64,000 nucleotides of DNA. Origin: Staphylococcus phage LY01. Positions 1 through 64,000 of this stretch are shown piece after piece. How positions within the stretch are numbered: position 1 is the first letter of the stretch; every line of letters starts with the position of its first letter. The position numbers and the translations under genes are program-made. The notes under the pieces are model-generated. The model saw only the letters and a list, made by a program, of their open reading frames with translations. It had not been told where the DNA came from and did no database searches. The stretch is from the sequence record OR836606.1, one strand, 5' to 3'.

Positions 1-1344
1 ATAGAACAGTTATCTGATAGAGAAATTGATCAAATTAATACTTATATTAAAGAAAGATTTGCTACATTAGAATTATATCAGAAGGCAGATGTTTTTAAAT
101 ATATTTATGATCAAATTACAATGGATAGACTTAATCCAACTGATTTATTAAAACAAGTAATTGATCCTATTTCTGATGTAAATAAAGTTATTAAAAGAAC
201 TTCTAATGGAGCAGGAAGTACTAAAAATAGCTTTATTAACTTTTTGGAAGTAGATAATGCTGTAGAAGTAATGGCGGATTCTATTGAAAAACTACGTAAT
301 CCATCTAATAAATTAAAAACTGGTTACAAAATGTTGAATAAAATGATTAATGGAGGTTTTGAGAATGGTCGTGTTTATTCATTCTTCGGGACACCAAAGT
401 CATTTAAATCAGGTACATTATTGAATATGTTAATGTCAGTTACATTGGCTAATAAAGCAAGTGATATACAGACAATAGATCCTAATAAGAAACCTGTAGT
501 GTATTATTTAACTATGGAAAATTCTATGAGTGAATCATTAGATCGTATGTATGAATATATTACTGGATATTCTATGAGTGAATCAGATCAAACTCCTCAA
601 GAATGTGTAAATGAATTAATTAAATATACTTATGAGAAAACAGGAATTAGTTTAGTTGTTGAATATAAGAAAAATAATGAAGTTTCAACTGACTATTTGT
701 ATGAAGTATATGAGAACTTAGCAGATCAAGGGTATCAAATGATTATGGTAGTACAAGACTATTTAAAACGTATTAGAGCTTCAGATCATATTGAAGACCT
801 ACGTATTAGACTTGGTGAAATTACAAATGAATTTACTGTATTCGCTAAAGAAAAAGAAATACCATTAGTAACAGCAGCACAATTAAACCGAGAGGCATAT
901 AGAAATGTAGAAAAAGCTTTATCTGAAAATAAAACAGATATTGCTAAACAATTAGATAGAAGTCAAATTGCAGAATCAGCTATGATATTAGAAAATCTTG
1001 ATTATGGATTAATCATAAATCGTGAGAATTCTAAAGATGAGGCAGTAGATGATTATCTATCATTTAAATTAATAGCTAGCCGTGGTAAAATGGGTGAGGA
1101 TCGAATTGAATATTTTGCTCAACCATTTGAAAATTCATTTAAACTTGCTGTTGATGAAGGAACAGCAGAAATTAAAGGCGTAGATTCTATTGGTTCTAAT
1201 TTAGAAAATACTATGGATTCTGAACGTGCTAAAAATAAGATGACGACTATAGCTAATCAATTTAAGTCAAATGCATTAGCACAATCATCCCCTTCACAAG
1301 AAGATAAAACATTTGAACCAGGTCAAATATTTGATGACTTTTAA
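1..1344 (+). CDS. DnaB-like replicative helicase, C-terminal RecA-like domain; 5'-partial, open frame runs off window start
   Basis: Frame is open from nt 1 into the 121..1344 ORF. The motif IPLVTAAQLNREAYRN resembles DnaB-family motif H4 (..QLNR..). There is a degenerate P-loop GTPKSFKSGT, and the acidic C-terminus is typical of phage replication helicases. Confidence 0.5.
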   Translation: MEQLSDREIDQINTYIKERFATLELYQKADVFKYIYDQITMDRLNPTDLLKQVIDPISDVNKVIKRTSNGAGSTKNSFINFLEVDNAVEVMADSIEKLRNPSNKLKTGYKMLNKMINGGFENGRVYSFFGTPKSFKSGTLLNMLMSVTLANKASDIQTIDPNKKPVVYYLTMENSMSESLDRMYEYITGYSMSESDQTPQECVNELIKYTYEKTGISLVVEYKKNNEVSTDYLYEVYENLADQGYQMIMVVQDYLKRIRASDHIEDLRIRLGEITNEFTVFAKEKEIPLVTAAQLNREAYRNVEKALSENKTDIAKQLDRSQIAESAMILENLDYGLIINRENSKDEAVDDYLSFKLIASRGKMGEDRIEYFAQPFENSFKLAVDEGTAEIKGVDSIGSNLENTMDSERAKNKMTTIANQFKSNALAQSSPSQEDKTFEPGQIFDDF

Positions 1345-1351
1345 AAATATT

Positions 1352-1383
1352 CCCCCTAATACTATTAATTTAGTATTAGGGGG
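1352..1383. terminator. bidirectional palindromic terminator CCCCCTAATAC-TATTAATTTA-GTATTAGGGGG between convergent genes
   Basis: Perfect 11-bp stem with a T-run on the + side. It sits between the stop of the 1..1344 gene and the stop of the 1400..2389 gene. Confidence 0.6.
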
Positions 1384-1399
1384 TTTATATTATTTTTTT

Positions 1400-2389
1400 T
1401 TATTTTTCGTTTAATTTAACAGAACCTGATTTTGGTTTATTTTCATTTTCAAGAGTTTTAGGTTTAACACCATCACCTGAAGGTTTAGTAGAACCATTTT
1501 CAGGTTTTACTTTACTATTCTGCTTAGTATTAACTTTAATTGTACCATTTTTAACTGCTTTTTGAACTTCACTCATGTTAAATGTGCTCAATTTAGATGT
1601 ATGAATTAATTCCATAATAGTATAATCTAAAGTAGCTTCTACTAAAGCATCCATATTAACTTCTTCTGCTGAAATTTCTTCTTTAAGATAAGTTTCATCA
1701 TTTACAATAGTATTGATAGCTGATTCATGTAAAGTACGGAATAAAGTCTTATTATTGTTTTTATGCGTATCAGCTAAACTTTCGTTTAATTTTTCACGAA
1801 CATCAACTAATTCAGATTCACGAATTACAGCCGATTCAATTTTCTTAGCAACTACATTTGTTAAGTAATCAAATTCAGTTCTACCTTTTTTGTATACCAC
1901 TTTAGCTCCTTTAATAGAATCTTTAGGATTAATAACTCCACGAGCATCTTTAGCGTATACATCCGCATTAAATTTAGCATTAGAAAATACTTCACTGCCT
2001 TGATAATCAGCTAATTCTGCATTAATTGCTTCATTAAAGAACATTCTACTTTTAGAAACAATTTTATCACGTAATTTAGATTTGTCAGCAATTTTATTAG
2101 GAAAAGAATTAAATACTAACGCTGAGAATAAAGTAGACATGATAGTCTGTGCGTTTAAATCTTTTAATTCTCTTTCTGATTTGTTTTTAGCGTTATCGAT
2201 AGCTTTTTTATTAGTCACACGTAATTTATTATTTCTACCTGCAATTAAGTCTTTTTCTTTTGAAACTTCTAATTCTTCATTAATCTGATCCGTGTATTTT
2301 TTCTGTTCTAAAGCATTAGCTGCTTTTCTATTCAAACTAGCTTGTTTTTTTCGGTAATCAGAAATAAATGTTTTAACCATTATATTCAT
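1400..2389 (-). CDS. hypothetical Lys-rich protein
   Basis: 329-aa ORF from the track; no recognisable motif. Confidence 0.45.
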   Translation of the reverse strand: MNIMVKTFISDYRKKQASLNRKAANALEQKKYTDQINEELEVSKEKDLIAGRNNKLRVTNKKAIDNAKNKSERELKDLNAQTIMSTLFSALVFNSFPNKIADKSKLRDKIVSKSRMFFNEAINAELADYQGSEVFSNAKFNADVYAKDARGVINPKDSIKGAKVVYKKGRTEFDYLTNVVAKKIESAVIRESELVDVREKLNESLADTHKNNNKTLFRTLHESAINTIVNDETYLKEEISAEEVNMDALVEATLDYTIMELIHTSKLSTFNMSEVQKAVKNGTIKVNTKQNSKVKPENGSTKPSGDGVKPKTLENENKPKSGSVKLNEK

Positions 2390-2418
2390 ACCTCTTTCTT
2401 TATATTTTAATTTTATTT

Positions 2419-5406
2419 TTATGAAATTGAATAAGTTATATTAACTACATCATCATAAGATAAACCTAAATCAATAACAGTTGTTCCATCCTCTGTATCT
2501 TCATTTCTTACTTCAACTTTATTATCTTTAAGAGATTTTTTGATATTAATAAATTCAGGGACGTATTCAATAATTTCTTGTTTACTTAGATCCATATAGT
2601 TTATATTAGTATTAATTAATTTTTGATAATGATTATCAACTTTCTCAGAATATTTTCCTGAAATGCCATTAAATACTATATATTTGATTATATCAAAATT
2701 TTCTTCTAATAGTCTGATTAGGTTAGATATAGGTAGGACTCCTTTTTCGTTACATGCTTCAACGAAATCAGAAATATAACGTTTAATCTCACCGTCTAAG
2801 AAATCATTAATAGGTGCATATAGTGTAATATCTAAATCTAGTAATATATCAGTTCTAGAGATATATTTATTAACTAAACTATCATCATCTAATTCTTTAT
2901 CCAAATAATAATTATTAGATGGTCCTTTAGTATTATAAAGTTTCATATCTATACTAGTATTATTTTGTAATCTAGGAATAGCATCTTCTAATATTTCTTT
3001 ATAACTTTCTAAGATATTATAGACTTCTTCATAATTATTCATAAAGTATCCTAATGAGAATAAAGGTACTAATTCAACTTTACAGCTATCTTCATTCATA
3101 GATACCGTACTACTCATTACTTGTGACATGTCTTTATAAATAGAAACTCCTTCAAAAGTTTCCATAGAACAAGCCAATGTGTAATCTCTAATTTCATCAT
3201 CTCTATGGTTAGGAAATTCATCTTTAAAGAAATTCATTTCATCAGATATATCAAGATCGTTGAAATATCTCATATCTTCATCTTTATAGAGTAAACCTAA
3301 TTTAACTACAAATTTTTCATCTATAAATACATTATCTTGCACTATGCCTTTATCGTTATAAAGTGAATCCGTTATAGATAATTTTCCATTATGGAAAGAT
3401 CTATTAGTAGATATCATCCCTGAATATAAAGAAGATTTATCTACAGTTGAATCTGATTCATCAATAATATTATTTTCAGACTCAATATTTTCTTCTGGAT
3501 TTAATTCAAAGTAACCATATCTTTCACCGGTTTCTTGAGAAATTAGTACAGCTCTAACTTTTAATAAGTCTTTCATTTCTTGAAGTGAACTATCCATGCC
3601 AATTTCTAAACTAAATTTAAATGTATCTGATTCCAAAGTATTTTTGAAATCATTTAATTTTTCTACATATAAATCAGTAGTCGTAATATTGTTAGGTATT
3701 AAATCATTAATATATTTATATTCAGTAGTAAATAGATCATTTACATGAAGCTTATAATAATTAGTAGATAAGAAAGGATATTTATTAATTTTAATTAAAT
3801 AAGGATTTACATAATATAAAGAATCTTTATCTTTTTCAAATTTCTCTTTCTCATCAACATCATCTAAGCCTTTTTCAATATGAATGTATTTTTTACTTTC
3901 TTGATCATATTTAAATAAGCTGTTTTCCGGTATTACATAGCCATCTTCTTCATTACCTAATGAAGTATTTCCTTCAAAATACTGTTTAGGGAATTCTATA
4001 TAAGGAGCAGTATTTGTAGGCATTACTTTACTATCACTGTCCCTCAATAATAGAAAAGCATTATACATACGTGTATAAAGATCATTACGTTTTTTAATGA
4101 AGTTAATAAATGAGTTATTAATATTGTTGTTATCATTAACATCATTAAAATAGTTTTTGATATCAAAATCAGTAATAATATTATCTCTAGTAATGGCTTT
4201 ATTGATTATTCTTCTTTTTTCAGTGTAAACATCTGGTCTATTCTGACCATCAACTGAATTACCTTTAGGAAGAATAGTTATTGGTACTTTTTCGAATGTA
4301 TTATCAGAATCTAAAGCCACATTTAAACTATCATTATAACTAAAGTTACCTCTTTCACCTTTAGTTGTTAAAGTCTCTACAATAACTTTACTATTGGCTT
4401 TAGGTCTAAAAGAATTAGCCATGTTTGAAAACGAAATTTCTAATGAGTTATTATCTTTAAAATTATAATAACAGAAAGGATTGTCGGTATCTGGAGTAAA
4501 AGTATTATTGAAATAAGTTTCCATAGGTTTTCTTACACCTAAGTATTCATAGAACACATTAAACCCGGCTAATTGATTTTCATAACTAACATTGAAATAA
4601 ATATTTTCAGCAATATCGTTACTAGTTATATTGAATTCTTTAGAAACTCTTTCTATTTGGTATAAATCTAAAGAGAAATACATATAATCTATACCATTTA
4701 TTATATTCTTAGTTACTTTAATATTATTATCTAAAATAGAAGAAAATTTAAATAGATCATTATCTATGTCATATCTCGCTGTGATTTTATAATCTATCGC
4801 ATCTTTTCCATCTCTAGTTATCGGATATTGTTTTAATACCATTGATACATCATAAGGTAAACAATATTTAAAACTACCTATCGTAAAATCTTGGTCTTTA
4901 GATAATTTTATCTCATAAGTTTTTAATGATTTCTTTTTATCAATTTCTTGAGTAGATACAATCTCTCTAGAAGGTAATTTTAATAAATCATCTTTTCTAA
5001 TAACAAAATCTACTTTAAAATTAGCAGGCTTAGCCATTTGAATAGGTACATTATACAATTTGGCAAAATTGTATATAGACATAGGAATAGAAGCTGTATT
5101 TAAGAATAATTCATCATATAATACGTTTCTATGATATATAGCATTTTTAATTTCATGTGAATTAATTTCATTAATATAGCCGAATAAACCAGCTTTTAAT
5201 AATGAAATTAGATCTTCATCTTCATTATCATCTATAGGAGTATTTTCAGTATCAATTTCAAAGAATTTAGTAGCCATATTAAACCACTTATCTTTAACAT
5301 CATATGAAGTGCTTCCTATCTTAATAACACTTTCAGTATCTATTTTAGCATTATTAAGGAAATCTATTTTCTCTTGTTCATTAGAGAAATACTGTGTTAT
5401 AGCCAT
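2419..5406 (-). CDS. hypothetical large protein (995 aa), possibly virion structural
   Basis: Long uninterrupted ORF. N/D/Y-rich composition is typical of phage structural proteins. No catalytic motif recognised. Confidence 0.45.
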   Translation of the reverse strand: MAITQYFSNEQEKIDFLNNAKIDTESVIKIGSTSYDVKDKWFNMATKFFEIDTENTPIDDNEDEDLISLLKAGLFGYINEINSHEIKNAIYHRNVLYDELFLNTASIPMSIYNFAKLYNVPIQMAKPANFKVDFVIRKDDLLKLPSREIVSTQEIDKKKSLKTYEIKLSKDQDFTIGSFKYCLPYDVSMVLKQYPITRDGKDAIDYKITARYDIDNDLFKFSSILDNNIKVTKNIINGIDYMYFSLDLYQIERVSKEFNITSNDIAENIYFNVSYENQLAGFNVFYEYLGVRKPMETYFNNTFTPDTDNPFCYYNFKDNNSLEISFSNMANSFRPKANSKVIVETLTTKGERGNFSYNDSLNVALDSDNTFEKVPITILPKGNSVDGQNRPDVYTEKRRIINKAITRDNIITDFDIKNYFNDVNDNNNINNSFINFIKKRNDLYTRMYNAFLLLRDSDSKVMPTNTAPYIEFPKQYFEGNTSLGNEEDGYVIPENSLFKYDQESKKYIHIEKGLDDVDEKEKFEKDKDSLYYVNPYLIKINKYPFLSTNYYKLHVNDLFTTEYKYINDLIPNNITTTDLYVEKLNDFKNTLESDTFKFSLEIGMDSSLQEMKDLLKVRAVLISQETGERYGYFELNPEENIESENNIIDESDSTVDKSSLYSGMISTNRSFHNGKLSITDSLYNDKGIVQDNVFIDEKFVVKLGLLYKDEDMRYFNDLDISDEMNFFKDEFPNHRDDEIRDYTLACSMETFEGVSIYKDMSQVMSSTVSMNEDSCKVELVPLFSLGYFMNNYEEVYNILESYKEILEDAIPRLQNNTSIDMKLYNTKGPSNNYYLDKELDDDSLVNKYISRTDILLDLDITLYAPINDFLDGEIKRYISDFVEACNEKGVLPISNLIRLLEENFDIIKYIVFNGISGKYSEKVDNHYQKLINTNINYMDLSKQEIIEYVPEFINIKKSLKDNKVEVRNEDTEDGTTVIDLGLSYDDVVNITYSIS

Positions 5407-5429
5407 TTACTACTTTCAACTCTCTTTCT

Positions 5430-6398
5430 TTATAAAAATCTTAATCTATATTTAGGTTTAGCTTTATCTTCTTTTCTTTGTCCCGCAACGATATAAGGGT
5501 TACCCGTATTAACTGGATACATTTCATCATAATCTAATTTTATACCCATAGTTGCATTATTAATATTAGCTCTAATAGGTTCAGTTCCAGAAGCATTAGC
5601 TATACTAGTAGACATTGTTGAAACTGAATTAAAGTCAACTAATATATCAGGATTCATATCTTCTTTATATGAATAAGCAAAATTAACTGAAACGTGAGGA
5701 ACTTCTGGGTCATCTCCAATATTTTGTGAGAATATATCATAAGGTACATTTATAGGGAAACATCCAGTATACTTAGAATAATGTAATACAGTTTCACCAT
5801 CAAAGTCTAATAAGAAATAATATATAGAACTAGTATAATCTATATAACGTTTATTTTTAGCATCATCTGAAGGAAATAAATAACCTCTAGTTACGCCTTC
5901 TATATATTCACTCCAAGCTTTAATTAAGTGTATAACATCTATTTCTTTATTTTCTTCAAAATCTACAGCTATTTCTCCACCAGCAACTGAATTAACTGTA
6001 CCTATTGGTAAATGCTGTTTATATCCGTAAAATGTTTCATGAAATTCTTTCATTGTTGTTTGTGTATCGGGAATAGATATCCCCATGAATCTATTTGAAA
6101 GGATTGGGATGAAAGGTCTACCTGAGCTTAAGGCACCGTTATTACTAAAATTTAAGCTTTTTAATAAATCAGGTTTAACTGATCTTAAATAAAGAAAGAA
6201 ACTTTCTCTCCCTATATTTTCTTCTACCAGATTTATTCTAGGTGCTGTTATGAAAATAAAAGGTAATCCTTTATTAAATATTTCTGAATTTTTATCTTTC
6301 ATTCTATATGGATTAAAGGATTTTATTTCTTTTATATCTCCTTCTTCTTTTAATGCTTTTTTAAACTTTTCTTCCGTAGTTTTCTTATCTTCAGCCAA
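5430..6398 (-). CDS. hypothetical protein
   Basis: 322-aa ORF closely following the 995-aa gene on the same strand. Confidence 0.45.
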   Translation of the reverse strand: MAEDKKTTEEKFKKALKEEGDIKEIKSFNPYRMKDKNSEIFNKGLPFIFITAPRINLVEENIGRESFFLYLRSVKPDLLKSLNFSNNGALSSGRPFIPILSNRFMGISIPDTQTTMKEFHETFYGYKQHLPIGTVNSVAGGEIAVDFEENKEIDVIHLIKAWSEYIEGVTRGYLFPSDDAKNKRYIDYTSSIYYFLLDFDGETVLHYSKYTGCFPINVPYDIFSQNIGDDPEVPHVSVNFAYSYKEDMNPDILVDFNSVSTMSTSIANASGTEPIRANINNATMGIKLDYDEMYPVNTGNPYIVAGQRKEDKAKPKYRLRFL

Positions 6399-6541
6399 TC
6401 TCTTTTACACCACCAATCATTATTTTTAATAAGGCTATGTTAAAGTAGATTTTCTGCAATAAATTAATTTATAAATTTATATTATAATTATGAAGTTGAT
6501 AATTATTATCAGCTAATTTAAATAAAAAGGATGGATTTAAA

Positions 6542-6988
6542 ATGTTAAATAAAATTAGAGAAATTAAAAATAGTAGAAAATTAGAGAAACAAAGAAAATT
6601 TCAAGAAGAATTAAAAGAAAAAGAAAGAATTGAAAGATCTCTAAAAGAGCAAGAAGAAAGACGTATAGCTGAAATAAAAGCTAGAGAAAAAGAAACAAGA
6701 GCTTTCTTAGAAAAAGAAGGTCTAATTAAATCTTATTTTGATAGATCTGTAAATGTAGACTACCAAGAAGCCAAACAATATCTTTTAAGAAACGGATTTA
6801 ATTGGTCTGACTTAAAAAGAATGAATAATTATAAGATATTTTTAGAAGCAAATTCATTAGTTGAATATAAGGCTAGGAAAGAAAATGTAAAAATAGAAAC
6901 TATAAAAGATGTTATTAGAGAGAAAAAATTATTAGAAGATCAAATAAAAGCAAAAATACACAACGATTATTTTGGAAGTTTTAGATAA
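6542..6988 (+). CDS. hypothetical charged coiled-coil (K/E/R-rich) protein
   Basis: ORF with an upstream AAAAAGGATGG RBS-like sequence. Confidence 0.4.
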   Translation: MLNKIREIKNSRKLEKQRKFQEELKEKERIERSLKEQEERRIAEIKAREKETRAFLEKEGLIKSYFDRSVNVDYQEAKQYLLRNGFNWSDLKRMNNYKIFLEANSLVEYKARKENVKIETIKDVIREKKLLEDQIKAKIHNDYFGSFR

Positions 6989-7016
6989 AAAAAAAAATAA
7001 AAAAGGGTGATTTAAT

Positions 7017-7514
7017 ATGTACAAAAGAATAACTGCAAAAGAAAAAGAAGAATTATATGGAAATTCAAATCGTTTTATTGATGAAAAATTTAAGATTGAT
7101 GTTTTTATAGAACTAAACAAAATGTTAAAAATGGGAATTGAAAATTGTAACTTATCTTTTAATAAATTGGCGGATACAGAACTAAATAATACTGGTAGAG
7201 AATTAGAATATTTAAATATTGAAGATATAAAAACGAAAACTAAGAAAGCTGTAGGTTTTACTGGAAAATTATTTGCAATAGATCAATTTGACAACCTTTA
7301 TTATACAGCAGGTAATACAGAATTTTATAAATTTGATTTAAATTTAACAAAATTCAGTAGAAATAAATTAGAAAAGAAAATTAAAAAGATGAAAATAGAA
7401 AATAGTCATTTACTTGATAATGGTTATATTAGAAATATTAAATATTCATTTGTAATTTACAATAAAAAAGGTGAGCCTGAATTTGATAGAAATTATTTTG
7501 AAAATAATTATTGA
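7017..7514 (+). CDS. hypothetical protein
   Basis: ORF preceded by AAAAGGGTGA; followed by hairpin GAGAAGTTAAGAAATTAACTTCTC. Confidence 0.4.
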   Translation: MYKRITAKEKEELYGNSNRFIDEKFKIDVFIELNKMLKMGIENCNLSFNKLADTELNNTGRELEYLNIEDIKTKTKKAVGFTGKLFAIDQFDNLYYTAGNTEFYKFDLNLTKFSRNKLEKKIKKMKIENSHLLDNGYIRNIKYSFVIYNKKGEPEFDRNYFENNY

Positions 7515-8072
7515 TTGAGGAAAATTAGTCTTATAATATTCATCGATAAGGGGGAATAAATCCCTCTTATTTTTTTTGTAAATAATTTTTAAATATATAT
7601 TATAAAAGTGAGAAGTTAAGAAATTAACTTCTCATTAATATACTATATTCTACTAAGATATATAAATATGCCGATTCATTTTTAGATCCCCTATACTAAA
7701 ATGAATGGAAGTATAAAATAACAAAATGTGGACAGAGTGAGTTAAACAATAAAAAGATTACCAAATGACATTAGGTCAACAATCAAAAAAGTCATATCTA
7801 TTGTATTTAAGGTGGTTAGACCGTTCACACATATTTATGTCATATATTAAATAGTAGCAATATAAATGGGGAGAGATTCAAAAATTGAATAAAGAAGATT
7901 ATTTGGAAAGAAAAATTAAAGATTTGGAAAATAGAATAAAAGAAATAGATGATAAAGGACATTTTTATGGAGTAGATAACTTTATAAATGATCATATACT
8001 ATCTAATTATAAATAAAGAATTACTTCTCGAATATAATAGATATTCAAAAATAACTCACTCATACAAAATTT

Positions 8073-8119
8073 AGTTATCGTGTCTTAGTTGATACGATAA
8101 CTAAATTTATTTTTTTTTA
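8073..8119 (+). terminator. rho-independent terminator AGTTATCGT-GTCTTAGTTGAT-ACGATAACT followed by a T-run
   Basis: 9-bp perfect stem followed by TTTATTTTTTTTT. Confidence 0.5.
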
Positions 8120-8191
8120 CTTTTTTATTGATTTTCATGATCAAACATATCTTTATAAAAATAATAAGAAAAAGAAAGGCGGAAATATAAA

Positions 8192-9661
8192 TTGGTCAAT
8201 AAAGTAAACCTATTTACAGATGTTATTTCTTTACTAAGAGACTCAACACCTGGTAAAGTAAGAGATAACTATGATAAAAATAAACCAAGAAAACGTTCAA
8301 TGAGATCTAGAGCAGGAGATTTCATTTTACAGTTTCCTTTAGTTACATCTGATACTATAGAGCAAGATACAGTTGAATTAATGAGAAACCAATTAGAATT
8401 AGAAAGAGCTTTTGAATTTGATTTTGTATTAACGAATTCACCCTTACAAACTTTTGATCCGAAAGATCCTACTTCATTTATGTCTGATTTGCATAATAAT
8501 GTAAATTTATCTGAAAGTACAAGAGAGGATATTAAAAGATCCAATGATTATTTATTAGAAACTCCTGAAGAAAAATTTAATATGAATTCTTTAAATGATA
8601 TGACTATCACTAGAGAAGAAATGAAAGAACTATTAAATGAATCAAATAGTGGTTATGTAGTAGAAGTCAATGGTGTAAAATATGATATTAGATTTGATAT
8701 AAATGATTTTGAATTATCAAAAAATACAAATAAAACTTATAATTTAGAAATATTTGAAGTTAAAGATGGTAAAGGGAAAGAATTTAAATTTAATAATATG
8801 TCAGAAAGTTCTAATAGAAATATAAATTCAGTATTTGACGGTAGATTAAAATCAAGTAACGGCAGCACTATGGAAAAAAATTCTGAATTAAAAAGAAAAT
8901 TCAGTGAAAATTATAAAGGTCAAATTACTAATACTATTAAAGATACAGAAAGAGATAATTTTGGAGCAAAAGTTACTATAGATAAAGAAAAAATAAATGC
9001 TTCTTTACCTACTACGATAACAACTACAATTAACTATGTACCTGCAGATAAAAACGGTAATCCTCTTCCAGCTTCAAATTATATACAAAAAGATACTAAA
9101 TTCGGTGTTAAGACAGTAGTTCATGTTGTTAAAACTGAAGACATCATTTTCTATCTTTCTGATAAATCTCGTAGTTCAAACTTAGTAACTAAATTAGTTA
9201 AATTTACTACAGGTGAATTACGTTTAGTTAAAGATTTATTATTAGATGCTGATAAAGTTAAGAAAATTGCACAAGATTCCAAAAAAGGACGTTCTGGAGC
9301 TATCTGGAACAAATTAAATTCTCTTTATACAGTTAATAAAGCTTCTAATGTAGCTAAATCAGCTAAAGCAAACTATGTTCCAACAACAGCTTTAATGATT
9401 ACTATTGATGAAGTTCAAGAAGTTAAACGTAAAACCGGCGTGAACTTATTATCTGACCGTAGAGCTGCTAAGAAAATTTATAATGAATTCTTCTTATTAG
9501 ACTTTATCGTAATAGATCAAACTAGAGAATTAGTTTATAAATATTTACCAGATCATAACAAATTTGAAGTTGTTAAAGAAAGTAAACTTGGTGCTTACAA
9601 AGTTAAGAATAACCAAAAAGATTTAACTTCTGAAATGCTTGAAAAATTATTAAAACGTTAA
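8192..9661 (+). CDS. hypothetical protein (489 aa), TTG start
   Basis: ORF track; GGCGGAAATATAAATTG upstream. Confidence 0.45.
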   Translation: MVNKVNLFTDVISLLRDSTPGKVRDNYDKNKPRKRSMRSRAGDFILQFPLVTSDTIEQDTVELMRNQLELERAFEFDFVLTNSPLQTFDPKDPTSFMSDLHNNVNLSESTREDIKRSNDYLLETPEEKFNMNSLNDMTITREEMKELLNESNSGYVVEVNGVKYDIRFDINDFELSKNTNKTYNLEIFEVKDGKGKEFKFNNMSESSNRNINSVFDGRLKSSNGSTMEKNSELKRKFSENYKGQITNTIKDTERDNFGAKVTIDKEKINASLPTTITTTINYVPADKNGNPLPASNYIQKDTKFGVKTVVHVVKTEDIIFYLSDKSRSSNLVTKLVKFTTGELRLVKDLLLDADKVKKIAQDSKKGRSGAIWNKLNSLYTVNKASNVAKSAKANYVPTTALMITIDEVQEVKRKTGVNLLSDRRAAKKIYNEFFLLDFIVIDQTRELVYKYLPDHNKFEVVKESKLGAYKVKNNQKDLTSEMLEKLLKR

Positions 9662-9838
9662 TTACTAGAAACAGTCATTATATAATAAGATATATTTCTT
9701 AATCTGAATAAATTAATGAAATTATATTTAGAACAAAAATTTATAAAATATAAAATGAAAATTTATATTAGCGTGTAGGTTTCATTTATTATTTTATTAT
9801 ATTTGTATTAACTCCTAGAAAGGAAGTGGAGATTCCCT

Positions 9839-10927
9839 GTGGAACTTCTTGAAAGAAAACATCTTCTAACTGAAGATGCAATTACACAAAGAGTTTTACA
9901 GGAATTCTCTTTACCATTCAGACCTTTTAAAAGATTAGAACCAGAAGAAAAAATGGAAGCTCTTTCGGTCGCAATCTCTAAAACGTCTGAAAAAATGTTG
10001 AAAAAATCTGGAAATAAAAATTTAAAATCGATCCTTTCTAGTAAAGGCGATTTTAAAAAGGTTAAAGCTTATAAAGATTTTGAAAAGACTTTTAATTACA
10101 TAAAGAGTCAAAAATCTAATAGTTTTGATCCTAAACTTATTTCCGTTTTTGATACTATTGAGAATTCTGTAAACTTACTTGAAAAAGAAAAAAATAACTT
10201 TAAAAAATGTTTTAATAATGGTAATGAAGTTGGTCAATTAGTTTATATTACTTTAGCATCATCGGTATTATTACTTACAACTCAATTATTCTTCTTAGGA
10301 TTCAATAATGAAGAAGGTAAATTAAAATTTGAAGGTAGTAAATTGAAAAAGAAAGAATCAGCTCAAGTAGATGCATTGGAAAATGTATTAACTATATATA
10401 AAAATGGTAAATTGAAAGAAATTTTTAAAGCTGATGGTTCTTATATTTCTACAAATGAAGGATTTAGTTTTAATGATGTTAAAAATGCAATTAAAGATAT
10501 TGATTTTAAAAAAATAGGTAAAGATATTGAAGCCAATAAACTAATTGGTAAAATAGTTAATTCAGATAAAAAATTAGGCGTTACTAGCAAAGTTGCTATT
10601 AGTGCTGCTGGTTTAGTCACTTTTTATGCTGTTTCAATAATTACTCTTTGGGCAATTAAGCAATCTTATATTCAAATTGTAAAAACCCGTTCAGATATCG
10701 CTGAGTATTTACGTGAAGCTGTTAAAATTATTGAAAACGAACAAAATAATGATTTATCAGATAGAGTACGTGAAAAACAAAATAAAGCTACTGAACGTTT
10801 AAATAAATTAGCTGATAAAATTGATATTGATTCCGGAGTAGCTGAAGTTCAAGCTAAATCAGAATCAGAACAAATCGATGCAGAAATAGGGAAAGAATTA
10901 GAAACTGATTTTAATATTAGTTTCTGA
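9839..10927 (+). CDS. hypothetical membrane-associated protein (two predicted TM helices), GTG start
   Basis: Hydrophobic segments LVYITLASSVLLLTTQLFFLGF and VAISAAGLVTFYAVSIITLWAI. RBS AGGAAGTGGAG. Confidence 0.45.
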   Translation: MELLERKHLLTEDAITQRVLQEFSLPFRPFKRLEPEEKMEALSVAISKTSEKMLKKSGNKNLKSILSSKGDFKKVKAYKDFEKTFNYIKSQKSNSFDPKLISVFDTIENSVNLLEKEKNNFKKCFNNGNEVGQLVYITLASSVLLLTTQLFFLGFNNEEGKLKFEGSKLKKKESAQVDALENVLTIYKNGKLKEIFKADGSYISTNEGFSFNDVKNAIKDIDFKKIGKDIEANKLIGKIVNSDKKLGVTSKVAISAAGLVTFYAVSIITLWAIKQSYIQIVKTRSDIAEYLREAVKIIENEQNNDLSDRVREKQNKATERLNKLADKIDIDSGVAEVQAKSESEQIDAEIGKELETDFNISF

Positions 10928-10969
10928 TATTAAAAATTTAAATTATAAAATAATGGAGGAAATTATATA

Positions 10970-11821
10970 ATGTTACAAAATCAATCATTCGAAACTACTA
11001 TTTTAGAAGAGCAATTGTCTACTTCTGAAAATGAACTTATGGTATTGGAAGAGTTCAATGCTTTAAATGAAGCGGTAGAAACACAAGAAAAAGATGGAAA
11101 AAGTCTTGGTGTTAAAGCTAAAGAATTTTTCATTAAAGTTATTAAGGCTATTAAAGAAGCTCTTAAAAAATTTATGAATTTCTTTGTTGATGCTTTCAAT
11201 AAATTATTCTCTCGTTTCAATAAAATTGAAGAATACATTAAACAATCAAAATTAGAAGGCACTGTAGATAAAGAAAAACAAGAAGAAGCATTTGTATTAT
11301 TAGCTAAGAAAGTTAACGTAAAAGCTTTCAACCCTGGTAATGCTAATATTGAAAAATCTGAACAAGAAATTAATCATTTACAATCTTTGCTTGGTTCAGA
11401 GAAGAGCGCTTCAAATTCTATTTATGATGCTAGAATTTTAAAAGATAAAGCTTCAGTGGAAAGCGCTATGAAAGATTCTCGTGTAAATATGAATGTTATT
11501 AAAAGCGCTGCTAAAAGTATTCAACAAGGTGCTAAATCTGTAGAAGCTAGTGCAAAAGAAGGTATCCAAGCTTCTGGTAAAGATAATAAAGAATTAATTA
11601 AACAAAAACAAGCAGAAACTAAACTTAAAAATAAAGGTGTAGCTGTTGCTCGTAGATTTGCTTCATTGGCTATTAGTAATAACAATGAAGTATTAGTTAA
11701 ATCTTATAAAGTAGCTAAAGCTATTTCTTCTCAAAATAAAGCTTCACAAAAAGCTGGTAACAAAGCTGTAAAAGCTCAAAATAAAGATGCTGACAAAAAA
11801 GCTAAAGCTATGAATGCTTAA
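10970..11821 (+). CDS. hypothetical K/A-rich coiled-coil protein; paralogous N-terminal region with the 11914..12648 gene
   Basis: Shared block KEFFIKVIKAIKEALKKFMNFF / KDFFQTIKEFFLNILSLIKNGLVKFMKFF. Confidence 0.45.
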   Translation: MLQNQSFETTILEEQLSTSENELMVLEEFNALNEAVETQEKDGKSLGVKAKEFFIKVIKAIKEALKKFMNFFVDAFNKLFSRFNKIEEYIKQSKLEGTVDKEKQEEAFVLLAKKVNVKAFNPGNANIEKSEQEINHLQSLLGSEKSASNSIYDARILKDKASVESAMKDSRVNMNVIKSAAKSIQQGAKSVEASAKEGIQASGKDNKELIKQKQAETKLKNKGVAVARRFASLAISNNNEVLVKSYKVAKAISSQNKASQKAGNKAVKAQNKDADKKAKAMNA

Positions 11822-11843
11822 TATAAAATTTCTATGATATATA

Positions 11844-11877
11844 GGACCTAATACTCTTAATAATAGGGTATTAGGTC
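11844..11877 (+). terminator. palindromic terminator GGACCTAATAC-TCTTAATAATAGG-GTATTAGGTC + T-run
   Basis: Stem-loop plus TTTTTATTTTT. Confidence 0.5.
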
Positions 11878-11913
11878 TTTTTATTTTTAATAAAGAAAGG
11901 AGAAAGATTCTTC

Positions 11914-12648
11914 TTGTTAGAAAATAAAGATTATAATAATGAATTCTTAAAGGAAGAAATTGAAATTGTAAATGAATCATTAAAATTTAATATTGAATTA
12001 AATAATCTAAATGAATCTCCTGTTAAAGATTTCTTTCAAACTATTAAAGAATTTTTCCTAAATATACTGTCATTAATTAAGAATGGGTTAGTTAAATTTA
12101 TGAAGTTCTTTAATACTAATTTTAATAGAATTACAATTAAAACTAAATCCACACTTAAGAAAATTAAAAAGAATAAAGAAAAAATAAATAGTGTAATGAG
12201 TAAACTTTCAGGACCAGCTTCAGTATTTAGTATATGGAAAGCTACTGATTTAAGAAAGTATGAAAATACTTTAAATTATGCTGGCCACGATAGTTTCTCA
12301 ATGAAATATCATGACTTTGAAAAAGAATTAGAAGAAAATAATCATTATTTAGAAATACCATTAACAATGTCTATTGATTTAGAATATGTTGTTAGTAAAT
12401 CATTTGAACAGTTTAATGAAGCTAAATCATTTGCTAAATCATTTAAAATTTCAGCAGATACAATGAAATCCGCTTCAGAGACTTCAATTAAATTTGCTAA
12501 TAAAGAAATTGAAGAAGAAAAAATAAGAGAAAATCAAAGAATGGTTAATGATCTTAATAAACTTAATGTACTTTATAGAAAAGTAGTTAACAACGCTATG
12601 AAAAGTCATGTAGACGTATTAAACGATGTTCAAAAATACATTGATTAA
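11914..12648 (+). CDS. hypothetical protein, paralog of the 10970..11821 gene
   Basis: See the paralog entry above. Confidence 0.45.
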   Translation: MLENKDYNNEFLKEEIEIVNESLKFNIELNNLNESPVKDFFQTIKEFFLNILSLIKNGLVKFMKFFNTNFNRITIKTKSTLKKIKKNKEKINSVMSKLSGPASVFSIWKATDLRKYENTLNYAGHDSFSMKYHDFEKELEENNHYLEIPLTMSIDLEYVVSKSFEQFNEAKSFAKSFKISADTMKSASETSIKFANKEIEEEKIRENQRMVNDLNKLNVLYRKVVNNAMKSHVDVLNDVQKYID

Positions 12649-12657
12649 TAATTTTTT

Positions 12658-12690
12658 ATCCCAATACCTATTAACATTAGGTATTGGGAT
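12658..12690. terminator. bidirectional terminator ATCCCAATACC-TATTAACATTA-GGTATTGGGAT
   Basis: Perfect 11-bp stem between convergent genes. A near-identical copy occurs at 45284..45316. Confidence 0.6.
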
Positions 12691-13951
12691 TATTTTTATC
12701 GTTCTTAATAAATGTGTGATCAGTTATCTTTCTTAATGTAATATAATTTGATAAGACTAAGGCTTTATTTGCATTTTTATATTCTTGATTTATTGATAAT
12801 AATTCATAAAAACCGTTATAGTGTTTATAATATTCATTAAAGAATTCTATATCAAATTGCTTGAAAGTATCTTCCATAGTTAAATCAATATCATTTAATT
12901 GTATCTTTAATATTATATCTTTACTATTATTAAATTCTTTCTCTAAACTATAAGGATTATCATAAATATCATCATATACTTTAACTTTATTAATATGTCC
13001 ATTTCTATCTTCCATATCTCGGCGATATGTATTTAATTTAGTATATTCTGTTTCATTACTCATTCCAAATAAGTTAATTTCTGAACCAATTAGTTCATTA
13101 AATAGCCTTGTATTATCTACTAAAGATACATTATTAATTTTTGTTATTATATTTTTATTTCTAACTAAGTCATTTTCTTCAGATATTTGCTCGTAAGAAC
13201 CTTCTATAATTTCCTCATTAGTCTGATTTGAAGGGAATCTTATTTCTATTTTAACTTTACCTATTTCATTAGGATCAAATCCAGACATTGGTAAAATGTT
13301 CAGTCCTGTCTCATGATTAAACATCTTAATTTCTCTATTATATATGCCATATACGTCATCAATGAATTTTATATTATCATATACATTTGCAGGAAGCAGT
13401 ATAATCTGTTCGTATATTTTATTATTATCTATCTCGTGCAAGTATATTTTTCTATTTTTTAAATTACTTAGTAAATCAACAACCACTTCACTAACAGTAC
13501 AATTATTATAGATACCTGAAACTATAGGTTTGTTAGTTTTTAAAGTTTCTTCAGATATAGCAACTAATTCATATCTATCAAATAAATGTTTTTGATCTTC
13601 ATCAGTTCTAGTTACTCTATCATCATAATTAACTGGATTACTTAGATCCATTAACGGTTTTAGTATTATTTCTTCGTAAAAAGGAACGGATAAACTTTCG
13701 CTTTCAGAATCAGTAGTAATCATATCTGAAGCAAAAGAAAATACCACTTTATCTCTATCTTTATTAATTTTAATTATAGTTTCTTTAGGTAATCTTAATA
13801 TAAATCTATAGTATGGCATAATATATTCTTGGAAATTCATTTCTATTCTAGATCTTTTAATAAATTGAGATAAGTCATCAGTAGTTCCATCTGAATATAA
13901 TGCTATCAATTTTATATTAAATATTTTTTTGGTAATCAAGCTTTCTATCAA
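12677..13951 (-). CDS. hypothetical protein
   Basis: 424-aa ORF. Confidence 0.45.
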   Translation of the reverse strand: MIESLITKKIFNIKLIALYSDGTTDDLSQFIKRSRIEMNFQEYIMPYYRFILRLPKETIIKINKDRDKVVFSFASDMITTDSESESLSVPFYEEIILKPLMDLSNPVNYDDRVTRTDEDQKHLFDRYELVAISEETLKTNKPIVSGIYNNCTVSEVVVDLLSNLKNRKIYLHEIDNNKIYEQIILLPANVYDNIKFIDDVYGIYNREIKMFNHETGLNILPMSGFDPNEIGKVKIEIRFPSNQTNEEIIEGSYEQISEENDLVRNKNIITKINNVSLVDNTRLFNELIGSEINLFGMSNETEYTKLNTYRRDMEDRNGHINKVKVYDDIYDNPYSLEKEFNNSKDIILKIQLNDIDLTMEDTFKQFDIEFFNEYYKHYNGFYELLSINQEYKNANKALVLSNYITLRKITDHTFIKNDKNNPNT

Positions 13952-14057
13952 TTTTTAATTCACCGACTTCCCGATACTTATTATTATAAGTGAATGTTAC
14001 TAGGTAATATCAATTTTTATAAAATTACAAATTAATATATAATTATATATTATAACA

Positions 14058-15218
14058 ATGAAAGGATGTGAAATGCATATGGATATTAGTATAATAGAAC
14101 GTATAATAAACTCTAAAAAATTAAATTATAATAAAATGACTGAATTAGTTAGACCTTATGTAGAAGGAGGTAGATTTGGTAGTAACACTAAAAATGATAA
14201 TGTAACTATATATGTAGACTTAAATTCAGTTATTAAACAATTATATTCACCTCAAATTGCTGAAAGTTTTACACATGTGAAAACTAAAGATAGACTAAAT
14301 TTAGTTGTCGAATTAGTTAATATAATAGGTCATTATCGTCATTTCTTTGCTAGTAGATTAAATATGCATAGCAGATTCTTCTTATTCTATTCAGATAAAG
14401 AGTCTATATATCATACTAACATTGATAAAGATTATAAAAAAGAATATTATAAAAAAATGAATAAAGATAATATAACTTACAGAGATGTTAATAAGACTAT
14501 TAAATCGACTTTAGAATTAGTTAAAACGATAGTTAAATATATACCTAACGCATATTTTATAGATACGTATAAAATAGAGCCGACTATATTACCTTATTAT
14601 ATTTTATCTAAAACTAATATTGAAAACAATGATGATTATTCATTAATAGTTAGTAATGATAAAATATACAGACAGCTATTAAAATATAAAGATAGATTAT
14701 TACTATTAGAACTACGTGGTTCAGAGAAAAGTAAAGTAATAACTAAAGAGAATATTAAAGATGAATTATTTAGTTCTAATACTAAAAAAGATATTAACGA
14801 TTTTGTTAATATAGATTACAATATATTAGATTTATATAACTTATTTATGGAACATAAAGATCAAGAATATAAATCAATTCCAAGTTATGGACCTGTATCG
14901 ACTGTGAAATTATTAGATAAAATGATATCTGATTTAAAATTATCTCCTTTAAAAGAATATAATAATGAATCGTCTCTAAGAAAACTATTTGAAAATGAAA
15001 TAAAAGAAGAAAAATTAGAAGAATTAATTAATAGATTTAAATTATTCAATCACCCTCATATAGTTGATGAAATTGATGGAAGTAAAATTCAAAATATATT
15101 ATCATCTCAAATAATAGATTTTAATGACCCTAATGAAATTAAAAGACTTAATGAAGAAATATTTGAAAGAACTTACATTAACATAGATTATTTATTTGAA
15201 GGAGAACTAAATCGATAA
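14058..15218 (+). CDS. hypothetical protein
   Basis: 386-aa ORF with RBS AAAGGATGTGAAATG. Confidence 0.45.
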   Translation: MKGCEMHMDISIIERIINSKKLNYNKMTELVRPYVEGGRFGSNTKNDNVTIYVDLNSVIKQLYSPQIAESFTHVKTKDRLNLVVELVNIIGHYRHFFASRLNMHSRFFLFYSDKESIYHTNIDKDYKKEYYKKMNKDNITYRDVNKTIKSTLELVKTIVKYIPNAYFIDTYKIEPTILPYYILSKTNIENNDDYSLIVSNDKIYRQLLKYKDRLLLLELRGSEKSKVITKENIKDELFSSNTKKDINDFVNIDYNILDLYNLFMEHKDQEYKSIPSYGPVSTVKLLDKMISDLKLSPLKEYNNESSLRKLFENEIKEEKLEELINRFKLFNHPHIVDEIDGSKIQNILSSQIIDFNDPNEIKRLNEEIFERTYINIDYLFEGELNR

Positions 15219-15245
15219 AATTTTCTATGATCCGAAAAAAAAAAT

Positions 15246-15283
15246 ATACCCATACACTCATTAATATAGAGTGTATGGGTATA
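15246..15283. terminator. bidirectional terminator ACCCATACACTC-ATTAATATA-GAGTGTATGGGT
   Basis: 12-bp stem with A-run and T-run on either side, between convergent genes. Confidence 0.6.
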
Positions 15284-15300
15284 TTTTTAATATTTTTTTT

Positions 15301-17034
15301 TTAGTATTGAGAAATAAATTGTGATACTTCAGAGATAAAGTATTTTTTATCGATATCCGCAATAATTTCTTCATCTTCTTCTTTATCTTCAGGAGTAAAG
15401 CTAAATGAATAACCATTTACTAATGCTATACGTAAGATAAAGTTATCTTTTTCAGTAATATCATTAATAAATCTATATTTATCCCAAGCAGCAATATAAT
15501 ATTTATCTGCAATTACATCTAATGACAATTTACCTACATTTTTAGCTTTTGTGCCCGAAACAACTTTACTTGCTACTATTTTTCCTAAAGTTTCCATATT
15601 ATTTTCAATAAGTTCTTTAGACATAATAGCTAGTAATGAAACAATGCTCTTTCTATCATTTGTATTAACGTTAAAGTATTCAGCAAAATAAACTTTAATT
15701 AAATGAGATTGTAAATCATTAATATAATCAAATTTATCATATAAACGATTAATGTAATCATCACTAATATTTAATTCTCTTAAACGTTCATTAATAAATC
15801 TATCAATAGTAATTTTATTGGCTAAATCTAAACGTTCATTAACTTTATGGAAGTTATTCATTTGGAATTTATCAAAACTATCTTCATCATCGTCATCATC
15901 TGTAGATAAACGTATTGATCTAAACTTAATTGGATATTTATATTGAAATTCATAATCGATTGAGAATTTAATAACAGAAGTAAAATAAGATACTGCAGAA
16001 GTATCTACCAATAATTTACATACAATTTGTCGAATGATTTTGTCCATTATTTTATTGATAACAGTATCAGGGTCAATTGAACGTAAATCTAAAAATCTCC
16101 AAATAACTCTATCGTTGTATTTTGTTTTGATTACTTTAGGTTCTACAATCTTATAAAGCTTATTGTTATTACTTACATTGTAATCAAATGAAGAAATACA
16201 CATACAATAATTAAATGCCTTAAAGTAACCATTTTTAGTTCTTTCCTTATCTGCATCTGAATTCTCACAATGATATTTATTAGTAATCACATAATATTGA
16301 CTAATAAATGGGATAATAAATCTTTGCATTACAGCTGCAAATAAAAATGATTTATTTACTTGGTCAGTTACTTGTAAATCTCTCTTAATAACTTTTTTAC
16401 TTTGTAATATAGCTTCAGCATTAGTCTGGTCTAAATTAATTGTATAATTATTATCAACAATATTTCTAATAATATTTCTTAAATCTTCATCTTCAATAAT
16501 ATTCTGAATATCTTTAAAGAAATCATTTTCTTCATAATTTTCTTTTAATTTAGCTATTTTACTTAATATAGTCGCACCTTTAATCATTATATGAGGAATC
16601 TCATTAACTATAAAATTCATATCATTTACAATATAATCTAAAATACTTTTGTAAGATCTTTGTTTAATTTGAATAGTGAATATAGTATCGAAATCTTTAT
16701 CTTTAGATACTTTACGATTATCAGTTTCTAATATTTTATTGAAGTCTATAAATATAGTATCATTCTTTTCACTTTCAATAAATTTAACTAATGGAAGAAT
16801 ATCTTTCCTTTGTATGTACTCTAATTCAATTTTACCATTTTTATTTTTTCTTTCAAGTGTATCTAGATCTTTAGAATTAATGTATTTATTAGTTAAATCA
16901 AAATTACCAGAAACTCTTTTAAGCTTATTAACATTACTAGATAATAATGGTACTTCTACGTTATTATTAACTAATTTATCAATATTTTTTAAATCTAAAC
17001 CCTCTTTGCGCTCTAATTCTTTAACTTTATTCAA
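15301..17034 (-). CDS. hypothetical protein (577 aa)
   Basis: Long ORF. Confidence 0.45.
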   Translation of the reverse strand: MNKVKELERKEGLDLKNIDKLVNNNVEVPLLSSNVNKLKRVSGNFDLTNKYINSKDLDTLERKNKNGKIELEYIQRKDILPLVKFIESEKNDTIFIDFNKILETDNRKVSKDKDFDTIFTIQIKQRSYKSILDYIVNDMNFIVNEIPHIMIKGATILSKIAKLKENYEENDFFKDIQNIIEDEDLRNIIRNIVDNNYTINLDQTNAEAILQSKKVIKRDLQVTDQVNKSFLFAAVMQRFIIPFISQYYVITNKYHCENSDADKERTKNGYFKAFNYCMCISSFDYNVSNNNKLYKIVEPKVIKTKYNDRVIWRFLDLRSIDPDTVINKIMDKIIRQIVCKLLVDTSAVSYFTSVIKFSIDYEFQYKYPIKFRSIRLSTDDDDDEDSFDKFQMNNFHKVNERLDLANKITIDRFINERLRELNISDDYINRLYDKFDYINDLQSHLIKVYFAEYFNVNTNDRKSIVSLLAIMSKELIENNMETLGKIVASKVVSGTKAKNVGKLSLDVIADKYYIAAWDKYRFINDITEKDNFILRIALVNGYSFSFTPEDKEEDEEIIADIDKKYFISEVSQFISQY

Positions 17035-17110
17035 TATCAGGCACTCTCCTTAAATAATAATTAAGATAAATAAATATTATTTATCATTTATATAATATAT
17101 ATTTAATAAA

Positions 17111-17884
17111 TCATTTTCTTCTTATAGAGTTAGTCTTCTTAACTTTTTTAACTTTGCCTATAGGTTTAACTTTTCTATTAATAGGTTTAGTTACTCTTTT
17201 CTTTTCTTCATTTCTTTTATCAATACGATTACTTATTTGCTTTTTAATACCTGATGAATTTTTCTTAGAAGAATTTTTTTGTTTTTTAATCTTATTATAT
17301 TCACGTAATTTTAATTCTGAAGATTTAAAAGAGCTTTTAATTCTTTGTCTATTAGGCAATGTTAAATGAAGTGGATTTTTTAATGCTTTAGGATTAGTTT
17401 CTAAATATAAAAGTGCAAAATAAACTGATTTCTCAAAACCGTATTCAAGTCTAGGGTTTCTAATTTCTGGAGGTTGATTCAAAGCTTTAGGGCCTAATTT
17501 ATAGCTTAACCAACTTATTAGCAAATCATCTTTATTATATAGATATCCATATGTAAACATAAAGTTAGGTGAATTACTAATAAATCTTATTAAGTAGTTA
17601 TTAAGATCTCTTGATTTAGCTACCTTTTCATTAGGCGGTCTAAATTCAATAATAACATCATACGATAAATTTTCTCTAAAATAGTCTTCTGAAGGTATTT
17701 GGAAATAGAAATAGTATTTATCTTGATACAGGAAGATTTTTAATTTAAAATTTCTTCTATTCTTTTTATAAAGATAAGAAAATCTAGTTCGCATATCTAA
17801 TATGATTCTATCACGTCTAGCTACTGTAGCTGAACCTTTTCCTGTAGGGTTTTTGAGAAATTGAGATGCTGTAAAATTAGTCAA
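17111..17884 (-). CDS. hypothetical protein with strongly basic C-terminal tail
   Basis: K/R-rich C-terminus (KKQKNSSKKNSSGIKKQ...KPIGKVKKVKKTNSIRRK). Confidence 0.4.
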   Translation of the reverse strand: MTNFTASQFLKNPTGKGSATVARRDRIILDMRTRFSYLYKKNRRNFKLKIFLYQDKYYFYFQIPSEDYFRENLSYDVIIEFRPPNEKVAKSRDLNNYLIRFISNSPNFMFTYGYLYNKDDLLISWLSYKLGPKALNQPPEIRNPRLEYGFEKSVYFALLYLETNPKALKNPLHLTLPNRQRIKSSFKSSELKLREYNKIKKQKNSSKKNSSGIKKQISNRIDKRNEEKKRVTKPINRKVKPIGKVKKVKKTNSIRRK

Positions 17885-18012
17885 TTGTGTATAAACCTCC
17901 TACTTAATATATTTTTAATTATAACAAAAAATTAGAAAAAATGCAAATAAAGAATTATAAAAATCTAAATTTATAAAAATAGTTATTAATTTAATATTAC
18001 TCACAAAAATAA

Positions 18013-18044
18013 GCCGAAACCATTATTAATCAAATGGTTTCGGC
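18013..18044 (-). terminator. terminator GCCGAAACCA-TTATTAATCAAA-TGGTTTCGGC downstream of the chaperonin-like gene
   Basis: 10-bp GC-containing stem located immediately past the stop of the 18054..19805 gene. Confidence 0.55.
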
Positions 18045-18053
18045 GATAAGCTT

Positions 18054-19805
18054 TTATTGTGGAATAATAACTGAATTAGTTAAGAATTGATTGCTTAGTG
18101 AAATCAATCCTATAATACTAATAGTTGTTTCTAATATTTTGATATCTGTTTCTACTGAGTTAATGATATCTGTATTATTATCATCTTCATATTCATTATT
18201 TTTAATATTCAATATAGCATCTTTATCTATACAAGTTTGAGTAATTGATTCAATTTCTCCCGGACTAAATCTATTAAAATTTTCTAATACTTTATGGTAA
18301 ACTTCCCTTGAAGATACATCAATTAAATCTAATGTTAAGTTATCTAAAGTACTTAAAACTTCTCTATTAATATTTTTAATAACTTTATTTACTGATAAGT
18401 TTCCTCCAGATACATAACCATATTCTAACGCAGATTTAGAAGCATGTACTGAATCTTCTACTAGATATAATCTAGAAGTTTTTTCTGCTTGAGAAGAACC
18501 ACCAACGTATAATTTAGCAATAGCATTATTTAAAGAATTTGCTCTTTTTTGTAAATCAGTAATAGATGTAATGGCTTGATCTGAATTCATATCTTTATAA
18601 TAAGTTATTTCATTATTAATTTCTGAAATTCTATCTTTAAGTTTTTGAGTACCGTTACCATAACCATTGATAATTTGCGTTTTAAAATTATCAATAATAA
18701 TTCTTTCAGCTCTACCGATCATATTTTCTTTAAATAATAGCCATTCTGGATTAGTTTCAGGAAGTTCTACAATAGACTCAATTTCTTTATAAAAATCTTC
18801 TTTTTCCATAGTTTTATCAATAATAGATCCACCTGTATAAATAGCTAAATCTTCTAATTTTTCTGGGTCATGATAATGAGAGCCAATAGATAATTCAAAG
18901 TCAGTTTCAACTGCTTTTAATGAACCATTGTTTCTATTAGCATATAAATTATTTTTAATATAGTCTTTAAACTCTTTAGAAAAAGATGGAGCAAAGAAAA
19001 TTAATCCTTGTCCTGAGAAAGGTTTAATTTTAGCAATAATATTTGATGTCCATTCAATATCTTCTTCAGTTAGTTTATCATTAACAACAACTACATAAGG
19101 TTTACTAAAATCAACTGAATGATCATCTTTATTATTAATTAATTTATTGTCCAATAATGCATGTGGGGTTTCAATACCTCTAGTTAAAGTATAATGATCT
19201 TCTTCATTATCAGAAACTTCAGGGAATATAAAACCTTTACTGCCAATTTTAGAGAAAATTTCGTAAACCATTTCCCCTAATTTTTCATCATTATTATTAG
19301 ATACTGTAGCGATATTTTTTAATTTATGGAAATTATTTTGATCGATTTTAGTGGATTTTGAAATCAACTCTTTAGAAATTAATTCTTTCATGTTATTTAA
19401 TGAATCTGAAATTTCTTTACGTGAATATCCGCCTAAATCGTCTTTTTCTTTTAGTCTTCTATTAATTTCTTTAAACATGGCTTGTGAGTTAATTACTGAT
19501 GAAGTTGATCCATCTCCCACTGATTTAACTAATGATAAAGATACTTCTTTAATGAAATTCAAAATAGCTGTAGCGATTGTATCTTGAAATCTAATATTTT
19601 TTAGAATATTATAACCATCTTTAGTTACATATCTACTAATACCATCATCAAAAATAGTTGTAGAACCAAAATATCCTAATGATTTCATTAAAGTATTTGA
19701 AATAGTATCAATAGTTAACTCAGCAATATCTTTATACGAATCTTCATCTACAATATTTGAAACTAATTTTTTCTTTTCTTTATTCTTATCTAACATTCCC
19801 TTCAA
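18054..19805 (-). CDS. GroEL/Cpn60-like chaperonin
   Basis: The N-terminal region aligns by eye to the GroEL equatorial domain. The nucleotide-binding signature appears as VGDGSTSSVINSQAMF (cf. GroEL AGDGTTTATVLAQA). Size is ~580 aa. Confidence 0.55.
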   Translation of the reverse strand: MKGMLDKNKEKKKLVSNIVDEDSYKDIAELTIDTISNTLMKSLGYFGSTTIFDDGISRYVTKDGYNILKNIRFQDTIATAILNFIKEVSLSLVKSVGDGSTSSVINSQAMFKEINRRLKEKDDLGGYSRKEISDSLNNMKELISKELISKSTKIDQNNFHKLKNIATVSNNNDEKLGEMVYEIFSKIGSKGFIFPEVSDNEEDHYTLTRGIETPHALLDNKLINNKDDHSVDFSKPYVVVVNDKLTEEDIEWTSNIIAKIKPFSGQGLIFFAPSFSKEFKDYIKNNLYANRNNGSLKAVETDFELSIGSHYHDPEKLEDLAIYTGGSIIDKTMEKEDFYKEIESIVELPETNPEWLLFKENMIGRAERIIIDNFKTQIINGYGNGTQKLKDRISEINNEITYYKDMNSDQAITSITDLQKRANSLNNAIAKLYVGGSSQAEKTSRLYLVEDSVHASKSALEYGYVSGGNLSVNKVIKNINREVLSTLDNLTLDLIDVSSREVYHKVLENFNRFSPGEIESITQTCIDKDAILNIKNNEYEDDNNTDIINSVETDIKILETTISIIGLISLSNQFLTNSVIIPQ

Positions 19806-19813
19806 ACCTCACT

Positions 19814-20107
19814 TTATACAATTGAAATTCTTATACTATTTTTGTTGTCTTCAAATTTTAAATTTTTCATATATGAAACTTTTTCTTTTAATTTTTCTTT
19901 ATCTTCTGTTTCTAAAATAATGTAATCAAATTCATTATAGTTTTTAGAAAATCCTTCTTTAATTTTATAATCTACGTCATATAAAAGATTTACAAACAAT
20001 AAACCTTTATCAGAATGGCATAGAGATGATAGAATATTTTCATCATCTTCAACAAGAGAATCATAAATATGAAGGATTTTCTGACTATCTTTAGTATTAG
20101 TAACCAA
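19814..20107 (-). CDS. hypothetical protein (97 aa), TTG start
   Basis: Short ORF directly downstream of the 20.1-21.9 kb gene, with RBS AAAGGAG. Confidence 0.35.
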   Translation of the reverse strand: MVTNTKDSQKILHIYDSLVEDDENILSSLCHSDKGLLFVNLLYDVDYKIKEGFSKNYNEFDYIILETEDKEKLKEKVSYMKNLKFEDNKNSIRISIV

Positions 20108-20405
20108 TCAATAGTCAGCTCCTTTCATTTTTTTTATCCACCAGGATTTAAGTGTCTCGGTAGTTCTACTTTAGGCATTCCATTATTAAAATCTCTTCTT
20201 TGAGCAGATTCTAATTTTTGTTGTTGCATACGTTTATTCTTCATTTCTTTTTCTTTAGCTTTAACCATAGAATTTAATATATTTAATTCCATATTAAGAA
20301 TTTCATTAAAAGATAAACGTCCTTCAAATAAATCAAGCAGATATGCTATATACGCTGCATCATCAAAGACCTTCTTTTTATACTGCTTGGAGTTGGTCGT
20401 TGTTA

Positions 20406-21884
20406 CTAAACCAAATGCAGCGCTTCCCGAAAAAGCATTTCACTCATATCAATATCAATCTTACCTAGATCTTCTCCACAATTAGGACATTTTGCACCTT
20501 TAATTGCATATTCAATAGCATTTTTATTAACACGATCATAGATAGCATCAGTTAATTGATGTCCATCACGAATAGAAAGATTTTCAATAATTTTCATTTT
20601 ATCCTTCATATTGTCTTCATTTAATTTACGGAATTTAGGTTTTTTCCCTTCTTTAAGTGTTTTTAAATCAGGAATATAAACATTTTTAACATGCATTAAA
20701 GCTGTAGCATTTTGTTTGAATCTTTCCGATTCTTCTTCAGTTAGTCCATCCATATGAATACTGCCCAAAACTTTTAAGTGCTTTTCAACAGTAGGCGTTA
20801 CAATTTCAAAGATAATTTTAGAGTCTTTTAAAGCAATACGCTGTTCTGTGTAAATTAATGAATGTTTTTTATTTTCATCAATACTAGTGATATTTTTAAC
20901 ATTTTTAGTAACATGTTCGAAAACATCTTCATCTTTAAATGACATTAACTGATCATTAGAAATTTTAACGTCTTTTAATTCAGCTTTACAGCTACCACAT
21001 CTAATGTCAAATTTAGTTTCACCAGGGAATGAAATATTATATAATCCATATTCAATAGTACTAACATCGTATACGGAAGTCAATCTAGCAAAATCTTGGA
21101 AATTATTAATTCCTAATGAATTTGTATTCATTTTGTGGAAGTATAATTGATATCGTTTTAACATTGCATTGTAATCATCATCAATGGATTCTGCAATAGA
21201 TAAAATCTCTTGGTTACGTAAACTTTCCATATGAGCAATATAAGCTGATTGTGGTAATACAACTTGATGAGTTGCTTTACTATTTAATACGAAATTAGTA
21301 TTTTCTTTATCAATATCATAATCAATATCAGAAATAATTTCAATATTGTCTAAATCTACATTAATATTATTTAATAGATTAGCTCTTTCATCGCTACTAA
21401 TGTTTTCGATTTCTTTAATAATCTTTTGGTTCTCATATTCTTTTTTAGCTTTTTGTTCTTGTTGTTCTTCAAATTCAGATAATGTCATATTAGAAGTATC
21501 TTCTTCTGATTTTCCTTCATTAAAACCATAAGAAGTTAAATTTTCATAATCAATGAAACCTTCTGCTGGTTGTGGACCATCTAAATTGATATGATCTGTT
21601 TTAGCTTGTTCTTGTTCATTATCAACACTAGCACTCATCATAGTCTGATTGTCTTTATTTCTTTGAGTTGGAATCGCCGATTTACTATTTTGATTCTGTT
21701 TTTTACCTTGCTGTTTATTATTATTTCTTCTGCGATTGTTGTTTTTCTTTTTATTACCTTGATTGTTTTTATTATGTGGTTGTTTTTGTTTTCCATCATT
21801 ATTAGAAGAACCTTGATTAATTTCATTTAATTCTTCTTCAGACATAAAATCATTAAGTTCATTGTTATCTGCTTTTTTTACCAT
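20406..21884 (-). CDS. hypothetical protein with N-terminal Q/N/K-rich region and C-terminal CxxC pair; may extend ~100 codons further (to ~20111) via a -1 frame change near 20415
   Basis: 492-aa ORF. A continuous stop-free stretch in the -1 frame spans 20111-20420 (..GSAAFGLVTTTNSKQYKKKVFDDAAYIAYLLDLFEGRLSF..NPGG). Confidence 0.45.
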   Translation of the reverse strand: MVKKADNNELNDFMSEEELNEINQGSSNNDGKQKQPHNKNNQGNKKKNNNRRRNNNKQQGKKQNQNSKSAIPTQRNKDNQTMMSASVDNEQEQAKTDHINLDGPQPAEGFIDYENLTSYGFNEGKSEEDTSNMTLSEFEEQQEQKAKKEYENQKIIKEIENISSDERANLLNNINVDLDNIEIISDIDYDIDKENTNFVLNSKATHQVVLPQSAYIAHMESLRNQEILSIAESIDDDYNAMLKRYQLYFHKMNTNSLGINNFQDFARLTSVYDVSTIEYGLYNISFPGETKFDIRCGSCKAELKDVKISNDQLMSFKDEDVFEHVTKNVKNITSIDENKKHSLIYTEQRIALKDSKIIFEIVTPTVEKHLKVLGSIHMDGLTEEESERFKQNATALMHVKNVYIPDLKTLKEGKKPKFRKLNEDNMKDKMKIIENLSIRDGHQLTDAIYDRVNKNAIEYAIKGAKCPNCGEDLGKIDIDMSEMLFREALHLV

Positions 21885-21926
21885 TTATCTATTTCTCCAT
21901 TCTTTTCTTTTATTATTTTTAAAGTC

Positions 21927-22328
21927 TTAGCTTAAGACAAGTTTAGTTACCATTTTCTTAGTTAATATATTAGCTGCAAATATATAAGAAAATCTTTGTA
22001 TATTAGATATGTCAATAGTATCTGACAATGTAACATCGATTTTTAAACTATTTAAATTTGCATTACTATTTTTTAATTGTGTTACTTTAACTTCTATATT
22101 AACAGAAGAAGATACTATATATTGACTTATCTGATTATTGATATTACTAGTGATATCGGATATAGTTTCGTTATCTAATATTTCAAATAAATAATCTTCG
22201 ATTCCCACTCCTAAATTTGGAGTATTAGGATAAGTTCCTTTTTTCATTATAATAAGATTTTGTACAGTCTGACCCATAGCTTCCATATCTTCTAACATAT
22301 GTTGACGATTATAAATATTTTGAGCCAT
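21927..22328 (-). CDS. hypothetical protein
   Basis: 133-aa ORF. Confidence 0.4.
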   Translation of the reverse strand: MAQNIYNRQHMLEDMEAMGQTVQNLIIMKKGTYPNTPNLGVGIEDYLFEILDNETISDITSNINNQISQYIVSSSVNIEVKVTQLKNSNANLNSLKIDVTLSDTIDISNIQRFSYIFAANILTKKMVTKLVLS

Positions 22329-22507
22329 AAATATTTCATTTCTAAAATGTTTCTTTATATTAGCGATTAGCTATCACCAACTTTCAATTAATATACTATA
22401 TAATATTATATTTATAAATAAATATCTTCTTAATTTTTTATAACAAAACAATAGAAACAAGCATTTATACTTAAATAATGATAATGAAAGAACGGTGAAA
22501 ACTAATA

Positions 22508-23239
22508 ATGGCTACAAAATATCATAAATGTCCATTCTGTAAAAAGAAATATGTAGATAAAAAAGGTCTTTATAATCATATGGAAAAATTTCATGAAAAA
22601 GAATTAGGAAATTTATCCGCAGCCAATGTATATTTTAATTATAGAAATAAAAAAACTCATGGTACATGTATTATATGCGGTAAACCTACTAAATTTAATG
22701 AACAAACTGAAAAGTATGAGCGTGTGCATGATAAAGTTTGTAAAGATAAATATAGACAACAATTTAAGGATAGAATGAATAAAAAGTATGGTAAAACAAC
22801 TCTTTTAAATGATCCAGAAATGCAAAATAAAATGTTAGAAAATAGAAGAATTTCAGGTAAATATCATTGGAGCTCTGGTAAAGGTTTACCTACTCAATAT
22901 GTAGGTTCTTATGAAAAAGACTTTTTAGAATTCTTAGATAAACAAATGGATTTTAAATCTAATAATGTATTATCTCCTTCTAATATAGCTATTCCTTATA
23001 CATTTGCTAATAAGAAACATTTCTACATGCCTGATTTTTACCTTCCCGACTTTAATTTATTAATAGAGATTAAAGGTAAAAATAATCATTATCAAAAACG
23101 TGATGAATTAAAAGAGAAGAAAAAAGATGAAGCGGCTTATAATTCTCAATATAATTACATTAAAATTGTAGATAAGAAATATAATGAATTTATAAGATTA
23201 ATTGATGAATTAAGAGAATCTGATGGGATTAAATCATAA
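22508..23239 (+). CDS. C2H2 zinc-finger protein with C-terminal Vsr/DUF559-like PD-(D/E)XK nuclease fold (homing-endonuclease-like)
   Basis: The segment CPFCKKKYVDKKGLYNHMEKFH is a classic C2H2 finger. The segment YMPDFYLPDFNLLIEIKGKNNHY matches the Vsr-like endonuclease core. Confidence 0.5.
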   Translation: MATKYHKCPFCKKKYVDKKGLYNHMEKFHEKELGNLSAANVYFNYRNKKTHGTCIICGKPTKFNEQTEKYERVHDKVCKDKYRQQFKDRMNKKYGKTTLLNDPEMQNKMLENRRISGKYHWSSGKGLPTQYVGSYEKDFLEFLDKQMDFKSNNVLSPSNIAIPYTFANKKHFYMPDFYLPDFNLLIEIKGKNNHYQKRDELKEKKKDEAAYNSQYNYIKIVDKKYNEFIRLIDELRESDGIKS

Positions 23240-23315
23240 TTTATAACAAATTTTTCTAAAAAATATAGAAAACCAAATAGTATTAGATAATAAAATTTGG
23301 AGGCGTTTTCTAGTT

Positions 23316-23876
23316 ATGAAAAAATTCATTCTATTATGTGGTGTGTCAGGTTCAGGAAAAACTGTATTAGCAAATAATTTATCAGATCAAAAGGAATATC
23401 CTCATTTATTTTTTAAAAAATTAGATCAAGTAACTACTAGAAAGCAAAGAGAAGATGAAAAAAATGGAGTAGACTATGTATTCTTAAATAAAGAAGAATA
23501 TGATAGTATGAAAAATAAATTAATAGCAAAGACTAACTTCTATGAAAATTATTATGGTACAATTGATCAAAGCTTAGAATATCTACAAAATGGTATTTAT
23601 AATGTAAATATTATTATTGTAAATAGAGAAGGTAGAGATGCTTCTGTAAGAGATATTAAAGAGAAATATGGGGAAGATTCTGAAATTATTACTATTCAAG
23701 TAATCAATGAAAAAAATCAAGTTAAACGTGAAGGAAGAAATAAAGAAGATTTAGAGAAAGAAAAGAAAGATTTAGATGAAGTAACTGATATTGAAGTAAT
23801 TAATAATACTGGAGATTGGTTAACTAATAAAGAATTTATTAAGACATTGATGAAACATAACTTTGTTAAGAGTTAA
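23316..23876 (+). CDS. guanylate-kinase-like P-loop nucleoside monophosphate kinase
   Basis: P-loop LLCGVSGSGKT. TTRKQREDEKNGVDYVFLNKEEYDSM resembles the guanylate kinase TTRppR..GvdYhFvs.eeF signature. Confidence 0.55.
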   Translation: MKKFILLCGVSGSGKTVLANNLSDQKEYPHLFFKKLDQVTTRKQREDEKNGVDYVFLNKEEYDSMKNKLIAKTNFYENYYGTIDQSLEYLQNGIYNVNIIIVNREGRDASVRDIKEKYGEDSEIITIQVINEKNQVKREGRNKEDLEKEKKDLDEVTDIEVINNTGDWLTNKEFIKTLMKHNFVKS

Positions 23877-23943
23877 AATATCATAAAAGAATGACATAAA
23901 ATTTACGAAGACAATTAGATTACAATTTTGAGGAGGTTTTATA

Positions 23944-24081
23944 ATGGGATTTTTAGATTTTTTATTAGATGAATATGGTGAAGTTGCAGAAGGATTACAA
24001 GGTAAATCAGAAGAAGATATTGAGAGAGAATATGAAATTAGTAAAGAAGCTGGCGATGATTATATAGGAGGATTATAAATG
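23944..24081 (+). CDS. small acidic hypothetical protein (45 aa)
   Basis: ATG 8 nt after a strong GAGGAGG RBS. Not in the ORF track because it is under 60 aa. Confidence 0.3.
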
Positions 24082-24149
24082 AATTGCTTAGCTAATGTAT
24101 TTTTAAATAGTAATTGGTTTATTAAAATATTATAGGGGAGGTAGTTACA

Positions 24150-24917
24150 GTGTCTAATTTATACATGAAAACTAATTACACATCAGACGTAAGATATATT
24201 AAAGATACTGTAATTACTGAATATGATATTAAATCAGCTGGTATGAATATATTATATGATTCAGGTTACTTTAATGAAGAACAATATAATAAATTAAGAA
24301 ATACTCAAAAATATGAAAGAAATGTCATTATTGGTAAGATGTTAAAGAATAATAAAGATATGAATAAAGTATTAATGGATGGTTTTAAAATAGCTAGAAA
24401 GATTTTTATAGAGAATAACAATCTTAAAGATAGTGATATTTTAAGTATTAAAAAAGATGCTATATTTGTTATTGGTAAAAAATGTAATAATTTAAAAATA
24501 TCTAAACATGTTAGATTTATTGAAAGTGAAGAATATGATAATTATATAAATGTATTAGGTAAAGAACATTATATAAATTTATATCAAAATAGAATAGATG
24601 TAAAAGGATATCAGAATGGTGTTAAAGAGCATCATATCAATTATTTGTTTAGATTTTTAATAGAATGTCTATGGGAAGATAAAAAGAAAGATAAAACAGA
24701 TTTATATAAGAAATTATTATTATTTAAAGATAATATGATAAGTCATAATTTACCTTCCGGATTTTATAAAGATATAATTGAAAATAAATATATCATTGAG
24801 ATGGATACATTGGAAATGTATATCGAAGATGACATTAATGAAGAATTGAGAATTGAAGATTTATCTTATAAAAATCAATTAAGATTTTTAACAGATTTAA
24901 TAAATGTTTTATTATAA
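24150..24917 (+). CDS. hypothetical protein, GTG start
   Basis: RBS GGGGAGG upstream. Confidence 0.4.
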   Translation: MSNLYMKTNYTSDVRYIKDTVITEYDIKSAGMNILYDSGYFNEEQYNKLRNTQKYERNVIIGKMLKNNKDMNKVLMDGFKIARKIFIENNNLKDSDILSIKKDAIFVIGKKCNNLKISKHVRFIESEEYDNYINVLGKEHYINLYQNRIDVKGYQNGVKEHHINYLFRFLIECLWEDKKKDKTDLYKKLLLFKDNMISHNLPSGFYKDIIENKYIIEMDTLEMYIEDDINEELRIEDLSYKNQLRFLTDLINVLL

Positions 24918-24936
24918 AAAAAAAATAATATAAATT

Positions 24937-24966
24937 CCCCTAACCTTAAATTAATAAGGTTAGGGG
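24937..24966. terminator. bidirectional terminator CCCCTAACC-TTAAATTAATA-AGGTTAGGGG (family copy 1)
   Basis: Located between convergent genes. A 40-nt identical copy occurs at 56275-56313 and a near-identical copy at 29830-29859. Confidence 0.6.
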
Positions 24967-24971
24967 ATACT

Positions 24972-25463
24972 TTAAGAATTTTTTTGTAACTCATTACGTT
25001 CTTTTATATATAAAGTTAGTTTGTAATACATCATATCTAGTACTATATTTTCTATTTCATCTTCTTTATATATTAAAGATAATTTATTTTTGAAATCATC
25101 AGATAAATAATTCATGAATTTTTCAAATACATCTTCAAGTATAACATTTTTTCTTTGTTCGGATATAGTTATATTTTTAGTTGAAACTGAAGGATTGTCT
25201 AATTTTAAATCCATGTATGTTTCTTCTATAGTTAAATCATAAGTGGGTTTTAAAAAATCATCGATCATGAAATTTAATGATTCTAATACATCTTTCCCAG
25301 TTGATTGCTTTTCTAGAATAGATATTTTATTTCTATAATTTTTATTCATCTTAATATTTTTAACTAATTCTTTTCTAAAATGAATTGATATAAATATAAA
25401 TACTAAAGTAGTTAAAAAGAATGCTAAAGATAAAATACTAAGTATAATTACATTATCTAACAT
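24972..25463 (-). CDS. hypothetical membrane protein (single N-terminal TM)
   Basis: N-terminal hydrophobic segment VIILSILSLAFFLTTLVFIFISI. Confidence 0.4.
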   Translation of the reverse strand: MLDNVIILSILSLAFFLTTLVFIFISIHFRKELVKNIKMNKNYRNKISILEKQSTGKDVLESLNFMIDDFLKPTYDLTIEETYMDLKLDNPSVSTKNITISEQRKNVILEDVFEKFMNYLSDDFKNKLSLIYKEDEIENIVLDMMYYKLTLYIKERNELQKNS

Positions 25464-25526
25464 CTACTTCCACCCTCTTTCTTCGTCTTTTTTCTTTCTC
25501 TACTATATTTTCTTTCATTTTATATT

Positions 25527-26081
25527 TTATACTTCCACTTTAATGAAGTTAACATTATTCGAAATTAATAATTCCATCACATCTTCATAACCATCATATA
25601 ATTCATTAAAATATACATTTTTAATACCTGCAGCAATTATACTCTTAGCACAATTATAACATGGTGAGTGAGTACAATATAAATCTAAACCTTCAGTAGA
25701 AATACCTTTTTTATTCATCTTAGATAGAGCATTTATTTCAGCATGAACTTCATTTAATAAAGACCATTTATGATGTTGTTCTTGATCTTCACATTTAATC
25801 CATTCAATTAAATTAGTTTCTTCATTAAGATCTTTTACGTACCAAATTCCATCTTCTTTTTTAAATATTTCATTACAATTCAATTTATCCGGAAAAGAAC
25901 CATTCACACCAAGAGAGAATATAGAATCGTCATCAGCTATAATTGAACTAACTTTCTTAGCAGCACATTTACTAATAGCAGAAGATCTAATACAAAAATC
26001 CATGCATAGTCTATTCCAATCACTTATGCCCAATGCTTCATTATAATCATCTTCATTGTTAAAATCTATTTTAGTTGTCAT
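25527..26081 (-). CDS. dCMP deaminase (CMP/dCMP deaminase zinc-binding family)
   Basis: HAEINALSK...GLDLYCTHSPCYNCAKSIIAAGIKNV contains the H(A)E and PCxxC zinc-ligand motifs of cytidine/deoxycytidylate deaminases. Confidence 0.7.
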   Translation of the reverse strand: MTTKIDFNNEDDYNEALGISDWNRLCMDFCIRSSAISKCAAKKVSSIIADDDSIFSLGVNGSFPDKLNCNEIFKKEDGIWYVKDLNEETNLIEWIKCEDQEQHHKWSLLNEVHAEINALSKMNKKGISTEGLDLYCTHSPCYNCAKSIIAAGIKNVYFNELYDGYEDVMELLISNNVNFIKVEV

Positions 26082-26692
26082 TAAAATATCTCTCCCTTTT
26101 CTAATTTAGTTATAAATTTATCAGCTTTATCAATAGCATATTCTATAGAAAAAGCACTATTACTATTTTCCATAGCTTCCATTTTAGCTTTTACTGCATA
26201 CTCATCAGCTAAATCATTATATTTTTCGTTATTATGACCTTTAGTCCATTGAACATCAATGTAATATTTATGTTTATTTCTATTTACATAAGATTTAATC
26301 CTGTTCATCAATTTCCATAATTCTATATTTTTAACATCAGATCCAGAATTAGTTTTCCAGCCATTTTCAATCCAATTATCAATATATTTATTGTAACTAT
26401 TAACTACATACTGACTATCTGATTTTATATTAATATTAATTTTACCTTTATAATCACAAGAATCTATAGCAAACATTATTGAAAATAGTACTGACAATAT
26501 TTCTAATTTATTATTAGTTAAATCTTTTCCTATATAAGGTATTGCAAGATAATCAAATATATTATCTTCAACAGGTATAATACCTAGTCCTCCGTATTTA
26601 GTTCCTTTAGATTTAACCCCTTTTATTGCTCCATCACAATAAATTTCTATGTTCCTAGCATTCTCTTTAAGCAATTTTTTAAAGTCTATCAA
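26081..26692 (-). CDS. ribonuclease H (RNase HI-like)
   Basis: IEIYCDGA ... IKSDSQYV ... WIENGWKTNSG ... VQWTKGHNNEKYNDLADEYA matches the RNase H catalytic DEDD layout (DG, E, D, KGH..N..AD). Confidence 0.7.
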   Translation of the reverse strand: MIDFKKLLKENARNIEIYCDGAIKGVKSKGTKYGGLGIIPVEDNIFDYLAIPYIGKDLTNNKLEILSVLFSIMFAIDSCDYKGKININIKSDSQYVVNSYNKYIDNWIENGWKTNSGSDVKNIELWKLMNRIKSYVNRNKHKYYIDVQWTKGHNNEKYNDLADEYAVKAKMEAMENSNSAFSIEYAIDKADKFITKLEKGEIF

Positions 26693-26720
26693 TCTTATTC
26701 ACTCCCCCGAAAAAAAAAAT

Positions 26721-26746
26721 AAGTGACCTTTTATTAAAGGTCACTT
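26721..26746 (-). terminator. terminator AAGTGACC-TTTTATTAAA-GGTCACTT with T-run on the minus strand
   Basis: Stem-loop preceded on the + strand by A9, which is a T-run for the minus-strand gene 26783..28969. Confidence 0.5.
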
Positions 26747-26782
26747 AATATTAATATTAAAGAAGTTATTTTGATTTTATAA

Positions 26783-28969
26783 TTAAATCATTAACTCTTC
26801 AACATCACATAGGTATTCACCATTTTGATAAACTTTATTTCCTTCTTTAGAAATATTATCTAAACCAGTAATTGATTTAATTAAATCAATATTGTATGTT
26901 AAACCTTTAACTTTAGTTACTTTAGGTTTAATGTCTTCTAGATTTTCTTCACCTGTTAAAATGTCATAATAATCTTCTACAATCATAGATTCATCATTAT
27001 TATTATGAATTTCAATTGTACGACCATCCAAGAATTTGATTTTAGATACAAAGAAATTAAATTCCGTATTTTCAAAAATGCTATTGATGAATAATTTACG
27101 TTTTTCAATTTCTTTCTCAATATCATTATTTGGTACTTTTCTTAATAAATGATTTTCTCCAGCATATTTAAATGAAATATCTTTAAATAACTTACTATCT
27201 TTAATAATAATGTAATCATATTTAACAGATTCTTCTTTGATAACTTCTTCAAATTCTTCATTACTATATTTTTTAGATTCTGAATCTTGTTTTTCGTTTG
27301 ATAGACCTTTAAAGAATTTTTTCATTTCTTGCTCTTCTTTATTATTTTCATTATTATAACGTCTATTAAATTTTTCTATTTGAGACATAGTTTCTACTTC
27401 AATATCATTTTTATTTACAGCCATTTCGTCTTCATCTCCTAATAAGATATCAAAATTTTCTTTATACTTAGAAAGACCATTTTTGTCTAAATAAGTTTTA
27501 ATACTTTGTTTAAATAAATTATAATACTCTTTATATTGATTTTTATAGTTTTTATTATCATAACTATATTCATCTTTCAAAGAATATAATTCTTTAATTT
27601 CTTCTTTTAATGAAATTGAACTACGTTTACTAGAATTTAAAGTATATTTAAATGCATCTAATAAACTAAATTCTTCATTAAAGAAATCTTCAACTTTATC
27701 ATTAATGTAATTTAAAATTACATTGTTAATTAAAACTTGCATAACGATAGAACTAGAGTCTCTAAAATCTTTAGCCACATTTGAGCCATCGATATCCATA
27801 TACATTAAAAAAGCAACATTATTTCTTTTAGGATATAAAATATAATTTAATACAAAGTTTTTAGAGTAAATATTAGTTTTTCTTCTATTTTCTAATGAAG
27901 TAAATAGATTGTAAACTAATTCACCAAAATATGGTTTAATATCTGCAATTTCTAAATCAGATAAAAGAATATATAAAGTTAATAAATCTCCTAATTTAGA
28001 GATATAAGAGTTTGATGTTAGATTAGATCTAAACGGATTAAACCCTTTAACCTTACTGTCGTCAACTAAAGAAGTCACTTCTTCTAATTTAGTGTTTTTA
28101 CCATCTTTAAAAACTAAACTTTTAATAACATTTCCACCTAAGTTATTTGTATTGAAATTATAATAAGAATAATAATTATAGAATTTATAGTCAGATTTTT
28201 GACTATAGTTATAAGTAGTACTATTATATTTTTCTTTAATAAAGAGATAAGCTTTTTCTTTGCGACTCTTTGTATTATTATTGTATTCTAAAAGTAAATC
28301 GACATCATGAATTTCATTTATCATAGTATTGATTTCTAAAATATATTCAATTAAATCTTCGTCATCTTGTTCTAAGAAAACCTTGAAACTTGGTTTATTT
28401 ATATTAGTTTCAACTTTAATAATTTCTTTTACATCCTTAATATCGTCTATTTTATTTTCTACAATTACATCTAATACATTACGACCAATTTTATCAGATA
28501 ACGTTAATCCTTTATGATAATTATAGTTTTCATTTTCATAGAATCTAAATATATTATAATTATCTACAATACTAGATTTAATGAAATGTAGTAAAGCTAT
28601 AGTTTCTTTTCCCACGACTTTAGTTTCATCTAAAGAACTTAAATTGAAATTTCTAGAAGATACTTGTGTCATAAAAGGATAATTTCCTATTTCATATATT
28701 ACATAAATAGTGTTATTATAAGAATTATCTCCATTATTATATGATACAAATCTAAAATCTTCTCCAATAAATACTGTATCTTTAATTATTTTTATGATTT
28801 CTTCAAAAAGATACTTAACATTGTATTTAAACAATTTGCTTTCTCTAATTGACTTTTTGTAATTAAGACCCATTTCTTTCTCAAACCATAATAATTCACT
28901 TTCTAATAATACCCTTTCCGTTCTACTTGAGTTTAAAATTTGTTTACTCATATCCAATTCACTCTCCAT
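26783..28969 (-). CDS. hypothetical protein (728 aa)
   Basis: Long ORF. Confidence 0.45.
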   Translation of the reverse strand: MESELDMSKQILNSSRTERVLLESELLWFEKEMGLNYKKSIRESKLFKYNVKYLFEEIIKIIKDTVFIGEDFRFVSYNNGDNSYNNTIYVIYEIGNYPFMTQVSSRNFNLSSLDETKVVGKETIALLHFIKSSIVDNYNIFRFYENENYNYHKGLTLSDKIGRNVLDVIVENKIDDIKDVKEIIKVETNINKPSFKVFLEQDDEDLIEYILEINTMINEIHDVDLLLEYNNNTKSRKEKAYLFIKEKYNSTTYNYSQKSDYKFYNYYSYYNFNTNNLGGNVIKSLVFKDGKNTKLEEVTSLVDDSKVKGFNPFRSNLTSNSYISKLGDLLTLYILLSDLEIADIKPYFGELVYNLFTSLENRRKTNIYSKNFVLNYILYPKRNNVAFLMYMDIDGSNVAKDFRDSSSIVMQVLINNVILNYINDKVEDFFNEEFSLLDAFKYTLNSSKRSSISLKEEIKELYSLKDEYSYDNKNYKNQYKEYYNLFKQSIKTYLDKNGLSKYKENFDILLGDEDEMAVNKNDIEVETMSQIEKFNRRYNNENNKEEQEMKKFFKGLSNEKQDSESKKYSNEEFEEVIKEESVKYDYIIIKDSKLFKDISFKYAGENHLLRKVPNNDIEKEIEKRKLFINSIFENTEFNFFVSKIKFLDGRTIEIHNNNDESMIVEDYYDILTGEENLEDIKPKVTKVKGLTYNIDLIKSITGLDNISKEGNKVYQNGEYLCDVEELMI

Positions 28970-29126
28970 TTAAAATATTTTTTGAAATACTATTAGCTAA
29001 TTAGTACTTCACTTTTATAATATATATTTAAAAATTTACATGAAACGTATAAAGACTAAGAAATATTCATAACATTTATTTATATTAATACAAATAAAAG
29101 AAAATTAGAAAGAAGGTATTAAATCT

Positions 29127-29810
29127 ATGCAAATGCCAAAAGTAGATAAAAAAGACCTTCCAAAATTAATCGAGACAATAGAGTTAAATGTAGATGAAAC
29201 AAAGAAATTTGAAATGTATAATAATGAAGATGATATAAAGTCTGAAGAGACATTTAATAAATATATTGAGAAAATTATTAGAAGTTCATATGAATATAAA
29301 TCATTTATTAAAGCTTTGAAAACAGAAATGGACCTCACTAAATGTAAATTTATTCCAGAAGTTGATATAAATGATGATAAGAGATTGACTATTGAGATGC
29401 ACCACTATCCATTGTCTTTATACGATATAGTATCTAGCTACAGAGAGAAGTTAAAAACTAACTATGAGTATAAAAAATCATATGAAAGTTTTAAAATAGC
29501 TGAAGATGTTATTAAGATGCATTTCGAAGGTAATGTAGGAATCGTACCTTTGTCTTATACTGCTCATGAATTAGCTCATAATGGAGATCTATTTATACCA
29601 TTAAATGAAGAGTTTGTTTTCGGTAATTTTGAAGGTTTATTTAATCAAGTGGAATTAGAAGCACCACTGGAAAATAAATTAGAAGCAGTTAAAAAAATGA
29701 CTAAAAAATATGAAGAAGATCCTTCTTTATATGAATCAGAAGTTCTTGACAAAGTTAAAACTGAAATCAAAATGAAAAATGAAGTTAAGCCAAATAAAAT
29801 AATTCAATAA
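29127..29810 (+). CDS. hypothetical protein
   Basis: 227-aa ORF. Confidence 0.4.
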   Translation: MQMPKVDKKDLPKLIETIELNVDETKKFEMYNNEDDIKSEETFNKYIEKIIRSSYEYKSFIKALKTEMDLTKCKFIPEVDINDDKRLTIEMHHYPLSLYDIVSSYREKLKTNYEYKKSYESFKIAEDVIKMHFEGNVGIVPLSYTAHELAHNGDLFIPLNEEFVFGNFEGLFNQVELEAPLENKLEAVKKMTKKYEEDPSLYESEVLDKVKTEIKMKNEVKPNKIIQ

Positions 29811-29829
29811 AAAAAAAAATAATAAAAAC

Positions 29830-29859
29830 GCCCTAACCTTAAATTAATAAGGTTAGGGC
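29830..29859. terminator. bidirectional terminator GCCCTAACC-TTAAATTAATA-AGGTTAGGGC (family copy 2)
   Basis: Located between convergent genes. Confidence 0.6.
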
Positions 29860-29865
29860 TATTAT

Positions 29866-31815
29866 TTAAAATACAAAAATTATATTTCCACAGTCATAAA
29901 TTTTGTTTTTATCATTTTCATCCTTTCTTTTTTGTCTTATATAGTTATTCTTTCGATTCCCGTTATTCTTTGAAAAGTTACAGAAATCAGGTTCTGTTTC
30001 CGCTATTGGCAGCATATCATAGCTTTTCATTTTATATGCTACATACGAATCTCTTTTAACTATAAATTTTAAATTTTTGTATTTTCTATTAATTAATTCT
30101 AAATCAAATTTATTATTTGTCATGGTATGATAATTATGACATTTTCTTGTTTCCTTATTATAAGAGAATACTGAAATTAATCTATTCTTATAAATTACTC
30201 CTTTATATTCTGTGTCTCCTGTAACAAATTCTTGTCTAGAATTTTCAAAAAATTCTCTAAATTTATAATAACTAATTGTATCTATTTTTATTGAATTAGT
30301 GTCTATGTCTTCAATATCAAATCTTTTATCAAACATCATTAATTCAGATAAAAATCTACCAAATTTATCCCAGCCAATTCCTTTACTCTTATTAGGAATT
30401 TCATCATCATATATATTCAGTAAATGATAACCTTTATTTTCTAGCATTTTTAATTTTCTTAATTGATGGTATTTATTTGAAGCCTCTGATCTTGTTTCAG
30501 ATGAATGGTATTTGATACCTTGAACTTCAATAGCTAATTTTAAATTTTCTATAACTATATCAATGCCATAAGGTTTGATTAAATCTTCTATTTCATAATT
30601 ATTAACTTCAAAATCTAAACTTTGAATATACTCCCTTACAAAAGTTTCTGTTATCGAGGTACTAGTAGAAGAACATTTAGGACATTGTCTACCTTTAATT
30701 AATAAATCTTCAGCTGTTACTTTAAAAGGTCCATGCTTAAGACAAATTACTTCTTGTTTTTCTTTGATAGTCTTAGGTCTGAATTTATCAATTTTATATT
30801 TATTTTTACCATGTTTACGATCAGTTAATTTTTTATAAAAGTCCTGTCTTTCATTTTCTGTATAGATATTTTTATTTATATATTTAATCTTTCTACTTAA
30901 ATTAGTATTATTATCTTCTATTATTTGATCAACGGTCTTTTTATTTAATTTAGGTTTAATAATTTCCTTTGGTTTTTCAGCTTCTTTATTTTCTTCAATT
31001 TTACCTTTATCCAGTGATTTAATATTCTTTAAGAATTTCTTATTTTCTTTTTCAGAATTAGGTATCTTATCTGGTTCTATATAATACTTTAATTTAGGGG
31101 GATTTAAAACTTCATCTAAAAGTCTTTTATTTTCTTCATTTACGTCTACTTTTTCTTTAGTTTTTTTATTTTCTTTTTCCTTCTCTTCTTTTAATTCTTG
31201 ATATATTTTTTCATTTTTATTTTCTATGAATTTATCTTTCCAACTAGTGTCTTTCTTTTCTTCTTCTGTTTCTTTTTCGCATACAGGGCAACCTTTTTTC
31301 TTTATAAAGAAATCTATTGGAGTAGTAAAGAATGGACCATGCTTTCTACATATAACTTTTTGGTTGGATCTAATTGTTGATGGTTTAAAATGACTCATAT
31401 CATATATTATACTATTATAAGTAAAATTAGCAAAATTTTTGTAAAAGAATTCAATATTTTCTTTACTTTCTTTTTTGCATTCTCTAACTTTTACTTTTAA
31501 TTTGGTAGTACTATCTATATACTTATAGATATTTCTAAGATCTTCATCTAAACCTAACTCATCTAAATTAAAAATTTTAGATTTTTTAATATTTAATTCT
31601 TCTTCCTCTTTCTTAAAGTCTTTATCTAATTTTTTAATGTCTTTAGTGTATTTTAATGTCTTTATTTTATATTCTTTTGTAATATCACTAGCATCTTTAG
31701 TTACCATAATTGTATCCTTATTTAAATCATAATCTTTCTTAAAGTCTTCTAATAAAAATATATAATTATAGCCAAACTTTTCATTTAATGATTTCCTAAT
31801 TTTTGAACCTAACAT
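29866..31815 (-). CDS. zinc-ribbon-repeat protein with C-terminal Vsr/DUF559-like nuclease domain (free-standing homing-endonuclease-like); paralog of the 32599..34782 gene
   Basis: Repeated C-x-KHG-x(14-20)-CPxC modules (ICRKHGPFFTTPIDFFIKKKGCPVCEKE; VICLKHGPFKVTAEDLLIKGRQCPKCSS). IDIVIENLKLAIEVQGIKYHS is Vsr-like. The C-terminal 150 aa are alignable with those of the 727-aa neighbour. Confidence 0.5.
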   Translation of the reverse strand: MLGSKIRKSLNEKFGYNYIFLLEDFKKDYDLNKDTIMVTKDASDITKEYKIKTLKYTKDIKKLDKDFKKEEEELNIKKSKIFNLDELGLDEDLRNIYKYIDSTTKLKVKVRECKKESKENIEFFYKNFANFTYNSIIYDMSHFKPSTIRSNQKVICRKHGPFFTTPIDFFIKKKGCPVCEKETEEEKKDTSWKDKFIENKNEKIYQELKEEKEKENKKTKEKVDVNEENKRLLDEVLNPPKLKYYIEPDKIPNSEKENKKFLKNIKSLDKGKIEENKEAEKPKEIIKPKLNKKTVDQIIEDNNTNLSRKIKYINKNIYTENERQDFYKKLTDRKHGKNKYKIDKFRPKTIKEKQEVICLKHGPFKVTAEDLLIKGRQCPKCSSTSTSITETFVREYIQSLDFEVNNYEIEDLIKPYGIDIVIENLKLAIEVQGIKYHSSETRSEASNKYHQLRKLKMLENKGYHLLNIYDDEIPNKSKGIGWDKFGRFLSELMMFDKRFDIEDIDTNSIKIDTISYYKFREFFENSRQEFVTGDTEYKGVIYKNRLISVFSYNKETRKCHNYHTMTNNKFDLELINRKYKNLKFIVKRDSYVAYKMKSYDMLPIAETEPDFCNFSKNNGNRKNNYIRQKRKDENDKNKIYDCGNIIFVF

Positions 31816-31901
31816 ATCTTTTTCAACTCCATATTATAAAAGTATTTGAGATAAATTATATCTCATTTTTATAATATATATTTAAATCTATGTATAAAAT
31901 A

Positions 31902-31932
31902 ACCCTAACCTTCAATTTAATGAGGTTAGGGT
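31902..31932. terminator. palindromic terminator ACCCTAACC-TTCAATTTAATG-AGGTTAGGGT (family variant)
   Basis: Stem-loop of the same CCCTAACC family. Confidence 0.5.
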
Positions 31933-32129
31933 AAAAGTGCTTTATTAGTTTTTAGCCGATCAAAAAAGCATAAAATGATCCACCTAGTTTTTCTTTTAAG
32001 TTGTGAATTAAAAGAAATAAAATATTTAATAGTCTAGTTTTTTAATATTAGGGTCAAAACTAGAAAACAAATTAAGTTAAAGTTAGTCAATTATTAAAAG
32101 ACCTCTTTAACAAAAATAAAATCTAATAA

Positions 32130-32450
32130 CTAAACGTAAATTAGATATAAGCTTTAATTTTACAACTGACGATATGCCTTAACGACAGTTGAATCTAACA
32201 GCATAAGTATGGCATATGACTCATACTGTGTTTCATTTACACTAAGTCTGCAGCCTTAGTGTGAGGATGATTAATCCTATCAGTTTGTTCTTGGTGAGAG
32301 TTGAACTCACAAAATATCGATTTGTTCGATATGCTTTAACCAGTAGCAACAAGAACATAATAAATAAAGTGGATCATTTTTCTATGATCCACTTAAATAA
32401 AGCGCAACATTATACGGGTCGGAGGCTCATGTAAATCACTTGACGTAGAG
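32130..32450. ncRNA. candidate structured non-coding RNA / cis element (GC-elevated island with at least five stable hairpins); function unknown
   Basis: No ORF. Local GC is clearly above the surrounding ~25%. Hairpins: ATATGCC..GGCATAT, CACTAAG-TCTGCAGC-CTTAGTG, GTGAG..CTCAC, ATATCGA-TTTGT-TCGATAT, GTGGATCAT-TTTTCT-ATGATCCAC. Flanked by terminators at 31902-32 and 32567-94. Confidence 0.25.
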
Positions 32451-32566
32451 CAAATTACATGATTGAATGAGAAAAAGAATTTACGAATATAGTAAATAGA
32501 AATATATCTATTACTATATTAAAATAGTTATTTATAAATCCTAAATAAAAAAAAAAAATAATTATA

Positions 32567-32594
32567 ATACAGTGACAAATTAATGTCACTGTAT
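32567..32594 (-). terminator. terminator ACAGTGACA-AATTAA-TGTCACTGT followed (minus strand) by T12
   Basis: Immediately past the stop of the 32599..34782 gene. A12 on the + strand at 32553-64. Confidence 0.55.
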
Positions 32595-32598
32595 TATA

Positions 32599-34782
32599 TT
32601 AATAAATCATAATAGTTCTACCGCAATCATAAATTCTATTAGGATTATTAGGATCTTTCTTTTCAAGTCTTTTGCTTCGATATTTAACTTTTCCTTTAGT
32701 TCGGAAATTTCTATAATCTGGCGATTCTTCTTCAATACTAACGAATCCATATTCTTTAAATTTATATTTGTTATAAGAATCAGATCTTAAATTAAAAATA
32801 ATATTTGGATATTGATTTAAAATTAAATCAATATCTGCATTGGTCCTATAATTAGTGCAATAATTATTAGATATACCTTTATTATTATAAGAAAATACAG
32901 ATATTAAAGTGTTTTTATAAAAAATTCCTTTATAAAATTTATCTTCTTTATTAAAGAAATCTAAAGAGTGATTTTTATAAAATTCTTTTATTTGTGTATA
33001 ACTTATTTTTCTTATTTCTAAATTATTTTCTATTTCTTTATCAATATTAAGATTTTTATCACCAAACAATAGAATTTCTTTTAAGATTTTACTATATTGA
33101 TTTTTTATATGCTCATACTTGTTAAAGAATTGATCTTCATATAGATTTATTAATTTATAACCTTTATTTTCCATTATATCCATTTTTTCTTTTTGATGCG
33201 TTTTTGCGTAATGTTCATCTTTAATCATATTTGAATGCCATCTTAATCCATTTACTTCAATACCCAAACCAATATCTTCTATAAAAATATCTATTTCTTT
33301 TCTATTACCTAGTATTAATCTATTAGAAATTTTAATATTTTGATACAGAGTATATTTTTTGATAATATTAAATAGAGTATCTTCTAAACTTGAAGGACCC
33401 GCAAATTTACATTTAGGACAACCTCCTCCTTTTATAATATTCTCTACTCTAGATTCAAAATAACCATGTTTTTTACATCCAAATATTGATACAGCTTTAT
33501 CATAATCATATTGAAAATTGAATTTATCTAAAATTAGTTGATCTTTTCTTTTATAACGTATCTTATATTTATAAAATTCATTTTTCTGTTTTTGATTGAA
33601 TTGTATTTTTGCTATCATTCCTTTTTCTCTATTATTTAAGTTCTTATCTTTAAATAACTCAAAAGGTGTATACTTTTTAAAATTGGTTTTAATGCTTATT
33701 AAAGGAATGTCTTTTTTATTTAGAGGTTTTCCTGTAAAATTTCCTGCTTTTTCTCTTTTAATAGCCGCAGTTTTTTCTAAAGCACATTTTCTACAACCAT
33801 AACCATTTGAATGAGATCTTAAAGATGTTCGAACTCTACCATGTTTTTTACATTTTATAATTACATGATCTTTATTAAAATTATTAAATCTTAATTCACT
33901 ATAATCATATTTATTGTTATGGATATAACTTAATTTCATTTTCATAAATTCATTTTTTTCATCAATATTAAATTTTATATAATTCTTACGAAAATCTTTA
34001 TCGCCTTTTTTCCATTTTTTAAACAAAGATTCTGGAGTTTCTTTTTTACTAATAGATGCATTTCTTTTTATTTTTTCTTTAACACAATCAGGACAGCTTT
34101 CATTATTTCTTTTAGAATAGTGGTTTACTGCTATTATTTCAAATTTTCTGTTGTGTTTTTTACATCTTAATTTTAACCTACAATGCCTTCCTGTATATAC
34201 TGCTTCAGAATAATCATATTTCTTTTCATATTCTGGGTGTCTTTTAAAAACATTTTTTAAAAATTGTTCTTTCGTTAAAATTTTATTTTTACTATCTCTT
34301 TCTTTTTGACATTTAGGACAATCTACAAATCTTAATAAATGATTACTTATACTTCTTTTGAAGGTGCCATGTTTTTCACATTTTATTTCTATATAGGTCG
34401 ATTTATTATAACGTTTATCTAAGTCTAAATTAGGATAAGTAAATTTATCACCATATATCTCTTTAAATTTAGATAAAAATTCTCTTCCAGTTAGATAATG
34501 TTTTTCTTCATAACATTTAACACATCTTTTAGCACATTTAGCATTGCCCCATAAATCAAAATATTTCTCATGTCCTTTTTCACATGTATATTTTATTCTT
34601 AAATCTTTTTTCTTCATCCCTTTACTATAATTCAATATCTCTATACTACCACCATAAGCATTAAGTAATTTACTCATACTTTTTTCTATATCTTTTTTAG
34701 TAAATGTAACCATTATCCTTTTCATCTCCGTTAAATTTATTTTTATAATTATGAATGTATATTTTAAATTAATACATAACAA
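32599..34782 (-). CDS. zinc-ribbon-repeat protein with C-terminal Vsr/DUF559-like nuclease domain (homing-endonuclease-like), paralog of the 29866..31815 gene
   Basis: At least five C-x-KHG ... CPxC modules. EIDIFIEDIGLGIEVNGLRWHS Vsr-like core. Shared C-terminal ..YDCG..I..(F/Y). Confidence 0.5.
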   Translation of the reverse strand: MLCINLKYTFIIIKINLTEMKRIMVTFTKKDIEKSMSKLLNAYGGSIEILNYSKGMKKKDLRIKYTCEKGHEKYFDLWGNAKCAKRCVKCYEEKHYLTGREFLSKFKEIYGDKFTYPNLDLDKRYNKSTYIEIKCEKHGTFKRSISNHLLRFVDCPKCQKERDSKNKILTKEQFLKNVFKRHPEYEKKYDYSEAVYTGRHCRLKLRCKKHNRKFEIIAVNHYSKRNNESCPDCVKEKIKRNASISKKETPESLFKKWKKGDKDFRKNYIKFNIDEKNEFMKMKLSYIHNNKYDYSELRFNNFNKDHVIIKCKKHGRVRTSLRSHSNGYGCRKCALEKTAAIKREKAGNFTGKPLNKKDIPLISIKTNFKKYTPFELFKDKNLNNREKGMIAKIQFNQKQKNEFYKYKIRYKRKDQLILDKFNFQYDYDKAVSIFGCKKHGYFESRVENIIKGGGCPKCKFAGPSSLEDTLFNIIKKYTLYQNIKISNRLILGNRKEIDIFIEDIGLGIEVNGLRWHSNMIKDEHYAKTHQKEKMDIMENKGYKLINLYEDQFFNKYEHIKNQYSKILKEILLFGDKNLNIDKEIENNLEIRKISYTQIKEFYKNHSLDFFNKEDKFYKGIFYKNTLISVFSYNNKGISNNYCTNYRTNADIDLILNQYPNIIFNLRSDSYNKYKFKEYGFVSIEEESPDYRNFRTKGKVKYRSKRLEKKDPNNPNRIYDCGRTIMIY

Positions 34783-34873
34783 TCACCTCATAATTATAAT
34801 ATAAATTTGAAGAATGATTTAATACAATAAAATTGGGATAATAATCATTAATTAGATTATTATCCCTTTTATA

Positions 34874-35286
34874 TTATTCTATATAACTTTCTATATCTAC
34901 TTCATTTTGTTTAATTGTCATGTCATGGAAAGATTTCATTGAGCTTGTTACAATAGCTTGAGCCACTTGGTTGACCAGTAGACCAATATTCTCAATTCCT
35001 AATTTATAAGGTAATTCTCCCGCACATTTACTACAAATATCTTCATTAGCACAATACATAGGACTTCTAAACTCTAATACTTTACCCATATAATCATCAA
35101 CATTTTCAGGAGTTAACAAAATTAATTGACCCGATCTCGCATTGTTATCTTTGAAATATCTATACATCATTAATGATGCGTTTGACTTGTCTAATGTCAA
35201 TTTAAGAAAATGATTCGTTCTACAATCCGAACCTTTTTTATCTAAAACTGTTGTTTGAAAGGCTGACATCAATTGCTTGGCTTGAT
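34874..35286 (-). CDS. RNAP beta-prime-like subunit, 3'-terminal exon (interrupted gene; 5' boundary of this exon uncertain, anywhere 35240-35290)
   Basis: GSDCRTNHF aligns to beta-prime EDDCGTHEG. RSPMYCANEDICSKCAG..IENIGLLVNQVAQAIVTSS aligns to beta-prime VRSxxTC..GVCAxCYG..GExIGxIAAQSIGEPGTQ. Confidence 0.6.
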
Positions 35287-35420
35287 CTAATTTAATTTTT
35301 CTGTATTAGTACAATACAGATAAGACTATATCTTCTAATGTAATATATTTAGTCGTTGAACAACTTGTATTAAGTTGATGCTGATTAATCTAATAAGATA
35401 CTTCCAGCAATTAATATTAT
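35287..35420 (-). ncRNA. compact group I intron, copy G (short-5' subfamily), in the beta-prime-like gene; boundaries approximate
   Basis: On the minus strand: P AATTGCTGGAAG (35401-35412), Q TTAATCAGCATCA (35377-35389), R TGTTCAACGACTAAATA (35347-35363), S GATATAGTCT (35323-35332), P9 hairpin CTGTATTGTACTAATACAG (35301-35319). Confidence 0.65.
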
Positions 35421-35456
35421 TTAATGTGAGCATCAAGTTTACCCACCTTCTTGAGT
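35421..35456 (-). CDS. putative micro-exon of the beta-prime-like gene between introns F and G (frame and limits uncertain)
   Basis: In one frame it encodes (Y)SRRWVNLMLTLNNI. This matches the universally conserved beta-prime G(Y)LTRRLVDV segment and the paralog's GYLNRKITLLTSDL. No start codon in that frame. Confidence 0.4.
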
Positions 35457-35633
35457 CATTTATGTTAACTATATTAAAATAATACAGATCAGACTATATC
35501 AAAAACTCTATATGAGCTTAATTATATTTAGTCGTTGAACACTATTTTTAGTGATGCTGATTAACTTAATAAAGGATCTCAGCAATTAATAATTTTTCGT
35601 ATATTATATTACTATAATAAAGGGCATTCATAT
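35457..35633 (-). ncRNA. compact group I intron, copy F (long-5' subfamily with P1 hairpin GGTAT..ATGCC), in the beta-prime-like gene
   Basis: P TTAATTGCTGAGATCC, Q TTAATCAGCATCA, R TGTTCAACGACTAAATA, S GATATAGTCTGATC, P9 CTGTATTATTTTAATATAG, terminal ..TTAACATAAATG (omega-G at 35457). Confidence 0.7.
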
Positions 35634-36431
35634 ACCTAGTGCACGTCCAGCTGAACCAGCAGTCATGACATCTCCAAACATATAAAGTTCATTAGGATCA
35701 ATTCCTTCAGCTAGTGAGCTTTTAGCAATTCTAATTTTACTTGGATCAGCAAAGTTTTTATTGGCTCCACGAATCAATGCAGTTAATTTATAGTTATTAC
35801 CGAATGAACCACGTGAACCACTATCATAAATATCTAAATCGGCTAAACCTTTTAATTCTTCTTTACTTAATTTAATTAATTCTTTTTCAATAGCAGATAT
35901 TGCGTTTAATTCTTCTCCAGAAGTATTCAACTCTTTTTCATATTTAACTAATAATTCTTCTTTCTTTTGTTTAACCTTATCAGTAGCAGTCATCATTGTA
36001 GTAGTTAAACTAGAATTAATAAAACTAGCTATAGAGAATCCTAACCATTGTAATTTATCAATGTAATCTGACATTTCTTGTGTAGTAATAATATCATTGA
36101 GTAATAAGTTTGATAAATCAGATTGAAGCTTACCAATTCCAGAACCACCCATATCGTGATTCATATATCCTATAATTGGCCCAATTTTATTATCTAAAAT
36201 AAATTTATTAAATATATATCTACCTACAGTAGTCTTTTCATCTTTTTTATTATAAACTAAATCTTTTTTTAATGTAAATTTATCTGATGGATTATACATT
36301 GGTTCTGTATTCTGTCTAAAGGCAAATAATTCTTTTAACTTGTCTAATGTAATATCATCTTTACCAACACTTAATAATGTAGATACTTCTTTTTCGTTAA
36401 GTGTTTTATTCTCATAATTCATATTAGCCAA
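35634..36431 (-). CDS. RNAP beta-prime-like subunit, C-terminal gene segment (first exon of interrupted gene; own ATG start)
   Basis: EGIDPNELYMFGDVMTAGSAGRALG aligns to beta-prime [25 protein letters not shown] (trigger-loop region). Minus-strand ORF 35628..36431 from the track. Confidence 0.65.
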
Positions 36432-36970
36432 TTTATTTTCACTTCTTTCATTATTTTATTCATATTTAGATGTTATTGAGCATTTTATAATTTTTATATA
36501 ATTAAACAATGTATATGAAGTTAATAGTTATTTTTATATTAAATATTTAATTGTATTAATTTAATAAAGATAATATAAATAGTCAATGATTTATATTAAA
36601 TTAATATAAATTACAGAAATAAATTATGTAAAAACTATAAATTTTTATAATTATGTGATAAAAAATTTGAAAATGCCCGGAATATTATAATTATATTATA
36701 ATAAAATTATAATAATAAATATATTATTCTTATAATATATTTATATAAATTAAAATATTATGAGGGGATAGTACACATTTTTATTTCATAAAAATGTATT
36801 AAGAAAATAACGAACGAAGTGAGTTATTTTATTTATATAAATCCAATTAAAATACATAACAATAATAATCAAAACTATTGTATATAGGAAATTTATTGAA
36901 TAATATTATAAAATAAAAATAATATAAATATATTAATCAATAAAATTAAATACGGAAAGGAATGGCATAA
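36432..36970. promoter_or_regulatory. ~540-bp extremely AT-rich divergent intergenic region between the two intron-containing RNAP genes (probable divergent promoters)
   Basis: No ORF. Long runs of ATAATATAAATA-type repeats. Flanked by the starts of the minus-strand beta-prime-like and plus-strand beta-like genes. Confidence 0.3.
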
Positions 36971-38560
36971 TTGAAATATCTTAATAGATTAAAAAATCTT
37001 AAATTCTATTCAATATCTGGATATAAAATTAAAGCTATTGATGAAGAAATCGAAGATAAGAAAAAAGATCAGTTAGTTATTTATAAAGGTTTTAAAGAAA
37101 ATTCATTTACTGATTTTTTAAATAGTGGATTATTATATCATCAGAATTTTAAGAATATCTATATTCCGAGATTGTATAGAACTAGAAATAGAAGAACTAG
37201 ATTATTAACAAATATAACAGATTATCAAAAAGAGATTAAATCTAAATCTTACAAACAGTATAGAGTTGAAAGAAATGAGAAATTATTTAAAGGTAGAAAC
37301 TATATTGTTGATTCAACTAAATTTATTGATTTAGAAGATAAATCATTAATAACTAGAAATTTTAATACAGTATTGGATTCAATTAAATCAACTTTTAATT
37401 CTTTAAATAATGCAGAAGATTACAATAATTTATTATATGTAATTAATGTTGATGGGTATAATAAGTCTTCTCAAGAAGCAATTAGACCTAATACAAAAGA
37501 TTTCATGTCAAGCTTATTCATGATGATTAAGAATCAAGAGGAATTACCTCATGGTGAAAATCAAAATATTAATTTATTATTTGTCTCATTAGATAATGGA
37601 ATAATGTTTAAATTTGATTATAAAGATTATAATAAACTTAATATGAGACTTAGACAAAGATTAAGAAGAATCATTGATACTAATACACAAGCATTAGATA
37701 CTGATGAAATTAGTAAAGTTGAAGATGATGACAATACTGAAGCTGTAGATGGAGTAATTAAAAAGAAAGCATTTGATAATGTAGGAACAATTGATCCTAT
37801 CGAAGCTCAGAACGATGAAGCTGAATATGAAAATGATGAACAGTTAGAAAAAATATCTAATAAAATAGATTCTACAATAAGTTATATTAGATCATTAGAC
37901 AATACTGAAATGGATGTTGATGATGAATATAATATAGCTATGATAATTGAAAAAGAATTAAATAATAATAAAGATTTAATTGATATTGATACTGAAACAT
38001 TATATTCGGATGTATTGGATAAAAATGATTCATTTAAATCAATTAAGAGAAATATTAAAAATAAATCTAGTATTGGCGATGAAGCACTTAAAAATACTAA
38101 AAAGATATTAGCTTTATCCAAGAAACAAGATGAATACCTTAATGATTTAGAGGATTTTAGCTTTTCTGAAGATAAATTAATCGATAGAGAAATTAATGAA
38201 AATATTAATAATATTAATGAAGAGACTATTAATAATATTGCTTCTAATGATTTTGATGTTTCTTATATGCAAAAAACATTTAATAAAGACTTTATTGATA
38301 TAATGAAAAGCTTTAATGACAATGAAGATATTCCGGTATTTATTAATAAAATGAATATTGAAGATAATTCAGATAGTCAATCATTAAAAAATACAGTTAA
38401 AGTTCAATTTAGAAGTCCAGACGGTTTAACTCATAATGTTAAATTTGATGTTCCTAAAGTTATTGACGGTAAGTACATGAAGCTTAACGGTGGGAAAAAG
38501 ATATTAACTAAACAGTTAATGATGTGGCCAATCGTTAAATATAAACCGGATTGTTCATAA
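36971..38560 (+). CDS. RNAP beta-like subunit, exon 1 (N-terminal part; TTG start per ORF track; true exon end probably at a U within 38551-38557)
   Basis: C-terminal KYMKLNGGKKILTKQLMMWPIVKYKPD aligns to RpoB [25 protein letters not shown]. Confidence 0.6.
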   Translation: MKYLNRLKNLKFYSISGYKIKAIDEEIEDKKKDQLVIYKGFKENSFTDFLNSGLLYHQNFKNIYIPRLYRTRNRRTRLLTNITDYQKEIKSKSYKQYRVERNEKLFKGRNYIVDSTKFIDLEDKSLITRNFNTVLDSIKSTFNSLNNAEDYNNLLYVINVDGYNKSSQEAIRPNTKDFMSSLFMMIKNQEELPHGENQNINLLFVSLDNGIMFKFDYKDYNKLNMRLRQRLRRIIDTNTQALDTDEISKVEDDDNTEAVDGVIKKKAFDNVGTIDPIEAQNDEAEYENDEQLEKISNKIDSTISYIRSLDNTEMDVDDEYNIAMIIEKELNNNKDLIDIDTETLYSDVLDKNDSFKSIKRNIKNKSSIGDEALKNTKKILALSKKQDEYLNDLEDFSFSEDKLIDREINENINNINEETINNIASNDFDVSYMQKTFNKDFIDIMKSFNDNEDIPVFINKMNIEDNSDSQSLKNTVKVQFRSPDGLTHNVKFDVPKVIDGKYMKLNGGKKILTKQLMMWPIVKYKPDCS

Positions 38561-38589
38561 CAGTCCACTTTTATAGCAATATGAAAGTA

Positions 38590-38730
38590 AAAAGAATATT
38601 AATTGCTGAAACGGTTTTATTAAATTAATCAGCATCAATTATTATTAATTGTTCAACGACTAAATATATTCACTCTTATTGAGAGTATGATATAGTCTGT
38701 GCTCTAAATTGATAATTTAGAGATTGTATA
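38590..38730 (+). ncRNA. group I intron core, copy E (5' ribozyme moiety of an IStron-like element) in the beta-like gene
   Basis: P TTAATTGCTGAAACGG (38599-), Q TTAATCAGCATCA (38625-37), R TGTTCAACGACTAAATA (38651-67), S GATATAGTCT (38689-98), P9-like TGTATAAAATACAG (38715-28). Confidence 0.7.
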
Positions 38731-38803
38731 AAATACAGATAAAAAATTCATATCAGAATTTCTCTTAACATATTTTTATAATATGATTAGGAGGTGAAAT
38801 TAA

Positions 38804-40006
38804 ATGATAAACAAAAACGGAAAATTAGTTAAATCTTTCAAAACTAGAATATACCCAAATCAAGATCAAATAAATTATTTCAATAAATGTTTTGGTGTAA
38901 GAAGAAAAATATGGAATATGGCTTTAGAAGACTATCAAAATAAAGATGATGACGCTCAATTTAGCGGATTTGATTATCAGAAAAAATTAAATAATGAAAT
39001 TTATGAATCTGGTAAATATCCCTATCTTTATGAAGTTAATAGCATGGTTAGACAAGAAGCTTTAAAAGACTTAGATGAATCTTTTAAAATATATAGAAAT
39101 GAACAAAAGAAAGCTAGAAAGTCTAAAGATGCAATTGACACTGAAAAATTTAAACCCAAGTTTAAAAAGAAAAAACATTCTAATGAGTCATTTAGATTTA
39201 TGGTTAAAGATAAGAAATATTTACCTATTAGATTTTTATCTAAGAAATGGATAAAAATTTCCGTAATGAAAGGAATTAAACCTTTTATAATCAAATCTAA
39301 AGAATCAATGAAGTTTATTAATTCTAATAACCATAGATTTCTCACTTACACTATAAGCAGAAAGAATGAAAAATATTATATTTCTGTAACTTATGAGATA
39401 AACAATTATAAGAAACAGAGATTGAATAATGATTCAATTGGTATTGATATGGGTATGAAAACACCATTAGTATGTGTAGATTCAAATGGTCAAACATTTG
39501 AATTTAAAATCCCACATAACTTATGGAAACAAGAAAGAAAAACTGAGAAATTGCAAGCAAAACTATCAAGTAAGAAATATTATTCAAAATCATATTACAA
39601 AACTTTAAAACAATTAAGAAAATCTTATAATAGAGAGTGTAATATATTAGAAGATTATAGAGATAAAATCACTAATTGGTTAGTTAAAAACTATAAAGTG
39701 ATTAATATTGAACCATATAGTCATAAAGCTTCTAATAATTTAAGAAATGCTCGTAGATCTAATAGAAGATTTGGCAAATATGATTTCCTAGAAAAATTAA
39801 AGTATAAGATTTTACAATATGATAATGAATTGAATATAATTACTAAAAAGAAAACTACACAAACATGCTCATCATGCGGTTATGTAAGAACTAACGATGA
39901 GAAACTTGTCATTGGCGATGATATTCATGATTGTCCTAAATGTAATGTAGTTCTTGATAGAGATTTAAATGCGGCTAAAAATATTCTAGATTTAAAATAT
40001 GTTTAA
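38804..40006 (+). CDS. tnpB: TnpB (OMEGA RNA-guided RuvC-like nuclease / IS605 OrfB)
   Basis: N-terminal KTRIYPNQDQINYFNKCFGVRRKIWNMALE. RuvC-I IGIDMGMKT, RuvC-II ..VINIEPY.., zinc finger CSSCGYV..CPKCN, RuvC-III VLDRDLNAAKNIL. 400 aa. Confidence 0.85.
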   Translation: MINKNGKLVKSFKTRIYPNQDQINYFNKCFGVRRKIWNMALEDYQNKDDDAQFSGFDYQKKLNNEIYESGKYPYLYEVNSMVRQEALKDLDESFKIYRNEQKKARKSKDAIDTEKFKPKFKKKKHSNESFRFMVKDKKYLPIRFLSKKWIKISVMKGIKPFIIKSKESMKFINSNNHRFLTYTISRKNEKYYISVTYEINNYKKQRLNNDSIGIDMGMKTPLVCVDSNGQTFEFKIPHNLWKQERKTEKLQAKLSSKKYYSKSYYKTLKQLRKSYNRECNILEDYRDKITNWLVKNYKVINIEPYSHKASNNLRNARRSNRRFGKYDFLEKLKYKILQYDNELNIITKKKTTQTCSSCGYVRTNDEKLVIGDDIHDCPKCNVVLDRDLNAAKNILDLKYV

Positions 40007-40180
40007 TTAATTTCACAAAATAAAAGATATGAGAGTCGCCTGCGGTCAGCGGGAGACGATAAACGGGTGATAAGCTAATGTCTGATTAGCTTTACAAGGA
40101 GTACAGAGGTACCTCTATACGTTAGTCACTGAGCCAAGTGTATTTTATACAAGATCTTGCCTTTAGATTTAATTATTTAA
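40007..40180 (+). ncRNA. putative omega-RNA (reRNA) scaffold at the right end of the TnpB element
   Basis: GC content jumps (GAGAGTCGCCTGCGGTCAGCGGGAGACGATAAACGGGTGATAAGC..) immediately after the tnpB stop. Multiple stems present. The position is typical of IS605-family omega-RNAs. Confidence 0.45.
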
Positions 40181-41571
40181 AATCAAGATTTAACAAGACA
40201 GACAGTATGGATTACAACTAACTATAATAAATTCATTATAGAAAAATTTGGTTATAAAGAAAATGCTGAAACTGAATGGATCAAGAAAGTTATTGAAGAT
40301 GACCAAGTTATAGATTATATTGAAAATAAATCTAACTTATCTGTTAAAAAAGGTAATGCTTCTTTAATCAATAATAAATATGTAACTTCAGTTATTTATA
40401 ATAGCTTATCTAGAAATATATTAAATTTCCAAGATGACACTAATGTACTTGAATTTAATCAAAGAAGTTTATTAGCGATGATTTCTGATAGTGCTAGTTT
40501 ATCTAAAATTGATTATGATCAAGATAAATATTTCCCTATTGGTTATAATATTAATAAATCTAAATTAATATTAGCAGATAAGACAGAATCTGTTATGTAT
40601 GAATGTAGTAAGACTAATATTAAGTCAATGGAAATGAATATATTTGATTACCTTATTGATAAATTAGACAATGAAGTTGACTTTGGTGTTATTGATAAGA
40701 AATTCAGTAAGAATATTCAGGCTAATAAGACTATGGCATTTTCACGTGTTAAAATTACTAATAAATTAGTACCTACAATTTTATTATTAGGTTTCTATAA
40801 AGGTTTAACTAGTATTCTTGATCTTTATGAAGTTGATTATAAATTTACTACTGAGAATGAAAGAATTAGTATTCATGATAAAAAGAATAAAATTAAATTC
40901 CAAGATGGTTATTTAATATACTCTACTGATAAATTAAGATATGATTTATTAATGTCTGGATTAACTGTATTGCCTACATCACAATACAATTTCAGTGATT
41001 TTGAAACTGAAACACCTTACTTAGAATATTTCAATGATAAATTCTACAGTCGTAATGTTGGTAAAGGTATCAAAAATACTATGGATTTAGCAATGGATCC
41101 TATTACTAAAGAAGTATTAAGGGATTTAAAACTTCCTGATAATATGGTTGAATTATTACTATTAGCTAATACGATGTTAGAAGATGTATCAGCTAGAGAT
41201 CATAATGATATGGGAATTTATCGTGTACGTGGCCCAGAACAAATTAATGCATTATTATATAAAATGATGGCAAATGCTTATAAAGAATATTCAGATTCTT
41301 ATAATAATAAAAATCCTAAGAATATTTCAGTTAAACAAGATCAATTAATTAAAACTATTATGGAACAACCTACAGTGGATGAAGTATCTGATTTAAACCC
41401 TAACTTAGAAATAGATAAGATGACTTCTGTTACATTTAAAGGACCTGCTGGACGTAACTCTGAACAATCATATGAACCTGATATTCGTTCTTACGATGAA
41501 AGTATGCAAGGTATATTAGGAATAAGTACACCTGACAGTAATAAGGTAAATTACTTGCCCTTAATTACAGT
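40181..41571 (+). CDS. RNAP beta-like subunit, exon 2 (true 5' splice acceptor somewhere after 40181; ORF track shows only 40478..41578)
   Basis: FSRVKITNKLVPTILLLGFYKGLTSILDLY aligns to RpoB FVRIDRRRKLPATIILRAL..EQILDLF. FKGPAGRN..EPDIRSYDESMQGILGISTPDSNKVNYLPLITV aligns to [41 protein letters not shown]. Confidence 0.6.
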
Positions 41572-41727
41572 AATGTAATTCAATGAAAATTTATTAATTG
41601 CTAAAAATCTTTATTAAGATGATCAGCATCACTAAAAATAGTGTTCAACGACTAAATATAAATTCACTTATTATAAGTGTAAGATATAGTCTAATCTGTA
41701 TTAGATTATTATAGAATAATACAAATG
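41572..41727 (+). ncRNA. compact group I intron, copy A (short-5' subfamily); boundaries +/- a few nt
   Basis: P TTAATTGCTAAAAATC, Q AGATGATCAGCATCA, R TGTTCAACGACTAAATA, P8 CACTTATTATAAGTG, S GATATAGTCTAATC, P9 CTGTATTAGATTATTATAGAATAATACA, terminal AAATG. Confidence 0.7.
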
Positions 41728-41878
41728 AGGTATTGTCAGACAACTTTCATATGATACACAAATTAAATCTACTCGTGGTTATACTGATGGTAGTAAAAAA
41801 GATGTAAGTGATACAGCTTTATACACACCATTAGAATTATTAAATCCATATACTAGTAGACATGCGGATATACGAAAT
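41728..41878 (+). CDS. RNAP beta-like subunit, exon 3 (~50 codons)
   Basis: ..YTPLELLNPYTSRHADIRN aligns to RpoB ..SLIPFLEHDDANRA. The proposed junction gives LPLITV|GIVRQLSYDTQIK. Confidence 0.5.
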
Positions 41879-42034
41879 GAGGTAAGTTCGCAATAAAATT
41901 ATTTAATTGCTGGAAAGCTTTATTAAGTTAATCAGCATCAGTTAAAGACTGTTCAACGACTAAATAATAATTACCATTTATATGGTGAAGATATAGTCTA
42001 ATCTATATTAATTTAATATAGAATAATAAAAATG
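41879..42034 (+). ncRNA. compact group I intron, copy B (short-5' subfamily)
   Basis: P TTAATTGCTGGAAAGC, Q TTAATCAGCATCA, R TGTTCAACGACTAAATA, P8 ACCATTTATATGGT, S GATATAGTCTAATC, P9 CTATATTAATTTAATATAG, terminal AAAAATG. Same 156-nt length as copy A under independent boundary guesses. Confidence 0.7.
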
Positions 42035-42058
42035 TCACCTCGTATAGGAATGACTGGT
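42035..42058 (+). CDS. RNAP beta-like subunit, 8-codon micro-exon 4 (SPRIGMTG)
   Basis: RIGMTG aligns to RpoB RALMGA immediately before the QRQAVP motif. Confidence 0.45.
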
Positions 42059-42242
42059 ATTAAAATGAATGCCCTTTATTATAGTAATATAATATACGAA
42101 AAATATTTAATTGCTAAGAATCTTTAATTAAAGAAATTAGCATCAAATTAATACAATTTGTTCAACGACTAAATAATATTATACTTATTTAAGTATTTGA
42201 TATAGTCTGATCTGTATTAAATTAATACAGTTAACATAAATG
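42059..42242 (+). ncRNA. compact group I intron, copy C (long-5' subfamily with P1 hairpin GGTATT-AAAATG-AATGCC)
   Basis: P TTAATTGCTAAGAATC, Q AATTAGCATCA (compensatory TGCTAA/TTAGCA versus TGCTGG/ATCAGCA in other copies), R TGTTCAACGACTAAATA, P8 ATACTTATTTAAGTAT, S GATATAGTCTGATC, P9 CTGTATTAAATTAATACAG, omega-G at 42242. Confidence 0.75.
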
Positions 42243-42644
42243 ACTCAAGCTAAGCATTTAATTGCTACTAAAACAAATGACCGTCCATTAGTTGGTTCCG
42301 GTGTAGATAAATCTTTAGCCTACCAAATTTCAGACACATTTGCTTTTAAAGCTAAAGAAGATGGAAAAGTAACTTCTATTAATGAGAAAACAGGATTAAT
42401 GATTGTTGAATATATTAATGGAGATAAAGATGTAATTGATATATCTGAAAAACTTGCTAAAAACTCTAATGGCGGATTTTATCAAAATAATAAACTTACA
42501 CCGCAATTTGAAGTAGGTAAGAAATTTAATAAAGGACAAATATTAGCTAAAAATGATAATTACTTTGCAGGTTCTGGTAGTAATAATGATATTCAATTCA
42601 CTGCTGGTAAATTATCTAAAGTTGCAGTAGCTAGCTCATATGGT
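42243..42644 (+). CDS. RNAP beta-like subunit, exon 5 (134 codons, ends on GGU)
   Basis: TQAKHLIATKTNDRPLVGSGVDKSLAYQISDTFAFKAKEDGKV aligns to RpoB [39 protein letters not shown]. ..KLSKVAVASSYG aligns to ..MRVAFMPWNGYN. Confidence 0.65.
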
Positions 42645-42832
42645 ATTATAAATGCCTTTCATTATAGTAATATAATGTATAAAAAATATTTAATTGCTGG
42701 AAAGTCTTTATTAAGACAATCAGCATCATTAATTTATAATGTTCAACGACTAAATAATATTATACTTAATTAATATGTATTTGATATAGTCTAATCTGTA
42801 TTGATTAACTCTTAATGCAGTTAATATAAATG
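42645..42832 (+). ncRNA. compact group I intron, copy D (long-5' subfamily, P1 hairpin GGTATT-ATAA-ATGCC)
   Basis: P TTAATTGCTGGAAAGT, Q ACAATCAGCATCA, R TGTTCAACGACTAAATA, S GATATAGTCTAATC, P9 CTGTATTGATTAACTCTTAATGCAG, terminal TTAATATAAATG (omega-G 42832). Confidence 0.75.
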
Positions 42833-43591
42833 ACTTATGAGGACAGTTCTATTATTTCTAATAGTATGTCTGAAGCTATGTCAACTAAAGTTACTATGAA
42901 GAAAACAGTAAATTTAGCTTCCAATACGAATATTCAATATATTGTAAAAGAAGGTCAAAATGTACGTACAGGAGACCCATTAATGATATTTGAGAATTCA
43001 TTTGATGATGAAGGTATCGGTTCTTTATTAGATAAAATTGGATCTGAATTTGAACAAGAAATCCAAGATATTTCTAATAGAGCTGTTAGATCTAAATATA
43101 CAGGCGTAATTAAGAAAGTAAATATCTATTATAATGATGATATTGAAAATATGTCTCCTACATTAGCTAAATTGGTTAATAGTTATATTAATAAATCTAA
43201 GAATAAATATAAAGAATATAAAAATGCAGTTAAAGGTAACAAATCTACATTACCTGGATTAGATGTAGATATTCCTGCAGTTGAAAAAATCAATAATGAA
43301 AAAATTAAAGGTGAAAAAGTTGATGGTGTTCTTATTGAAATCTTTACAGAATATGAAGATGATATGAGTATCGGTGATAAGATTAGTTTCTATGGGGCGT
43401 GTAAAACGGTCATTGCTGACGTTACTCCACCTGACGAATCCCCTTATGCAGAATATAGACCTGATGAAGAAATTGAAGCTATATTCTCTCCATTAAGTAT
43501 CGTGTCTCGTATGACTACAGATATATATCTCATGTTGTTTACCAATAAAGCACTCATAGAGCTTAAGAGAAAAGTTAAAGATATGCTTTAA
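42833..43591 (+). CDS. RNAP beta-like subunit, exon 6 (in frame with exon 5 when joined GGU|ACU)
   Basis: TYEDSSIISNS aligns to RpoB NFEDSILVSER. The join gives ..SSYG|TYEDSSII. Confidence 0.65.
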   Translation, partial: TYEDSSIISNSMSEAMSTKVTMKKTVNLASNTNIQYIVKEGQNVRTGDPLMIFENSFDDEGIGSLLDKIGSEFEQEIQDISNRAVRSKYTGVIKKVNIYYNDDIENMSPTLAKLVNSYINKSKNKYKEYKNAVKGNKSTLPGLDVDIPAVEKINNEKIKGEKVDGVLIEIFTEYEDDMSIGDKISFYGACKTVIADVTPPDESPYAEYRPDEEIEAIFSPLSIVSRMTTDIYLMLFTNKALIELKRKVKDML

Positions 43592-43599
43592 TATTATAT

Positions 43600-43629
43600 A
43601 CCCTAACCATTTATACTTTGGTTAGGGTT
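43600..43629 (+). terminator. terminator ACCCTAACC-ATTTATACTTT-GGTTAGGGT + T-run after the beta-like gene
   Basis: CCCTAACC-family stem-loop plus TTATTTTT. Confidence 0.55.
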
Positions 43630-43695
43630 ATTTTTAATAAATCATTATTTTAACACATTAATATTAATAAAATAAATAGAAATGAGGAAAATATA

Positions 43696-44115
43696 ATGGA
43701 TTTGAAATCTTTAGAAGAATCTCTAGACAAAGAATTTAATTTAGTTAATGAAGATCCAGAACAAGATTTTTTTAAAAGCATGATAGGGGTTATCATAAAT
43801 CAATATCAAAAAGGGATAGATGGTTTAACAAAACAAGGATATGCTAACTTCCAACCTAGTAAATTTGTTTATGCAGGAACTAATATAAACTTAGAAGTAA
43901 AATGTAAAAACCTAGTTAGTGGAGAAAATACAGAAAGAGATTTTGCTGTAGTTAGAATTAATAGAACTATTGCTTCAGGAGGACAGTATGAAAGCTTAAT
44001 GAATAGAAATAAATCATCTGTATTCCCTGAACTTAAAAAGATGAAACCTTCAGATGAAGCTAAAAAAGCTGCTGAAAGTAGAATTAAGAAGGATAAAATA
44101 AAATTAGAACTTTAA
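43696..44115 (+). CDS. hypothetical protein
   Basis: 139-aa ORF with RBS GAGGAAAATATAATG. Confidence 0.4.
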   Translation: MDLKSLEESLDKEFNLVNEDPEQDFFKSMIGVIINQYQKGIDGLTKQGYANFQPSKFVYAGTNINLEVKCKNLVSGENTERDFAVVRINRTIASGGQYESLMNRNKSSVFPELKKMKPSDEAKKAAESRIKKDKIKLEL

Positions 44116-44190
44116 AAAGATATCGAGGATATTAGAAATACTAAAGATAAACAAGAGAAAAAAAGAAAGATTAAAGAATATAAAGAAAAA

Positions 44191-44724
44191 TTGAAAAATA
44201 GTAAGAAAAAATTAAATGAAGAATTAAAAAGAGATATTGACACTGATAAAGAAGAACCTATTTGTGAAGAATGTGGATCTAAAATGTCTCCAAATGAATC
44301 AGGTCAATTAGTATGTGAAGAATGTGGTAACACTTCTGATGTTGCAGTTCAAGAAGGAGTTGTTGAACCTGATAATCTTGAAGCAGATTTTGCTAAAGCT
44401 TGTATGAATTTTAAAATAAAAGCTAAAAGTAATGGCATTAGAATTGATTCAGGTAATGCTGTAGTTGTAGCCAAACGTACTGGTGGTAAAAATGCTGCTT
44501 TGGAGGTACCTATTAAATATAAAGGTAAAGATAAAATTAGAAGAATACCGATTGGTATAGTTGCAGATCGTTTCAAAGAAGCACAAAAATGGGTTCAAAG
44601 TAATGGTAATAAATTTGTATCCATCTTTAAGAAAGCTCCTGATAAGAAACCTGAAATTGATGAAGATGATAAAGTTATTGAGAACTTAGAAAAAATATTA
44701 GATGAAGAATTTAATTTAAACTAA
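44191..44724 (+). CDS. zinc-ribbon protein (CEECGS..CEECGN), paralog of the 44768..45277 gene
   Basis: Shared C-terminal blocks KEAQKWVQSNGNKFVSIFKKAP / EKAKKWAQANEKKYIALFKKLP and a terminal ..LE(K/E)(I/A)LD(E/R)EF.L. Confidence 0.45.
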   Translation: MKNSKKKLNEELKRDIDTDKEEPICEECGSKMSPNESGQLVCEECGNTSDVAVQEGVVEPDNLEADFAKACMNFKIKAKSNGIRIDSGNAVVVAKRTGGKNAALEVPIKYKGKDKIRRIPIGIVADRFKEAQKWVQSNGNKFVSIFKKAPDKKPEIDEDDKVIENLEKILDEEFNLN

Positions 44725-44767
44725 ACTATATAGAAAAAAATAAATTAAGAAAGTAGGAATTATAATT

Positions 44768-45277
44768 ATGGAAGATTTTTTACAAGAAACACTATTAAAT
44801 GAAGGTAAAGTAAGAGACACTGCTAGAAAAATGTTAAACCCTTCCGATAAAGATACTGAAGAAAGATTCGTAGCACGTGCTACTAAAAAGAAAGCTAAAA
44901 TTATCGCCAAAGGTAAAAAGTTTGATGAAAATGAATTTAGTTTAGACGCAGAAAAAGATGGAACAGTTAACTTTATTTTTAGATTAGTTGACAAATCAGG
45001 GTCTTCTTCTGTATTACAACGTTTTATTCAGGTATGCAAATTTTCAGATCCTGAGAAAGCTAAGAAATGGGCTCAAGCTAATGAAAAGAAATATATTGCA
45101 TTATTCAAAAAATTACCTACTAAATTAAATGAAGCTATGGAAAATAAAATTGATTCAGTTGTAAGTCCTGTTGAAGAAGCTTTATTTAGTTTATTTGAAG
45201 CTATTAAAGAAGAAGAACAAACTAATGAAGAAATCAATTCTTTAGAAGAAGCTTTAGATAGAGAATTCGGTCTTTAA
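44768..45277 (+). CDS. hypothetical protein, paralog of the 44191..44724 gene
   Basis: See the paralog entry above. Confidence 0.45.
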   Translation: MEDFLQETLLNEGKVRDTARKMLNPSDKDTEERFVARATKKKAKIIAKGKKFDENEFSLDAEKDGTVNFIFRLVDKSGSSSVLQRFIQVCKFSDPEKAKKWAQANEKKYIALFKKLPTKLNEAMENKIDSVVSPVEEALFSLFEAIKEEEQTNEEINSLEEALDREFGL

Positions 45278-45283
45278 TTTTTT

Positions 45284-45316
45284 ATCCCAATACCTTATAT
45301 TAATAGGTATTGGGAT
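45284..45316 (+). terminator. terminator ATCCCAATACC-TTATATTAATA-GGTATTGGGAT (second copy of the 12658 element)
   Basis: Same 11-bp stem as the element at 12658-12690. Confidence 0.55.
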
Positions 45317-45394
45317 TATTATATTAAAACAAAATTCAAAGATAACAATACCATATACGAAAATTAATAAAGAAAGTGAGGATAATGAGAATAT

Positions 45395-46663
45395 ATGGGT
45401 ACATTTATATCAAATGATGAATTACAACCAAAAGATATTGTAAATAGTTACGTATCCTCATATTTATCCGGTACAGAAAAATATAGTAAGTTTCAAGCAG
45501 GAGCTCCTAGTTTTGTTACATACTATAGTAAAGATCATGAGAAATCTACTTCTGATCGTTCACTAGATAATGTTGAAGAAATTATTGGAGATAATTCTCC
45601 ACTGAAATATAACAAATTAAAAGATTTTCCCTTATATAATGTAGCTGAAATGAATCCTACAATTGAATGGGACGAAGAATGGGGAACTGATAAAGACCTA
45701 GAATCTGAAGCGGTTATATTACCAGGTACTATTGAACCTTTACCAGATGATTTTATTGTATTTCAGTATCAATCTAAAGAAAATGCAACTAGTAGAATAT
45801 ATCGTGTAACTAACGTAGAAATGAGTTCACTAGAGAATTCAGCTTACTATAAAATACAATATCAGAATTTTAATGTTAATACAGAAGATATTGAAAATCA
45901 AGTATCAAACGTGTATAGAACAGTATTTTCCAATATTGGAACAGATAATAAATCGCTGATATTAGAAGAAGATTTCTATCAAGTTAATCACAGTATTAAA
46001 TATGCTGATGAATTTTCACAAATATTTATTGATCATTTCTATAATTCTTCATTAAATACTTTTATTTACTATGAAGATGAGTTCAGTGCAGTTGCATCAA
46101 CTAAATATATTGATTTGAATTTATCTAGATTTATTTATGATAATAATCTATTAGTAAAATCTAACACCTATCTTTCTAATATATTACCTTATAAAGATAA
46201 AAATCCTAAGAATGAAAGAATAAATCAAAAGAATTATAAATTCTCTCTATATGAAAAATTAAAGGATAAAAAGACTTTACCTAATGTTATTACTCTTAAT
46301 GACACTAAGGATAATTTCTTAAAAATGTTTAGAGAGAAGTATAAAGAAATAAGCTTCGTTCATAAAAGTATAGAAGACACTGAAGTATTAGATGGATTAA
46401 ACGATTTTATAGAATTGAGTAATTTAACTAAGATTAATGAAGTTAATGAAGATTATCAAGGCACTAAAAGTTTAACTTACTTTGACGATAGATATAAATT
46501 AATCTCAATGTATATGAATGATGAAAAGGTAGAAGAAAAAATATTAAGTAAAGTGTTTAATTACTATGATGATAAATATGATATGAATATGGAAGATTAT
46601 GTATTACTTCCGTGTATATTATTTATTATTAAAGATAGTATTGAAGGAACTTTTAGAAAATAA
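45395..46663 (+). CDS. hypothetical protein (422 aa)
   Basis: ORF with RBS AAAGTGAGGATAATG. Confidence 0.45.
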   Translation: MGTFISNDELQPKDIVNSYVSSYLSGTEKYSKFQAGAPSFVTYYSKDHEKSTSDRSLDNVEEIIGDNSPLKYNKLKDFPLYNVAEMNPTIEWDEEWGTDKDLESEAVILPGTIEPLPDDFIVFQYQSKENATSRIYRVTNVEMSSLENSAYYKIQYQNFNVNTEDIENQVSNVYRTVFSNIGTDNKSLILEEDFYQVNHSIKYADEFSQIFIDHFYNSSLNTFIYYEDEFSAVASTKYIDLNLSRFIYDNNLLVKSNTYLSNILPYKDKNPKNERINQKNYKFSLYEKLKDKKTLPNVITLNDTKDNFLKMFREKYKEISFVHKSIEDTEVLDGLNDFIELSNLTKINEVNEDYQGTKSLTYFDDRYKLISMYMNDEKVEEKILSKVFNYYDDKYDMNMEDYVLLPCILFIIKDSIEGTFRK

Positions 46664-46683
46664 TTTAAGGAGGATATTTAAAA

Positions 46684-48606
46684 ATGTCTGAAGAAAATAA
46701 AAATGATATGTTGTTATTTGAAGATGATTTAAATGATGATGAAAATGAAGAATTAAAACGTGACATTCCTGAAGATGATGAGGAATTAGAAGAAATGTTT
46801 AATGGATTAATTAATGAAGAAGAAATTGATGATGAAGAATCTGATGATCTTGATGAAATTGAAGATGCTGAAGAAGAAGATGGTGTCGAGATAATTGATT
46901 CTGATCATCCTGACTATGATCAACCAATCATATTAGATAAAGATGAAACTATTACTACAGATGTAGCTAATTCAGATAATGAAATTGAAGAAGATTACTT
47001 ATTCGAAGATGAAAAAGAAGATGAAGATAAGAAACAACCAGGATATTCTGAATTGAGAGCTAAATTCTTAGATTCTCAAATGATAGTTCCTACTACTTTT
47101 GGTCCACATAACTCAGTTTCTGTAAATACTTCTAATTCAGGTGTGAGCGCATCTTCTGTTAGTGATGGTGGAATGTCAGCAGCTAACGGTTCAGCTACAG
47201 TATCTGGTGCTGTAACTGAGAGTGTTAGAGGTGGCGCTTATTTATATGAAAAAGATCTACCTCCAGAATACACTTATGTAGATTTAAGAAATGGAATTCT
47301 AGCTACTGACGCTAAAGTTGGTTACACTATCGGCACACCGGAAGTGGATGACGTTAATAAAGATGGTAAAATTGATATTATTGCTAATGAAAATTATGTA
47401 GATGATAAAAATAAAGCATTTCCATTCATTGCCATTGGAGAAGATTCTGATTTTGCTGTAGTCAAATCATTTAAAAACCATGCAGAGAAAATTCATGAAA
47501 CTCTATTAAACACATTTAAATTAGAGAATGAAAATAAAAAACAAATTTTTGTTACTAATGAATCAATTGAAAATGTTAGACGTATTTTAAGTGAAACTGG
47601 TAAAATTGAAAATGGAAAGGCTATTTGTGAAAATTGTGGAAGCAATTTAACAATGAATGAATCAAATGAATTAGTATGTGAAAATTGTAATGAAGAAATT
47701 GAAGAATCTTTAAAAAATTCTAAAGAAGTTGGAGAAGTAATTTGTAATGAATGTGGTGTTCAAGAAACAGTCGACCCTAACGTCAATGAAGATGAGTTAG
47801 TATGTGAAAATTGTGGTTCTACTGATGTTGAATTTAAAACTAAAGTTATTAATGAAGATGAAGTTAATGAATCTTATACAATTAAAGATTTGATTAGATA
47901 TACAAATGCTTTATCTGAATCTTTAGGTAAACGTGTTGATATTGTCATTAGTAAAGAATCTTATATGGAAGAAGTTCCTAAAGTTTATAATCCTTCTTCA
48001 TTATTAGTTAATAAAGTGGATTTTGGTGAAGGATTTAAAAAAGTAATTGTAGTTGAACCTAAAGTGAACAATATACTTAAAGAATTCTATACGGATAATG
48101 AAATAACTTTAGAAAATTTAGAAAAAGAATTTAATATGAATGCAATTCAACGTGTTAATAATGAATCTCAATCAGGTCTTTTAGAAAATTATCTTAATCC
48201 TTTAGATGAGGTCAATGAAGATGTTAAAGAAAAATTATCTAAGGAAATTAATTTAGAATTACTAGAAGAAAATATTAATTTCCAATTAAAAAATAAAGAT
48301 GATTCACTTTATGAAGGAATTGAGGAATCATTAGAAGAATACTATGAAGATATAGTGTTTGAAGCTTATGAAAATGTACCTAATGAAGATGAAACTCGTC
48401 TTAAAAAATTCTTAGAAGAAAATATTAATGATCTTAATGTAAGCAAAGTAATTCAAGTTAATGAATCTTCTATTTCTATTAATGGACATGATTCCGTATC
48501 TTTTGATGAATATACAGAAAAAGAATTAATGGAAAAACTTTCTGAAGAAAGTAGATTAGAAAGAGATTTATTAAATGAAAATATTTTTAAAATTATTAAT
48601 ATTTAA
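46684..48606 (+). CDS. hypothetical protein with highly acidic N-terminus and three CxxC..CxxC zinc ribbons
   Basis: D/E-rich first 130 aa. Ribbons ICENCGS..VCENCNEE, ICNECGV..VCENCGS. Confidence 0.45.
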   Translation: MSEENKNDMLLFEDDLNDDENEELKRDIPEDDEELEEMFNGLINEEEIDDEESDDLDEIEDAEEEDGVEIIDSDHPDYDQPIILDKDETITTDVANSDNEIEEDYLFEDEKEDEDKKQPGYSELRAKFLDSQMIVPTTFGPHNSVSVNTSNSGVSASSVSDGGMSAANGSATVSGAVTESVRGGAYLYEKDLPPEYTYVDLRNGILATDAKVGYTIGTPEVDDVNKDGKIDIIANENYVDDKNKAFPFIAIGEDSDFAVVKSFKNHAEKIHETLLNTFKLENENKKQIFVTNESIENVRRILSETGKIENGKAICENCGSNLTMNESNELVCENCNEEIEESLKNSKEVGEVICNECGVQETVDPNVNEDELVCENCGSTDVEFKTKVINEDEVNESYTIKDLIRYTNALSESLGKRVDIVISKESYMEEVPKVYNPSSLLVNKVDFGEGFKKVIVVEPKVNNILKEFYTDNEITLENLEKEFNMNAIQRVNNESQSGLLENYLNPLDEVNEDVKEKLSKEINLELLEENINFQLKNKDDSLYEGIEESLEEYYEDIVFEAYENVPNEDETRLKKFLEENINDLNVSKVIQVNESSISINGHDSVSFDEYTEKELMEKLSEESRLERDLLNENIFKIINI

Positions 48607-48776
48607 AATTTATAACATTATTATATAATAATTATTTTTGCTATTAAATAAATTCCCTAATACATTACTAAACGATGAGCCAATTAAAAAAATAAGAGAC
48701 TGTCATCGATTTACAAGTGTATTAGGGGAATTTTATCGCATTTATTTTAACATCAAATAGAAAGTAGGAGAAAATC

Positions 48777-49862
48777 ATGGCAGAAAACAATGAAATTTTA
48801 ATAACTGTTCCTCATAAAACATATATACCTAATAAAGGAATGGGACCAATAAATAAACCTTTTTATGTTGACAAAGATATTTTAAAATTATATGACTTAA
48901 TGAATATACAATATAAGAGAATAACCGATTATGATTATACAGATATAAATGAAGATGGAAAATATGAAGTTAAAGAAATCAAATCAGTGGAAGATTATAT
49001 TGAACAGAAGTATTTACAAGTTAATGAAATATTTAAACAAATAAAAATTATGTCTAATGATAGTGAAAATATTAATAGAGAAATAGAAGATAAATTTGAA
49101 AAAGTTAAAAAGAACTTAATTAACGCTGACAGTCTTGATGCATATTTGAGCGATCTTGATAAATTTAAATATGATATAGAAGATAAAAAACTAGATCTCC
49201 AAACTGAAAAAGAAAATGTAATTTCAACAATAGAAGATATGAATAATAAATTGGATAGTGTGAAAGAAACTTTATCTGATTTTGAAAATGTAAGAGAACA
49301 ATTCAATAGTAATTATAACAACACAATGAGTCTTAATGATGAAATGCAGAACTTAAGTGAAACTGCAAACTATATTAAGAGCATGGTAAATGATGTAGCT
49401 AATGTAGAAAAAAAATTAAATCTTATAAAAGATAAAACTGCAGAATTAGAATTATCACAGGAATCATTTAACAATAGTATAAGTGATTTTGAAAATAAAT
49501 TATTAGATTATAAAGAGAATCTTAAAAATTATATGATAGAAAATGCTGAAATGTATAAAGGTGAACCAGGCAAACAAGGACCAAAAGGAGAACCTTTCAA
49601 ATATTCTGATTTCACTCCAGAACAATTAAAGGAATTAAAAGGAGAACCTTTCAAATATTCTGATTTCACATCAGAACAATTAGAAGAATTAAAAGGAGAA
49701 TCTTTTGAATATTCTGATTTTACTCAAGATCAATTAGAGCTATTAAAAGGTGAAAAAGGTGATAAAGGAGATTCAGTTCCTCCTAAAGTATTTACCAAAG
49801 AAGAATATGAAAATTTACCAAATAAAGATCCAAATACTCTATACTTTATAAGTGAGGGATAA
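48777..49862 (+). CDS. tail-fibre-like protein with coiled-coil region, short collagen-like segment and three tandem ~20-aa repeats
   Basis: GEPGKQGPKGE followed by PFKYSDFTPEQLKELKGE x3 (nt 49585-49765). Confidence 0.45.
   Translation: MAENNEILITVPHKTYIPNKGMGPINKPFYVDKDILKLYDLMNIQYKRITDYDYTDINEDGKYEVKEIKSVEDYIEQKYLQVNEIFKQIKIMSNDSENINREIEDKFEKVKKNLINADSLDAYLSDLDKFKYDIEDKKLDLQTEKENVISTIEDMNNKLDSVKETLSDFENVREQFNSNYNNTMSLNDEMQNLSETANYIKSMVNDVANVEKKLNLIKDKTAELELSQESFNNSISDFENKLLDYKENLKNYMIENAEMYKGEPGKQGPKGEPFKYSDFTPEQLKELKGEPFKYSDFTSEQLEELKGESFEYSDFTQDQLELLKGEKGDKGDSVPPKVFTKEEYENLPNKDPNTLYFISEG
49585..49765 (+). repeat. 3 x 60-nt tandem repeat within the tail-fibre-like gene
   Basis: AAAGGAGAACCTTTCAAATATTCTGATTTCAC..GAATTAAAAGGAGAA repeated. 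Confidence 0.6.
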
Positions 49863-49867
49863 TTAAT

Positions 49868-50578
49868 ATGATTAATATAGGAAAACAAACAATCCCTTTT
49901 TTGTATAAAGGAAATAATCTTTTATACCCAAGTATAACAAAAGAAAATTTAGTATTGTATTTGGATTTTAAACAATTAACCGGTAAAAGAATTAATAATC
50001 GTCAAATGAAAGATTTGACTTTAAATAATAATATAACATTCAATAATTTCCCAATTTATCCAAATAATTTAATAATGGATTCTATCAAGCTTGACGGAAT
50101 TGATGATTATATCCTTAGTGATGCTAAAGTTGGCGGAAAATCTTTCACCTTACTTCAAAGTCTAGAGATTGTTAGTGATAAAGAACAACAGTTTTTCCAC
50201 TGTTTTAACAATCCTTCTTTTTATATGAGAAAATATCGAAATTTATTACAGTGCTCAGTTAATTATGGGACGCAGACATTAATAACTGCAAATGATATTT
50301 TTCTAGAATTTCCTAAAAAAATTTTTATAGGTTACTCATTCGATTATGAAAAGAAAGAAATAAAACTAATAATTAATGGAAATATTGTTGATAGTAGAAT
50401 TATCACTATCACGTCAAATGTTGATTTAACATTAACTAACATAGGACAGTATTACACTCCTAGTAAAACATATAATTTTGATGGTAATCTTTGTTCTATT
50501 TCATTGTATGATAGAGCTTTAACTAATGAAGAAATAATGAAAAATTATTTAGTGGATAAAGAAAGATGGGGTGTTTAA
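49868..50578 (+). CDS. hypothetical protein, concanavalin/LamG-like fold suspected; paralog of the 50579..51406 gene
   Basis: Shared N-terminal K(Q/S)I(P/A)F(L/V)YKGN(N/D)L(L/I)YP and (L/F)DGIDD motif. Confidence 0.4.
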   Translation: MINIGKQTIPFLYKGNNLLYPSITKENLVLYLDFKQLTGKRINNRQMKDLTLNNNITFNNFPIYPNNLIMDSIKLDGIDDYILSDAKVGGKSFTLLQSLEIVSDKEQQFFHCFNNPSFYMRKYRNLLQCSVNYGTQTLITANDIFLEFPKKIFIGYSFDYEKKEIKLIINGNIVDSRIITITSNVDLTLTNIGQYYTPSKTYNFDGNLCSISLYDRALTNEEIMKNYLVDKERWGV

Positions 50579-51406
50579 GTGAGTATAATAAGAATGGGTG
50601 ACAAATCTATTGCCTTTGTATATAAAGGTAATGATTTAATTTATCCAAATCCTATTGAAGATGGTTTAATATTATGGTATGATTTTGCGGGAATGAAAAA
50701 TGATAGTGTTAATAAAAATATTACAAAAGATTTAACTAAAAACACAAATGAAAGTGCTAAACACTTTAATTTTTTATACAATTCTCAAAGCGGTTATAAT
50801 AAGGGAATAAAGTTTGATGGCATTGATGATGAAATTATTCCAATGATAAAATATAAAGACGATATAACACGACAGCTAGATATGAAAAAAATAAATAATG
50901 GTCAAATCTTTTCAATTGAAATGACATTAAAAATGTCAGATAAGATTATAGACAAAGGATCAGAAATATTTATGACTGACAAAACATATGGTAGGTTCTG
51001 GTTACAATTTTTGAAAGATAATAACTATACAGAGACTGATGAGTTTGTTATATCTGCTTCAACATATTATGGAAATGAGGGTGGAAGAAATACTTCTGCC
51101 TTTAGCATAAAAGAATCATATAAATACGGAGATGAATTTCATTTAATTACTACATTAGATAAAAATGATAAAATCGTATTATATGTAAATGGAATAAAAA
51201 AAGATGAAAAAACTTTAGGTGACATTGCAATTACGACACCTCAGGAGGAAGAACTTTTAGTTTATATAGGTCAAGGAGATTCAAGTACGTATTATCGTAG
51301 ATTTGATCATGAAATATACTCAATGAAAATATATGACAAGGTTCTTACTGAAGAAGAAGTTAAACATAATTATGAATTGGAAAAAGTAAGATGGGAGTTA
51401 GAATAA
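50579..51406 (+). CDS. hypothetical protein, paralog of the 49868..50578 gene (GTG start, directly abutting)
   Basis: See above. Confidence 0.4.
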   Translation: MSIIRMGDKSIAFVYKGNDLIYPNPIEDGLILWYDFAGMKNDSVNKNITKDLTKNTNESAKHFNFLYNSQSGYNKGIKFDGIDDEIIPMIKYKDDITRQLDMKKINNGQIFSIEMTLKMSDKIIDKGSEIFMTDKTYGRFWLQFLKDNNYTETDEFVISASTYYGNEGGRNTSAFSIKESYKYGDEFHLITTLDKNDKIVLYVNGIKKDEKTLGDIAITTPQEEELLVYIGQGDSSTYYRRFDHEIYSMKIYDKVLTEEEVKHNYELEKVRWELE

Positions 51407-51520
51407 TAATCTAAATAATGAACTATCTTTTTTGATTATTATGACTTACTCAAGAAAAATAGATATATGATAGATTGTTGCTATTAAATATTATAGATTA
51501 GAAAAAGAAAGAAGTGATAT

Positions 51521-51745
51521 TTGATGAAATTTGTTATTGCAAATATAGAATTATTTGAGAGAATGGGATACAATACTAAATATTGGAGAAAATCAATAGA
51601 TGGTAATAAAACTATTTGTCATTTAGAATATGCTGAGATTTTAGATAACGGAATTCAAGAAGAACCAGATACTTTAGTTGTTGATGCAGCTGAAGCTCAA
51701 GATATTATGAATTCTGAAGAATGGACTAGTAAAGAAGAAGAATAA
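51521..51745 (+). CDS. small acidic hypothetical protein
   Basis: 74-aa ORF. Confidence 0.3.
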   Translation: MMKFVIANIELFERMGYNTKYWRKSIDGNKTICHLEYAEILDNGIQEEPDTLVVDAAEAQDIMNSEEWTSKEEE

Positions 51746-51787
51746 AAACAAGTAAATATAATAAAAATAATTGGAGGAATTTTAATA

Positions 51788-52738
51788 ATGGCTAAAAAAT
51801 ATATCGGTACATGGAATGGTGTTCCAGTATATACTGATTTTTTACCTATTGGTACACGTAGAACTGGAGACAAAATCAACAGCCCTAAATTTATTGTTGC
51901 TCATGACACAGGAAATCCTAACTCTACAGCTCAAAATAATGTCGATTACTATCGTAATTCATACAATATTAATTGGAATTATACGGCTTCAGCACATATT
52001 TTTGTTGATGATAAGGAATGTATTATCTGTGTTCCTTTAGATGAAAAAGCATGGCACGTTATGTATAATACGCCAACTGATAATATTTGGTATGGAGTAG
52101 ATGCAAACGATGCAGCTATCGGTGTAGAAGGTTGTTATTTCTCTAATAGAAACCGTTCATTAAAATCATTTGATAATTATTGTCGTATTCTTGCTTTCTT
52201 ATGTAAAGAATATAAAATTAATGCTAGTACTAATATGCCAGGACATCAAAATATTCAAGCTGATAAACAAGATCCAGGCAATTTGTTAGCTGCTTGCGGC
52301 ATGTCTCGTAATATTTCTAACGTAGATAAAAAAGTTCTAGCTTATATGAAATCTGGAGTAACTTCTACTGCTAAAAAAGAAACTGCTACAAAAGCACCCG
52401 TAAAAGAAAAAGCACCTGCAAAACCTAAGAAAACTAGTACAGTAACTTCTAAAACATGGAAACGTAATTCTGACGGTATTTTATGGAAAACTGAAAGAGC
52501 TATTTTTAAATGTGGTGTCTCAGTAGGAATTGTCACTCGTAAAAATGGTCCATGGACTGGATGGCCGCAAGGTCCTCTTATGAGTAAAGGAGATACTATT
52601 AAATATGATGAAATCCAAGATTTTAATGGTTATATTTGGGTCTCAGGTAAATTTAAAGGTCAATATGTATATGTACCAGTAGGTAAATCAAATGGTAACG
52701 GTAAACGTATTGGACCAGCATGGGGAACATTTAGCTAA
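51788..52738 (+). CDS. N-acetylmuramoyl-L-alanine amidase (Amidase_2/PGRP) with C-terminal SH3b (SH3_5) cell-wall-binding domain; lysin
   Basis: Amidase_2 hallmarks FIVAHDTGNPNSTAQNNVDYY ... ASAHIFVDD ... NMPGHQNIQADKQDPGN. The C-terminal WKRNSDGILWKTERAIFKCG..GPWTGWPQGP..GYIWVSGKFKGQYVYVPVG is a staphylococcal-type SH3b. Confidence 0.8.
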   Translation: MAKKYIGTWNGVPVYTDFLPIGTRRTGDKINSPKFIVAHDTGNPNSTAQNNVDYYRNSYNINWNYTASAHIFVDDKECIICVPLDEKAWHVMYNTPTDNIWYGVDANDAAIGVEGCYFSNRNRSLKSFDNYCRILAFLCKEYKINASTNMPGHQNIQADKQDPGNLLAACGMSRNISNVDKKVLAYMKSGVTSTAKKETATKAPVKEKAPAKPKKTSTVTSKTWKRNSDGILWKTERAIFKCGVSVGIVTRKNGPWTGWPQGPLMSKGDTIKYDEIQDFNGYIWVSGKFKGQYVYVPVGKSNGNGKRIGPAWGTFS

Positions 52739-52773
52739 TAAATGATTCTATAATGTAAATTACAATTTAATAT

Positions 52774-52808
52774 TACCCTAACGATCATATTAAAGATTCG
52801 TTAGGGTA
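52774..52808 (+). terminator. terminator TACCCTAACG-ATCATATTAAAGATT-CGTTAGGGTA + T-run
   Basis: CCCTAAC-family stem plus TTTTATTTTTAT. Confidence 0.5.
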
Positions 52809-52906
52809 TTTTATTTTTATATTATTGTGAAACATATTATTTTTATAAAAGAACAACTAAATATAAAGGAATAAAGAAAAATTTATCGAAAGGGTTTGAA
52901 TAAAAT

Positions 52907-53689
52907 ATGAAAACTAAAGCTCAAGCTTTAAATTGGGTTAATGATCGTATTGGTCGTAGACTTGACATGGATGGAGCTTATGGAGCTCAATGTATGGATT
53001 TGACTATTGGTTATTGTAATTATTTAACTGATGGAAAATTCTGGCCATGGGGTAATGCTAAAGATCTTAAAAATAATACACTACCCGAAGGATGGAAACT
53101 TATTAAAAATACTCCATCGTTCTTGCCTCAACCAGGGGATATCGCTATTTGGGCTTATTCTCCATACGATGTTTATGGACATACAGGTATTATTACTTCA
53201 GCTAACTTAAATAATTTCTATTCAGTTGACCAGAACTGGTTTAACGCAGGTAGCAATGGTTCACCTGCAGCTAAAGTATTCCATGATTATACAGGATTTT
53301 GGGGAGTAATTCGTCCAGCTTACGGTATTGATACTAACAAGAAAGCGACACATAAGAAAAAAGCAGTTAAGAAAGTAGCTCCTAAGAAAGCAGTTACATC
53401 TAATAAATGGAGACGTAATTCTGCAGGCATTCTATGGAAAACTGAAAGAGCTACTTTTAAATGTAATGTTTCTTCAGGAATTATTACTCGTAAGAATGGT
53501 CCATGGACTGGATGGTCTACAGGTCCATTCATGAAAAAAGGAGATTCTATTGAATACGAAGAAATCCAAGATTTTGATGGTCTTATCTGGGTTTCAGGTG
53601 AATTTAAAGGACAATACGTTTATATTCCAATTGGTAACTCAAATGGTAAAGGACAACGTATTGGTAAAGCATGGGGAACATTTAGCTAA
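52907..53689 (+). CDS. CHAP-domain peptidoglycan hydrolase with C-terminal SH3b domain; lysin
   Basis: The CHAP catalytic Cys context YGAQCMDL and the His context YGHTGII resemble the LysK CHAP domain. The C-terminal SH3b is ~60% identical to that of the preceding amidase. Confidence 0.8.
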   Translation: MKTKAQALNWVNDRIGRRLDMDGAYGAQCMDLTIGYCNYLTDGKFWPWGNAKDLKNNTLPEGWKLIKNTPSFLPQPGDIAIWAYSPYDVYGHTGIITSANLNNFYSVDQNWFNAGSNGSPAAKVFHDYTGFWGVIRPAYGIDTNKKATHKKKAVKKVAPKKAVTSNKWRRNSAGILWKTERATFKCNVSSGIITRKNGPWTGWSTGPFMKKGDSIEYEEIQDFDGLIWVSGEFKGQYVYIPIGNSNGKGQRIGKAWGTFS

Positions 53690-53762
53690 AGAAGGATTTT
53701 TATAAGATCCTTCTTTAACTTTTATTTATAAAATAAAATATGATAAAGGAGATCACGTATTT

Positions 53763-54314
53763 ATGTTAAATTTCAACGAAGATAATAATTTCATTATTAT
53801 TAATGAAAAAGCATTTGTGCCTGGTAAAGGTAAAGGTCCTTTTGTTAAACCTTTCCGAGCTTCAGGTTCACAAATCCGTTTATTTAAACGTTTAGGTTTA
53901 CAAGTAACAATTGTCGATGAAGACTATGTATACCCAAGCGATAAATCAGATAAAAAAGAAGATAAAAATGAAACTGTTTCCGAATCAAGTGACACACAAC
54001 CTCAAGAAGAAAGCAACAATGAAGAGAAGAAATTGGATGAAGAAACAGAAAGTAAAGAAACAGAAAGTAAAGAAACAGAAAGTAAAGAAACGGAAAGTAA
54101 AGAAACGGAAAGTAAAGAACCAGAAAGTAAAGAAACGGAAGAATTAAAAGAAGAAGACAAAGAAGCAAAAGTTTATGGAGAAATCAAAGTTACAGAAGAA
54201 GAACTAAATGAATTCACTGTAGCTGAACTTAAAGAAGAATTAGATTCTAAAGGAATCGATTATGTTAAAAATGCTCGCAAACAAGATTTAATTAACTTAT
54301 TATTAAAAAAATAA
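53763..54314 (+). CDS. hypothetical protein with (ETESK)x6 tandem repeat and C-terminal SAP/HeH-like DNA-binding motif
   Basis: ELNEFTVAELKEELDSKGIDYVKNARKQDLINLLLKK is SAP-like. The N-terminal FVPGKGKGPFVKPF motif is shared with the 48777 and 54338 genes. Confidence 0.45.
   Translation: MLNFNEDNNFIIINEKAFVPGKGKGPFVKPFRASGSQIRLFKRLGLQVTIVDEDYVYPSDKSDKKEDKNETVSESSDTQPQEESNNEEKKLDEETESKETESKETESKETESKETESKEPESKETEELKEEDKEAKVYGEIKVTEEELNEFTVAELKEELDSKGIDYVKNARKQDLINLLLKK
54042..54137 (+). repeat. 6 x 15-nt tandem repeat GAAACAGAAAGTAAA (encodes ETESK)
   Basis: Directly visible. Confidence 0.7.
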
Positions 54315-54337
54315 AGAAAGGAAAGTGAATTCTAAAA

Positions 54338-56266
54338 ATGGCCACTACTAACTACTTTAAAGTAAAATTATTAGATGAAAAATTAATTCCATTTTTAGGA
54401 TTAGGTGAACGTGGACCTCGTGAAAACGTTATTCTTTCTAGTAATGATTTAGCTAGCTTAAAACAAGCTGGCTGGACTGTTACTGATATTCAACCTCTTC
54501 CTGAAACTGGTAAAATTAAATATGATAGAAGAACAGTTTATTTCAAATCTGAAGGAGAAAGTAATAAATTTATTAATGTGCCTTTCTATATTAATCCTGT
54601 AGACGCTCGTGACGTATTAGGTTTATTAAAATTTGATTTAATTAAACTTTCAGATAAATCTGTAGTTAATACTTATACTGCTAAAGATATTAAGTCTGAA
54701 GTTTTAAGTTTACCTACTTCTGATTTAGAAATTAATGAAGAATATGAACTTAAATTGTATTTCCCTAAAGATACTGCAGAAAAGTATGATATTGCTATTT
54801 CTGAAGGTCATGAAAATATTTTTGAACGTGTTAAAGATTCAATCTTTATTAAAGTTAAGGAATATGGCAAATTTACAGGACGTCTTGTTCAATTACAACA
54901 AGATATTAATGTTTTTAAAGAATCTGTTTTACCTTTAGATAAAATTTTAGGTTATAAAGACTTTGATTCTAAGGAAGTTACTCCTGTAGCTAAAGAAAAC
55001 TTATTACAATTATTGTCTGTAAATATTAGTGATGAAAGTTATGCTAAATATCAGTCAGATAAAAAACGCTTATTATTCTTTAGTAAAACTGGTGAAATCT
55101 TAGTTAAAGTACATGAAAGAAGCATTCAAGATAATATTGTTAATTTCAATATTCGTATTTTAAATGAAGAAACAGTACAAAACGAAATTGATAAAAAAAT
55201 TGATTATTCCATTTATAATCCTAAAAATGGAGAATTTGAAAGTATTAATCAAACTAAAAGTTTAACCGTTACTCCAGAAACAGTTAATATTGAAGCTGAA
55301 GAAACTCAGAAATTAGAAGTTACTACTGAACCTGAAGGAAGAAAAGTAAGCTTTGAATTAAAAGACGGTTCTGAATTTGCTTCATTAGATGATGAAGGAA
55401 ATATTACTGGTATCTCTGAAGGAACTGCAAATGTGACGGTTAAATCAGACAATATTTCTAAAAATGTGGAGGTTAATGTAAGCCGTTTAAAGACTAAGAG
55501 TCTAACTGTTAATCCAGAAGAAGTTAACATCGATGCAGAATCAACTCAACAGTTAGACGTTAAAATTCAACCATCCACAAACCCTGTAAGTTATTCCATT
55601 ACTGAAGGATCTGAATTTGCTTCAGTTAATGATAGCGGTCTTGTGACTGCACAAGCTGAAGGAACTGCTAAAGTCAAAGTAAGTTCTGACGATATTAGTA
55701 AGACAGTCATTGTTAATGTAACTAGAGTGAAGACTAAAAATCTAACTGTTACCCCAGAAGAAGTTAACATCGATGCAGAATCAACTCAACAGTTAAATGT
55801 AACTACAGATCCTGAAGGGAATCCTGTAAACTATTCTATCGTTGAAGGCTCTGAATATGCTTCCGTTAATAGTAATGGTCTTGTAACCGCTAAAGAAGTA
55901 GGAACTGCTAAAGTTAATGTAAGTTCTGATAGCGTAAATAAAGAGATTACTATTAATGTAACTAAAGTAGAGACTAAAAATCTAACTGTTACTCCTGATA
56001 GTATTGATATGAAAGATAATGAAACTCAACAATTAAATGTAACTACTGAACCTGAAGGAAATCCCGTAAGTTATTCTGTCACTGAAGGTTCTGAATATGC
56101 TTCCGTTAACGAAAGTGGTCTTGTAACTGCTAATGCGGTAGGAACTGCTAAAGTTAGAGTTACTTCTGATAGCGTAACTAAAGATATTAACGTTAATGTA
56201 ACTACATCACAAGTAGAAGAAACTCCATTAGAAGAAACTCCAGAAGAAGAAGAAGCTACAGAATAA
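54338..56266 (+). CDS. structural/adhesin-like protein with four tandem bacterial Ig-like (Big_2-type) domains
   Basis: Four ~80-aa repeats of the pattern TKxLTVxPE(T/E)VNI(E/D)AE(E/S)TQ(K/Q)L(E/D)V..P..V.(Y/F)..(T/V)EGSE(F/Y)ASV(N/D)..G.VT....GTAKV.V.SD. Confidence 0.55.
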   Translation: MATTNYFKVKLLDEKLIPFLGLGERGPRENVILSSNDLASLKQAGWTVTDIQPLPETGKIKYDRRTVYFKSEGESNKFINVPFYINPVDARDVLGLLKFDLIKLSDKSVVNTYTAKDIKSEVLSLPTSDLEINEEYELKLYFPKDTAEKYDIAISEGHENIFERVKDSIFIKVKEYGKFTGRLVQLQQDINVFKESVLPLDKILGYKDFDSKEVTPVAKENLLQLLSVNISDESYAKYQSDKKRLLFFSKTGEILVKVHERSIQDNIVNFNIRILNEETVQNEIDKKIDYSIYNPKNGEFESINQTKSLTVTPETVNIEAEETQKLEVTTEPEGRKVSFELKDGSEFASLDDEGNITGISEGTANVTVKSDNISKNVEVNVSRLKTKSLTVNPEEVNIDAESTQQLDVKIQPSTNPVSYSITEGSEFASVNDSGLVTAQAEGTAKVKVSSDDISKTVIVNVTRVKTKNLTVTPEEVNIDAESTQQLNVTTDPEGNPVNYSIVEGSEYASVNSNGLVTAKEVGTAKVNVSSDSVNKEITINVTKVETKNLTVTPDSIDMKDNETQQLNVTTEPEGNPVSYSVTEGSEYASVNESGLVTANAVGTAKVRVTSDSVTKDINVNVTTSQVEETPLEETPEEEEATE

Positions 56267-56282
56267 AAAAAAGATATAAATT

Positions 56283-56312
56283 CCCCTAACCTTAAATTAA
56301 TAAGGTTAGGGG
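56283..56312. terminator. bidirectional terminator CCCCTAACC-TTAAATTAATA-AGGTTAGGGG (family copy 3; 40 nt identical to 24922-24960)
   Basis: Between convergent genes. Confidence 0.6.
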
Positions 56313-56319
56313 ATATATT

Positions 56320-57156
56320 TTATTTTTTATGAATTATATTATCATCTTCTAGTCTTATTTGATTAGATACATCAATTTTATTGACTTCATCAGTATCTAT
56401 AACGTCCTTTATAAAATCGACTTTAATATTCATACCTAAAGAATTTGTTATAGTTTCCATAGTTTTCCATGTCAATTTTCCTTGTTTGATCATTTTATCC
56501 ATAGATGATTTAATTTTACTTATAGGATTTTTCTCATCAGAATTATTTTCAAGTTCTCCAAATAACATCTCAAAAGTATATCCTTCTTTTCCTAATTCTT
56601 CTAAAAACTCTACAAACTCTAATATAAAATCTTCATATATAACATCAGGCATTAAATCGAAATTTAATTTACCCATAAATCTAGAAGACTTAACTTTACG
56701 TTTAGGTTCATATAATTTTAATTCATTCATGCTTTTAAACTCTTCAGTTATTATATGAACTTTATAATCTATAGCTTCAGTAATAGTCATTAATGACTGT
56801 ATTGTAAAAACTTTACTACTTTTAAGTCTATAAATAGTGTTTTTAAAGGAATCAATTTCATCTTTACCATACGCTTTTGCATATCTTTCGAAATAAGATT
56901 CAAAATCTAGATTTTCTTTATCAGCTACAATATTTTCCATAAATTGAATAGCACGTTTACCTAAATATGGAAGACTTTCATATTCCTCCTTAGTTACTAA
57001 ACCTTTAATATCTCCTTTATATTTAGATGAATTTAGATCATCTTCTCCATTAATATTATCTGAACTCCTTACTTCTTTAAAAACTTCTCTAACATCAATA
57101 GTGTCCATACCGCTTATAATTCTTTCTAATTCACTTAAATCCTTTTTGTTCGCCAT
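56320..57156 (-). CDS. hypothetical protein
   Basis: 278-aa ORF. Confidence 0.4.
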   Translation of the reverse strand: MANKKDLSELERIISGMDTIDVREVFKEVRSSDNINGEDDLNSSKYKGDIKGLVTKEEYESLPYLGKRAIQFMENIVADKENLDFESYFERYAKAYGKDEIDSFKNTIYRLKSSKVFTIQSLMTITEAIDYKVHIITEEFKSMNELKLYEPKRKVKSSRFMGKLNFDLMPDVIYEDFILEFVEFLEELGKEGYTFEMLFGELENNSDEKNPISKIKSSMDKMIKQGKLTWKTMETITNSLGMNIKVDFIKDVIDTDEVNKIDVSNQIRLEDDNIIHKK

Positions 57157-57254
57157 ATAATATCACTCGCTTTATTTATTTTTTATAAAAAATAAAAGGT
57201 ATATATGATCTAATATAGACATTTATCTATATTAGATCATAAATTATTTGATTC

Positions 57255-58457
57255 TTAAATTCCTAAATCATCATCTTCTTGTTCTGATTCTTTACCCTTT
57301 TTAATAAAATCATCTAGTAAAGAACTAGCTTTACCTTCACTTTCACTGTTTACCTTATTTGATAAATCTTCTAAAGAACCTGATTCTTTGTTAACTTCAG
57401 CATCTTTAAACATGTTAGACTTATCAATTTGTCTATCATTTTGTTCTGGAGTCTCTTTACTTCCAAATGGTAAATCATCATCACTAATTTGATCCACTTG
57501 ACCAACATTAAATGGATTGTCATTTTTTTGTGTTTGTTGATTCTGTTGTTGCGGAGCTTGATTAAAATTTCCAAAAGGATTTCCTTGAGTTTGATTATTA
57601 GATTTTTGTTGGTTAAAGTTATTCTGTTGTTGCGGAGCTTGATTAAAATTTCCGTTATTGCTGCCAAAATTACCAAATTGATTATTGTTATTGAAACCTC
57701 CACCATTGTTATTATTAAAGTTATTATTACGTGGGGCATTACTTTGCGTTGATTTTTCATCCATATGATGATTACTCATATCCGTAGGTAAACCTTGAGC
57801 TCTTAATAGCCCTTTTAATAACTGATTATTTTCAATTTCTTTAGCTTGCATTTCTGCTTGTACACATTGATTTCTGAATGTTAGTGGATCATTAGTAATT
57901 CTAACTAATAAATTAATTAAACTGATAAATGTATTAGCAGATACAAAATCATATTTATTGGCATCATTTACCATAATATTAAATCCAATTTCAAAATTAT
58001 TAGTTCTATTATTTTGGATTACTGCAGGCGCAATAGCAATTTCTTTACCAGATACTAATTTTGGTGATTGCCAAATATGTTGTTGATAGTTTGGATTAAC
58101 TTGATTATTAGAGAAAATATTATTAAAATTCTCACTAATACTTTTATAAGTTGCTTTTAAGAAATTATTAAATTCTTGTAAATGTGGATAACTAATTAAT
58201 ACATCTTCACGAATAGGTGCTTGACCTTGTTGAAATTTGTTATAAGAAAAAGAAATATAATGATTACTATTATTTTCAATCTCACTTAAGAAAGGTACAT
58301 TGTTATATTGACTTGATTGATACGTATTAATATACTCGCTATGAATAGCACTACCAGTATTTTTATTTTTTCTAGTAAATAGTGTATAAATTGAAATTGA
58401 AAGGTTTCCGCCTCTGTGTAAATGATCTTTGAAATTTGTTAACATAATATCCAACAC
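57255..58457 (-). CDS. hypothetical protein with Q/N-rich low-complexity repeats and acidic DDDLPF motif
   Basis: GNFNQAPQQQN repeated. DDDLPF resembles the bacterial SSB C-terminal tip but is internal here. Confidence 0.45.
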   Translation of the reverse strand: MLDIMLTNFKDHLHRGGNLSISIYTLFTRKNKNTGSAIHSEYINTYQSSQYNNVPFLSEIENNSNHYISFSYNKFQQGQAPIREDVLISYPHLQEFNNFLKATYKSISENFNNIFSNNQVNPNYQQHIWQSPKLVSGKEIAIAPAVIQNNRTNNFEIGFNIMVNDANKYDFVSANTFISLINLLVRITNDPLTFRNQCVQAEMQAKEIENNQLLKGLLRAQGLPTDMSNHHMDEKSTQSNAPRNNNFNNNNGGGFNNNNQFGNFGSNNGNFNQAPQQQNNFNQQKSNNQTQGNPFGNFNQAPQQQNQQTQKNDNPFNVGQVDQISDDDLPFGSKETPEQNDRQIDKSNMFKDAEVNKESGSLEDLSNKVNSESEGKASSLLDDFIKKGKESEQEDDDLGI

Positions 58458-58527
58458 TCTCCATTTAAATTATTTGTATAATAAATATTTCATTATTAAT
58501 ACATCGTTATAATATATATTTAAAAAT

Positions 58528-59127
58528 TTATTTTAATATTCCAGCATTTTTAATAAATGTTAATAGGAATGATGAAATTGATAAAGATGAATCCGTTAGT
58601 GATTCACTTGTCCCCATTAATTCTTCTGCATAAGAATAATCATCATCTCTTATAGCTGACATCCTAACTACTGACTTAATATCAATAGGCTGGAAGTCAA
58701 TGTATGAAGGTAATTCATACGTGTTATCTGATGAGCCTCCATAAACCAATTCTATCAACTGAGACCATAAAGTAATTTCATCAATCCAAAATACTAATTT
58801 ATCAGCATATTCAGATAATTCTTCAAAGTAATCTCTAATACGTTGTATTTGGATAACTGTATCATCTTTAATCATTCTAATATTATAATTATCTAAAGTC
58901 TGATCAATTTTAGTATACTCTGACAATTGACCATTTTCATAAGCTTCTTTAAGTATTTCATTTTTAAATACTTCTGATAAATCGATATCAGAAAATTCTA
59001 AATACATATCTTTAAATTTAGGATTATCTACCATAAATGTCATATTAATAAATTCTGTATTGGTCTTAGGCGTAGTAGTCACTGCAGAAACAATAATATT
59101 TAATGCAGGCAATTTTTCTTCAGACAT
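58528..59127 (-). CDS. hypothetical protein
   Basis: 199-aa ORF. Confidence 0.4.
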   Translation of the reverse strand: MSEEKLPALNIIVSAVTTTPKTNTEFINMTFMVDNPKFKDMYLEFSDIDLSEVFKNEILKEAYENGQLSEYTKIDQTLDNYNIRMIKDDTVIQIQRIRDYFEELSEYADKLVFWIDEITLWSQLIELVYGGSSDNTYELPSYIDFQPIDIKSVVRMSAIRDDDYSYAEELMGTSESLTDSSLSISSFLLTFIKNAGILK

Positions 59128-59156
59128 TTAAAATTCACCCTTTCATAATTTTTATT

Positions 59157-59867
59157 TTATATGATCTCATTTTTAATGTAGAACTCAAAACCATATTCGT
59201 TTTTAAAGTACTGTGCAAATTCATTAATCTTATTGAATAAATATTTATCATTAGTGAATCTAAAATCATATTTATTAATATCTTTCTTATTTTCTTCTAA
59301 TAATTTTATATCACTATCATTATTCTCTATAATTAAATTATTCTTTTCAATACTTTTATTAAGTTCATCTATTTCTTCTTTTAATTTAAATGAATTAGGC
59401 ATTTTTAGCATATTTAGTAAGGCATTGGTAAAAATACCTAATTTAATTCTTTCATTAAGCTCATCATTTTTTTCAGCTATTTCATTATTAAATTTTTTAT
59501 TCTTATTTCTAAGTCTATTATTGACTTTATATTTAGTATCTAGTTTATTTTCTATCATGGATTTTTGAATGTCTATTTTTTCTTTCATTAAACTAATATT
59601 TTCTTTAAAGTTATGAAGAATGATAAATCCTTCATAAAGATCGAATTCAATAAATTTATCATCTAATAATAAATATATCCTATCTTTTTCATTTTTAACT
59701 TTAAATTCTGAATTAACACTGTTCATAATAGAATTTTTAAAATCAGTATGATTAATTTTAAATATCTCACTAGATAAAAATTCATTAATTTCTTTTCTAA
59801 AACTTATAAATAATTCATTGAGGTATTGATAATTATCAATAGCCTCTCCACGAGATATAATAGACAC
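59157..59867 (-). CDS. hypothetical coiled-coil protein
   Basis: 236-aa ORF. Confidence 0.4.
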   Translation of the reverse strand: MSIISRGEAIDNYQYLNELFISFRKEINEFLSSEIFKINHTDFKNSIMNSVNSEFKVKNEKDRIYLLLDDKFIEFDLYEGFIILHNFKENISLMKEKIDIQKSMIENKLDTKYKVNNRLRNKNKKFNNEIAEKNDELNERIKLGIFTNALLNMLKMPNSFKLKEEIDELNKSIEKNNLIIENNDSDIKLLEENKKDINKYDFRFTNDKYLFNKINEFAQYFKNEYGFEFYIKNEII

Positions 59868-59888
59868 AATACCTCAACAACCCTTCTA

Positions 59889-61436
59889 TTACTTAATTTT
59901 AAAATCAGTTATATTTAAAGCTTTTTTCTTATATACATTTCTCAATCTATTACTTCCTTGAGAAACTAATTTCTTAAAACCATGGTCAATTAAATCAAAG
60001 AACATTAATTTTTCATTTTCAATATATCTCAGTCTACCCATAATTTGAGTTACTTTGCTTTCACTTGATAAAGGTACTGTATTAATTACTGCTTTTAAAT
60101 CAGGTATATCTATTCCAGTACCTAAAGATAAATCAGTAGTGATAATTAAATTAGATTCCAATACTTTATCTTTTTCTTCCTTATCAATACCGTCATAATA
60201 TCTAATACAGTTTAAGAATTCTAATCCTTCAGGTCCAAGTTTATCTTCTAAATATGAGTAAAAATCATCTATCATATTCTTCAATTTAAACATAACCACA
60301 GTCTTTTTAACTTCTTCTTTCATAATGACATTATTAATAATATTAAATACAATATCAAAATATTCTTTCCTTCTTCTATCTTCTTCAATTAAGTATTTAC
60401 TATAATGATTTACATTAAGGCCATTACGTTTAGAAGCTTTCATGAAATCAGCTAATTCAACTTCTTTAGGATTACTATTCCATCTGATAATAAATACATC
60501 ATGGTATTTAGATGGTATTTTTCTATTATTAGCTATTTGCCTATCATAATTATTAGAACTAAATATAGGTGTTTTTAAGAATATATTACTAAATACTATA
60601 TTTTCTGATTTATCAGATCTTCTAGGTGTAGCTGATAAGTATATTGATGGCAAATCTGTTTGTATATCAATATTGGTTAAACTGCGAAAATCCAAATGTG
60701 CTTCATCAAATATTTTAATACCTACTTTAGTTTTTAATAATAATTCTTGCAACCTTTCTTCGTCTTCTTGAATAAAAGAATTTAATGTTTTATACATTAC
60801 TATATAGAAATCTATTTTATTTCTTTCTTTAGATTTCATTTTAAATAACTTATTGATACTTGATCTCCCTTGAATCACATATATTTTTTCATCATCGATA
60901 TTAGTATATTCTTTTATTTTTTCTTCCCATTGCTCTTTAAGTTTATTATTATTAACGAAAATCATAGGCACTAATTCTCTATCAATGACTGATTTTAAAG
61001 CACAGAAAGTTTTACCTTCACCAGTTTGTAATGAAAGAAATTTTTGAGTTGATGGATCATATATACTAAATGAATTTAAAAATTCTATAGCTTTTCTTTG
61101 TAGAAGATCTCTAGGTTTAAAATTCATTTCAACATCATAATTTGGTTTAGGCTTAAAGAATAAATTTTCAACTGCTCTGAAATCTTGATAGTCAATTTCT
61201 CCATGATTTTTTAATGACTGTAATAATAATTTAGTATTAATGCCTGCTGGAAAAGATATAGTTTTATTTTCTTCATCATATTTGAAAGCTTTATAAGTAT
61301 GTTTATGATATATTTTATCCCATACTGATAAATAACTTTCTATTGCAGAACAAAATCCTAACTCGTAATTTTCAACTAATATACGAGTAGGATATACAGA
61401 TACTTTTATTTTTCTTGTTTCATTTAATACTACCAT
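59889..61436 (-). CDS. SF2 DEAD/DEAH-box-type DNA/RNA helicase
   Basis: Motif I TGEGKT, motif II DEAH(L), motif VI QIMGRLRY. Confidence 0.6.
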   Translation of the reverse strand: MVVLNETRKIKVSVYPTRILVENYELGFCSAIESYLSVWDKIYHKHTYKAFKYDEENKTISFPAGINTKLLLQSLKNHGEIDYQDFRAVENLFFKPKPNYDVEMNFKPRDLLQRKAIEFLNSFSIYDPSTQKFLSLQTGEGKTFCALKSVIDRELVPMIFVNNNKLKEQWEEKIKEYTNIDDEKIYVIQGRSSINKLFKMKSKERNKIDFYIVMYKTLNSFIQEDEERLQELLLKTKVGIKIFDEAHLDFRSLTNIDIQTDLPSIYLSATPRRSDKSENIVFSNIFLKTPIFSSNNYDRQIANNRKIPSKYHDVFIIRWNSNPKEVELADFMKASKRNGLNVNHYSKYLIEEDRRRKEYFDIVFNIINNVIMKEEVKKTVVMFKLKNMIDDFYSYLEDKLGPEGLEFLNCIRYYDGIDKEEKDKVLESNLIITTDLSLGTGIDIPDLKAVINTVPLSSESKVTQIMGRLRYIENEKLMFFDLIDHGFKKLVSQGSNRLRNVYKKKALNITDFKIK

Positions 61437-61453
61437 AGTATCAGCTTCTTTCT

Positions 61454-61900
61454 TTATTGTTTAAGCTCAATAGTGGTAGGAAATACTTCTGCAATAGTTT
61501 TAAAGAAATCTAAACCGTCTTTTTTAAACATGCCGGATAAATCAAATGTAGCTTCAGGATTTTCTAAATCAGTGTATACGGGCACAGAACCCATTAAATC
61601 AAATACCATATAGAAACAACCTTTTTTAAATTGATCATCTTTTTCAGCTTTAATCAAAGTAATTTGCTTATCATCTTCAACAATCACGTTAAGCTTATAA
61701 ACATCATCTACAGTTACTCCATCTTTAGCATGTTTGAAAAATTCTTCAATATTATCATTAATAGTTTTATTTACCATATAAGTACCTGACTGATTATTAA
61801 AAAATGCGTCTCTAATTTCTTTAAGGTTTTTATCATTGCCGGTTAATTCAATTGTTTGTTCTTTATTACCTTCTAATTCTTTTAATTTAAAAATTTCCAT
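61454..61900 (-). CDS. hypothetical protein
   Basis: 148-aa ORF. Confidence 0.4.
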   Translation of the reverse strand: MEIFKLKELEGNKEQTIELTGNDKNLKEIRDAFFNNQSGTYMVNKTINDNIEEFFKHAKDGVTVDDVYKLNVIVEDDKQITLIKAEKDDQFKKGCFYMVFDLMGSVPVYTDLENPEATFDLSGMFKKDGLDFFKTIAEVFPTTIELKQ

Positions 61901-61968
61901 ATTAAATTAAATTCTCCTTTTTTATTTTAAAAATTTATATCTAAGAGTTATTATAAAAAATTAATTTT

Positions 61969-62286
61969 TTAAGAATTGATACTTTCTACTATAATTTTAT
62001 TAAGTTCTTCAAATTCATAAATGTTTTCAATTGAAAAACTATGACTTGAAACAGGCATATTATCTTTAACTAATAAGAAAGAAAATACATATTTATTATC
62101 AATTTCTAAATCAGATAATCTATAAATGTCTCTCTCACCATTTTCGTTTATATTGTCAAATACGGTATAACAACTCTTTAATATAGCCTCTATCAATTTA
62201 TTATCTTTGTTAAACATATATTTCTCCAATAAACTTTCATTTAAAATATTATCTATTTCCATATTAAATCCTCCTAGAGTTATCAT
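61969..62286 (-). CDS. hypothetical protein
   Basis: 105-aa ORF. Confidence 0.35.
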   Translation of the reverse strand: MITLGGFNMEIDNILNESLLEKYMFNKDNKLIEAILKSCYTVFDNINENGERDIYRLSDLEIDNKYVFSFLLVKDNMPVSSHSFSIENIYEFEELNKIIVESINS

Positions 62287-62335
62287 ATATAACCAAACTC
62301 CTAAATTAATAGAAGTTTGGTTGAATTATGTTGTT

Positions 62336-64000
62336 TTAAATATCAAAATCAAATAACGGATCAAACATTGAATCTCCATCTTTACTGAAGAAGTTATTAG
62401 TTTCATCAGTACTTAATTGAGCTTTAATCTTTTCAAATATTAATGATTGTACTGGTGAAGGTGAACTTAAAATAGCACTACCTACATTTTTTAATTCAAT
62501 ATTAGGTTCAAAGTTAGGGTCTTTATAATTGATTCTTTCTTCATAACCTCCATTTAAGAATACCATATTTCTAATAATAGTTTCTAAATGAACACTCATA
62601 ACATTTGTACCTGATTTAAGTAATAAATCTGTTACATCATTGAACATTGCCTGATAGTTTTTTTCTTCATAGTCATTTCTAATGTATTTAGTACTTTCTA
62701 ATATAGATCGTATTTTAAGAAGTGGGTCAGCGACACCTTCATTTTTAATTTTAATATTAAATAAGAAATTTTCTTTTAAGTCTTTCATACTGAATATGAA
62801 TGCATTTTCGTCTTCATCGTAAAAATTATCTATAGTTTCAATATTTTGGTCTGGTATTTTAAGAGTTACAGGAGATTTAACAGTATGAGTTTTATTACCT
62901 ACTTTAAATTTAAAGCTTTTAGCTTTATATCTTCCATATTCATAATCTTCATTAATAATCATTTCATCAATAATGACTTTAGTCTTTTCATTACGAGGAA
63001 CAATATTGTCTCCAGAAAATTCAAAATGTTCTTTAAAGATATCAGGCCAAGAGAAACCAGATAATTGTACTGCTTGCAAGTGTTTTGTTGAAAGTAATTT
63101 TTGAGTCATAGGCTCTGTTAATCTTAAAGTAGCCAAAATGCCTACAGATAAGTTTCTATTAATATCGTATAAACGTTTGCCGTAACAAGTTTGACATATT
63201 TTTCCTTCAGATTCGGCACATGTAATAGGGGAACGTAATGGAACAATTTGTCCTATTAAATGAGTGTCTTCTTTAGAATTAATTAATTTTAATTCTTGAT
63301 CCTTATCATCATAATAGAATCTATCATTAAATCTATCTAATTTATCTTGACTGTCCATATTAACATAAACAAAATGTTTACTTCCGCAATCTTCATTTTC
63401 TGATAATTTTAAATCTGATGTTAATAAAGTAATTTTACGGTTTAAGTAGCCTGATTCACGTACTTTATTCTTAGAGTTCATTAATGCGTTTAATGAAGAT
63501 TCTGCATCAATAGCAAATTGTGTTGTATCTTTTAAACCACGCATGAATGAGGTATCAATAATATCAGTTACAACATCGCCACGAATATCTGGTTTATATC
63601 CCACGAAACTTAAAACTTCATTTAATTGTATCTTATTAATACCTGTTCCTGAATGTAAGAAAGTTTTATAATCATTTTCTTTATCAGATTTAATACGTTC
63701 AATTAATTTATGCATATTAGGTTTTTGAACTTCATTAATAATTTGTTGATAGTTTAAGCTAGGATCAATGTCTTCTTTATTAAAGTTAATTAATTTTTCT
63801 ACTTCTTTATCTTCATTAGCTAATCTCATAATATCATATAATGAAATAGAAGGACCGTCTAGAGGTAAAATATATTCATTTGAAAATATAGTTAATTCAT
63901 CAATAATAAATGCAATAGATTGACTAACTTTTATTGGGTCATGTCCTTCATGAATAAAATTGACAACAACTTTGTCAAAATAATCATAATAATCATCAAT
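62336..64000 (-). CDS. second, intron-free RNAP beta-prime-like subunit (C-terminal part); 5'-partial, frame open to window end
   Basis: HGxRKGLxDTA..SGYLTRRLVDV region appears as FMRGLKDTTQFAIDAESSLNALMNSKNKVRESGYLNRKITLLTSDL. ENEDCGSKH aligns to EDDCGTHEG. VPLRSPITCAESEGKICQTCYGKRLYD..NLSVGILATLRLTEPMTQ matches VRSxxTC..GVCxxCYGRDLA..GExVGxIAAQSIGEPGTQ. No in-frame stop between the ATG at 63829 and nt 64000. Confidence 0.65.
   Translation of the reverse strand: MDDYYDYFDKVVVNFIHEGHDPIKVSQSIAFIIDELTIFSNEYILPLDGPSISLYDIMRLANEDKEVEKLINFNKEDIDPSLNYQQIINEVQKPNMHKLIERIKSDKENDYKTFLHSGTGINKIQLNEVLSFVGYKPDIRGDVVTDIIDTSFMRGLKDTTQFAIDAESSLNALMNSKNKVRESGYLNRKITLLTSDLKLSENEDCGSKHFVYVNMDSQDKLDRFNDRFYYDDKDQELKLINSKEDTHLIGQIVPLRSPITCAESEGKICQTCYGKRLYDINRNLSVGILATLRLTEPMTQKLLSTKHLQAVQLSGFSWPDIFKEHFEFSGDNIVPRNEKTKVIIDEMIINEDYEYGRYKAKSFKFKVGNKTHTVKSPVTLKIPDQNIETIDNFYDEDENAFIFSMKDLKENFLFNIKIKNEGVADPLLKIRSILESTKYIRNDYEEKNYQAMFNDVTDLLLKSGTNVMSVHLETIIRNMVFLNGGYEERINYKDPNFEPNIELKNVGSAILSSPSPVQSLIFEKIKAQLSTDETNNFFSKDGDSMFDPLFDFDI

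Follow-up and report, generated by a model that had tools for sequence, protein, structure and literature searches.

Group I introns, six very small and one IStron-like, probably interrupt two genes for virion RNA polymerase in a Staphylococcus jumbo phage

Results

Seven related insertions divide the virion RNA polymerase genes

The window analyzed here, a 64-kb stretch of DNA from an AR9/S6-type Staphylococcus jumbo phage, carries the genes of two virion RNA polymerase (RNAP) subunits, beta and beta-prime (mid); the homologue of the latter in phage Madawaska is annotated 'viral RNA polymerase beta-prime subunit, mid-domain'. Seven related elements are inserted into them; beta holds five and beta-prime (mid) the other two. 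In Staphylococcus phage S6, which is ~95% identical to the window, both genes are uninterrupted, and alignment to the S6 alleles set the insertion edges to the base. On the minus strand, beta-prime (mid) exon 1 (35634-36431) is followed by intron B (177 nt, 35457-35633), a 16-nt micro-exon (ACTCAAGAAGGTGGGT, 35441-35456, matching S6 L002:3139-3154), intron A (154 nt, 35287-35440) and exon 3 (34874-35286). On the plus strand, the beta gene comprises exon 1 (36971-38551), intron C (1650 nt, 38552-40201; S6 is continuous there, 5994 then 5995), exon 2 (40202-41547), intron D (180 nt, 41548-41727), exon 3 (41728-41869), intron E (165 nt, 41870-42034), a 24-nt micro-exon encoding SPRIGMTG (42035-42058), intron F (184 nt, 42059-42242), exon 5 (402 nt, 42243-42644), intron G (188 nt, 42645-42832) and exon 6 (42833-43591), which contains a match to Rpb2 domain 6 (Pfam RNA_pol_Rpb2_6, 1.3e-8). 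The six introns other than C are free of ORFs and have a GC content of 18-24% (154-188 nt).

A reading made from the sequence alone had proposed seven copies of one element, and this number was borne out. A 15-mer of the R motif, GTTCAACGACTAAAT, is present at each of the seven reported places and nowhere else, where chance would give 0.2 occurrences, and a family HMM (nhmmer --max, 64 kb) returned exactly these seven copies (E <= 3.5e-19), with no eighth copy in the 64-kb window at E <= 10. The original description holds for the blocks P, Q, R and S, for the P9 hairpin and for the ..AAATG terminus, and the 402-nt length of exon 5 was correct. The S6 alleles likewise agreed with the proposed 3' ends of six copies, but four 5' ends had to be moved: those of introns A (from 35420 to 35440, minus strand), D (from 41572 to 41548) and E (from 41879 to 41870), and that of intron C, reported as 38590-38730 and really spanning all 1650 nt of 38552-40201.

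Joining the exons restored both reading frames, as had been predicted. The six beta exons yielded a 1417-aa protein with 97.5% identity to S6 BDE75638, and the three beta-prime (mid) exons a 408-aa protein with 96.3% identity to S6 BDE75639, both gap-free; the 16-nt micro-exon is required for the restored ..GTQEGGYQ.. of beta-prime (mid). Every window intron carries in-frame stops, 4-14 each and seven in intron A. Given that RNAP subunits of jumbo phages are naturally split into several genes (PMC7598289) and that several of the pieces start with ATG, one might suppose that the insertions are never removed, the pieces being translated separately and the repeat serving as an intergenic regulatory or recombination element. 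However, no exon of 16 or 24 nt can be a gene, a codon is interrupted at two of the splice junctions (phases 1 and 2), and the same proteins are encoded by single ORFs in S6 and in phage DC4, for which identical lengths are listed for both RNAP genes (PMC10638138). Moreover, the ATGs are conserved intron termini, the apparent ORF starts at 42240 and 42830 lying on such a terminal ATG as first suspected, and in the sequence inspected an obvious ribosome-binding site precedes only the tnpB ORF described below. Together with a covariation pattern that is one of RNA structure, these data render truly split genes highly improbable.

Relatives of the phage carry introns at some of the same positions. 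Five of the window intron sites are shared with phage AH12, among them those of intron B (L003:3093-3322, minus strand), intron E and intron G (L003:8263-8495), and intron E is also found in Madawaska (L001). All 33 family copies examined lie in sense orientation to the host gene, in gaps between same-strand ORF fragments.

The elements share a reduced group I core

The structural statistics rest on these 33 family copies. In fixed register, P3, P4 and P6 paired at 89-99%, as compared to 16-65% when the strands were slid (P3, 89% vs 32-64%; P4, 99%; P6, 96% vs 22-52%), with up to four pair types at each position. A column-shuffle control gave 62% for P3 and 66% for P6, whereas 98% and 95% were observed, values reached in none of 300 shuffles. 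Over the whole padded alignment, compensatory double changes were seen in 32 of 47 pairs, a total that includes the fitted helices P5, P8 and P9. The P8 and P9 hairpins exceeded their shuffles (mean z ~2.2), with 26 and 29 distinct 5' arms, and P2 with its GNRA cap occurred at a fixed distance in 20 of the 33 copies versus 1.5% of shuffles; in P2, P8 and P9 the hairpin sequence varies and the position is constant. The postulated covariation of the paired blocks is strong in P3, P4, P6, P2, P8 and P9, and the TGCTAA/TTAGCA noted in the copy at 42059 is a genuine compensatory change in P4 of intron F (UGCUAA/UUAGCA). P5 pairing across the 33 copies was no better than chance (z 0.33), and this helix of the skeleton originally drawn lacks family-wide support.

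The order of the core elements is that of a P3/P7 pseudoknot arrangement. Invariant in 33 of 33 copies are J6/7, P7 (bulged nucleotide included) and J8/7, as well as the pseudoknot, the terminal G and the U.G pair. (In the sequence-only reading, the old labels box 9R and box 9R' had been swapped, a minor point.) All seven window copies have a U at position -1 and a terminal G, and their 5' flanks all end in GGT or GAT. The guide sequence of P1, which is present in every window copy, tracks the exon: GGU/GCC, GGAU/GUCC, GCGGAU/GUUCGC and GUGGGU/GCUCAC, and AGAU/GUCU in phage Machias. Since P1-like helices of at least 6 bp with a U.G pair arise at 27% of control T positions, the assignment of P1 rests on position and compensation, not on length. 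Introns B and D exhibit P1, P2 and P3-P9, with P2 being UAUUAUA-GUAA-UAUAAUA in B and AAUUACA-GUAA-UGUAAUU in D, where P1 is GGUAA/UUGCC. Intron E lacks P2, and its P1 (GCGGAU/GUUCGC) has a 16-nt loop. Intron A, with P1 formed by GUGGGU/GCUCAC, is bounded by GUGGGU followed by AAAC.. at its 5' junction and by ..AAAUUAG followed by AUCAAG at its 3' junction; it lacks P2 and, with an R-to-S spacing of 14 nt, has essentially no P8. An 'extra 5' segment' had been taken to separate three of the copies from the rest as a subfamily; it consists of the GNRA-capped P2 and the 3' strand of P1 and is found in B, C, D, F and G, being absent from A and E. Rfam, put forward as a check, did not recover the family: the best match to Intron_gpI (RF00028) was intron F with 15.2 bits (E 0.095, model positions 57-150) against a gathering score of 50, and whole-window scans with RF00028 gave no match. 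The weak match is nonetheless collinear over P4-P5-P6-J6/7-P7.

Based on the boundaries, restored frames, splice-site rules and paired helices, together with the invariant core, the sense orientation and the in-frame stops, the seven elements very probably constitute one group I intron family interrupting virion RNAP beta and beta-prime (mid), in line with the central proposal of the sequence-only reading, and we infer that they are spliced. The ribozyme may, however, have been reduced too far, having no P2 or P8 in some copies, a weak P5 and about 20% GC, in which case these would be group I-derived introns that no longer self-splice and are removed only when assisted by a protein of the phage or host, for instance a maturase or an RNA chaperone. 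The 154-nt intron A with essentially no P8, the chance-level P5 in 33 copies, the GC content of 18.5-24% and the Rfam scores far under threshold point in this direction. Conversely, none of the 33 copies departs from the invariant catalytic core, copies without P8 are found at three different sites, suggesting that they function, and engineered sunY mini-ribozymes of ~180 nt keep activity. Weighing these points, we consider protein dependence a minor possibility that carries some weight.

Intron C combines a ribozyme with a TnpB gene

As judged from its sequence, intron C is an IStron-like chimera of ribozyme core, tnpB and a conserved structured RNA that extends up to the 3' splice site. Its compact group I core (P1-P9) occupies the 5' end, from 38552 to about 38723, followed by UUGUAUAAAAUACA (38724-38737), the exact reverse complement of UGUAUUUUAUACAA at 40139-40152; the two strands would form a long-range helix closing the ORF-containing loop. 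Both Machias copies of intron C have the 3' arm unchanged, and the 5' arm has two to three loop-end changes in one (UUGUAUAAAAUAUU, L124) and one change in the other (L128). Within the loop lies an apparently intact gene for a 400-aa TnpB (IS200/IS605 OrfB; 38804-40006, plus strand), preceded by its own ribosome-binding site, AGGAGGTG. The protein matches Pfam HTH_OrfB_IS605, OrfB_IS605 and Cas12f1-like_TNB as well as ISDra2 TnpB (8bf8/8exa, E 1.8e-19), contains two CxxC pairs, and its GIDMG, NIEPY and LDRDLNAA align to GVDLG, AVEDL and HDRDENAA of the TnpB-like nuclease 9yyg. In Machias, the gene is annotated only 'transposase'. The description of all copies as compact and without ORF thus holds for six of them and is wrong for intron C because of the TnpB ORF inside it.

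The RNA from 40010 to 40201, overlapping the 3' end of intron C, is the probable omega (guide) RNA scaffold of TnpB, in which case the 3' exon, from 40202 on, would provide the guide. The GC content is 43.5% at 40010-40140 vs about 25% locally, and 40010-40201 is nearly identical in the window and both Machias copies, the ORF being about 86-87% identical. A hairpin in this region is kept by compensatory changes (GUACAGAGG..CCUCUAUAC vs GUGAGAAGG..CCUUCUCAC), and the folding z-score is -2.43; Rfam contained no family matching 40010-40201. Of the first six positions of the putative guide, two are different in the S6 allele, which is uninterrupted.

Intron C recurs whole, with identical ends, at two other sites in Machias (L124:3004-4656 and L128:1142-2794), the three copies occupying unrelated sites, each after YRGAT. 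The YRGAT flank rests on three sites only.

This distribution could also mean that the ORF-less copies are mainly DNA transposon derivatives, either miniature IStrons or IS200/IS605 relics, which insert and excise as DNA after a short target motif. The uninterrupted alleles would then reflect precise DNA excision, not ancestral empty sites, and RNA splicing would still be needed for tolerance. Each of the seven 5' flanks has GGT or GAT as its last three letters, an ORF-less AH12 copy (L125:17416-17649) shares the termini of intron C (..CGAT before the insertion and ..AAGACAG at its end), and IStron derivatives that have lost their ORF are known (PMC4227781). Against this, the 3' ends of introns B, D, E, F and G are not of this type (..AAAUG), neither intron C nor the 64-kb window contains a TnpA gene, and orientation is strictly sense in 33 of 33 copies. 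The five sites common to AH12 would fit homing or vertical inheritance equally well. On balance, a predominantly transposon origin appears unlikely.

Discussion

A model for splicing and spread

In the group I intron model, the RNAP genes would be transcribed with the introns included, and each intron would adopt a reduced core in which P1, the P3/P7 pseudoknot, P4, P6 and P9 are accompanied by a weak P5 and, optionally, by P8 and by a P2 with GNRA loop. The intron could then remove itself by two guanosine-initiated transesterifications, the first cutting after the exon's terminal U, paired with G in P1, and the second after the intron's terminal G, thereby rejoining the exons, including the micro-exons of 16 and 24 nt. 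Protein-independent splicing is a conjecture here, and the ~20% GC copies without P2 and P8 may need a protein to fold or splice. For intron C, the 3' RNA would serve as TnpB guide-RNA scaffold, with the guide read from the downstream exon; TnpB might then cut intron-free alleles in which YRGAT precedes the corresponding exon sequence, such as those of a co-infecting phage, and repair templated by the intron-bearing copy would propagate or preserve the intron. How ORF-less copies move is likewise a matter of surmise. The sequence-only reading missed the gene in intron C for TnpB, an RNA-guided nuclease.

Comparison with known systems

Two things are new: very small group I forms without P2 and P8, and an IStron with no P7.1/P7.2 in its ribozyme. 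Novelty had initially been overrated, as earlier publications describe IStrons, genes split by introns in this phage clade, and dense group I introns of small size (~206 nt) in other jumbo phages.

Like the introns of T4 td, nrdB and sunY, of the SPO1 DNA polymerase gene and of Twort, the window introns reside in essential conserved genes in sense orientation, pair U with G at the 5' splice site, end in a G, and share the P/Q/R/S core with its P3/P7 pseudoknot. Several introns per gene also occur there (three in Twort orf142, two in nrdE), and presence or absence varies among related phages. ORF-less introns of that kind measure about 250 nt or more, the window introns roughly 150-190 nt. In further contrast, the latter have no P7.1/P7.2 between P3 and P8, lack P2 or P8 in some copies, have a GC content of about 20%, are missed by Rfam and, in six of seven cases, carry no homing endonuclease gene.

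Among the smallest natural group I introns, that of Azoarcus tRNA-Ile has 205 nt. A minimal P1-P9 with short P5/P6 and few peripheral elements is shared with these. Bacterial tRNA introns range from 184 to 894 nt (PMC13011429), and three window introns fall short of that survey's minimum, A with 154 nt, B with 177 nt and E with 165 nt. The proposal that the family includes the smallest known group I introns is plausible for A and E only. Unlike the Azoarcus and bacterial tRNA introns, the window introns interrupt protein-coding genes, are far more AT-rich and in some cases lack P2 and P8.

The introns of Bacillus phage AR9 were reportedly mapped experimentally by Lavysh et al. in 2016. Together with MarsHill, Madawaska and Machias, AR9 belongs to the same clade, in which introns affect genes for virion and non-virion RNAP subunits, DNA polymerase, prohead protease, terminase and gyrB, with intron content differing from phage to phage. 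For MarsHill-like phages, Korn et al. predicted introns in RNAP beta/beta-prime genes from protein alignments only, and the preprint text consulted neither assigns these introns to a class or family nor gives their structure, size or exact ends (bioRxiv 10.1101/2020.12.14.422802). The gut 'Jug' jumbo phages carry, on average, 18.5 short group I introns per genome, of about 206 nt and splitting essential genes, with metatranscriptome reads supporting splicing for 37 of 76 (PMC12880540). The window copies are shorter (154-188 nt), belong to another host and phage clade, include one fused to TnpB and are predicted from DNA sequence, whereas Jug splicing is backed by reads. Searching IMG/VR with the family HMM returned 41 near-full-length, equally compact cores on contigs of 28-384 kb, which does not imply that these contigs are Jug phages.

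Finally, intron C resembles the IStrons CdISt1, BcISt1 and CboIStron, in which a group I intron is joined to an IS200/IS605 or IS607 element (PMC4227781, bioRxiv 10.1101/2023.11.20.567912, PMC13565253). As in these, the ribozyme of intron C lies 5', followed by tnpB and by a structured RNA that extends to the 3' splice site, the element ends are the splice sites, and copies occupy unrelated sites, each preceded by a short conserved motif with a final GAT. The ..ACAG with which intron C ends is similar to the TCAG of IStron group A, and TnpB-only and phage-borne IStrons (c-st, D-1873) are known. The published IStron ribozymes, however, are all IA2, whereas the core of intron C is much smaller and lacks P7.1/P7.2, and its flank is YRGAT instead of TTGAT, ATTAT or TTTAT. 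Unlike the published IStrons, intron C resides in a Staphylococcus jumbo phage and belongs to a family composed mostly of ORF-less mini-introns.

Seven insertions interrupt the two virion RNA polymerase genes

The stretch of phage LY01 under study is 94–95% identical to the corresponding region of the phages Madawaska, S6, DC4, PALS_2 and MarsHill, with identity falling to about 82% for AH12, Machias and PB50; these relatives are AR9-like Staphylococcus jumbo phages with two multisubunit RNA polymerases. The two genes of interest are annotated in Madawaska as 'viral RNA polymerase beta subunit' and 'beta-prime subunit, mid-domain', and exon 6 of the window's beta gene matches Pfam RNA_pol_Rpb2_6 at 1.3e-8. 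Pfam returned no family for full-length S6 beta (1417 aa, locus L002:4414-8664) or S6 beta-prime, so that gene identity rests on the exon 6 match and the Madawaska annotation. In the window the genes are divergently transcribed and separated by an extremely AT-rich gap (36440-36970; the 36001-38000 bin around it has about 20% GC), which is probably the site of the beta-prime and beta promoters.

S6 carries both genes without interruption (4254 and 1227 nt) and the gene lengths listed for DC4 are the same (PMC10638138), and we set the ends of the insertions by aligning the window to the S6 alleles. This alignment places intron A at 35287-35440 (154 nt) and intron B at 35457-35633 (177 nt) in beta-prime on the minus strand, and introns C (38552-40201, 1650 nt), D (41548-41727, 180 nt), E (41870-42034, 165 nt), F (42059-42242, 184 nt) and G (42645-42832, 188 nt) in beta on the plus strand. 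An earlier sequence-only reading had proposed seven copies of a group I intron family here, and its 3' ends hold in six of them, whereas its 5' ends of A, D and E lay too far in and its C was badly truncated. The family itself is real and complete as reported there: the conserved block GTTCAACGACTAAAT occurs exactly seven times in the window, against 0.2 expected, always at the proposed places and together with the conserved S and P blocks, and a family HMM made from 33 copies finds the same seven, and only these, at E <= 10 over the 64 kb.

Excision of the insertions restores both genes colinear with the intron-free alleles. The joined beta exons encode 1417 aa with 97.5% identity to S6, the joined beta-prime exons 408 aa with 96.3% identity, both without gaps. 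Junction phases are 0, 2, 0, 0, 0 in beta and 0, 1 in beta-prime, and every insertion holds between 4 and 14 in-frame stops. These stops, together with three insertion lengths that are not multiples of 3, reject inteins. Two of the exons are minute: a 16-nt micro-exon on the minus strand (35441-35456) separates the neighbouring introns B and A, and a 24-nt micro-exon on the plus strand (42035-42058) separates E and F. Translational bypassing and true gene splits were likewise rejected, given the in-frame stops, the size of the insertions, the codon phases and the micro-exons. Six of the 16 nucleotides of the smaller micro-exon double as P1 of the downstream intron A.

The insertions share the splice sites and core of group I introns

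All seven insertions have U at position -1 and end in G (omega-G); for A and D, where the alignment allows a one-base shift of the edge, one of the positions gives U at -1 and a final G. In each of the seven, the exon end and an internal guide pair in a P1 helix of 5–8 bp that has a U.G pair where the cut falls. Helix length by itself is not significant, as 27% of control T positions in this AT-rich DNA reach 6 bp, and we therefore base P1 on its constant position and on compensation. The guide sequence varies with the exon, the pairing being GGU/GCC in B, D, F and G, GGAU/GUCC in C, GCGGAU/GUUCGC in E and GUGGGU/GCUCAC in A, and the same joint change of guide and exon is seen when C in the window is compared with its Machias copies.

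To assess the core, we used 33 copies (seven from the window, one from Madawaska, one from Machias and 24 from AH12) and counted pairs in registers anchored on the invariant blocks, with no fitting. In the true register, P3 was paired at 89%, P4 at 99% and P6 at 96%, as compared to 32–64%, 16–65% and 22–52% in slid registers. Up to four pair types occur per position in P3 and P6, with four types at four of the five P6 positions. Shuffling the columns gave 62% pairing for P3 against 98% observed and 66% for P6 against 95%, none of 300 shuffles reaching the observed value. Taking the alignment as a whole, compensatory double changes are seen at 32 of 47 pairs, the fitted helices P5, P8 and P9 being counted among them. 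With 26 and 29 distinct 5' arms, the P8 and P9 hairpins hardly ever repeat a sequence between copies, and they exceed shuffles in strength (mean z about 2.2). P2, a stem of 6–9 bp with a GNRA loop fixed 12–15 nt from the P3/P4 block, is present in 20 of the 33 copies vs 1.5% of shuffles, so that P2, P6, P8 and P9 all show covariation. P5 measures 3–5 bp in the window copies (5 bp in five of seven) and mostly has a UAUU loop; across the 33 copies its hairpin strength is no better than that of shuffles (z 0.33), and several AH12 copies have no P5.

No variation occurs across the 33 copies in J6/7, in J8/7 or in P7, which pairs GACU/AGUC and includes a bulged C and an A-U pair. The strand order P3-P4-P5-P6-P7-P3'-P8-P7'-P9 is that of the group I pseudoknot, and the elements thus combine the P and Q strands of P4, the R and S strands of P7 with the bulge, J8/7 and the P3/P7 order of a conserved group I core. 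A group II intron, with domains I–VI and about 600 nt or more, was rejected because the elements, at 154–188 nt, fall short of this size and have a group I core. All 33 copies lie in the sense orientation relative to the flanking ORF fragments, including those in AH12 nrdE and other RNA polymerase genes.

Two findings speak against the group I reading, the weak P5 described above and the outcome of the Rfam search proposed by the sequence-only reading. RF00028 (Intron_gpI) found nothing at its gathering score in the window, the relatives or the IMG/VR loci, and nothing at E <= 10 over the 8-kb region. Intron F alone scored 15.2 bits against a threshold of 50, with an alignment collinear through P4, P5, P6, J6/7 and P7. 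MAFFT/RNAalifold on six copies recovered P4, P5, P7, P8 and P9; it missed P3 and P6 because the loops were misaligned, which is why the anchored counts were used instead. Taken together, the S6-defined ends, the restored proteins, the U and G splice-site rules and the covarying core support the group I reading, and we consider it very probable that splicing removes the elements as group I introns. We are less sure that all seven splice unaided.

Reduced copies and intron size

The GC content of the introns is 18.5–24%. Every copy that has one carries a single hairpin, P8, between the 3' strand of P3 and J8/7, and the lack of extra hairpins at this place indicates that the core is not of the standard IA2 type. 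Introns A and E have no P2, and the R and S blocks of A are just 14 nt apart, leaving A without P8; the same P8-less form occurs in two AH12 copies at different sites. For comparison, the Azoarcus group I intron is 205 nt long. The bacterial tRNA group I introns covered by a recent survey measure 184–894 nt (PMC13011429). Our literature search found no citable statement on the smallest group I intron. The natural series of 154–188 nt, with some members lacking P2, P8 and perhaps P5, offers a ready-made comparison with which the lower size limit of natural group I ribozymes could be explored.

Distribution and mobility of the family

A BLAST search with intron F hit 81 places in five Staphylococcus jumbo phages, among them DNA polymerase, prohead protease and RNA polymerase genes. 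AH12 has introns at sites A, B, E, F and G as well, and Madawaska has one at E; S6 has none of the seven introns, and the gene lengths of DC4 correspond to the intron-free form. Intron B in beta-prime (35457/35634) and intron F in beta (42058/42243) share a 10-nt target, GGT|ACTCAAG, with the insertion after GGT, and have nearly identical P1 and P2, a likeness suggesting that one intron moved between the two genes.

In AH12, copies can be closely packed, with three in tandem within about 700 nt between same-strand ORFs adjoining an rpoB fragment (L127:35603-36291) and six in a terminase-like region (L125:11072-17649), and one copy splits nrdE (L126:9970-10201). The AH12 intron at the F site (L003:7649-8340) runs into an annotated ORF of 97 aa (WNX97846.1), whose product may be a homing endonuclease; some family members at these sites accordingly carry ORFs. 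Beyond the named phages, the HMM detected 41 cores of nearly full length, just as compact, in 11 IMG/VR loci on contigs of 28–384 kb, with up to 17 matches in one 14-kb locus; loci with many matches, on contigs of 230–384 kb, are L036, L037, L044, L047, L066, L078, L084 and L100. A strict P..Q..R..S pattern matched none of 120 IMG/VR loci, although the HMM found cores there. The dense HMM matches show that other uncultivated jumbo phages carry the same compact core at high density.

Intron C joins a compact ribozyme to TnpB

Intron C starts with a normal compact core (38552 to about 38723) followed by an ORF. The sequence-only reading had described this copy as ORF-less and missed the 400-aa TnpB (IS200/IS605 OrfB) gene at 38804-40006 on the plus strand, which has its own ribosome-binding site. 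The predicted protein has three TnpB domains, conserves the catalytic-type motifs and zinc-finger cysteines, and matches ISDra2 TnpB at E 1.8e-19. It is the only ORF of at least 60 aa with a Pfam match in intron C, where no TnpA was found. A 14-bp helix (38724-38737 / 40139-40152) would close the ORF-containing loop. Machias has three such TnpB genes, annotated only as 'transposase', and holds the complete element, with the same ends, at two further places: between gp207 and gp209 (L124:3004-4656) and adjoining gyrB (L128:1142-2794).

Thus, ribozyme and IS200/IS605-family tnpB form one element that ends at the splice sites, and its copies sit at unrelated sites after a conserved motif. At the only three sites known, the element follows CGGAT, TAGAT and CGGAT and runs into unrelated 3' exons; a G-to-A exon change among these copies is compensated in the guide sequence. 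Downstream of tnpB lies a GC-rich, conserved structured stretch (40010-40201 on the plus strand; L124:4465-4656 and L128:2601-2794 in Machias), made up of a part with 43.5% GC (40010-40140) and then the final 60 nt of the intron. This region is almost identical in the three copies, as compared to about 86–87% identity for the ORF, and one of its hairpins is kept by compensatory changes across them. No RNA family matched 40010-40201. It is probably the scaffold of the TnpB guide (omega) RNA; both this role and any TnpB-driven homing are what we infer from the sequence. The scaffold would compete with the 3' fold of intron C, as described for IStrons, and TnpB together with the 3' RNA would cut YRGAT + ACAGTATGGATTACAAC.

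The empty site of S6 reads CCTGAT + ACTGTTTGG. The flanks of intron C (38546-38551 and 40202-40207) differ from the empty sites of S6 (L002:5989-6000) and Madawaska by synonymous changes only, the codons being CCG GAT | ACA GTA in the window vs CCT GAT/GAC | ACT GTT in the empty alleles, and the G at -4 is needed for P1. These differences could be a co-conversion tract or could reflect resistance of the empty allele to cleavage. As the close relatives S6 and DC4 have empty sites, RNA-guided intron homing in co-infection is directly testable in a culturable system.

Relation to known introns and IStrons

These findings are interesting and have precedents. Korn et al. used protein alignments to predict that introns split the RNA polymerase, DNA polymerase and terminase genes, as well as gyrB, in this clade (bioRxiv 10.1101/2020.12.14.422802), and Jug phages are reported to have 18.5 group I introns per genome, of about 206 nt, with metatranscriptome support for splicing (PMC12880540). 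New here are the definition of the compact family with its exact ends and structure, the 154–165-nt forms without P2 and without P8, the micro-exon arrangement in the RNAP genes, and an IStron variant on a compact non-IA2 core. For annotation, the introns matter because Rfam does not detect them and standard pipelines turn the two essential genes into many small ORFs that are false. A map of the exons with their exact ends corrects this, and a family-specific model would do likewise for the relatives.

A wider proposal joins two claims: that A, E and the P8-less AH12 copies are fully self-splicing, and that the whole family is a radiation of an IStron lineage in jumbo phages. We regard this combination as rather unlikely. 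If the first part were true, no smaller natural group I ribozymes than these would be known, and they would work without P2 or P8, with a vestigial P5 and at about 20% GC. If the second were true, TnpB, guided by an RNA overlapping the intron 3' end, would act as a homing nuclease between co-infecting phages, and the ORF-less mini-introns would be non-autonomous derivatives.

In IStrons, the TnpB guide RNA overlaps the intron 3' end and takes its guide from the downstream exon, and phage-borne examples are already known (PMC4227781; bioRxiv 10.1101/2023.11.20.567912; PMC13565253); TnpB-only IStrons are a described variant (PMC4227781). Intron C shares the IStron layout, in which a group I intron and an IS200/IS605 element are fused. 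In contrast to the described IStrons, which are IA2 introns with P7.1/P7.2 and follow a TTGAT-like flank, its ribozyme lacks P7.1/P7.2, its flank is YRGAT and its host is a Staphylococcus jumbo phage. With intron C, a lytic jumbo phage has TnpB coupled to a ribozyme outside subgroup IA2.

Follow-up and report, generated by a model that had tools for sequence, protein, structure and literature searches.

A predicted 16-nt micro-exon between two ORF-less group I introns in the bridge-helix codons of a Staphylococcus jumbo phage RNA polymerase gene

The virion RNA polymerase beta'-mid gene of Staphylococcus phage LY01 is, judging from its sequence and with a probability that we put at roughly 0.88, broken within the bridge-helix codons by two independent group I introns that carry no ORF and whose insertion sites are 16 nt apart. 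The window, i.e. the whole 64,000-nt stretch analysed here (record OR836606.1), comes from a Staphylococcus jumbo phage of the S6/MarsHill group, and the host gene runs from 36431 to 34874 on the minus strand with both introns, named F and G, inside it. The predicted layout of the gene is as follows:

35634..36431, minus strand: exon 1 of beta'-mid, with a TTG start at 36431 and the 3' end ..GCA CTA GGT (..A L G), the last T being 35634
35457..35633, minus strand: intron F, ORF-less group I intron of 177 nt, terminal G at 35457
35441..35456, minus strand: micro-exon of 16 nt, ACTCAAGAAGGTGGGT, coding for T-Q-E-G-G and the first base of a Tyr codon
35287..35440, minus strand: intron G, ORF-less group I intron of 154 nt, terminal G at 35287
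34874..35286, minus strand: exon 3 of beta'-mid, beginning with ATCAAGCC, read with the preceding T as Y-Q-A-K-Q-L-M.., and carrying the DCRT motif and the stop codon

The predicted micro-exon and its occurrence in related phages

When both introns were removed by the canonical rule, with cleavage behind the U of P1 and ligation behind the terminal G, the product read ..GRALG/TQEGG/YQAKQLM.. and was collinear with that of phage S6 (slashes within sequences mark junctions). The predicted junctions are GGT/ACTCAAGAAGGTGGGT/ATCAAG, and the ligated stretch ..GCA CTA GGT/ACT CAA GAA GGT GGG T/AT CAA GCC.. would be translated as ..A L G T Q E G G Y Q A K Q L M... The predicted spliced mRNA is 1227 nt long, equal to the intron-less S6 CDS, and 394 of the 409 residues are identical without a gap. 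Exon 1 is collinear with this S6 CDS (BDE75639) and with the 'viral RNA polymerase beta-prime subunit, mid-domain' of Madawaska, and for Machias, AH12 and PB50, too, the same rule gave products that are full-length and in frame. A tryptic peptide of the predicted product, ALGTQEGGYQAK, crosses both junctions.

The first-pass annotation of this locus had correctly read the end of exon 1, the ATATGAATGCC downstream of T35634 and the conserved 3' end of intron F, ..CATAAATG, which stops at 35457; its view that two homologous group I introns lie in tandem, with a genuine exon lacking a start codon of its own between them, is borne out here. It had, however, taken the product of the canonical rule at intron F to be inconsistent, whereas placing the 5' splice site of intron G after GGTGGGT yields the gap-free match to S6. 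Its estimates of ~35-45 nt for the exon and of ~35243 for the 3' end of intron G give way to 16 nt and G35287, respectively. The TAA seen after TQEGG is made up of the last base of the micro-exon (T) and the first bases of intron G (AA), and it would thus be spliced out and never be present in the mRNA.

By comparison with intron-less and single-intron relatives, the junction positions are established. The micro-exon sequence is joined to exon 1 in PB50, in which site 1 is empty and intron G stands alone (GGTACTCAAGAAGGTGGGT/AAATTAGATGCTCAC), and to both neighbouring exons in S6 and Madawaska. Machias and AH12, which belong to the same phage group and have the same genes, possess orthologues of both introns and an identical 16-nt exon. 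In L010, a contig of a metagenomic relative from the Logan assembly of the public run ERR10857033, an unrelated intron of ~320 nt occupies site 1, behind which come the 16-nt exon ACACAAGAAGGTGGGT and an intron of the G type, while in L011 site 2 alone is occupied and in six phages both introns are absent. Intron F is missing from S6, PALS_2, DC4, Madawaska, MarsHill, SA1 and PB50; the Machias intron at this position shares 90% identity with it, and the G orthologues of Machias, AH12 and PB50 show 77-79% identity. The exons of the window are S6-like (92-94%), yet its introns are of the Machias type. Two further unrelated elements, L093 and L095, were also seen at the same sites, with junctions that could be placed only roughly. 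A search of IMG/VR for related loci returned 80, all apparently uninterrupted by match length, with contiguous matches ranked first, so that occupancy statistics cannot be drawn from them.

The public records of Machias, AH12 and PB50 were annotated by protein alignment. The Machias beta'-mid CDS consists of two joined pieces, and AH12 and PB50 have two separate CDSs; the micro-exon and the two-intron structure are consequently missing from these records.

The group I intron family of the window

Sequence and predicted structure identify F and G as real group I introns, with a ribozyme fold that is supported by covariation. The family covariance model R1 found exactly seven copies in the window (106-133 bits), with 132.9 bits for intron F and 111.6 bits for intron G. 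The R element GTTCAACGACTAAAT is exact in both introns; G also matches the S element AGATATAGTC perfectly, and F deviates from it at one position. Both introns could be aligned to the Rfam consensus. Rfam returned nothing across the window at gathering thresholds (50 bits for RF00028), and a whole-window E-value run missed the introns too; only a local E-value search found them, with RF00028 scores below the gathering score for both F (24.3 bits, E = 1e-3) and G (34.1 bits, E = 1e-6). Across 14 family members, 95.6% of the cells in the P3-P9 core, including the P3/P7 pseudoknot, were paired and both sides changed in 24 of 39 pairs, a level reached by 0 of 500 shuffles, while slid controls were 27-45% paired. 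P7 is invariant across the family (GACUA with UAGUC), and in the six short introns (B to G) the P10 guide changes along with the 3' exon. Typical phage group I introns are of type IA2, and the helices P7.1/P7.2 between P7 and the 3' strand of P3 define subgroup IA. The alignments contained no such extra helices, the distance from P7 (GACUA) to the P3 3' strand being only 3 nt in every copy.

In intron F, P1 is predicted to form between the exon GGU (plus the intron AU) and AUGCC, with the wobble U35634-G35625; three of its base pairs involve the exon, and two more within the intron (AU with AU) were added by sequence inspection. The P10 guide UGAAU (35630-35626) can pair with ACUCA at four of five positions, and the intron ends with ..AAAUG. 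A P2 with a GUAA loop, P3 to P9 and a P8 of 6 bp are present. In intron G, P1 joins the exon GUGGGU to GCUCAC (35431-35426) in 6 bp with a U-G wobble at the splice site, which the minimum-free-energy fold recovers, and P10 joins the guide CUUGAU (35437-35432) to AUCAAG of exon 3, also in 6 bp; the intron ends with ..AUUAG. Intron G has no P2 and no P8 helix, with at most a 2-bp hairpin at the P8 position, and the 5' strand of P8 is wholly gapped in its alignment to R1. The P8 helix is 4 bp in the G orthologues of Machias and PB50 and is also found in all six sister introns. In exact-match scans of IMG/VR the P8-less segment gave 0 matches, and hence no sign that this variant recurs in independent assemblies, and the F/micro-exon/G junction gave 0 matches as well. 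F and G are 66% identical with different guide sequences, and both share the ribozyme core of intron A (57-74% identity), one of five introns of the neighbouring beta gene:

38552..40201, plus strand: intron A, 1650 nt; its ribozyme core belongs to the family of F and G, and it also contains a TnpB ORF (38804-40006) and a structured, conserved 3' tail
41548..41727, plus strand: intron B, 180 nt
41870..42034, plus strand: intron C, 165 nt, P1 formed by UGCGGAU and GUUCGCA, no P2
42035..42058, plus strand: another micro-exon, of 24 nt, TCACCTCGTATAGGAATGACTGGT (S-P-R-I-G-M-T-G), separating intron C from intron D
42059..42242, plus strand: intron D, 184 nt, with the P1/P10 guide of intron F and the same 10-nt target GGT/ACTCAAG
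42645..42832, plus strand: intron E, 188 nt

Spliced accordingly, the beta gene would have 4254 nt, equal to the S6 CDS, with 1382 of 1418 positions identical. The first-pass annotation had proposed cleavage after a GGU pairing with AUGCC as the rule in this gene, and compared with intron-less S6 the rule stands for introns D and E. It fails for the 41870-42034 intron, which does not use a GGU site: its 5' splice site comes after GCGGAT, and the GGT expected from the rule lies 14 nt farther downstream; a cut at that GGT breaks the frame.

The junctions of intron A were set by the intron-less S6 gene, in which the empty site reads ..CCTGAT/ACTGTTTGG.., and its ends coincide with splice sites, as seen in comparison with a Machias copy in another gene. 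It scored 114.9 bits against R1 and had Pfam matches to OrfB_IS605, Cas12f1-like TNB and HTH_OrfB_IS605; neither a TnpA nor a P10 was seen in it. The ribozyme core together with the TnpB ORF and the conserved 3' tail gives intron A an IStron-like architecture.

Predicted splicing and competing explanations

We infer that the F and G RNAs self-splice in infected cells. Each intron would fold as a separate ribozyme, in which the U-G wobble of P1 picks the 5' splice site and P10 aligns the 3' exon. For F, the end of exon 1 (..GGU) would pair with GCC and bases 1-5 of the micro-exon (ACUCA) with UGAAU as P10; for G, micro-exon bases 11-16 (GUGGGU) would pair with GCUCAC as P1 and the exon 3 sequence AUCAAG with CUUGAU. 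One of these guide pairings uses the first bases of the micro-exon and the other its last bases, without overlap, so that either intron should be able to splice first, and the two ligations would rebuild the complete bridge helix. Pairing in the P1 of G involves the third base of the micro-exon codon GGT, for which the intron-less genes of S6 and Madawaska have GGA and GGC. Several observations count against this explanation. Both introns score below the Rfam gathering threshold, and the absence of P8 and P2 makes the catalytic competence of G questionable. The P1 of F has only three exon base pairs, and by sequence inspection its guide GCCC would pair slightly better with the terminal GGGU of the micro-exon than with AGGU, its proper target.

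The first-pass annotation had put forward a splice site of F shifted with respect to the beta-gene homologues (GGTATAT/..AAATG/ACTCAAG), a join described as one nucleotide different that in fact differs by 4 nt, and a micro-exon of ~35-45 nt reading IYSRRWVNLMLTLNNI. Both of its translations, GRALGTQEGG-stop for GGT/ACTCAAG read on and GRALGIYSRRWVNLMLTLNNI for GGTATAT/ACTCAAG, were reproduced, and SGYLNRKITLLTSDL is indeed found in the paralog at 62336-64000 (minus strand); the translation in the shifted frame exists and loosely resembles a conserved beta' segment and the SGYLNRKITLL of the paralog. Nevertheless, GIYSRRWVNL, the peptide proposed there, was found in 0 of the 52 homologues inspected (51 from the database plus S6), whereas all 39 full-length homologues read G-T-x-x-G-G-Y-x-x-K or a close variant, and among 24 homologues T264 is >90% conserved and G268, Y269 and K272 are invariant. 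In HMMER alignments with bacterial beta' chains of solved structure, GTQEGGYQAKQLM fell on the bridge-helix segment; by these alignments the true bridge-helix counterpart is GGYQAKQLM, and the resemblance of the IYSRRWVNL frame is due to chance. The shifted frame moreover enters the P1/P3 region of G (..NNINCWKYLIRLISIN..) with no in-frame join to the conserved exon 3, and the intron-less genes have ACTCAAGAAGG(T/A/C)GGGT immediately after GGT, leaving this explanation with a negligible probability. Hardly any weight can be given either to a 1-nt sequencing or assembly error near 35630 behind the apparent frame problem, for which nothing but the perceived inconsistency speaks: the sequence as given splices to a gap-free match with S6, and from the 5' splice site through P2 intron F agrees with Machias and AH12 without indels, but for three substitutions in P2 and J2/3.

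A truly split beta', in which intron G no longer splices, translation stops at ..TQEGG-TAA and the C-terminal part is made separately, appears improbable, even though G lacks P8 and P2, jumbo phages have RNAP subunits that are naturally split elsewhere (PMC7598289), AH12 and PB50 are annotated with two separate CDSs and exon 3 has an in-frame ATG 17 nt from its start. Such a split would cut the bridge helix between the invariant G268 and Y269; no Shine-Dalgarno sequence precedes the ATG, the Met of which is a conserved internal residue (QLMSAFQ in S6), the P1 and P10 of G are perfect 6-bp helices fitted to the flanking exons, and exon 3 is undamaged and continues the frame of the micro-exon. 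We consider it very improbable that the 347-nt stretch is one composite intron from which the 16 nt are skipped, as the two-exon join of the Machias record implies and as documented exon skipping in tandem group I introns of Twort orf142 and Coxiella 23S rRNA (PMC10136302) might suggest. Skipping (GGT/ATCAAG) would give the frameshifted and truncated ..GRALGIKPSN-stop, F and G have different guides and are only 66% identical, and two complete model matches together with the independent occupancy of the two sites in PB50, L010 and L011 indicate two separate introns. A single composite intron or twintron was rejected on the grounds of separate guides and independent occupancy. Two independently guided introns around the 16-nt exon account for the sequence, and there is no need to invoke displaced splice sites, an error in the sequence or a beta' that is split on purpose.

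Comparison with known systems and significance

Introns in these RNAP genes are already known, and so are tandem group I introns with a short exon between them. One such exon, of 23 nt, lies between the introns I2 and I3 of Twort orf142 (Landthaler & Shub 1999, summarised in PMC10136302). According to that summary, the arrangement is like the present one in that a protein gene of a Staphylococcus phage contains a tandem of two related group I introns without ORFs and that a very short exon without a start codon has to be included for the full-length protein. The present case differs in that the exon has 16 instead of 23 nt, the host gene encodes a jumbo-phage RNA polymerase beta' subunit, and F and G are more diverged (66% identity, different P1/P10 guides). 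In the Coxiella burnetii 23S rRNA, as described in the same source, tandem group I introns surround a 34-nt exon; there, too, two independent group I introns of different lineages flank a short exon, but in a bacterial rRNA gene and with a longer exon, compared with the phage protein gene here. IStrons are group I introns fused to TnpB elements of the IS605/IS607 type (PMC10690162); intron A resembles them in its TnpB ORF and in a structured 3' tail ending at the 3' splice site, next to the same-family ribozyme core, whereas F and G have neither an ORF nor an omega-RNA-like tail and reside in a phage RNAP gene.

The family introns of 150-190 nt, including the 154-nt G without P2 and P8, invite a broader joint reading: that they are the smallest natural self-splicing group I ribozymes as well as non-autonomous derivatives of the TnpB IStron in the beta gene, that they spread among conserved RNAP codons with a GGT/A(C)TCAAG-like target, and that inclusion of the 16-nt exon, with both ends in guide helices, needs ordered or cooperative ribozyme action. 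Taken together, this combination is unlikely. The Azoarcus group I intron, with 205 nt, serves as a size benchmark; a literature search on the smallest group I introns yielded nothing usable.

The contradiction behind the first-pass annotation is resolved here without unusual biology. What emerges is a natural extreme of a micro-exon, predicted to be 16 nt long, compared with the 23 nt of Twort and the 34 nt of Coxiella given in PMC10136302. It lies where a phage RNA polymerase has its bridge helix and is flanked by two group I ribozymes with different guides, and a second case, of 24 nt, is found in the beta gene. For annotation, the public records of three related phages would need this exon, which they omit. 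For ribozyme biology, the locus may be used for studying how tandem ribozymes avoid exon skipping, and intron G, predicted to lack P2 and P8, prompts one to ask what the minimum size of a functional group I ribozyme is.

Exon structure of the beta'-mid gene

The G+C content of the window is ~25%. Nine Staphylococcus jumbo phages have a match to its region 34800-36500; S6, PALS_2, DC4, Madawaska and MarsHill are 92-94% identical over it, with ~330 nt absent from the middle, and Machias and AH12 are 81% identical across its full length. The gene located here is annotated in Madawaska and Machias as 'viral RNA polymerase beta-prime subunit, mid-domain' (beta'-mid), forms a single unbroken 1227-nt CDS in S6 and Madawaska, and is divergently transcribed from its neighbour, the virion RNA polymerase (RNAP) beta gene (36971-43591, plus strand).

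Exons and introns of the beta'-mid and beta genes
35634..36431, minus strand: exon 1 of beta'-mid
35633..35457, minus strand: intron F (site 1)
35456..35441, minus strand: micro-exon, 16 nt, ACTCAAGAAGGTGGGT
35440..35287, minus strand: intron G (site 2)
34874..35286, minus strand: exon 3 of beta'-mid
38552-40201, plus strand: intron A of beta, 1650 nt
41548-41727, plus strand: intron B of beta, 180 nt
41870-42034, plus strand: intron C of beta, 165 nt
42035-42058, plus strand: second micro-exon, 24 nt, TCACCTCGTATAGGAATGACTGGT, encoding SPRIGMTG, between introns C and D; confirmed against S6
42059-42242, plus strand: intron D of beta, 184 nt
42645-42832, plus strand: intron E of beta, 188 nt

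On the minus strand, exon 1 closes with ..GCA CTA GGT, its last T being 35634, and ATATGAATGCC comes next. The rule that cleavage follows the U of P1 and ligation the terminal G of the intron calls for a join after GGT and after ..AAATG (G35457), which when read on gives GRALGTQEGG-stop; the alternative join after GGTATAT gives GRALGIYSRRWVNLMLTLNNI. Both translations of the first-pass annotation were reproduced exactly, and its motif SGYLNRKITLLTSDL is present in the paralog at 62336-64000. The junction inconsistency that it deduced from them is, however, not real. The sequence after TQEGG reads GGT GGG T|AA ACTTGAT GCTCAC, in which GUGGGU/GCUCAC pairs as G-C, U-A, G-C, G-U, G-C and U-G, the U-G wobble falling on the cleavage site, a predicted helix that is a textbook P1. 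With this P1, intron G is placed to start at 35440 and the TAA 'stop' spans its 5' splice site, so that the micro-exon measures 16 nt instead of the ~35-45 nt proposed earlier. The 3' end of intron G, for which a position as far down as ~35243 had been considered possible, is placed at G35287 (..AAAUUAG). CUUGAU, the six bases preceding the guide, fully pairs as P10 with AUCAAG, the six bases that open exon 3.

Exon 1, micro-exon and exon 3 together amount to 798 + 16 + 413 = 1227 nt; the S6 CDS, which has no intron, is exactly as long, and the spliced translation (..AGSAGRALG|TQEGG|YQAKQLMSAFQTTVLDKKGSDCRT..) is identical to S6 at 394/409 positions with no gap. The same rule yields full-length in-frame proteins for Machias (F 177 nt, G 150 nt), AH12 (177 + 151 nt) and PB50. 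In PB50 site 1 is empty, GGT ACT CAA GAA GGT GGG T continuing from exon 1, and only a G-type intron is present; a Logan assembly contig from a public sequencing run (L010) has site 1 filled by another, larger intron, then ACACAAGAAGGTGGGT, then a G-type intron, and in a further contig (L011) only site 2 is occupied. Because these occupancies differ, sites 1 and 2 are independent insertion points 16 nt apart. On comparative grounds, the micro-exon is ordinary coding sequence, flanked by introns on both sides by chance.

The 16-nt exon is unrepresented in the existing annotations: beta'-mid of Machias (L003 578-2122) is joined from two pieces only, and in AH12 (L004 566-2120) and PB50 (L007 1180-2556) two separate CDSs are annotated, the first stopping at a pseudo-stop within intron F or G.

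The interrupted bridge-helix codons

HMMER aligned AGSAGRALGTQEGGYQAKQLMSAFQ..DCRT to the segment running to DCGT in solved bacterial beta' chains, known in bacterial RNAP as the bridge helix. It is this GGY..K segment that aligns there, and the likeness of IYSRRWVNL to a beta' segment, noted in the first-pass annotation, is due to chance. Each of the 39 full-length homologues examined (S6 and 38 database entries) has the pattern G/x-T-x-x-G/S-G-Y-x-x-K. Among 24 diverse homologues, G268, Y269 and K272 never vary and T264 is >90% conserved. About 10 among the 120 homologue clusters listed are ORFs truncated at or beside this segment; several end in ..GG (site 2), one in ..ALG (site 1) and three in ..SYSR plus read-through, which is why we consider the bridge-helix codons a recurrent intron target. 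In further uncultured jumbo phages (L010 930-1384, L011 2310-2390, L093 2770-3180 and L095 2790-2870), these codons hold unrelated larger introns or insertions; the positions occupied across these phages are site 1, site 2 and one nearby.

A group I intron family in two RNAP genes

The beta-gene junctions were set against the unbroken S6 beta CDS of 4254 nt. With five introns removed, the window's beta gene has the same length and 1382/1418 positions identical to S6. Introns D and E obey the rule, with the GGU/AUGCC P1 and ..AAAUG end described earlier. The 5' splice site of intron C lies after GCGGAT, and its P1 is UGCGGAU/GUUCGCA, not GGU/AUGCC; a decoy GGT (GAGGT) lies 14 nt inside it (41870-41883, plus strand), and the GGU rule applied there would lead to a frame shift.

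From sequence and predicted structure, the F and G elements are group I introns. The Rfam model RF00028 scored them at 24.3 and 34.1 bits (E = 1e-3 and 1e-6), short of its gathering score (50). Exactly seven copies of the R element GTTCAACGACTAAAT are present in the window (~3 near-matches expected by chance), and a covariance model of the family recovered exactly those seven, at 106-133 bits. When 14 family members were aligned on the model, over P3, P4, P5, P6, P7, P8 and P9, 95.6% of core cells held standard pairs and 24/39 pairs showed changes on both sides; 0/500 shuffles attained these values, and sliding the partners by 1-3 columns lowered pairing to 27-45%. All seven introns lie inside ~7.6 kb (35287-42832) in beta and beta'-mid. 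Elsewhere, a ~55-nt palindromic hairpin (15236-15290, both strands) matches Rfam mir-5583 at 40-43 bits (gathering score 80) and is probably a mere inverted repeat.

A P2 hairpin capped by a GUAA loop is present in intron F. Intron G is without P2 and, in the window copy, also without P8, with CAUUAG alone between the P3 3' strand and J8/7 (region 35324-35346); P8 has 4 bp (AUGA/UCAU) in the Machias, AH12 and PB50 orthologues, relative to which the window copy has an 8-nt deletion, and P8 of all sister introns is 5-7 bp. Exact-match searches of IMG/VR gave no second occurrence of the P8-less form. The window copy may still be fully active, as its perfectly paired P1 and P10 and the intact exon downstream suggest. 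Intron G and its orthologues, at 150-154 nt, are well below the 250-500 nt usually quoted for group I introns (PMC10964413).

Intron F and the Machias intron occupying that site share 90% identity, against only ~81% for the flanking exons; F is 83% identical to beta intron D, and these two have a guide and a 10-nt target, GGT|ACTCAAG, in common. For intron G, identity is 77-79% with its orthologues and 75% with intron C, and F and G are 66% identical. The pattern suggests that introns pass from phage to phage and from one target site to a similar one; neither F nor G encodes an endonuclease. All seven window introns follow GGT or GGAT. The insertion sites in beta'-mid (35441-35456 and 35634-35636, minus strand) resemble that of intron D in beta (42056-42249, plus strand), the intron G site GGT|ATCAAGCCAAGCA being similar to the intron D site GGT|ACTCAAGCTAAGCA. 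Such target likeness hints at spread to look-alike sites via reverse splicing or via a shared endonuclease or TAM preference.

Intron A, with a ribozyme core of the same group I family as introns B-G, encodes a 400-aa TnpB (ORF 38804-40006, plus strand; Pfam OrfB_IS605, Cas12f1-like TNB, HTH), followed by a conserved G+C-rich 3' tail of ~195 nt, which stops precisely on the 3' splice site and is a candidate omega-RNA; TnpA was not seen in the intron (38552-40201). A copy in a different Machias gene (L012 1280-2900) shows 87% protein identity and the same ribozyme core upstream. The likeness of the two starts directly past ..GAT|, continues at ~90% mean column identity (aligned stretch, flanks included) up to ..AACAAGACAG| and is lost directly past it, so that the element ends are the splice sites, and the guide covaries with the 5' exon (GGAU/GUCC versus AGAU/GUCU). 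Intron A thus looks like an IStron, whose architecture it has (PMC10690162), here within a jumbo-phage RNAP gene.

Predicted splicing and known precedents

Introns F and G would each perform the standard two-step guanosine-initiated transesterification, with the 5' end of the micro-exon (bases 1-5) gripped by P10 of F and its 3' end (bases 11-16) by P1 of G; owing to the 5-nt spacer, either splicing order would keep the recognition helix of the other intron. Exon skipping, from the F 5' site to the G 3' site, would produce ..GRALGIKPSN-stop and should be disfavoured because the two guides differ, in agreement with engineering results (PMC10136302).

Introns in the RNAP genes of S6/MarsHill-group phages and of AR9 have already been published (bioRxiv 10.1101/2020.12.14.422802), and tandem group I introns with a short exon between them, together with exon skipping, are known from Twort orf142 (exon of 23 nt) and Coxiella 23S rRNA (34 nt) (PMC10136302). 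Compared with these, the LY01 micro-exon is shorter and lies in a gene new to such cases, and its splicing is predicted from sequence. The existing Machias, AH12 and PB50 records leave this structure unrepresented.

Follow-up and report, generated by a model that had tools for sequence, protein, structure and literature searches.

Closest Described Relatives of the Phage Introns

IA2-type phage introns (T4 td/nrdB, Staphylococcus phage Twort orf142, SPO1/AR9) share with the family described here a P3-P9 core with P3/P7 crossing, U.G at the 5′ splice site, a terminal G, and a location in conserved regions of essential genes, among them the RNA polymerase genes of jumbo phages. The J8/7-P7 segment GAUAUAGUC and the ACGACUA motif of the present family are, we take it, near-identical to T4 td. 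In contrast to the IA2-type introns of ~250-1000 nt, the present family measures 142-206 nt and is devoid of an ORF and of P7.1/P7.2; P2 and P8 are missing as well from five copies. Many short ORF-less introns are likewise found in gut ‘Jug’ jumbo phages, although host and phage lineage differ: these genomes carry ~18.5 group I introns each, of ~206 nt, splitting essential genes, and their splicing was observed in metatranscriptomes (PMC12880540). The passages of that report consulted here contain no analysis of guides and targets, or of shared guides at heterologous sites. At least 120 large viral contigs contain the family's 16-nt core motif.

Spread by reverse splicing has been proposed for nuclear rDNA group I introns (Bhattacharya et al. 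2005, PMC1299323; Roman and Woodson; Birgisdottir and Johansen) by the logic used here, i.e., flanks that match the internal guide at heterologous sites. Unlike the rDNA case, the introns here reside in protein-coding genes of a virulent phage, P10 and P1 segments form one contiguous guide, and intron-less alleles reveal the pre-existing target; in both cases reverse-splicing spread can only be inferred. One intron, I1, resembles the IStrons (CdISt1, BcISt1, CboIStron; PMC4227781, PMC10690162) in combining a 5′ IA2-like ribozyme, IS200/605 ORF B (TnpB) and a structured 3′ RNA. As in IStrons, its splice sites are the element ends, it sits after a ...GAT motif within P1, and two genomes carry the element at unrelated sites. 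Unlike known IStrons, it is located in an RNA polymerase gene of a Staphylococcus jumbo phage (the 2014 IStron survey had no Staphylococcus example), carries ORF B only with a putative omega RNA, and has RGAT rather than TTGAT as flank and ACAG rather than TCAG as end.

Seven Introns in the Virion RNA Polymerase Genes

The window, i.e., the whole 64,000-nt stretch analyzed (Staphylococcus phage LY01, OR836606.1), derives from a Staphylococcus jumbo phage with ~93% identity to S6 and Madawaska. Its seven group I introns (six ORF-less ones of 154-188 nt and one 1650-nt TnpB carrier) all interrupt the virion RNA polymerase beta-prime and beta genes; compared with these seven copies in two genes, phage AH12 has 32. 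Except at I5, intron boundaries come from spliced alignments with the S6, DC4 and SA1 genes, which lack the introns; at I5, a diverged flank displaced the alignment and the boundary was set by hand against the protein alignment. Excision of the seven elements restored open reading frames that match S6 exactly in length (beta, 1417 aa, 97.5% identity; beta-prime-mid, 408 aa, 96.3% identity), and each of the seven introns follows a U at -1 and terminates in G. The features are as follows (^, splice junction; copy letters are those of an earlier sequence-only reading).

35457..35633, minus strand: intron IB (copy F), 177 nt, in virion RNA polymerase beta-prime (mid) at ALG^TQE, from spliced alignment to S6 and the allele table; junction GGT^ATATGAATGCC...CATAAATG^ACTCAAG
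35491-35596: IB ribozyme core (nhmmer match)
35623..35633, minus strand: IB guide segment AUAUGAAUGCC, P1/P10 pairing, predicted hairpin
35625->35623, minus strand: IB GCC, P1 partner of exon GGU (3 bp + 2 intron bp)
35630->35626, minus strand: IB UGAAU, P10 partner of 3′ exon A.UCA (5/8 in register)
35441..35456, minus strand: 16-nt micro-exon ACTCAAGAAGGTGGGT separating IB from IA (spliced alignment)
35287..35440, minus strand: intron IA (copy G), 154 nt, without P2 and P8
38552..40201, plus strand: intron I1, IStron-like, 1650 nt; family ribozyme core (~38552-38740), then the TnpB ORF, then a conserved 3′ RNA; junction GGAT^...ACAAGACAG^ACAGTATGG, P10 absent (1/8)
38804..40006, plus strand: TnpB (IS200/IS605 ORF B) gene within I1; Pfam HTH_OrfB_IS605, OrfB_IS605 and Cas12f1-like_TNB, each above cut-off
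41548..41727, plus strand: intron I2, 180 nt, GCC-type guide, P10 6/8; junction AAGGT^AAATTACTTGCC...CAAATG^AGGTATTG
41870..42034, plus strand: intron I3, 165 nt, P1 7 bp, P10 7/8, found in Madawaska, AH12 and PB50 too; junction GCGGAT^...AAAATG^TCACCTCG
42035..42058, plus strand: 24-nt exon separating I3 from I4; its terminal GGT is the 5′ side of the MTG^TQA junction
42059..42242, plus strand: intron I4 (copy C), 184 nt, at MTG^TQA; MFE fold with P1, P2 and P4-P9; junction GGT^ATTAAAATGAATGCC...CATAAATG^ACTCAAGC
42066-42070 and 42071-42073, plus strand: I4 guide, UGAAU + GCC (P10 4-5/8)
42645..42832, plus strand: intron I5 (copy D), 188 nt, at SYG^TYE; junction GGT^ATTATAAATGCC...ATAAATG^ACTTATGA
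42646-42653 and 42654-42656, plus strand: I5 guide, UUAUAAAU + GCC (P10 7/8)

Across 33 introns, covariation is seen in P3, P4, P6, P8 and P9, and P7 never varies; paired cells make up 96.2%, compared with 80% after shuffling and 25-48% after sliding, with double changes at 20 pairs. The Rfam group I model gave local matches in the correct order, with a family score far below its threshold (15 vs 50 bits), and P1 hairpins were not more stable than shuffled sequences. IB, I4 and I5 have an almost identical 5′ module, composed of the guide and a P2 hairpin with a GUAA loop. The seven repeats are probably small group I introns, self-splicing and with a td/Twort-like core, whose family has proliferated in jumbo phages of Staphylococcus; this judgment is made jointly with the overall explanation given at the end.

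Guide Pairing with Both Exon Ends

Each intron appears to open with a short antisense guide forming P1 and P10. The 3′ part of the guide forms P1 with the final 3-9 bases of the exon, U.G falling at the cut, and the bases directly upstream of that part pair with the first 3′ exon bases (P10). In IB, I4 and I5, P1 consists of GCC/GGU, again with U.G at the cut and only 3 bp with the exon. P10 is A.UCA/UGA.U in IB and I4 (4-5/8, with a C.A mismatch at +2) and ACUUAUGA/UUAUAAAU in I5; from I4/IB to I5, guide and 3′ exon thus covary. The micro-exon ACTCAAGAAGGTGGGT serves two introns, its 5′ part being the P10 target of IB and its 3′ part (GTGGGT) the P1 target of IA. Over 34 sites, in register, mean P10 pairing was 4.9/8 with the introns’ own exons and 3.3/8 with other exons, and the observed value was reached in 0 of 20000 permutations. 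The TnpB-carrying I1, with its P10 of 1/8, is unlike the ORF-less copies.

The sequence-only reading had proposed that the 5′ exons of IB, I4 and I5 end in GGTAT(T/A), and the strings lie where it placed them (GGTATT at 42056-42061 and 42642-42647; GGTATA at 35636->35631, minus strand), as do the 3′ strings (ACTCAAGC from 42243, ACTTATGA from 42833, and ACTCAAGA from 35456, minus strand). Intron-less relatives uphold the proposed 3′ exon starts, ACTCAAG twice and ACTTATG, while alignment to S6, DC4 and SA1 puts the 5′ cut directly after GGT. AT(T/A) was rejected as exon context, being homologous intron sequence (P1 extension). The complementary ATGCC is indeed located 7-11 nt inside each intron and is predicted to fold back onto GGUAU. 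The amino-acid contexts originally quoted are read-through artefacts; the real junctions, MTG^TQA, SYG^TYE and ALG^TQE, are all Gly^Thr. A hint that copy G (IA) obeys the same constraint reduces to a Gln-Ala-Lys coincidence: its 3′ exon starts with ATCAAG, the preceding G being the terminal G of the intron, and its different guide, CUUGAU-GCUCAC, is matched to its own junction, GUGGGU^AUCAAG (P1 6 bp, P10 6 bp).

Since the 5′ modules of IB, I4 and I5 are near-identical, they can work only at junctions of the form GGU^A.U(C/U)A, and the three exon contexts look repeated because the shared guide must pair with both exon ends. These comparisons establish the repeated exon context as the part of the exons predicted to pair with the intron’s own 5′ guide.

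Target Sites before Insertion

The 10-mer GGTACTCAAG straddles two non-homologous junctions, that of IB in beta-prime and that of I4 in beta, and the similarity between the two sites is confined to -3..+7. In the 267-kb intron-less S6 genome, searched on both strands, the 10-mer has one match, at the beta-prime-B site; with ACC allowed for ACT, GGTAC(T/C)CAAG has two, exactly the beta-prime-B and beta-I4 sites. No match occurred in 30 dinucleotide shuffles. In SA1 and PB50, the exact 10-mer stands uninterrupted at both sites. Its presence in intron-less genomes means that the target predates insertion, and the intron-less alleles that the earlier reading had suggested seeking in related phages thus reveal an ancestral 10-mer in both genes. 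The view that ancestral codons would refute target selection was rejected, since target selection itself predicts ancestral target codons. Intron-bearing alleles invariably have GGT^ACT; intron-less ones vary synonymously (GGA, GGC, ACC, ACG, CAG).

The shared context could also be a coincidence of conserved Gly-Thr-Gln codons that played no part in site choice. ACTCAAG is invariant in 10/10 beta-prime alleles, intron or not, GGTACT is common (63 times in S6), and in a Hamming test over -6..+8 of 561 site pairs, the IB/I4 pair (10/14) was no outlier. However, the two guides most alike are those at the coincident sites, ~0.1 occurrences of the exact 10-mer are expected per genome (a rough estimate) with none seen in the shuffles, and synonymous positions are fixed solely in intron-bearing alleles at beta-I4 and beta-I5. 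Coincidence, already disfavored, is scarcely credible.

Across the family, the 5′ exon ends in GGT at 16/34 sites and in GGT, GAT or AGT at 29/34, and 3′ flanks have no excess similarity within these 5′ classes (p ~0.2, family-wide). Similarity on the 3′ side is seen only in the one clear heterologous pair and in a second heterologous pair, in AH12 (GCCGAT^TATGATGG vs GCCGAT^GATGATGG, 7/8). Weaker guide matches are often unoccupied; S6 has 29 occurrences of GGTA.TCA, and unoccupied matches include GGTACTCATG in gyrB and GGTACTCAA at window position 18653.

The preference for GGT, GAT or AGT without 3′ similarity resembles IS200/605-type IStrons, and would be expected of DNA transposition 3′ of a short motif (GGT or GAT), with ORF-less copies moved in trans and P10 acquired later. 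Published IStrons have specificity for the 5′ target and none for the 3′ one, the motif doubling as P1, and I1 is a family ribozyme fused to TnpB in the same gene. A copy of I1 in phage Machias (86% identical; its TnpB gene, 87%) occupies a different gene with unrelated 3′ flanks, its guide changed to suit the site (GGAT/GUCC in I1, AGAT/GUCU in Machias). Still, no TnpA was seen, nor any TnpB in AH12 despite its 32 introns, and the mini-introns end in AAAUG, versus (T/A)CAG in I1 and group A IStrons. P10 is present in the ORF-less copies and not in the IStron copy, and transposition predicts neither the 7-nt 3′-side identity of IB/I4 nor the 7/8 of the AH12 pair; we consider this route unlikely.

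Routes of Spread

Because IB and I4 carry the same guide at a 10-mer that pre-existed and is otherwise absent from the genome, we infer that one site was colonized from the other by a sequence-directed event. The likeliest route may be that the excised intron RNA reverse splices into the other mRNA and is then copied back into DNA. A strict version of the earlier reading would have all three sites colonized by P1/P10-guided reverse splicing into mRNA, then reverse transcription and recombination. It would account for the same guide at a pre-existing, genome-unique 10-mer in two unrelated genes, for the likeness limited to -3..+7, and for the covariation of the I5 guide with its 3′ exon; reviews see the strongest circumstantial indication of this route in related introns that occupy heterologous sites. 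Also in its favor, the phage clade encodes a reverse transcriptase (RT). Against it, the RT gene is absent from the window, is present both in intron-free S6 and in intron-rich AH12, and does not track intron load. Moreover, guide and target of I5 both differ, so that an extra change is needed, I5 came to this genome by another route (see below), family-wide 3′ similarity is absent, and direct evidence is lacking in any system. Colonization of all three sites in this way is a tentative possibility that we find doubtful.

A candidate RNA target for reverse splicing of the intron RNA is GGUACUCAAG.

Between phages, the introns would move at the DNA level by same-site recombination, with a few exon bases carried along, as I5 illustrates. 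Over a gene of otherwise S6 type (634 S6-type vs 68 AH12-type sites), the I5 junction is surrounded by a foreign tract:

42630..42839, plus strand: co-converted exon tract flanking I5, 10 consecutive AH12/Machias-type informative sites, -15 to +6 of the junction

From these polymorphisms, I5 can be said to have entered this genome by DNA recombination, co-converting ~21 nt of exon. Such a tract is also what break-repair-type acquisition at a cognate site would leave, and a tolerant homing endonuclease acting in trans might have cut the similar sites of both genes. These phages encode many homing endonucleases, and the same GCC-type 5′ module is found in a LAGLIDADG-bearing intron of S6. The focal introns, however, have no ORF, the shared stretch of 10 bp in unrelated flanks is shorter than typical recognition sites (14-40 bp), and a non-homologous donor gene gives no flanking homology for repair; ectopic homing is very improbable.

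Variants of the 5′ module are common to paralogous copies within a genome and missing from same-site copies of other phages: IB and I4 share ATATACGAAAAAT in the window and ATAATAGAAAAAT in Machias/AH12. P6 is identical in window I2 and IB, and the I4 3′ modules of the window and AH12 are unrelated. The variants shared by paralogues point to active DNA recombination between copies, which could have homogenized guides after independent insertions. These mosaics speak for independent insertions followed by gene conversion, in which 5′ modules were swapped and exon-compatible swaps kept, so that similar contexts permitted similar guides but were not chosen by them. Two independent insertions at the genome’s only two GGTAC(T/C)CAAG sites would nevertheless stay unexplained, and a 10-nt identity across the junction would arise among the 561 site pairs with a probability of ~0.1 by rough estimate, much lower for the few same-module pairs. 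We therefore regard this alternative as quite improbable.

Of the original proposal, target selection by P1/P10 pairing agrees with the guide pairing, the covariation and the pre-existing 10-mer, and gives up the ‘AT’, which is intron, and the copy G hint. Its proposed reverse-splicing-like spread keeps the pre-existing target and the shared guide, but entry of I5 by DNA recombination and the exchange of modules between copies do not belong to it.

Together, our results describe an ordinary kind of element in an interesting family, for which a guide-directed interpretation is partly supported. The evidence fits a guide-directed jump to a new gene, short of proof. As a whole, the best explanation, which we hold to be probable, is that guide-bearing introns colonized one of the IB and I4 sites from the other in a sequence-directed manner, with reverse splicing as the tentative likeliest route.

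Seven introns in two RNA polymerase genes

Nine Staphylococcus jumbo phages match the window region. The nearest relatives, Madawaska, S6, DC4, PALS_2 and MarsHill, are 93-94% identical at a coverage of just 67-77%, and the stretches of the window that they leave uncovered are insertions. The interrupted genes encode the virion RNA polymerase beta-prime subunit (mid part, minus strand) and beta subunit (plus strand). Seven copies of a 16-nt core, GTTCAACGACTAAATA, lie within 35.3-42.8 kb of the window, and a family profile search across the 64 kb returned the same seven copies and no others. At least 120 large viral contigs also contain this core motif. Related phages, which the sequence-only reading had proposed as a source of intron-less alleles and additional copies, provided both: intron-less alleles exist at the insertion sites of all three introns discussed most closely here (IB in beta-prime, I4 and I5 in beta), and the profile detected 32 copies in AH12 and none in S6. 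A scan of IMG/VR for the 5' module ATGCCNTTNATTATAGTAAT gave five matches, all by chance in coding DNA, and no introns; BLAST of the 49-nt 5' module against phages revealed no sites beyond the known ones.

Boundaries were mapped against the uninterrupted genes of S6, DC4 and SA1, using spliced DP followed by hand curation; calling from 20-nt flanks was unreliable for tandem introns and diverged flanks. Part of the AH12 boundaries were based on protein alignment together with the U/G rules described below.

Introns and short exons of the beta-prime and beta genes (window coordinates)
35633-35457, minus strand: IB, intron of 177 nt (spliced alignment to S6, checked by eye)
35456-35441, minus strand: micro-exon of 16 nt between IB and IA (spliced alignment)
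35440-35287, minus strand: IA, intron of 154 nt (spliced alignment to S6)
38552-40201, plus strand: I1, intron of 1650 nt with a TnpB ORF at 38804-40006 (spliced alignment)
41548-41727, plus strand: I2, intron of 180 nt (spliced alignment to S6)
41870-42034, plus strand: I3, intron of 165 nt (spliced alignment to S6)
42035-42058, plus strand: exon of 24 nt between I3 and I4 (spliced alignment)
42059-42242, plus strand: I4, intron of 184 nt (spliced alignment to S6)
42645-42832, plus strand: I5, intron of 188 nt (spliced alignment to S6)

After precise intron removal, beta and beta-prime-mid contain no stops and have exactly the length of their S6 counterparts, with protein identities of 97.5% and 96.3%, respectively. 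In all seven copies U directly precedes the intron and G is the last intron base. The junctions of I4, I5 and IB all fall between Gly and Thr in phase 0 (MTG/TQA, SYG/TYE and ALG/TQE; here and below the slash marks the insertion point). The exon context reported earlier for these three sites, GGTAT followed by ACT(C/T)A(A/T)G, proved real once the boundaries were corrected, except that the 5' exon ends at GGT and the AT(T/A) belongs to the intron. The earlier assignment of GATCAAG as the 3' exon of IA did not hold, the spliced alignment placing its start at ATCAAG.

Short exons recur in these phages; those of AH12 measure 6, 11 and 15 nt. The 16-nt micro-exon (35441-35456) serves both of its neighbours, one half as P10 target for the intron upstream and the other as P1 target for the intron downstream, P1 being the pairing of the intron guide with the 5' exon end and P10 that of the guide bases just upstream with the 3' exon start. 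The 24-nt beta-gene stretch is an insertion hotspot, occupied here by I3 and I4 (window 41870-42242); a 1.3-kb intron containing a zinc-finger ORF precedes the I4 site by 7 nt in PALS_2 and MarsHill (6148-7447 and 6229-7530), where it follows GGGAT.

Two further stretches of the window were recorded. Positions 32285-32356 gave a sub-threshold Rfam match to 'Plastid-ycf2' (36 bits, E 3e-4); relatives annotate tRNA-Asn or a pseudo-tRNA at this position, and ARAGORN found no tRNA throughout the window. The stretch 43754-44215, about 460 bp downstream of beta, aligns to S6 and Madawaska, is absent in DC4, PALS_2 and SA1, and overlaps a small ORF (43696-44115).

Group I identity and reduced structure

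On comparative sequence grounds, the seven elements are group I introns, and very small ones. A U.G wobble in P1 marks the 5' splice site in 7/7 window copies and at 32 of 34 sites overall, a terminal G marks the 3' splice site in all 32 extracted introns, and lengths range from 142 to 206 nt. The core alignment of 33 introns from the window and AH12 contains many compensatory changes in P3, P4, P6, P8 and P9; P7, which crosses P3, is invariant and hence uninformative for covariation. Paired alignment cells amounted to 96.2%; shuffling lowered this figure to 80% and sliding to 25-48%. Double-sided changes occur in 20 pairs, and none of 500 shuffles matched the observed pairing. The minimum-energy fold of I4 recovered P1, P2 with a GUAA loop, P4-P6, P7/P8 and P9. 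Searching the whole window with Rfam RF00028 gave no match at the gathering score or at E<=10, and a search with one intron alone yielded two local group I matches of 15.2 and 9.3 bits, below the cut-off of 50, covering P4-P7 and P7'-P9 in the correct order. Viable phage isolates related to the window phage bear the same introns in essential genes.

The subgroup IA2 helices P7.1/P7.2 are absent, merely 0-2 nt separating P3' from P8 in the alignment. S6 has a LAGLIDADG-bearing intron with this type of 5' module whose td-like insert occupies that place. Full-size and td-like, this group I intron (S6 6897-8071) interrupts the prohead protease gene directly behind TATGGT. The mini-introns share its GCC-plus-P2 5' module and so have the look of reduced forms of such full-size introns. 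An AH12 mini-intron with a different guide sits 4 nt downstream of the S6 prohead-protease site.

Both P2 and P8 are missing in five of the 33 copies: IA (35287-35440) and the AH12 introns at 11381-11529, 70600-70753, 154208-154354 and 166082-166225. These are 144-154 nt long, with about 9 nt from P3' to J8/7. Their joint loss would fit a contact between a P2 tetraloop and a P8 receptor. If self-splicing, introns of 144-154 nt are unusually small among natural group I introns. A literature search on group I introns lacking P8 returned unrelated papers only.

A contiguous guide complementary to both exons

Pairing was read outwards from the guide base opposite exon position -1 at each curated junction. 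In IB, I4 and I5 the guide bases GCC pair with exon GGU; the hairpin of GGUAU with AUGCC described from the sequence exists, its GGU-GCC pairing being lengthened by intron bases 1-2 or 1-3. P10 can form in register in all three, by UGAAU with A.UCA in IB and I4 and by UUAUAAAU with ACUUAUGA in I5, each with a C.A mismatch at +2. Guide and 3' exon thus change together between I4/IB and I5. Over 34 distinct sites, guides match 4.9 of 8 positions of their own 3' exons, with a longest run of 3.8; against the exons of other sites the values are 3.3 of 8 and 2.0. The observed P10 total was not reached in any of 20,000 permutations. P10 extends to 6-10 bp in certain copies. The IA guide CUUGAU-GCUCAC lies opposite GUGGGU/AUCAAG, and the AH12 intron at 11175 pairs at 10/10 positions. 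The idea that P1/P10 pairing underlies the shared exon context is well supported. A nearly identical 5' module of about 45 nt is common to IB, I4 and I5, and because of it their exon ends are constrained alike.

In two AH12 introns (11545-11725 and 11381-11529) C, not U, precedes the intron and faces a guide A as a C.A pair; in one of them P1 and P10 are otherwise in perfect register. The AH12 introns at 118841-119022 and 11545-11725 carry the same 5' module in two paralogous RNA polymerase beta-prime genes and share the G/AD position of the metal-binding AD(F/Y)DGD motif.

Target sequences in intron-less alleles

At the IB site, all seven intron-less phages have ACTCAAG, preceded by GGT in five and GGA in two. 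Intron-less alleles of the I4 site read GGTACCCAAG in S6, GGAACTCAGG in DC4, Madawaska and MarsHill, and GGTACTCAGG in PALS_2, and SA1 and PB50 have exactly GGTACTCAAG; with the intron, the site is GGT/ACTCAAG in 3/3 phages. The I5 site reads GGCACGTACGA or GGTACGTATGA without the intron and GGT/ACTTATGA with it (4/4 phages). As RNA, the IB/I4 target is GGUACUCAAG, and its variants in intron-less alleles are GGUACCCAAG, GGAACUCAGG and GGCACGUACG. These alleles show that the target is largely in place beforehand; only intron-bearing alleles are uniform at the synonymous positions facing the guide.

Across the two strands of the complete S6 genome, the exact string GGTACTCAAG occurs once and GGTAC[TC]CAAG twice, precisely at the IB and I4 sites; the target string was absent from 30 shuffles of S6. 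Weaker guide matches are common but unoccupied: GGTA.TCA occurs 29 times in S6, and others lie in gyrB (GGTACTCATG; as RNA, GGUACUCAUG) and at window position 18653 (GGTACTCAA).

An IStron-like relative in the same gene

I1 combines the same ribozyme core with a TnpB gene (Pfam domains above cut-off) and a conserved structured 3' RNA. Its splice sites coincide with the element ends, as delimited by intron-less alleles, and there is no second ORF within it. It thus unites a group I ribozyme and an IS200/605-family ORF B (TnpB), as do the well-described IStrons (PMC4227781, PMC10690162). The 5' flanks are CCGGAT/ and TTAGAT/ and the element ends in ACAG, set beside TTGAT-like and TCAG motifs in published group A IStrons. 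A copy in a different gene of Machias is 86% identical over 1654 nt, with the whole unit conserved. Exon and guide are GGAU and GUCC in the window versus AGAU and GUCU in Machias, the guide being altered to match; the 3' flanks are unrelated. In I1, P10 is essentially nil (1/8). By eye, the 3' hairpin has one compensatory change between the two copies, and an Rfam search of the window gave no match for an I1 omega RNA. RGAT together with ACAGTATGGATTACAA may be a TnpB cleavage target.

Spread to new sites

IB and I4 have a guide in common and occupy one and the same 10-mer in unrelated genes, with flank similarity confined to -3 to +7. Related introns thus occupy non-homologous sites that are alike only at the paired bases, as expected of reverse splicing; I5 conforms more loosely. 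That this guide is found at the only two near-exact copies of the 10-mer, in unrelated genes, argues for a sequence-directed jump. In AH12, a second pair agrees at 13/14 positions: an RNA polymerase beta-prime gene reads GCCGAT/TATGATGG and a gyrB-like gene GCCGAT/GATGATGG. In a Hamming-window test of site pairs this pair alone stood out (p ~0.01; null expectation 0.012 pairs), and IB/I4 was no outlier.

Both pairs are exceptions within the family. A strong bias marks the 5' exon ends, with GGT at 16/34 sites, GAT at 9/34 and AGT at 4/34; the 3' flanks within these 5' classes show no excess similarity (p ~0.2, family-wide). The proposal that the guide chose the target is reasonable for IB/I4. 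A 5' end bias unaccompanied by 3' similarity fits transposition of the IS200/605 IStron type likewise, which is a live option: such IStrons display the same profile and I1 is one of them, although most ORF-less copies have the P10 that I1 essentially lacks. Reverse splicing, whose role in intron spread has been argued from rDNA introns and widely proposed without direct proof (PMC1299323), is one among several live options, and we regard it as a possible but rather doubtful vehicle.

A fuller scheme, in which the ORF-less mini-introns would be RNA-guided mobile elements, appears unlikely to us. P10 and P1 together would make the first 8-16 intron nucleotides a contiguous antisense guide against the ligated exon junction; the excised intron RNA would reverse-splice into whichever phage mRNA offers a matching short sequence; and the orphan reverse transcriptase of the clade, together with recombination, would fix the inserted copy. 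The phage clade does encode a retron-like reverse transcriptase, its gene lying outside the window.

Two correlates were rejected. Presence of the reverse transcriptase does not account for intron load, since it is found in intron-free S6 and intron-rich AH12 alike, and TnpB is ruled out as the mini-intron driver in AH12, where 32 introns occur in the absence of TnpB.

Movement by DNA recombination

Informative sites of the window beta gene are 634 S6-type versus 68 AH12-type. At the I5 junction, ten AH12-type sites follow in an unbroken row from -15 to +6 (window 42630-42839), including swapped serine codons (AGC TCA, not TCA AGC). This donor-type run represents a co-conversion tract, and I5 therefore arrived in this genome by DNA recombination at its cognate site, together with its exon context. 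In the window phage, IB and I4 have a common 5'-module variant and a common 3' module; in Machias and AH12 they carry another 5'-module variant in common, and the 3' ends of I4 are unrelated between the window phage and the Machias/AH12 lineages. The P6 helices of I2 and IB are identical in the window phage. Such mosaic copies indicate frequent recombination among them.

Implications

Intron-split genes in Staphylococcus jumbo phages had been noted earlier from protein alignments alone, and earlier Rfam-based annotation of such phages missed the introns. The introns escape Rfam and standard annotation, and the genes of such phages are therefore reported as fragments. Gut jumbo phages are described as carrying short group I introns in large numbers (PMC12880540). 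The present family comprises known kinds with unusual features: the introns are tiny, some lack P2 and P8, the guide is contiguous, and one member, in a phage polymerase gene, is an IStron.

The route by which group I introns colonise new sites has long been in question, and this phage group is a compact natural test bed for it. One guide occurs at an identical 10-mer in two essential genes that are unrelated to each other; close kin either have or lack each intron; some matching sites stand empty; the phages encode a reverse transcriptase; and the same gene houses a transposon-type relative without 3'-exon pairing. Intron-free sister phages and empty matching sites put the RNA-guided reading within reach of a direct test. 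If it is true, the twin sites in beta-prime and beta would rank with the clearest traces in nature of group I reverse-splicing transposition into protein-coding genes.
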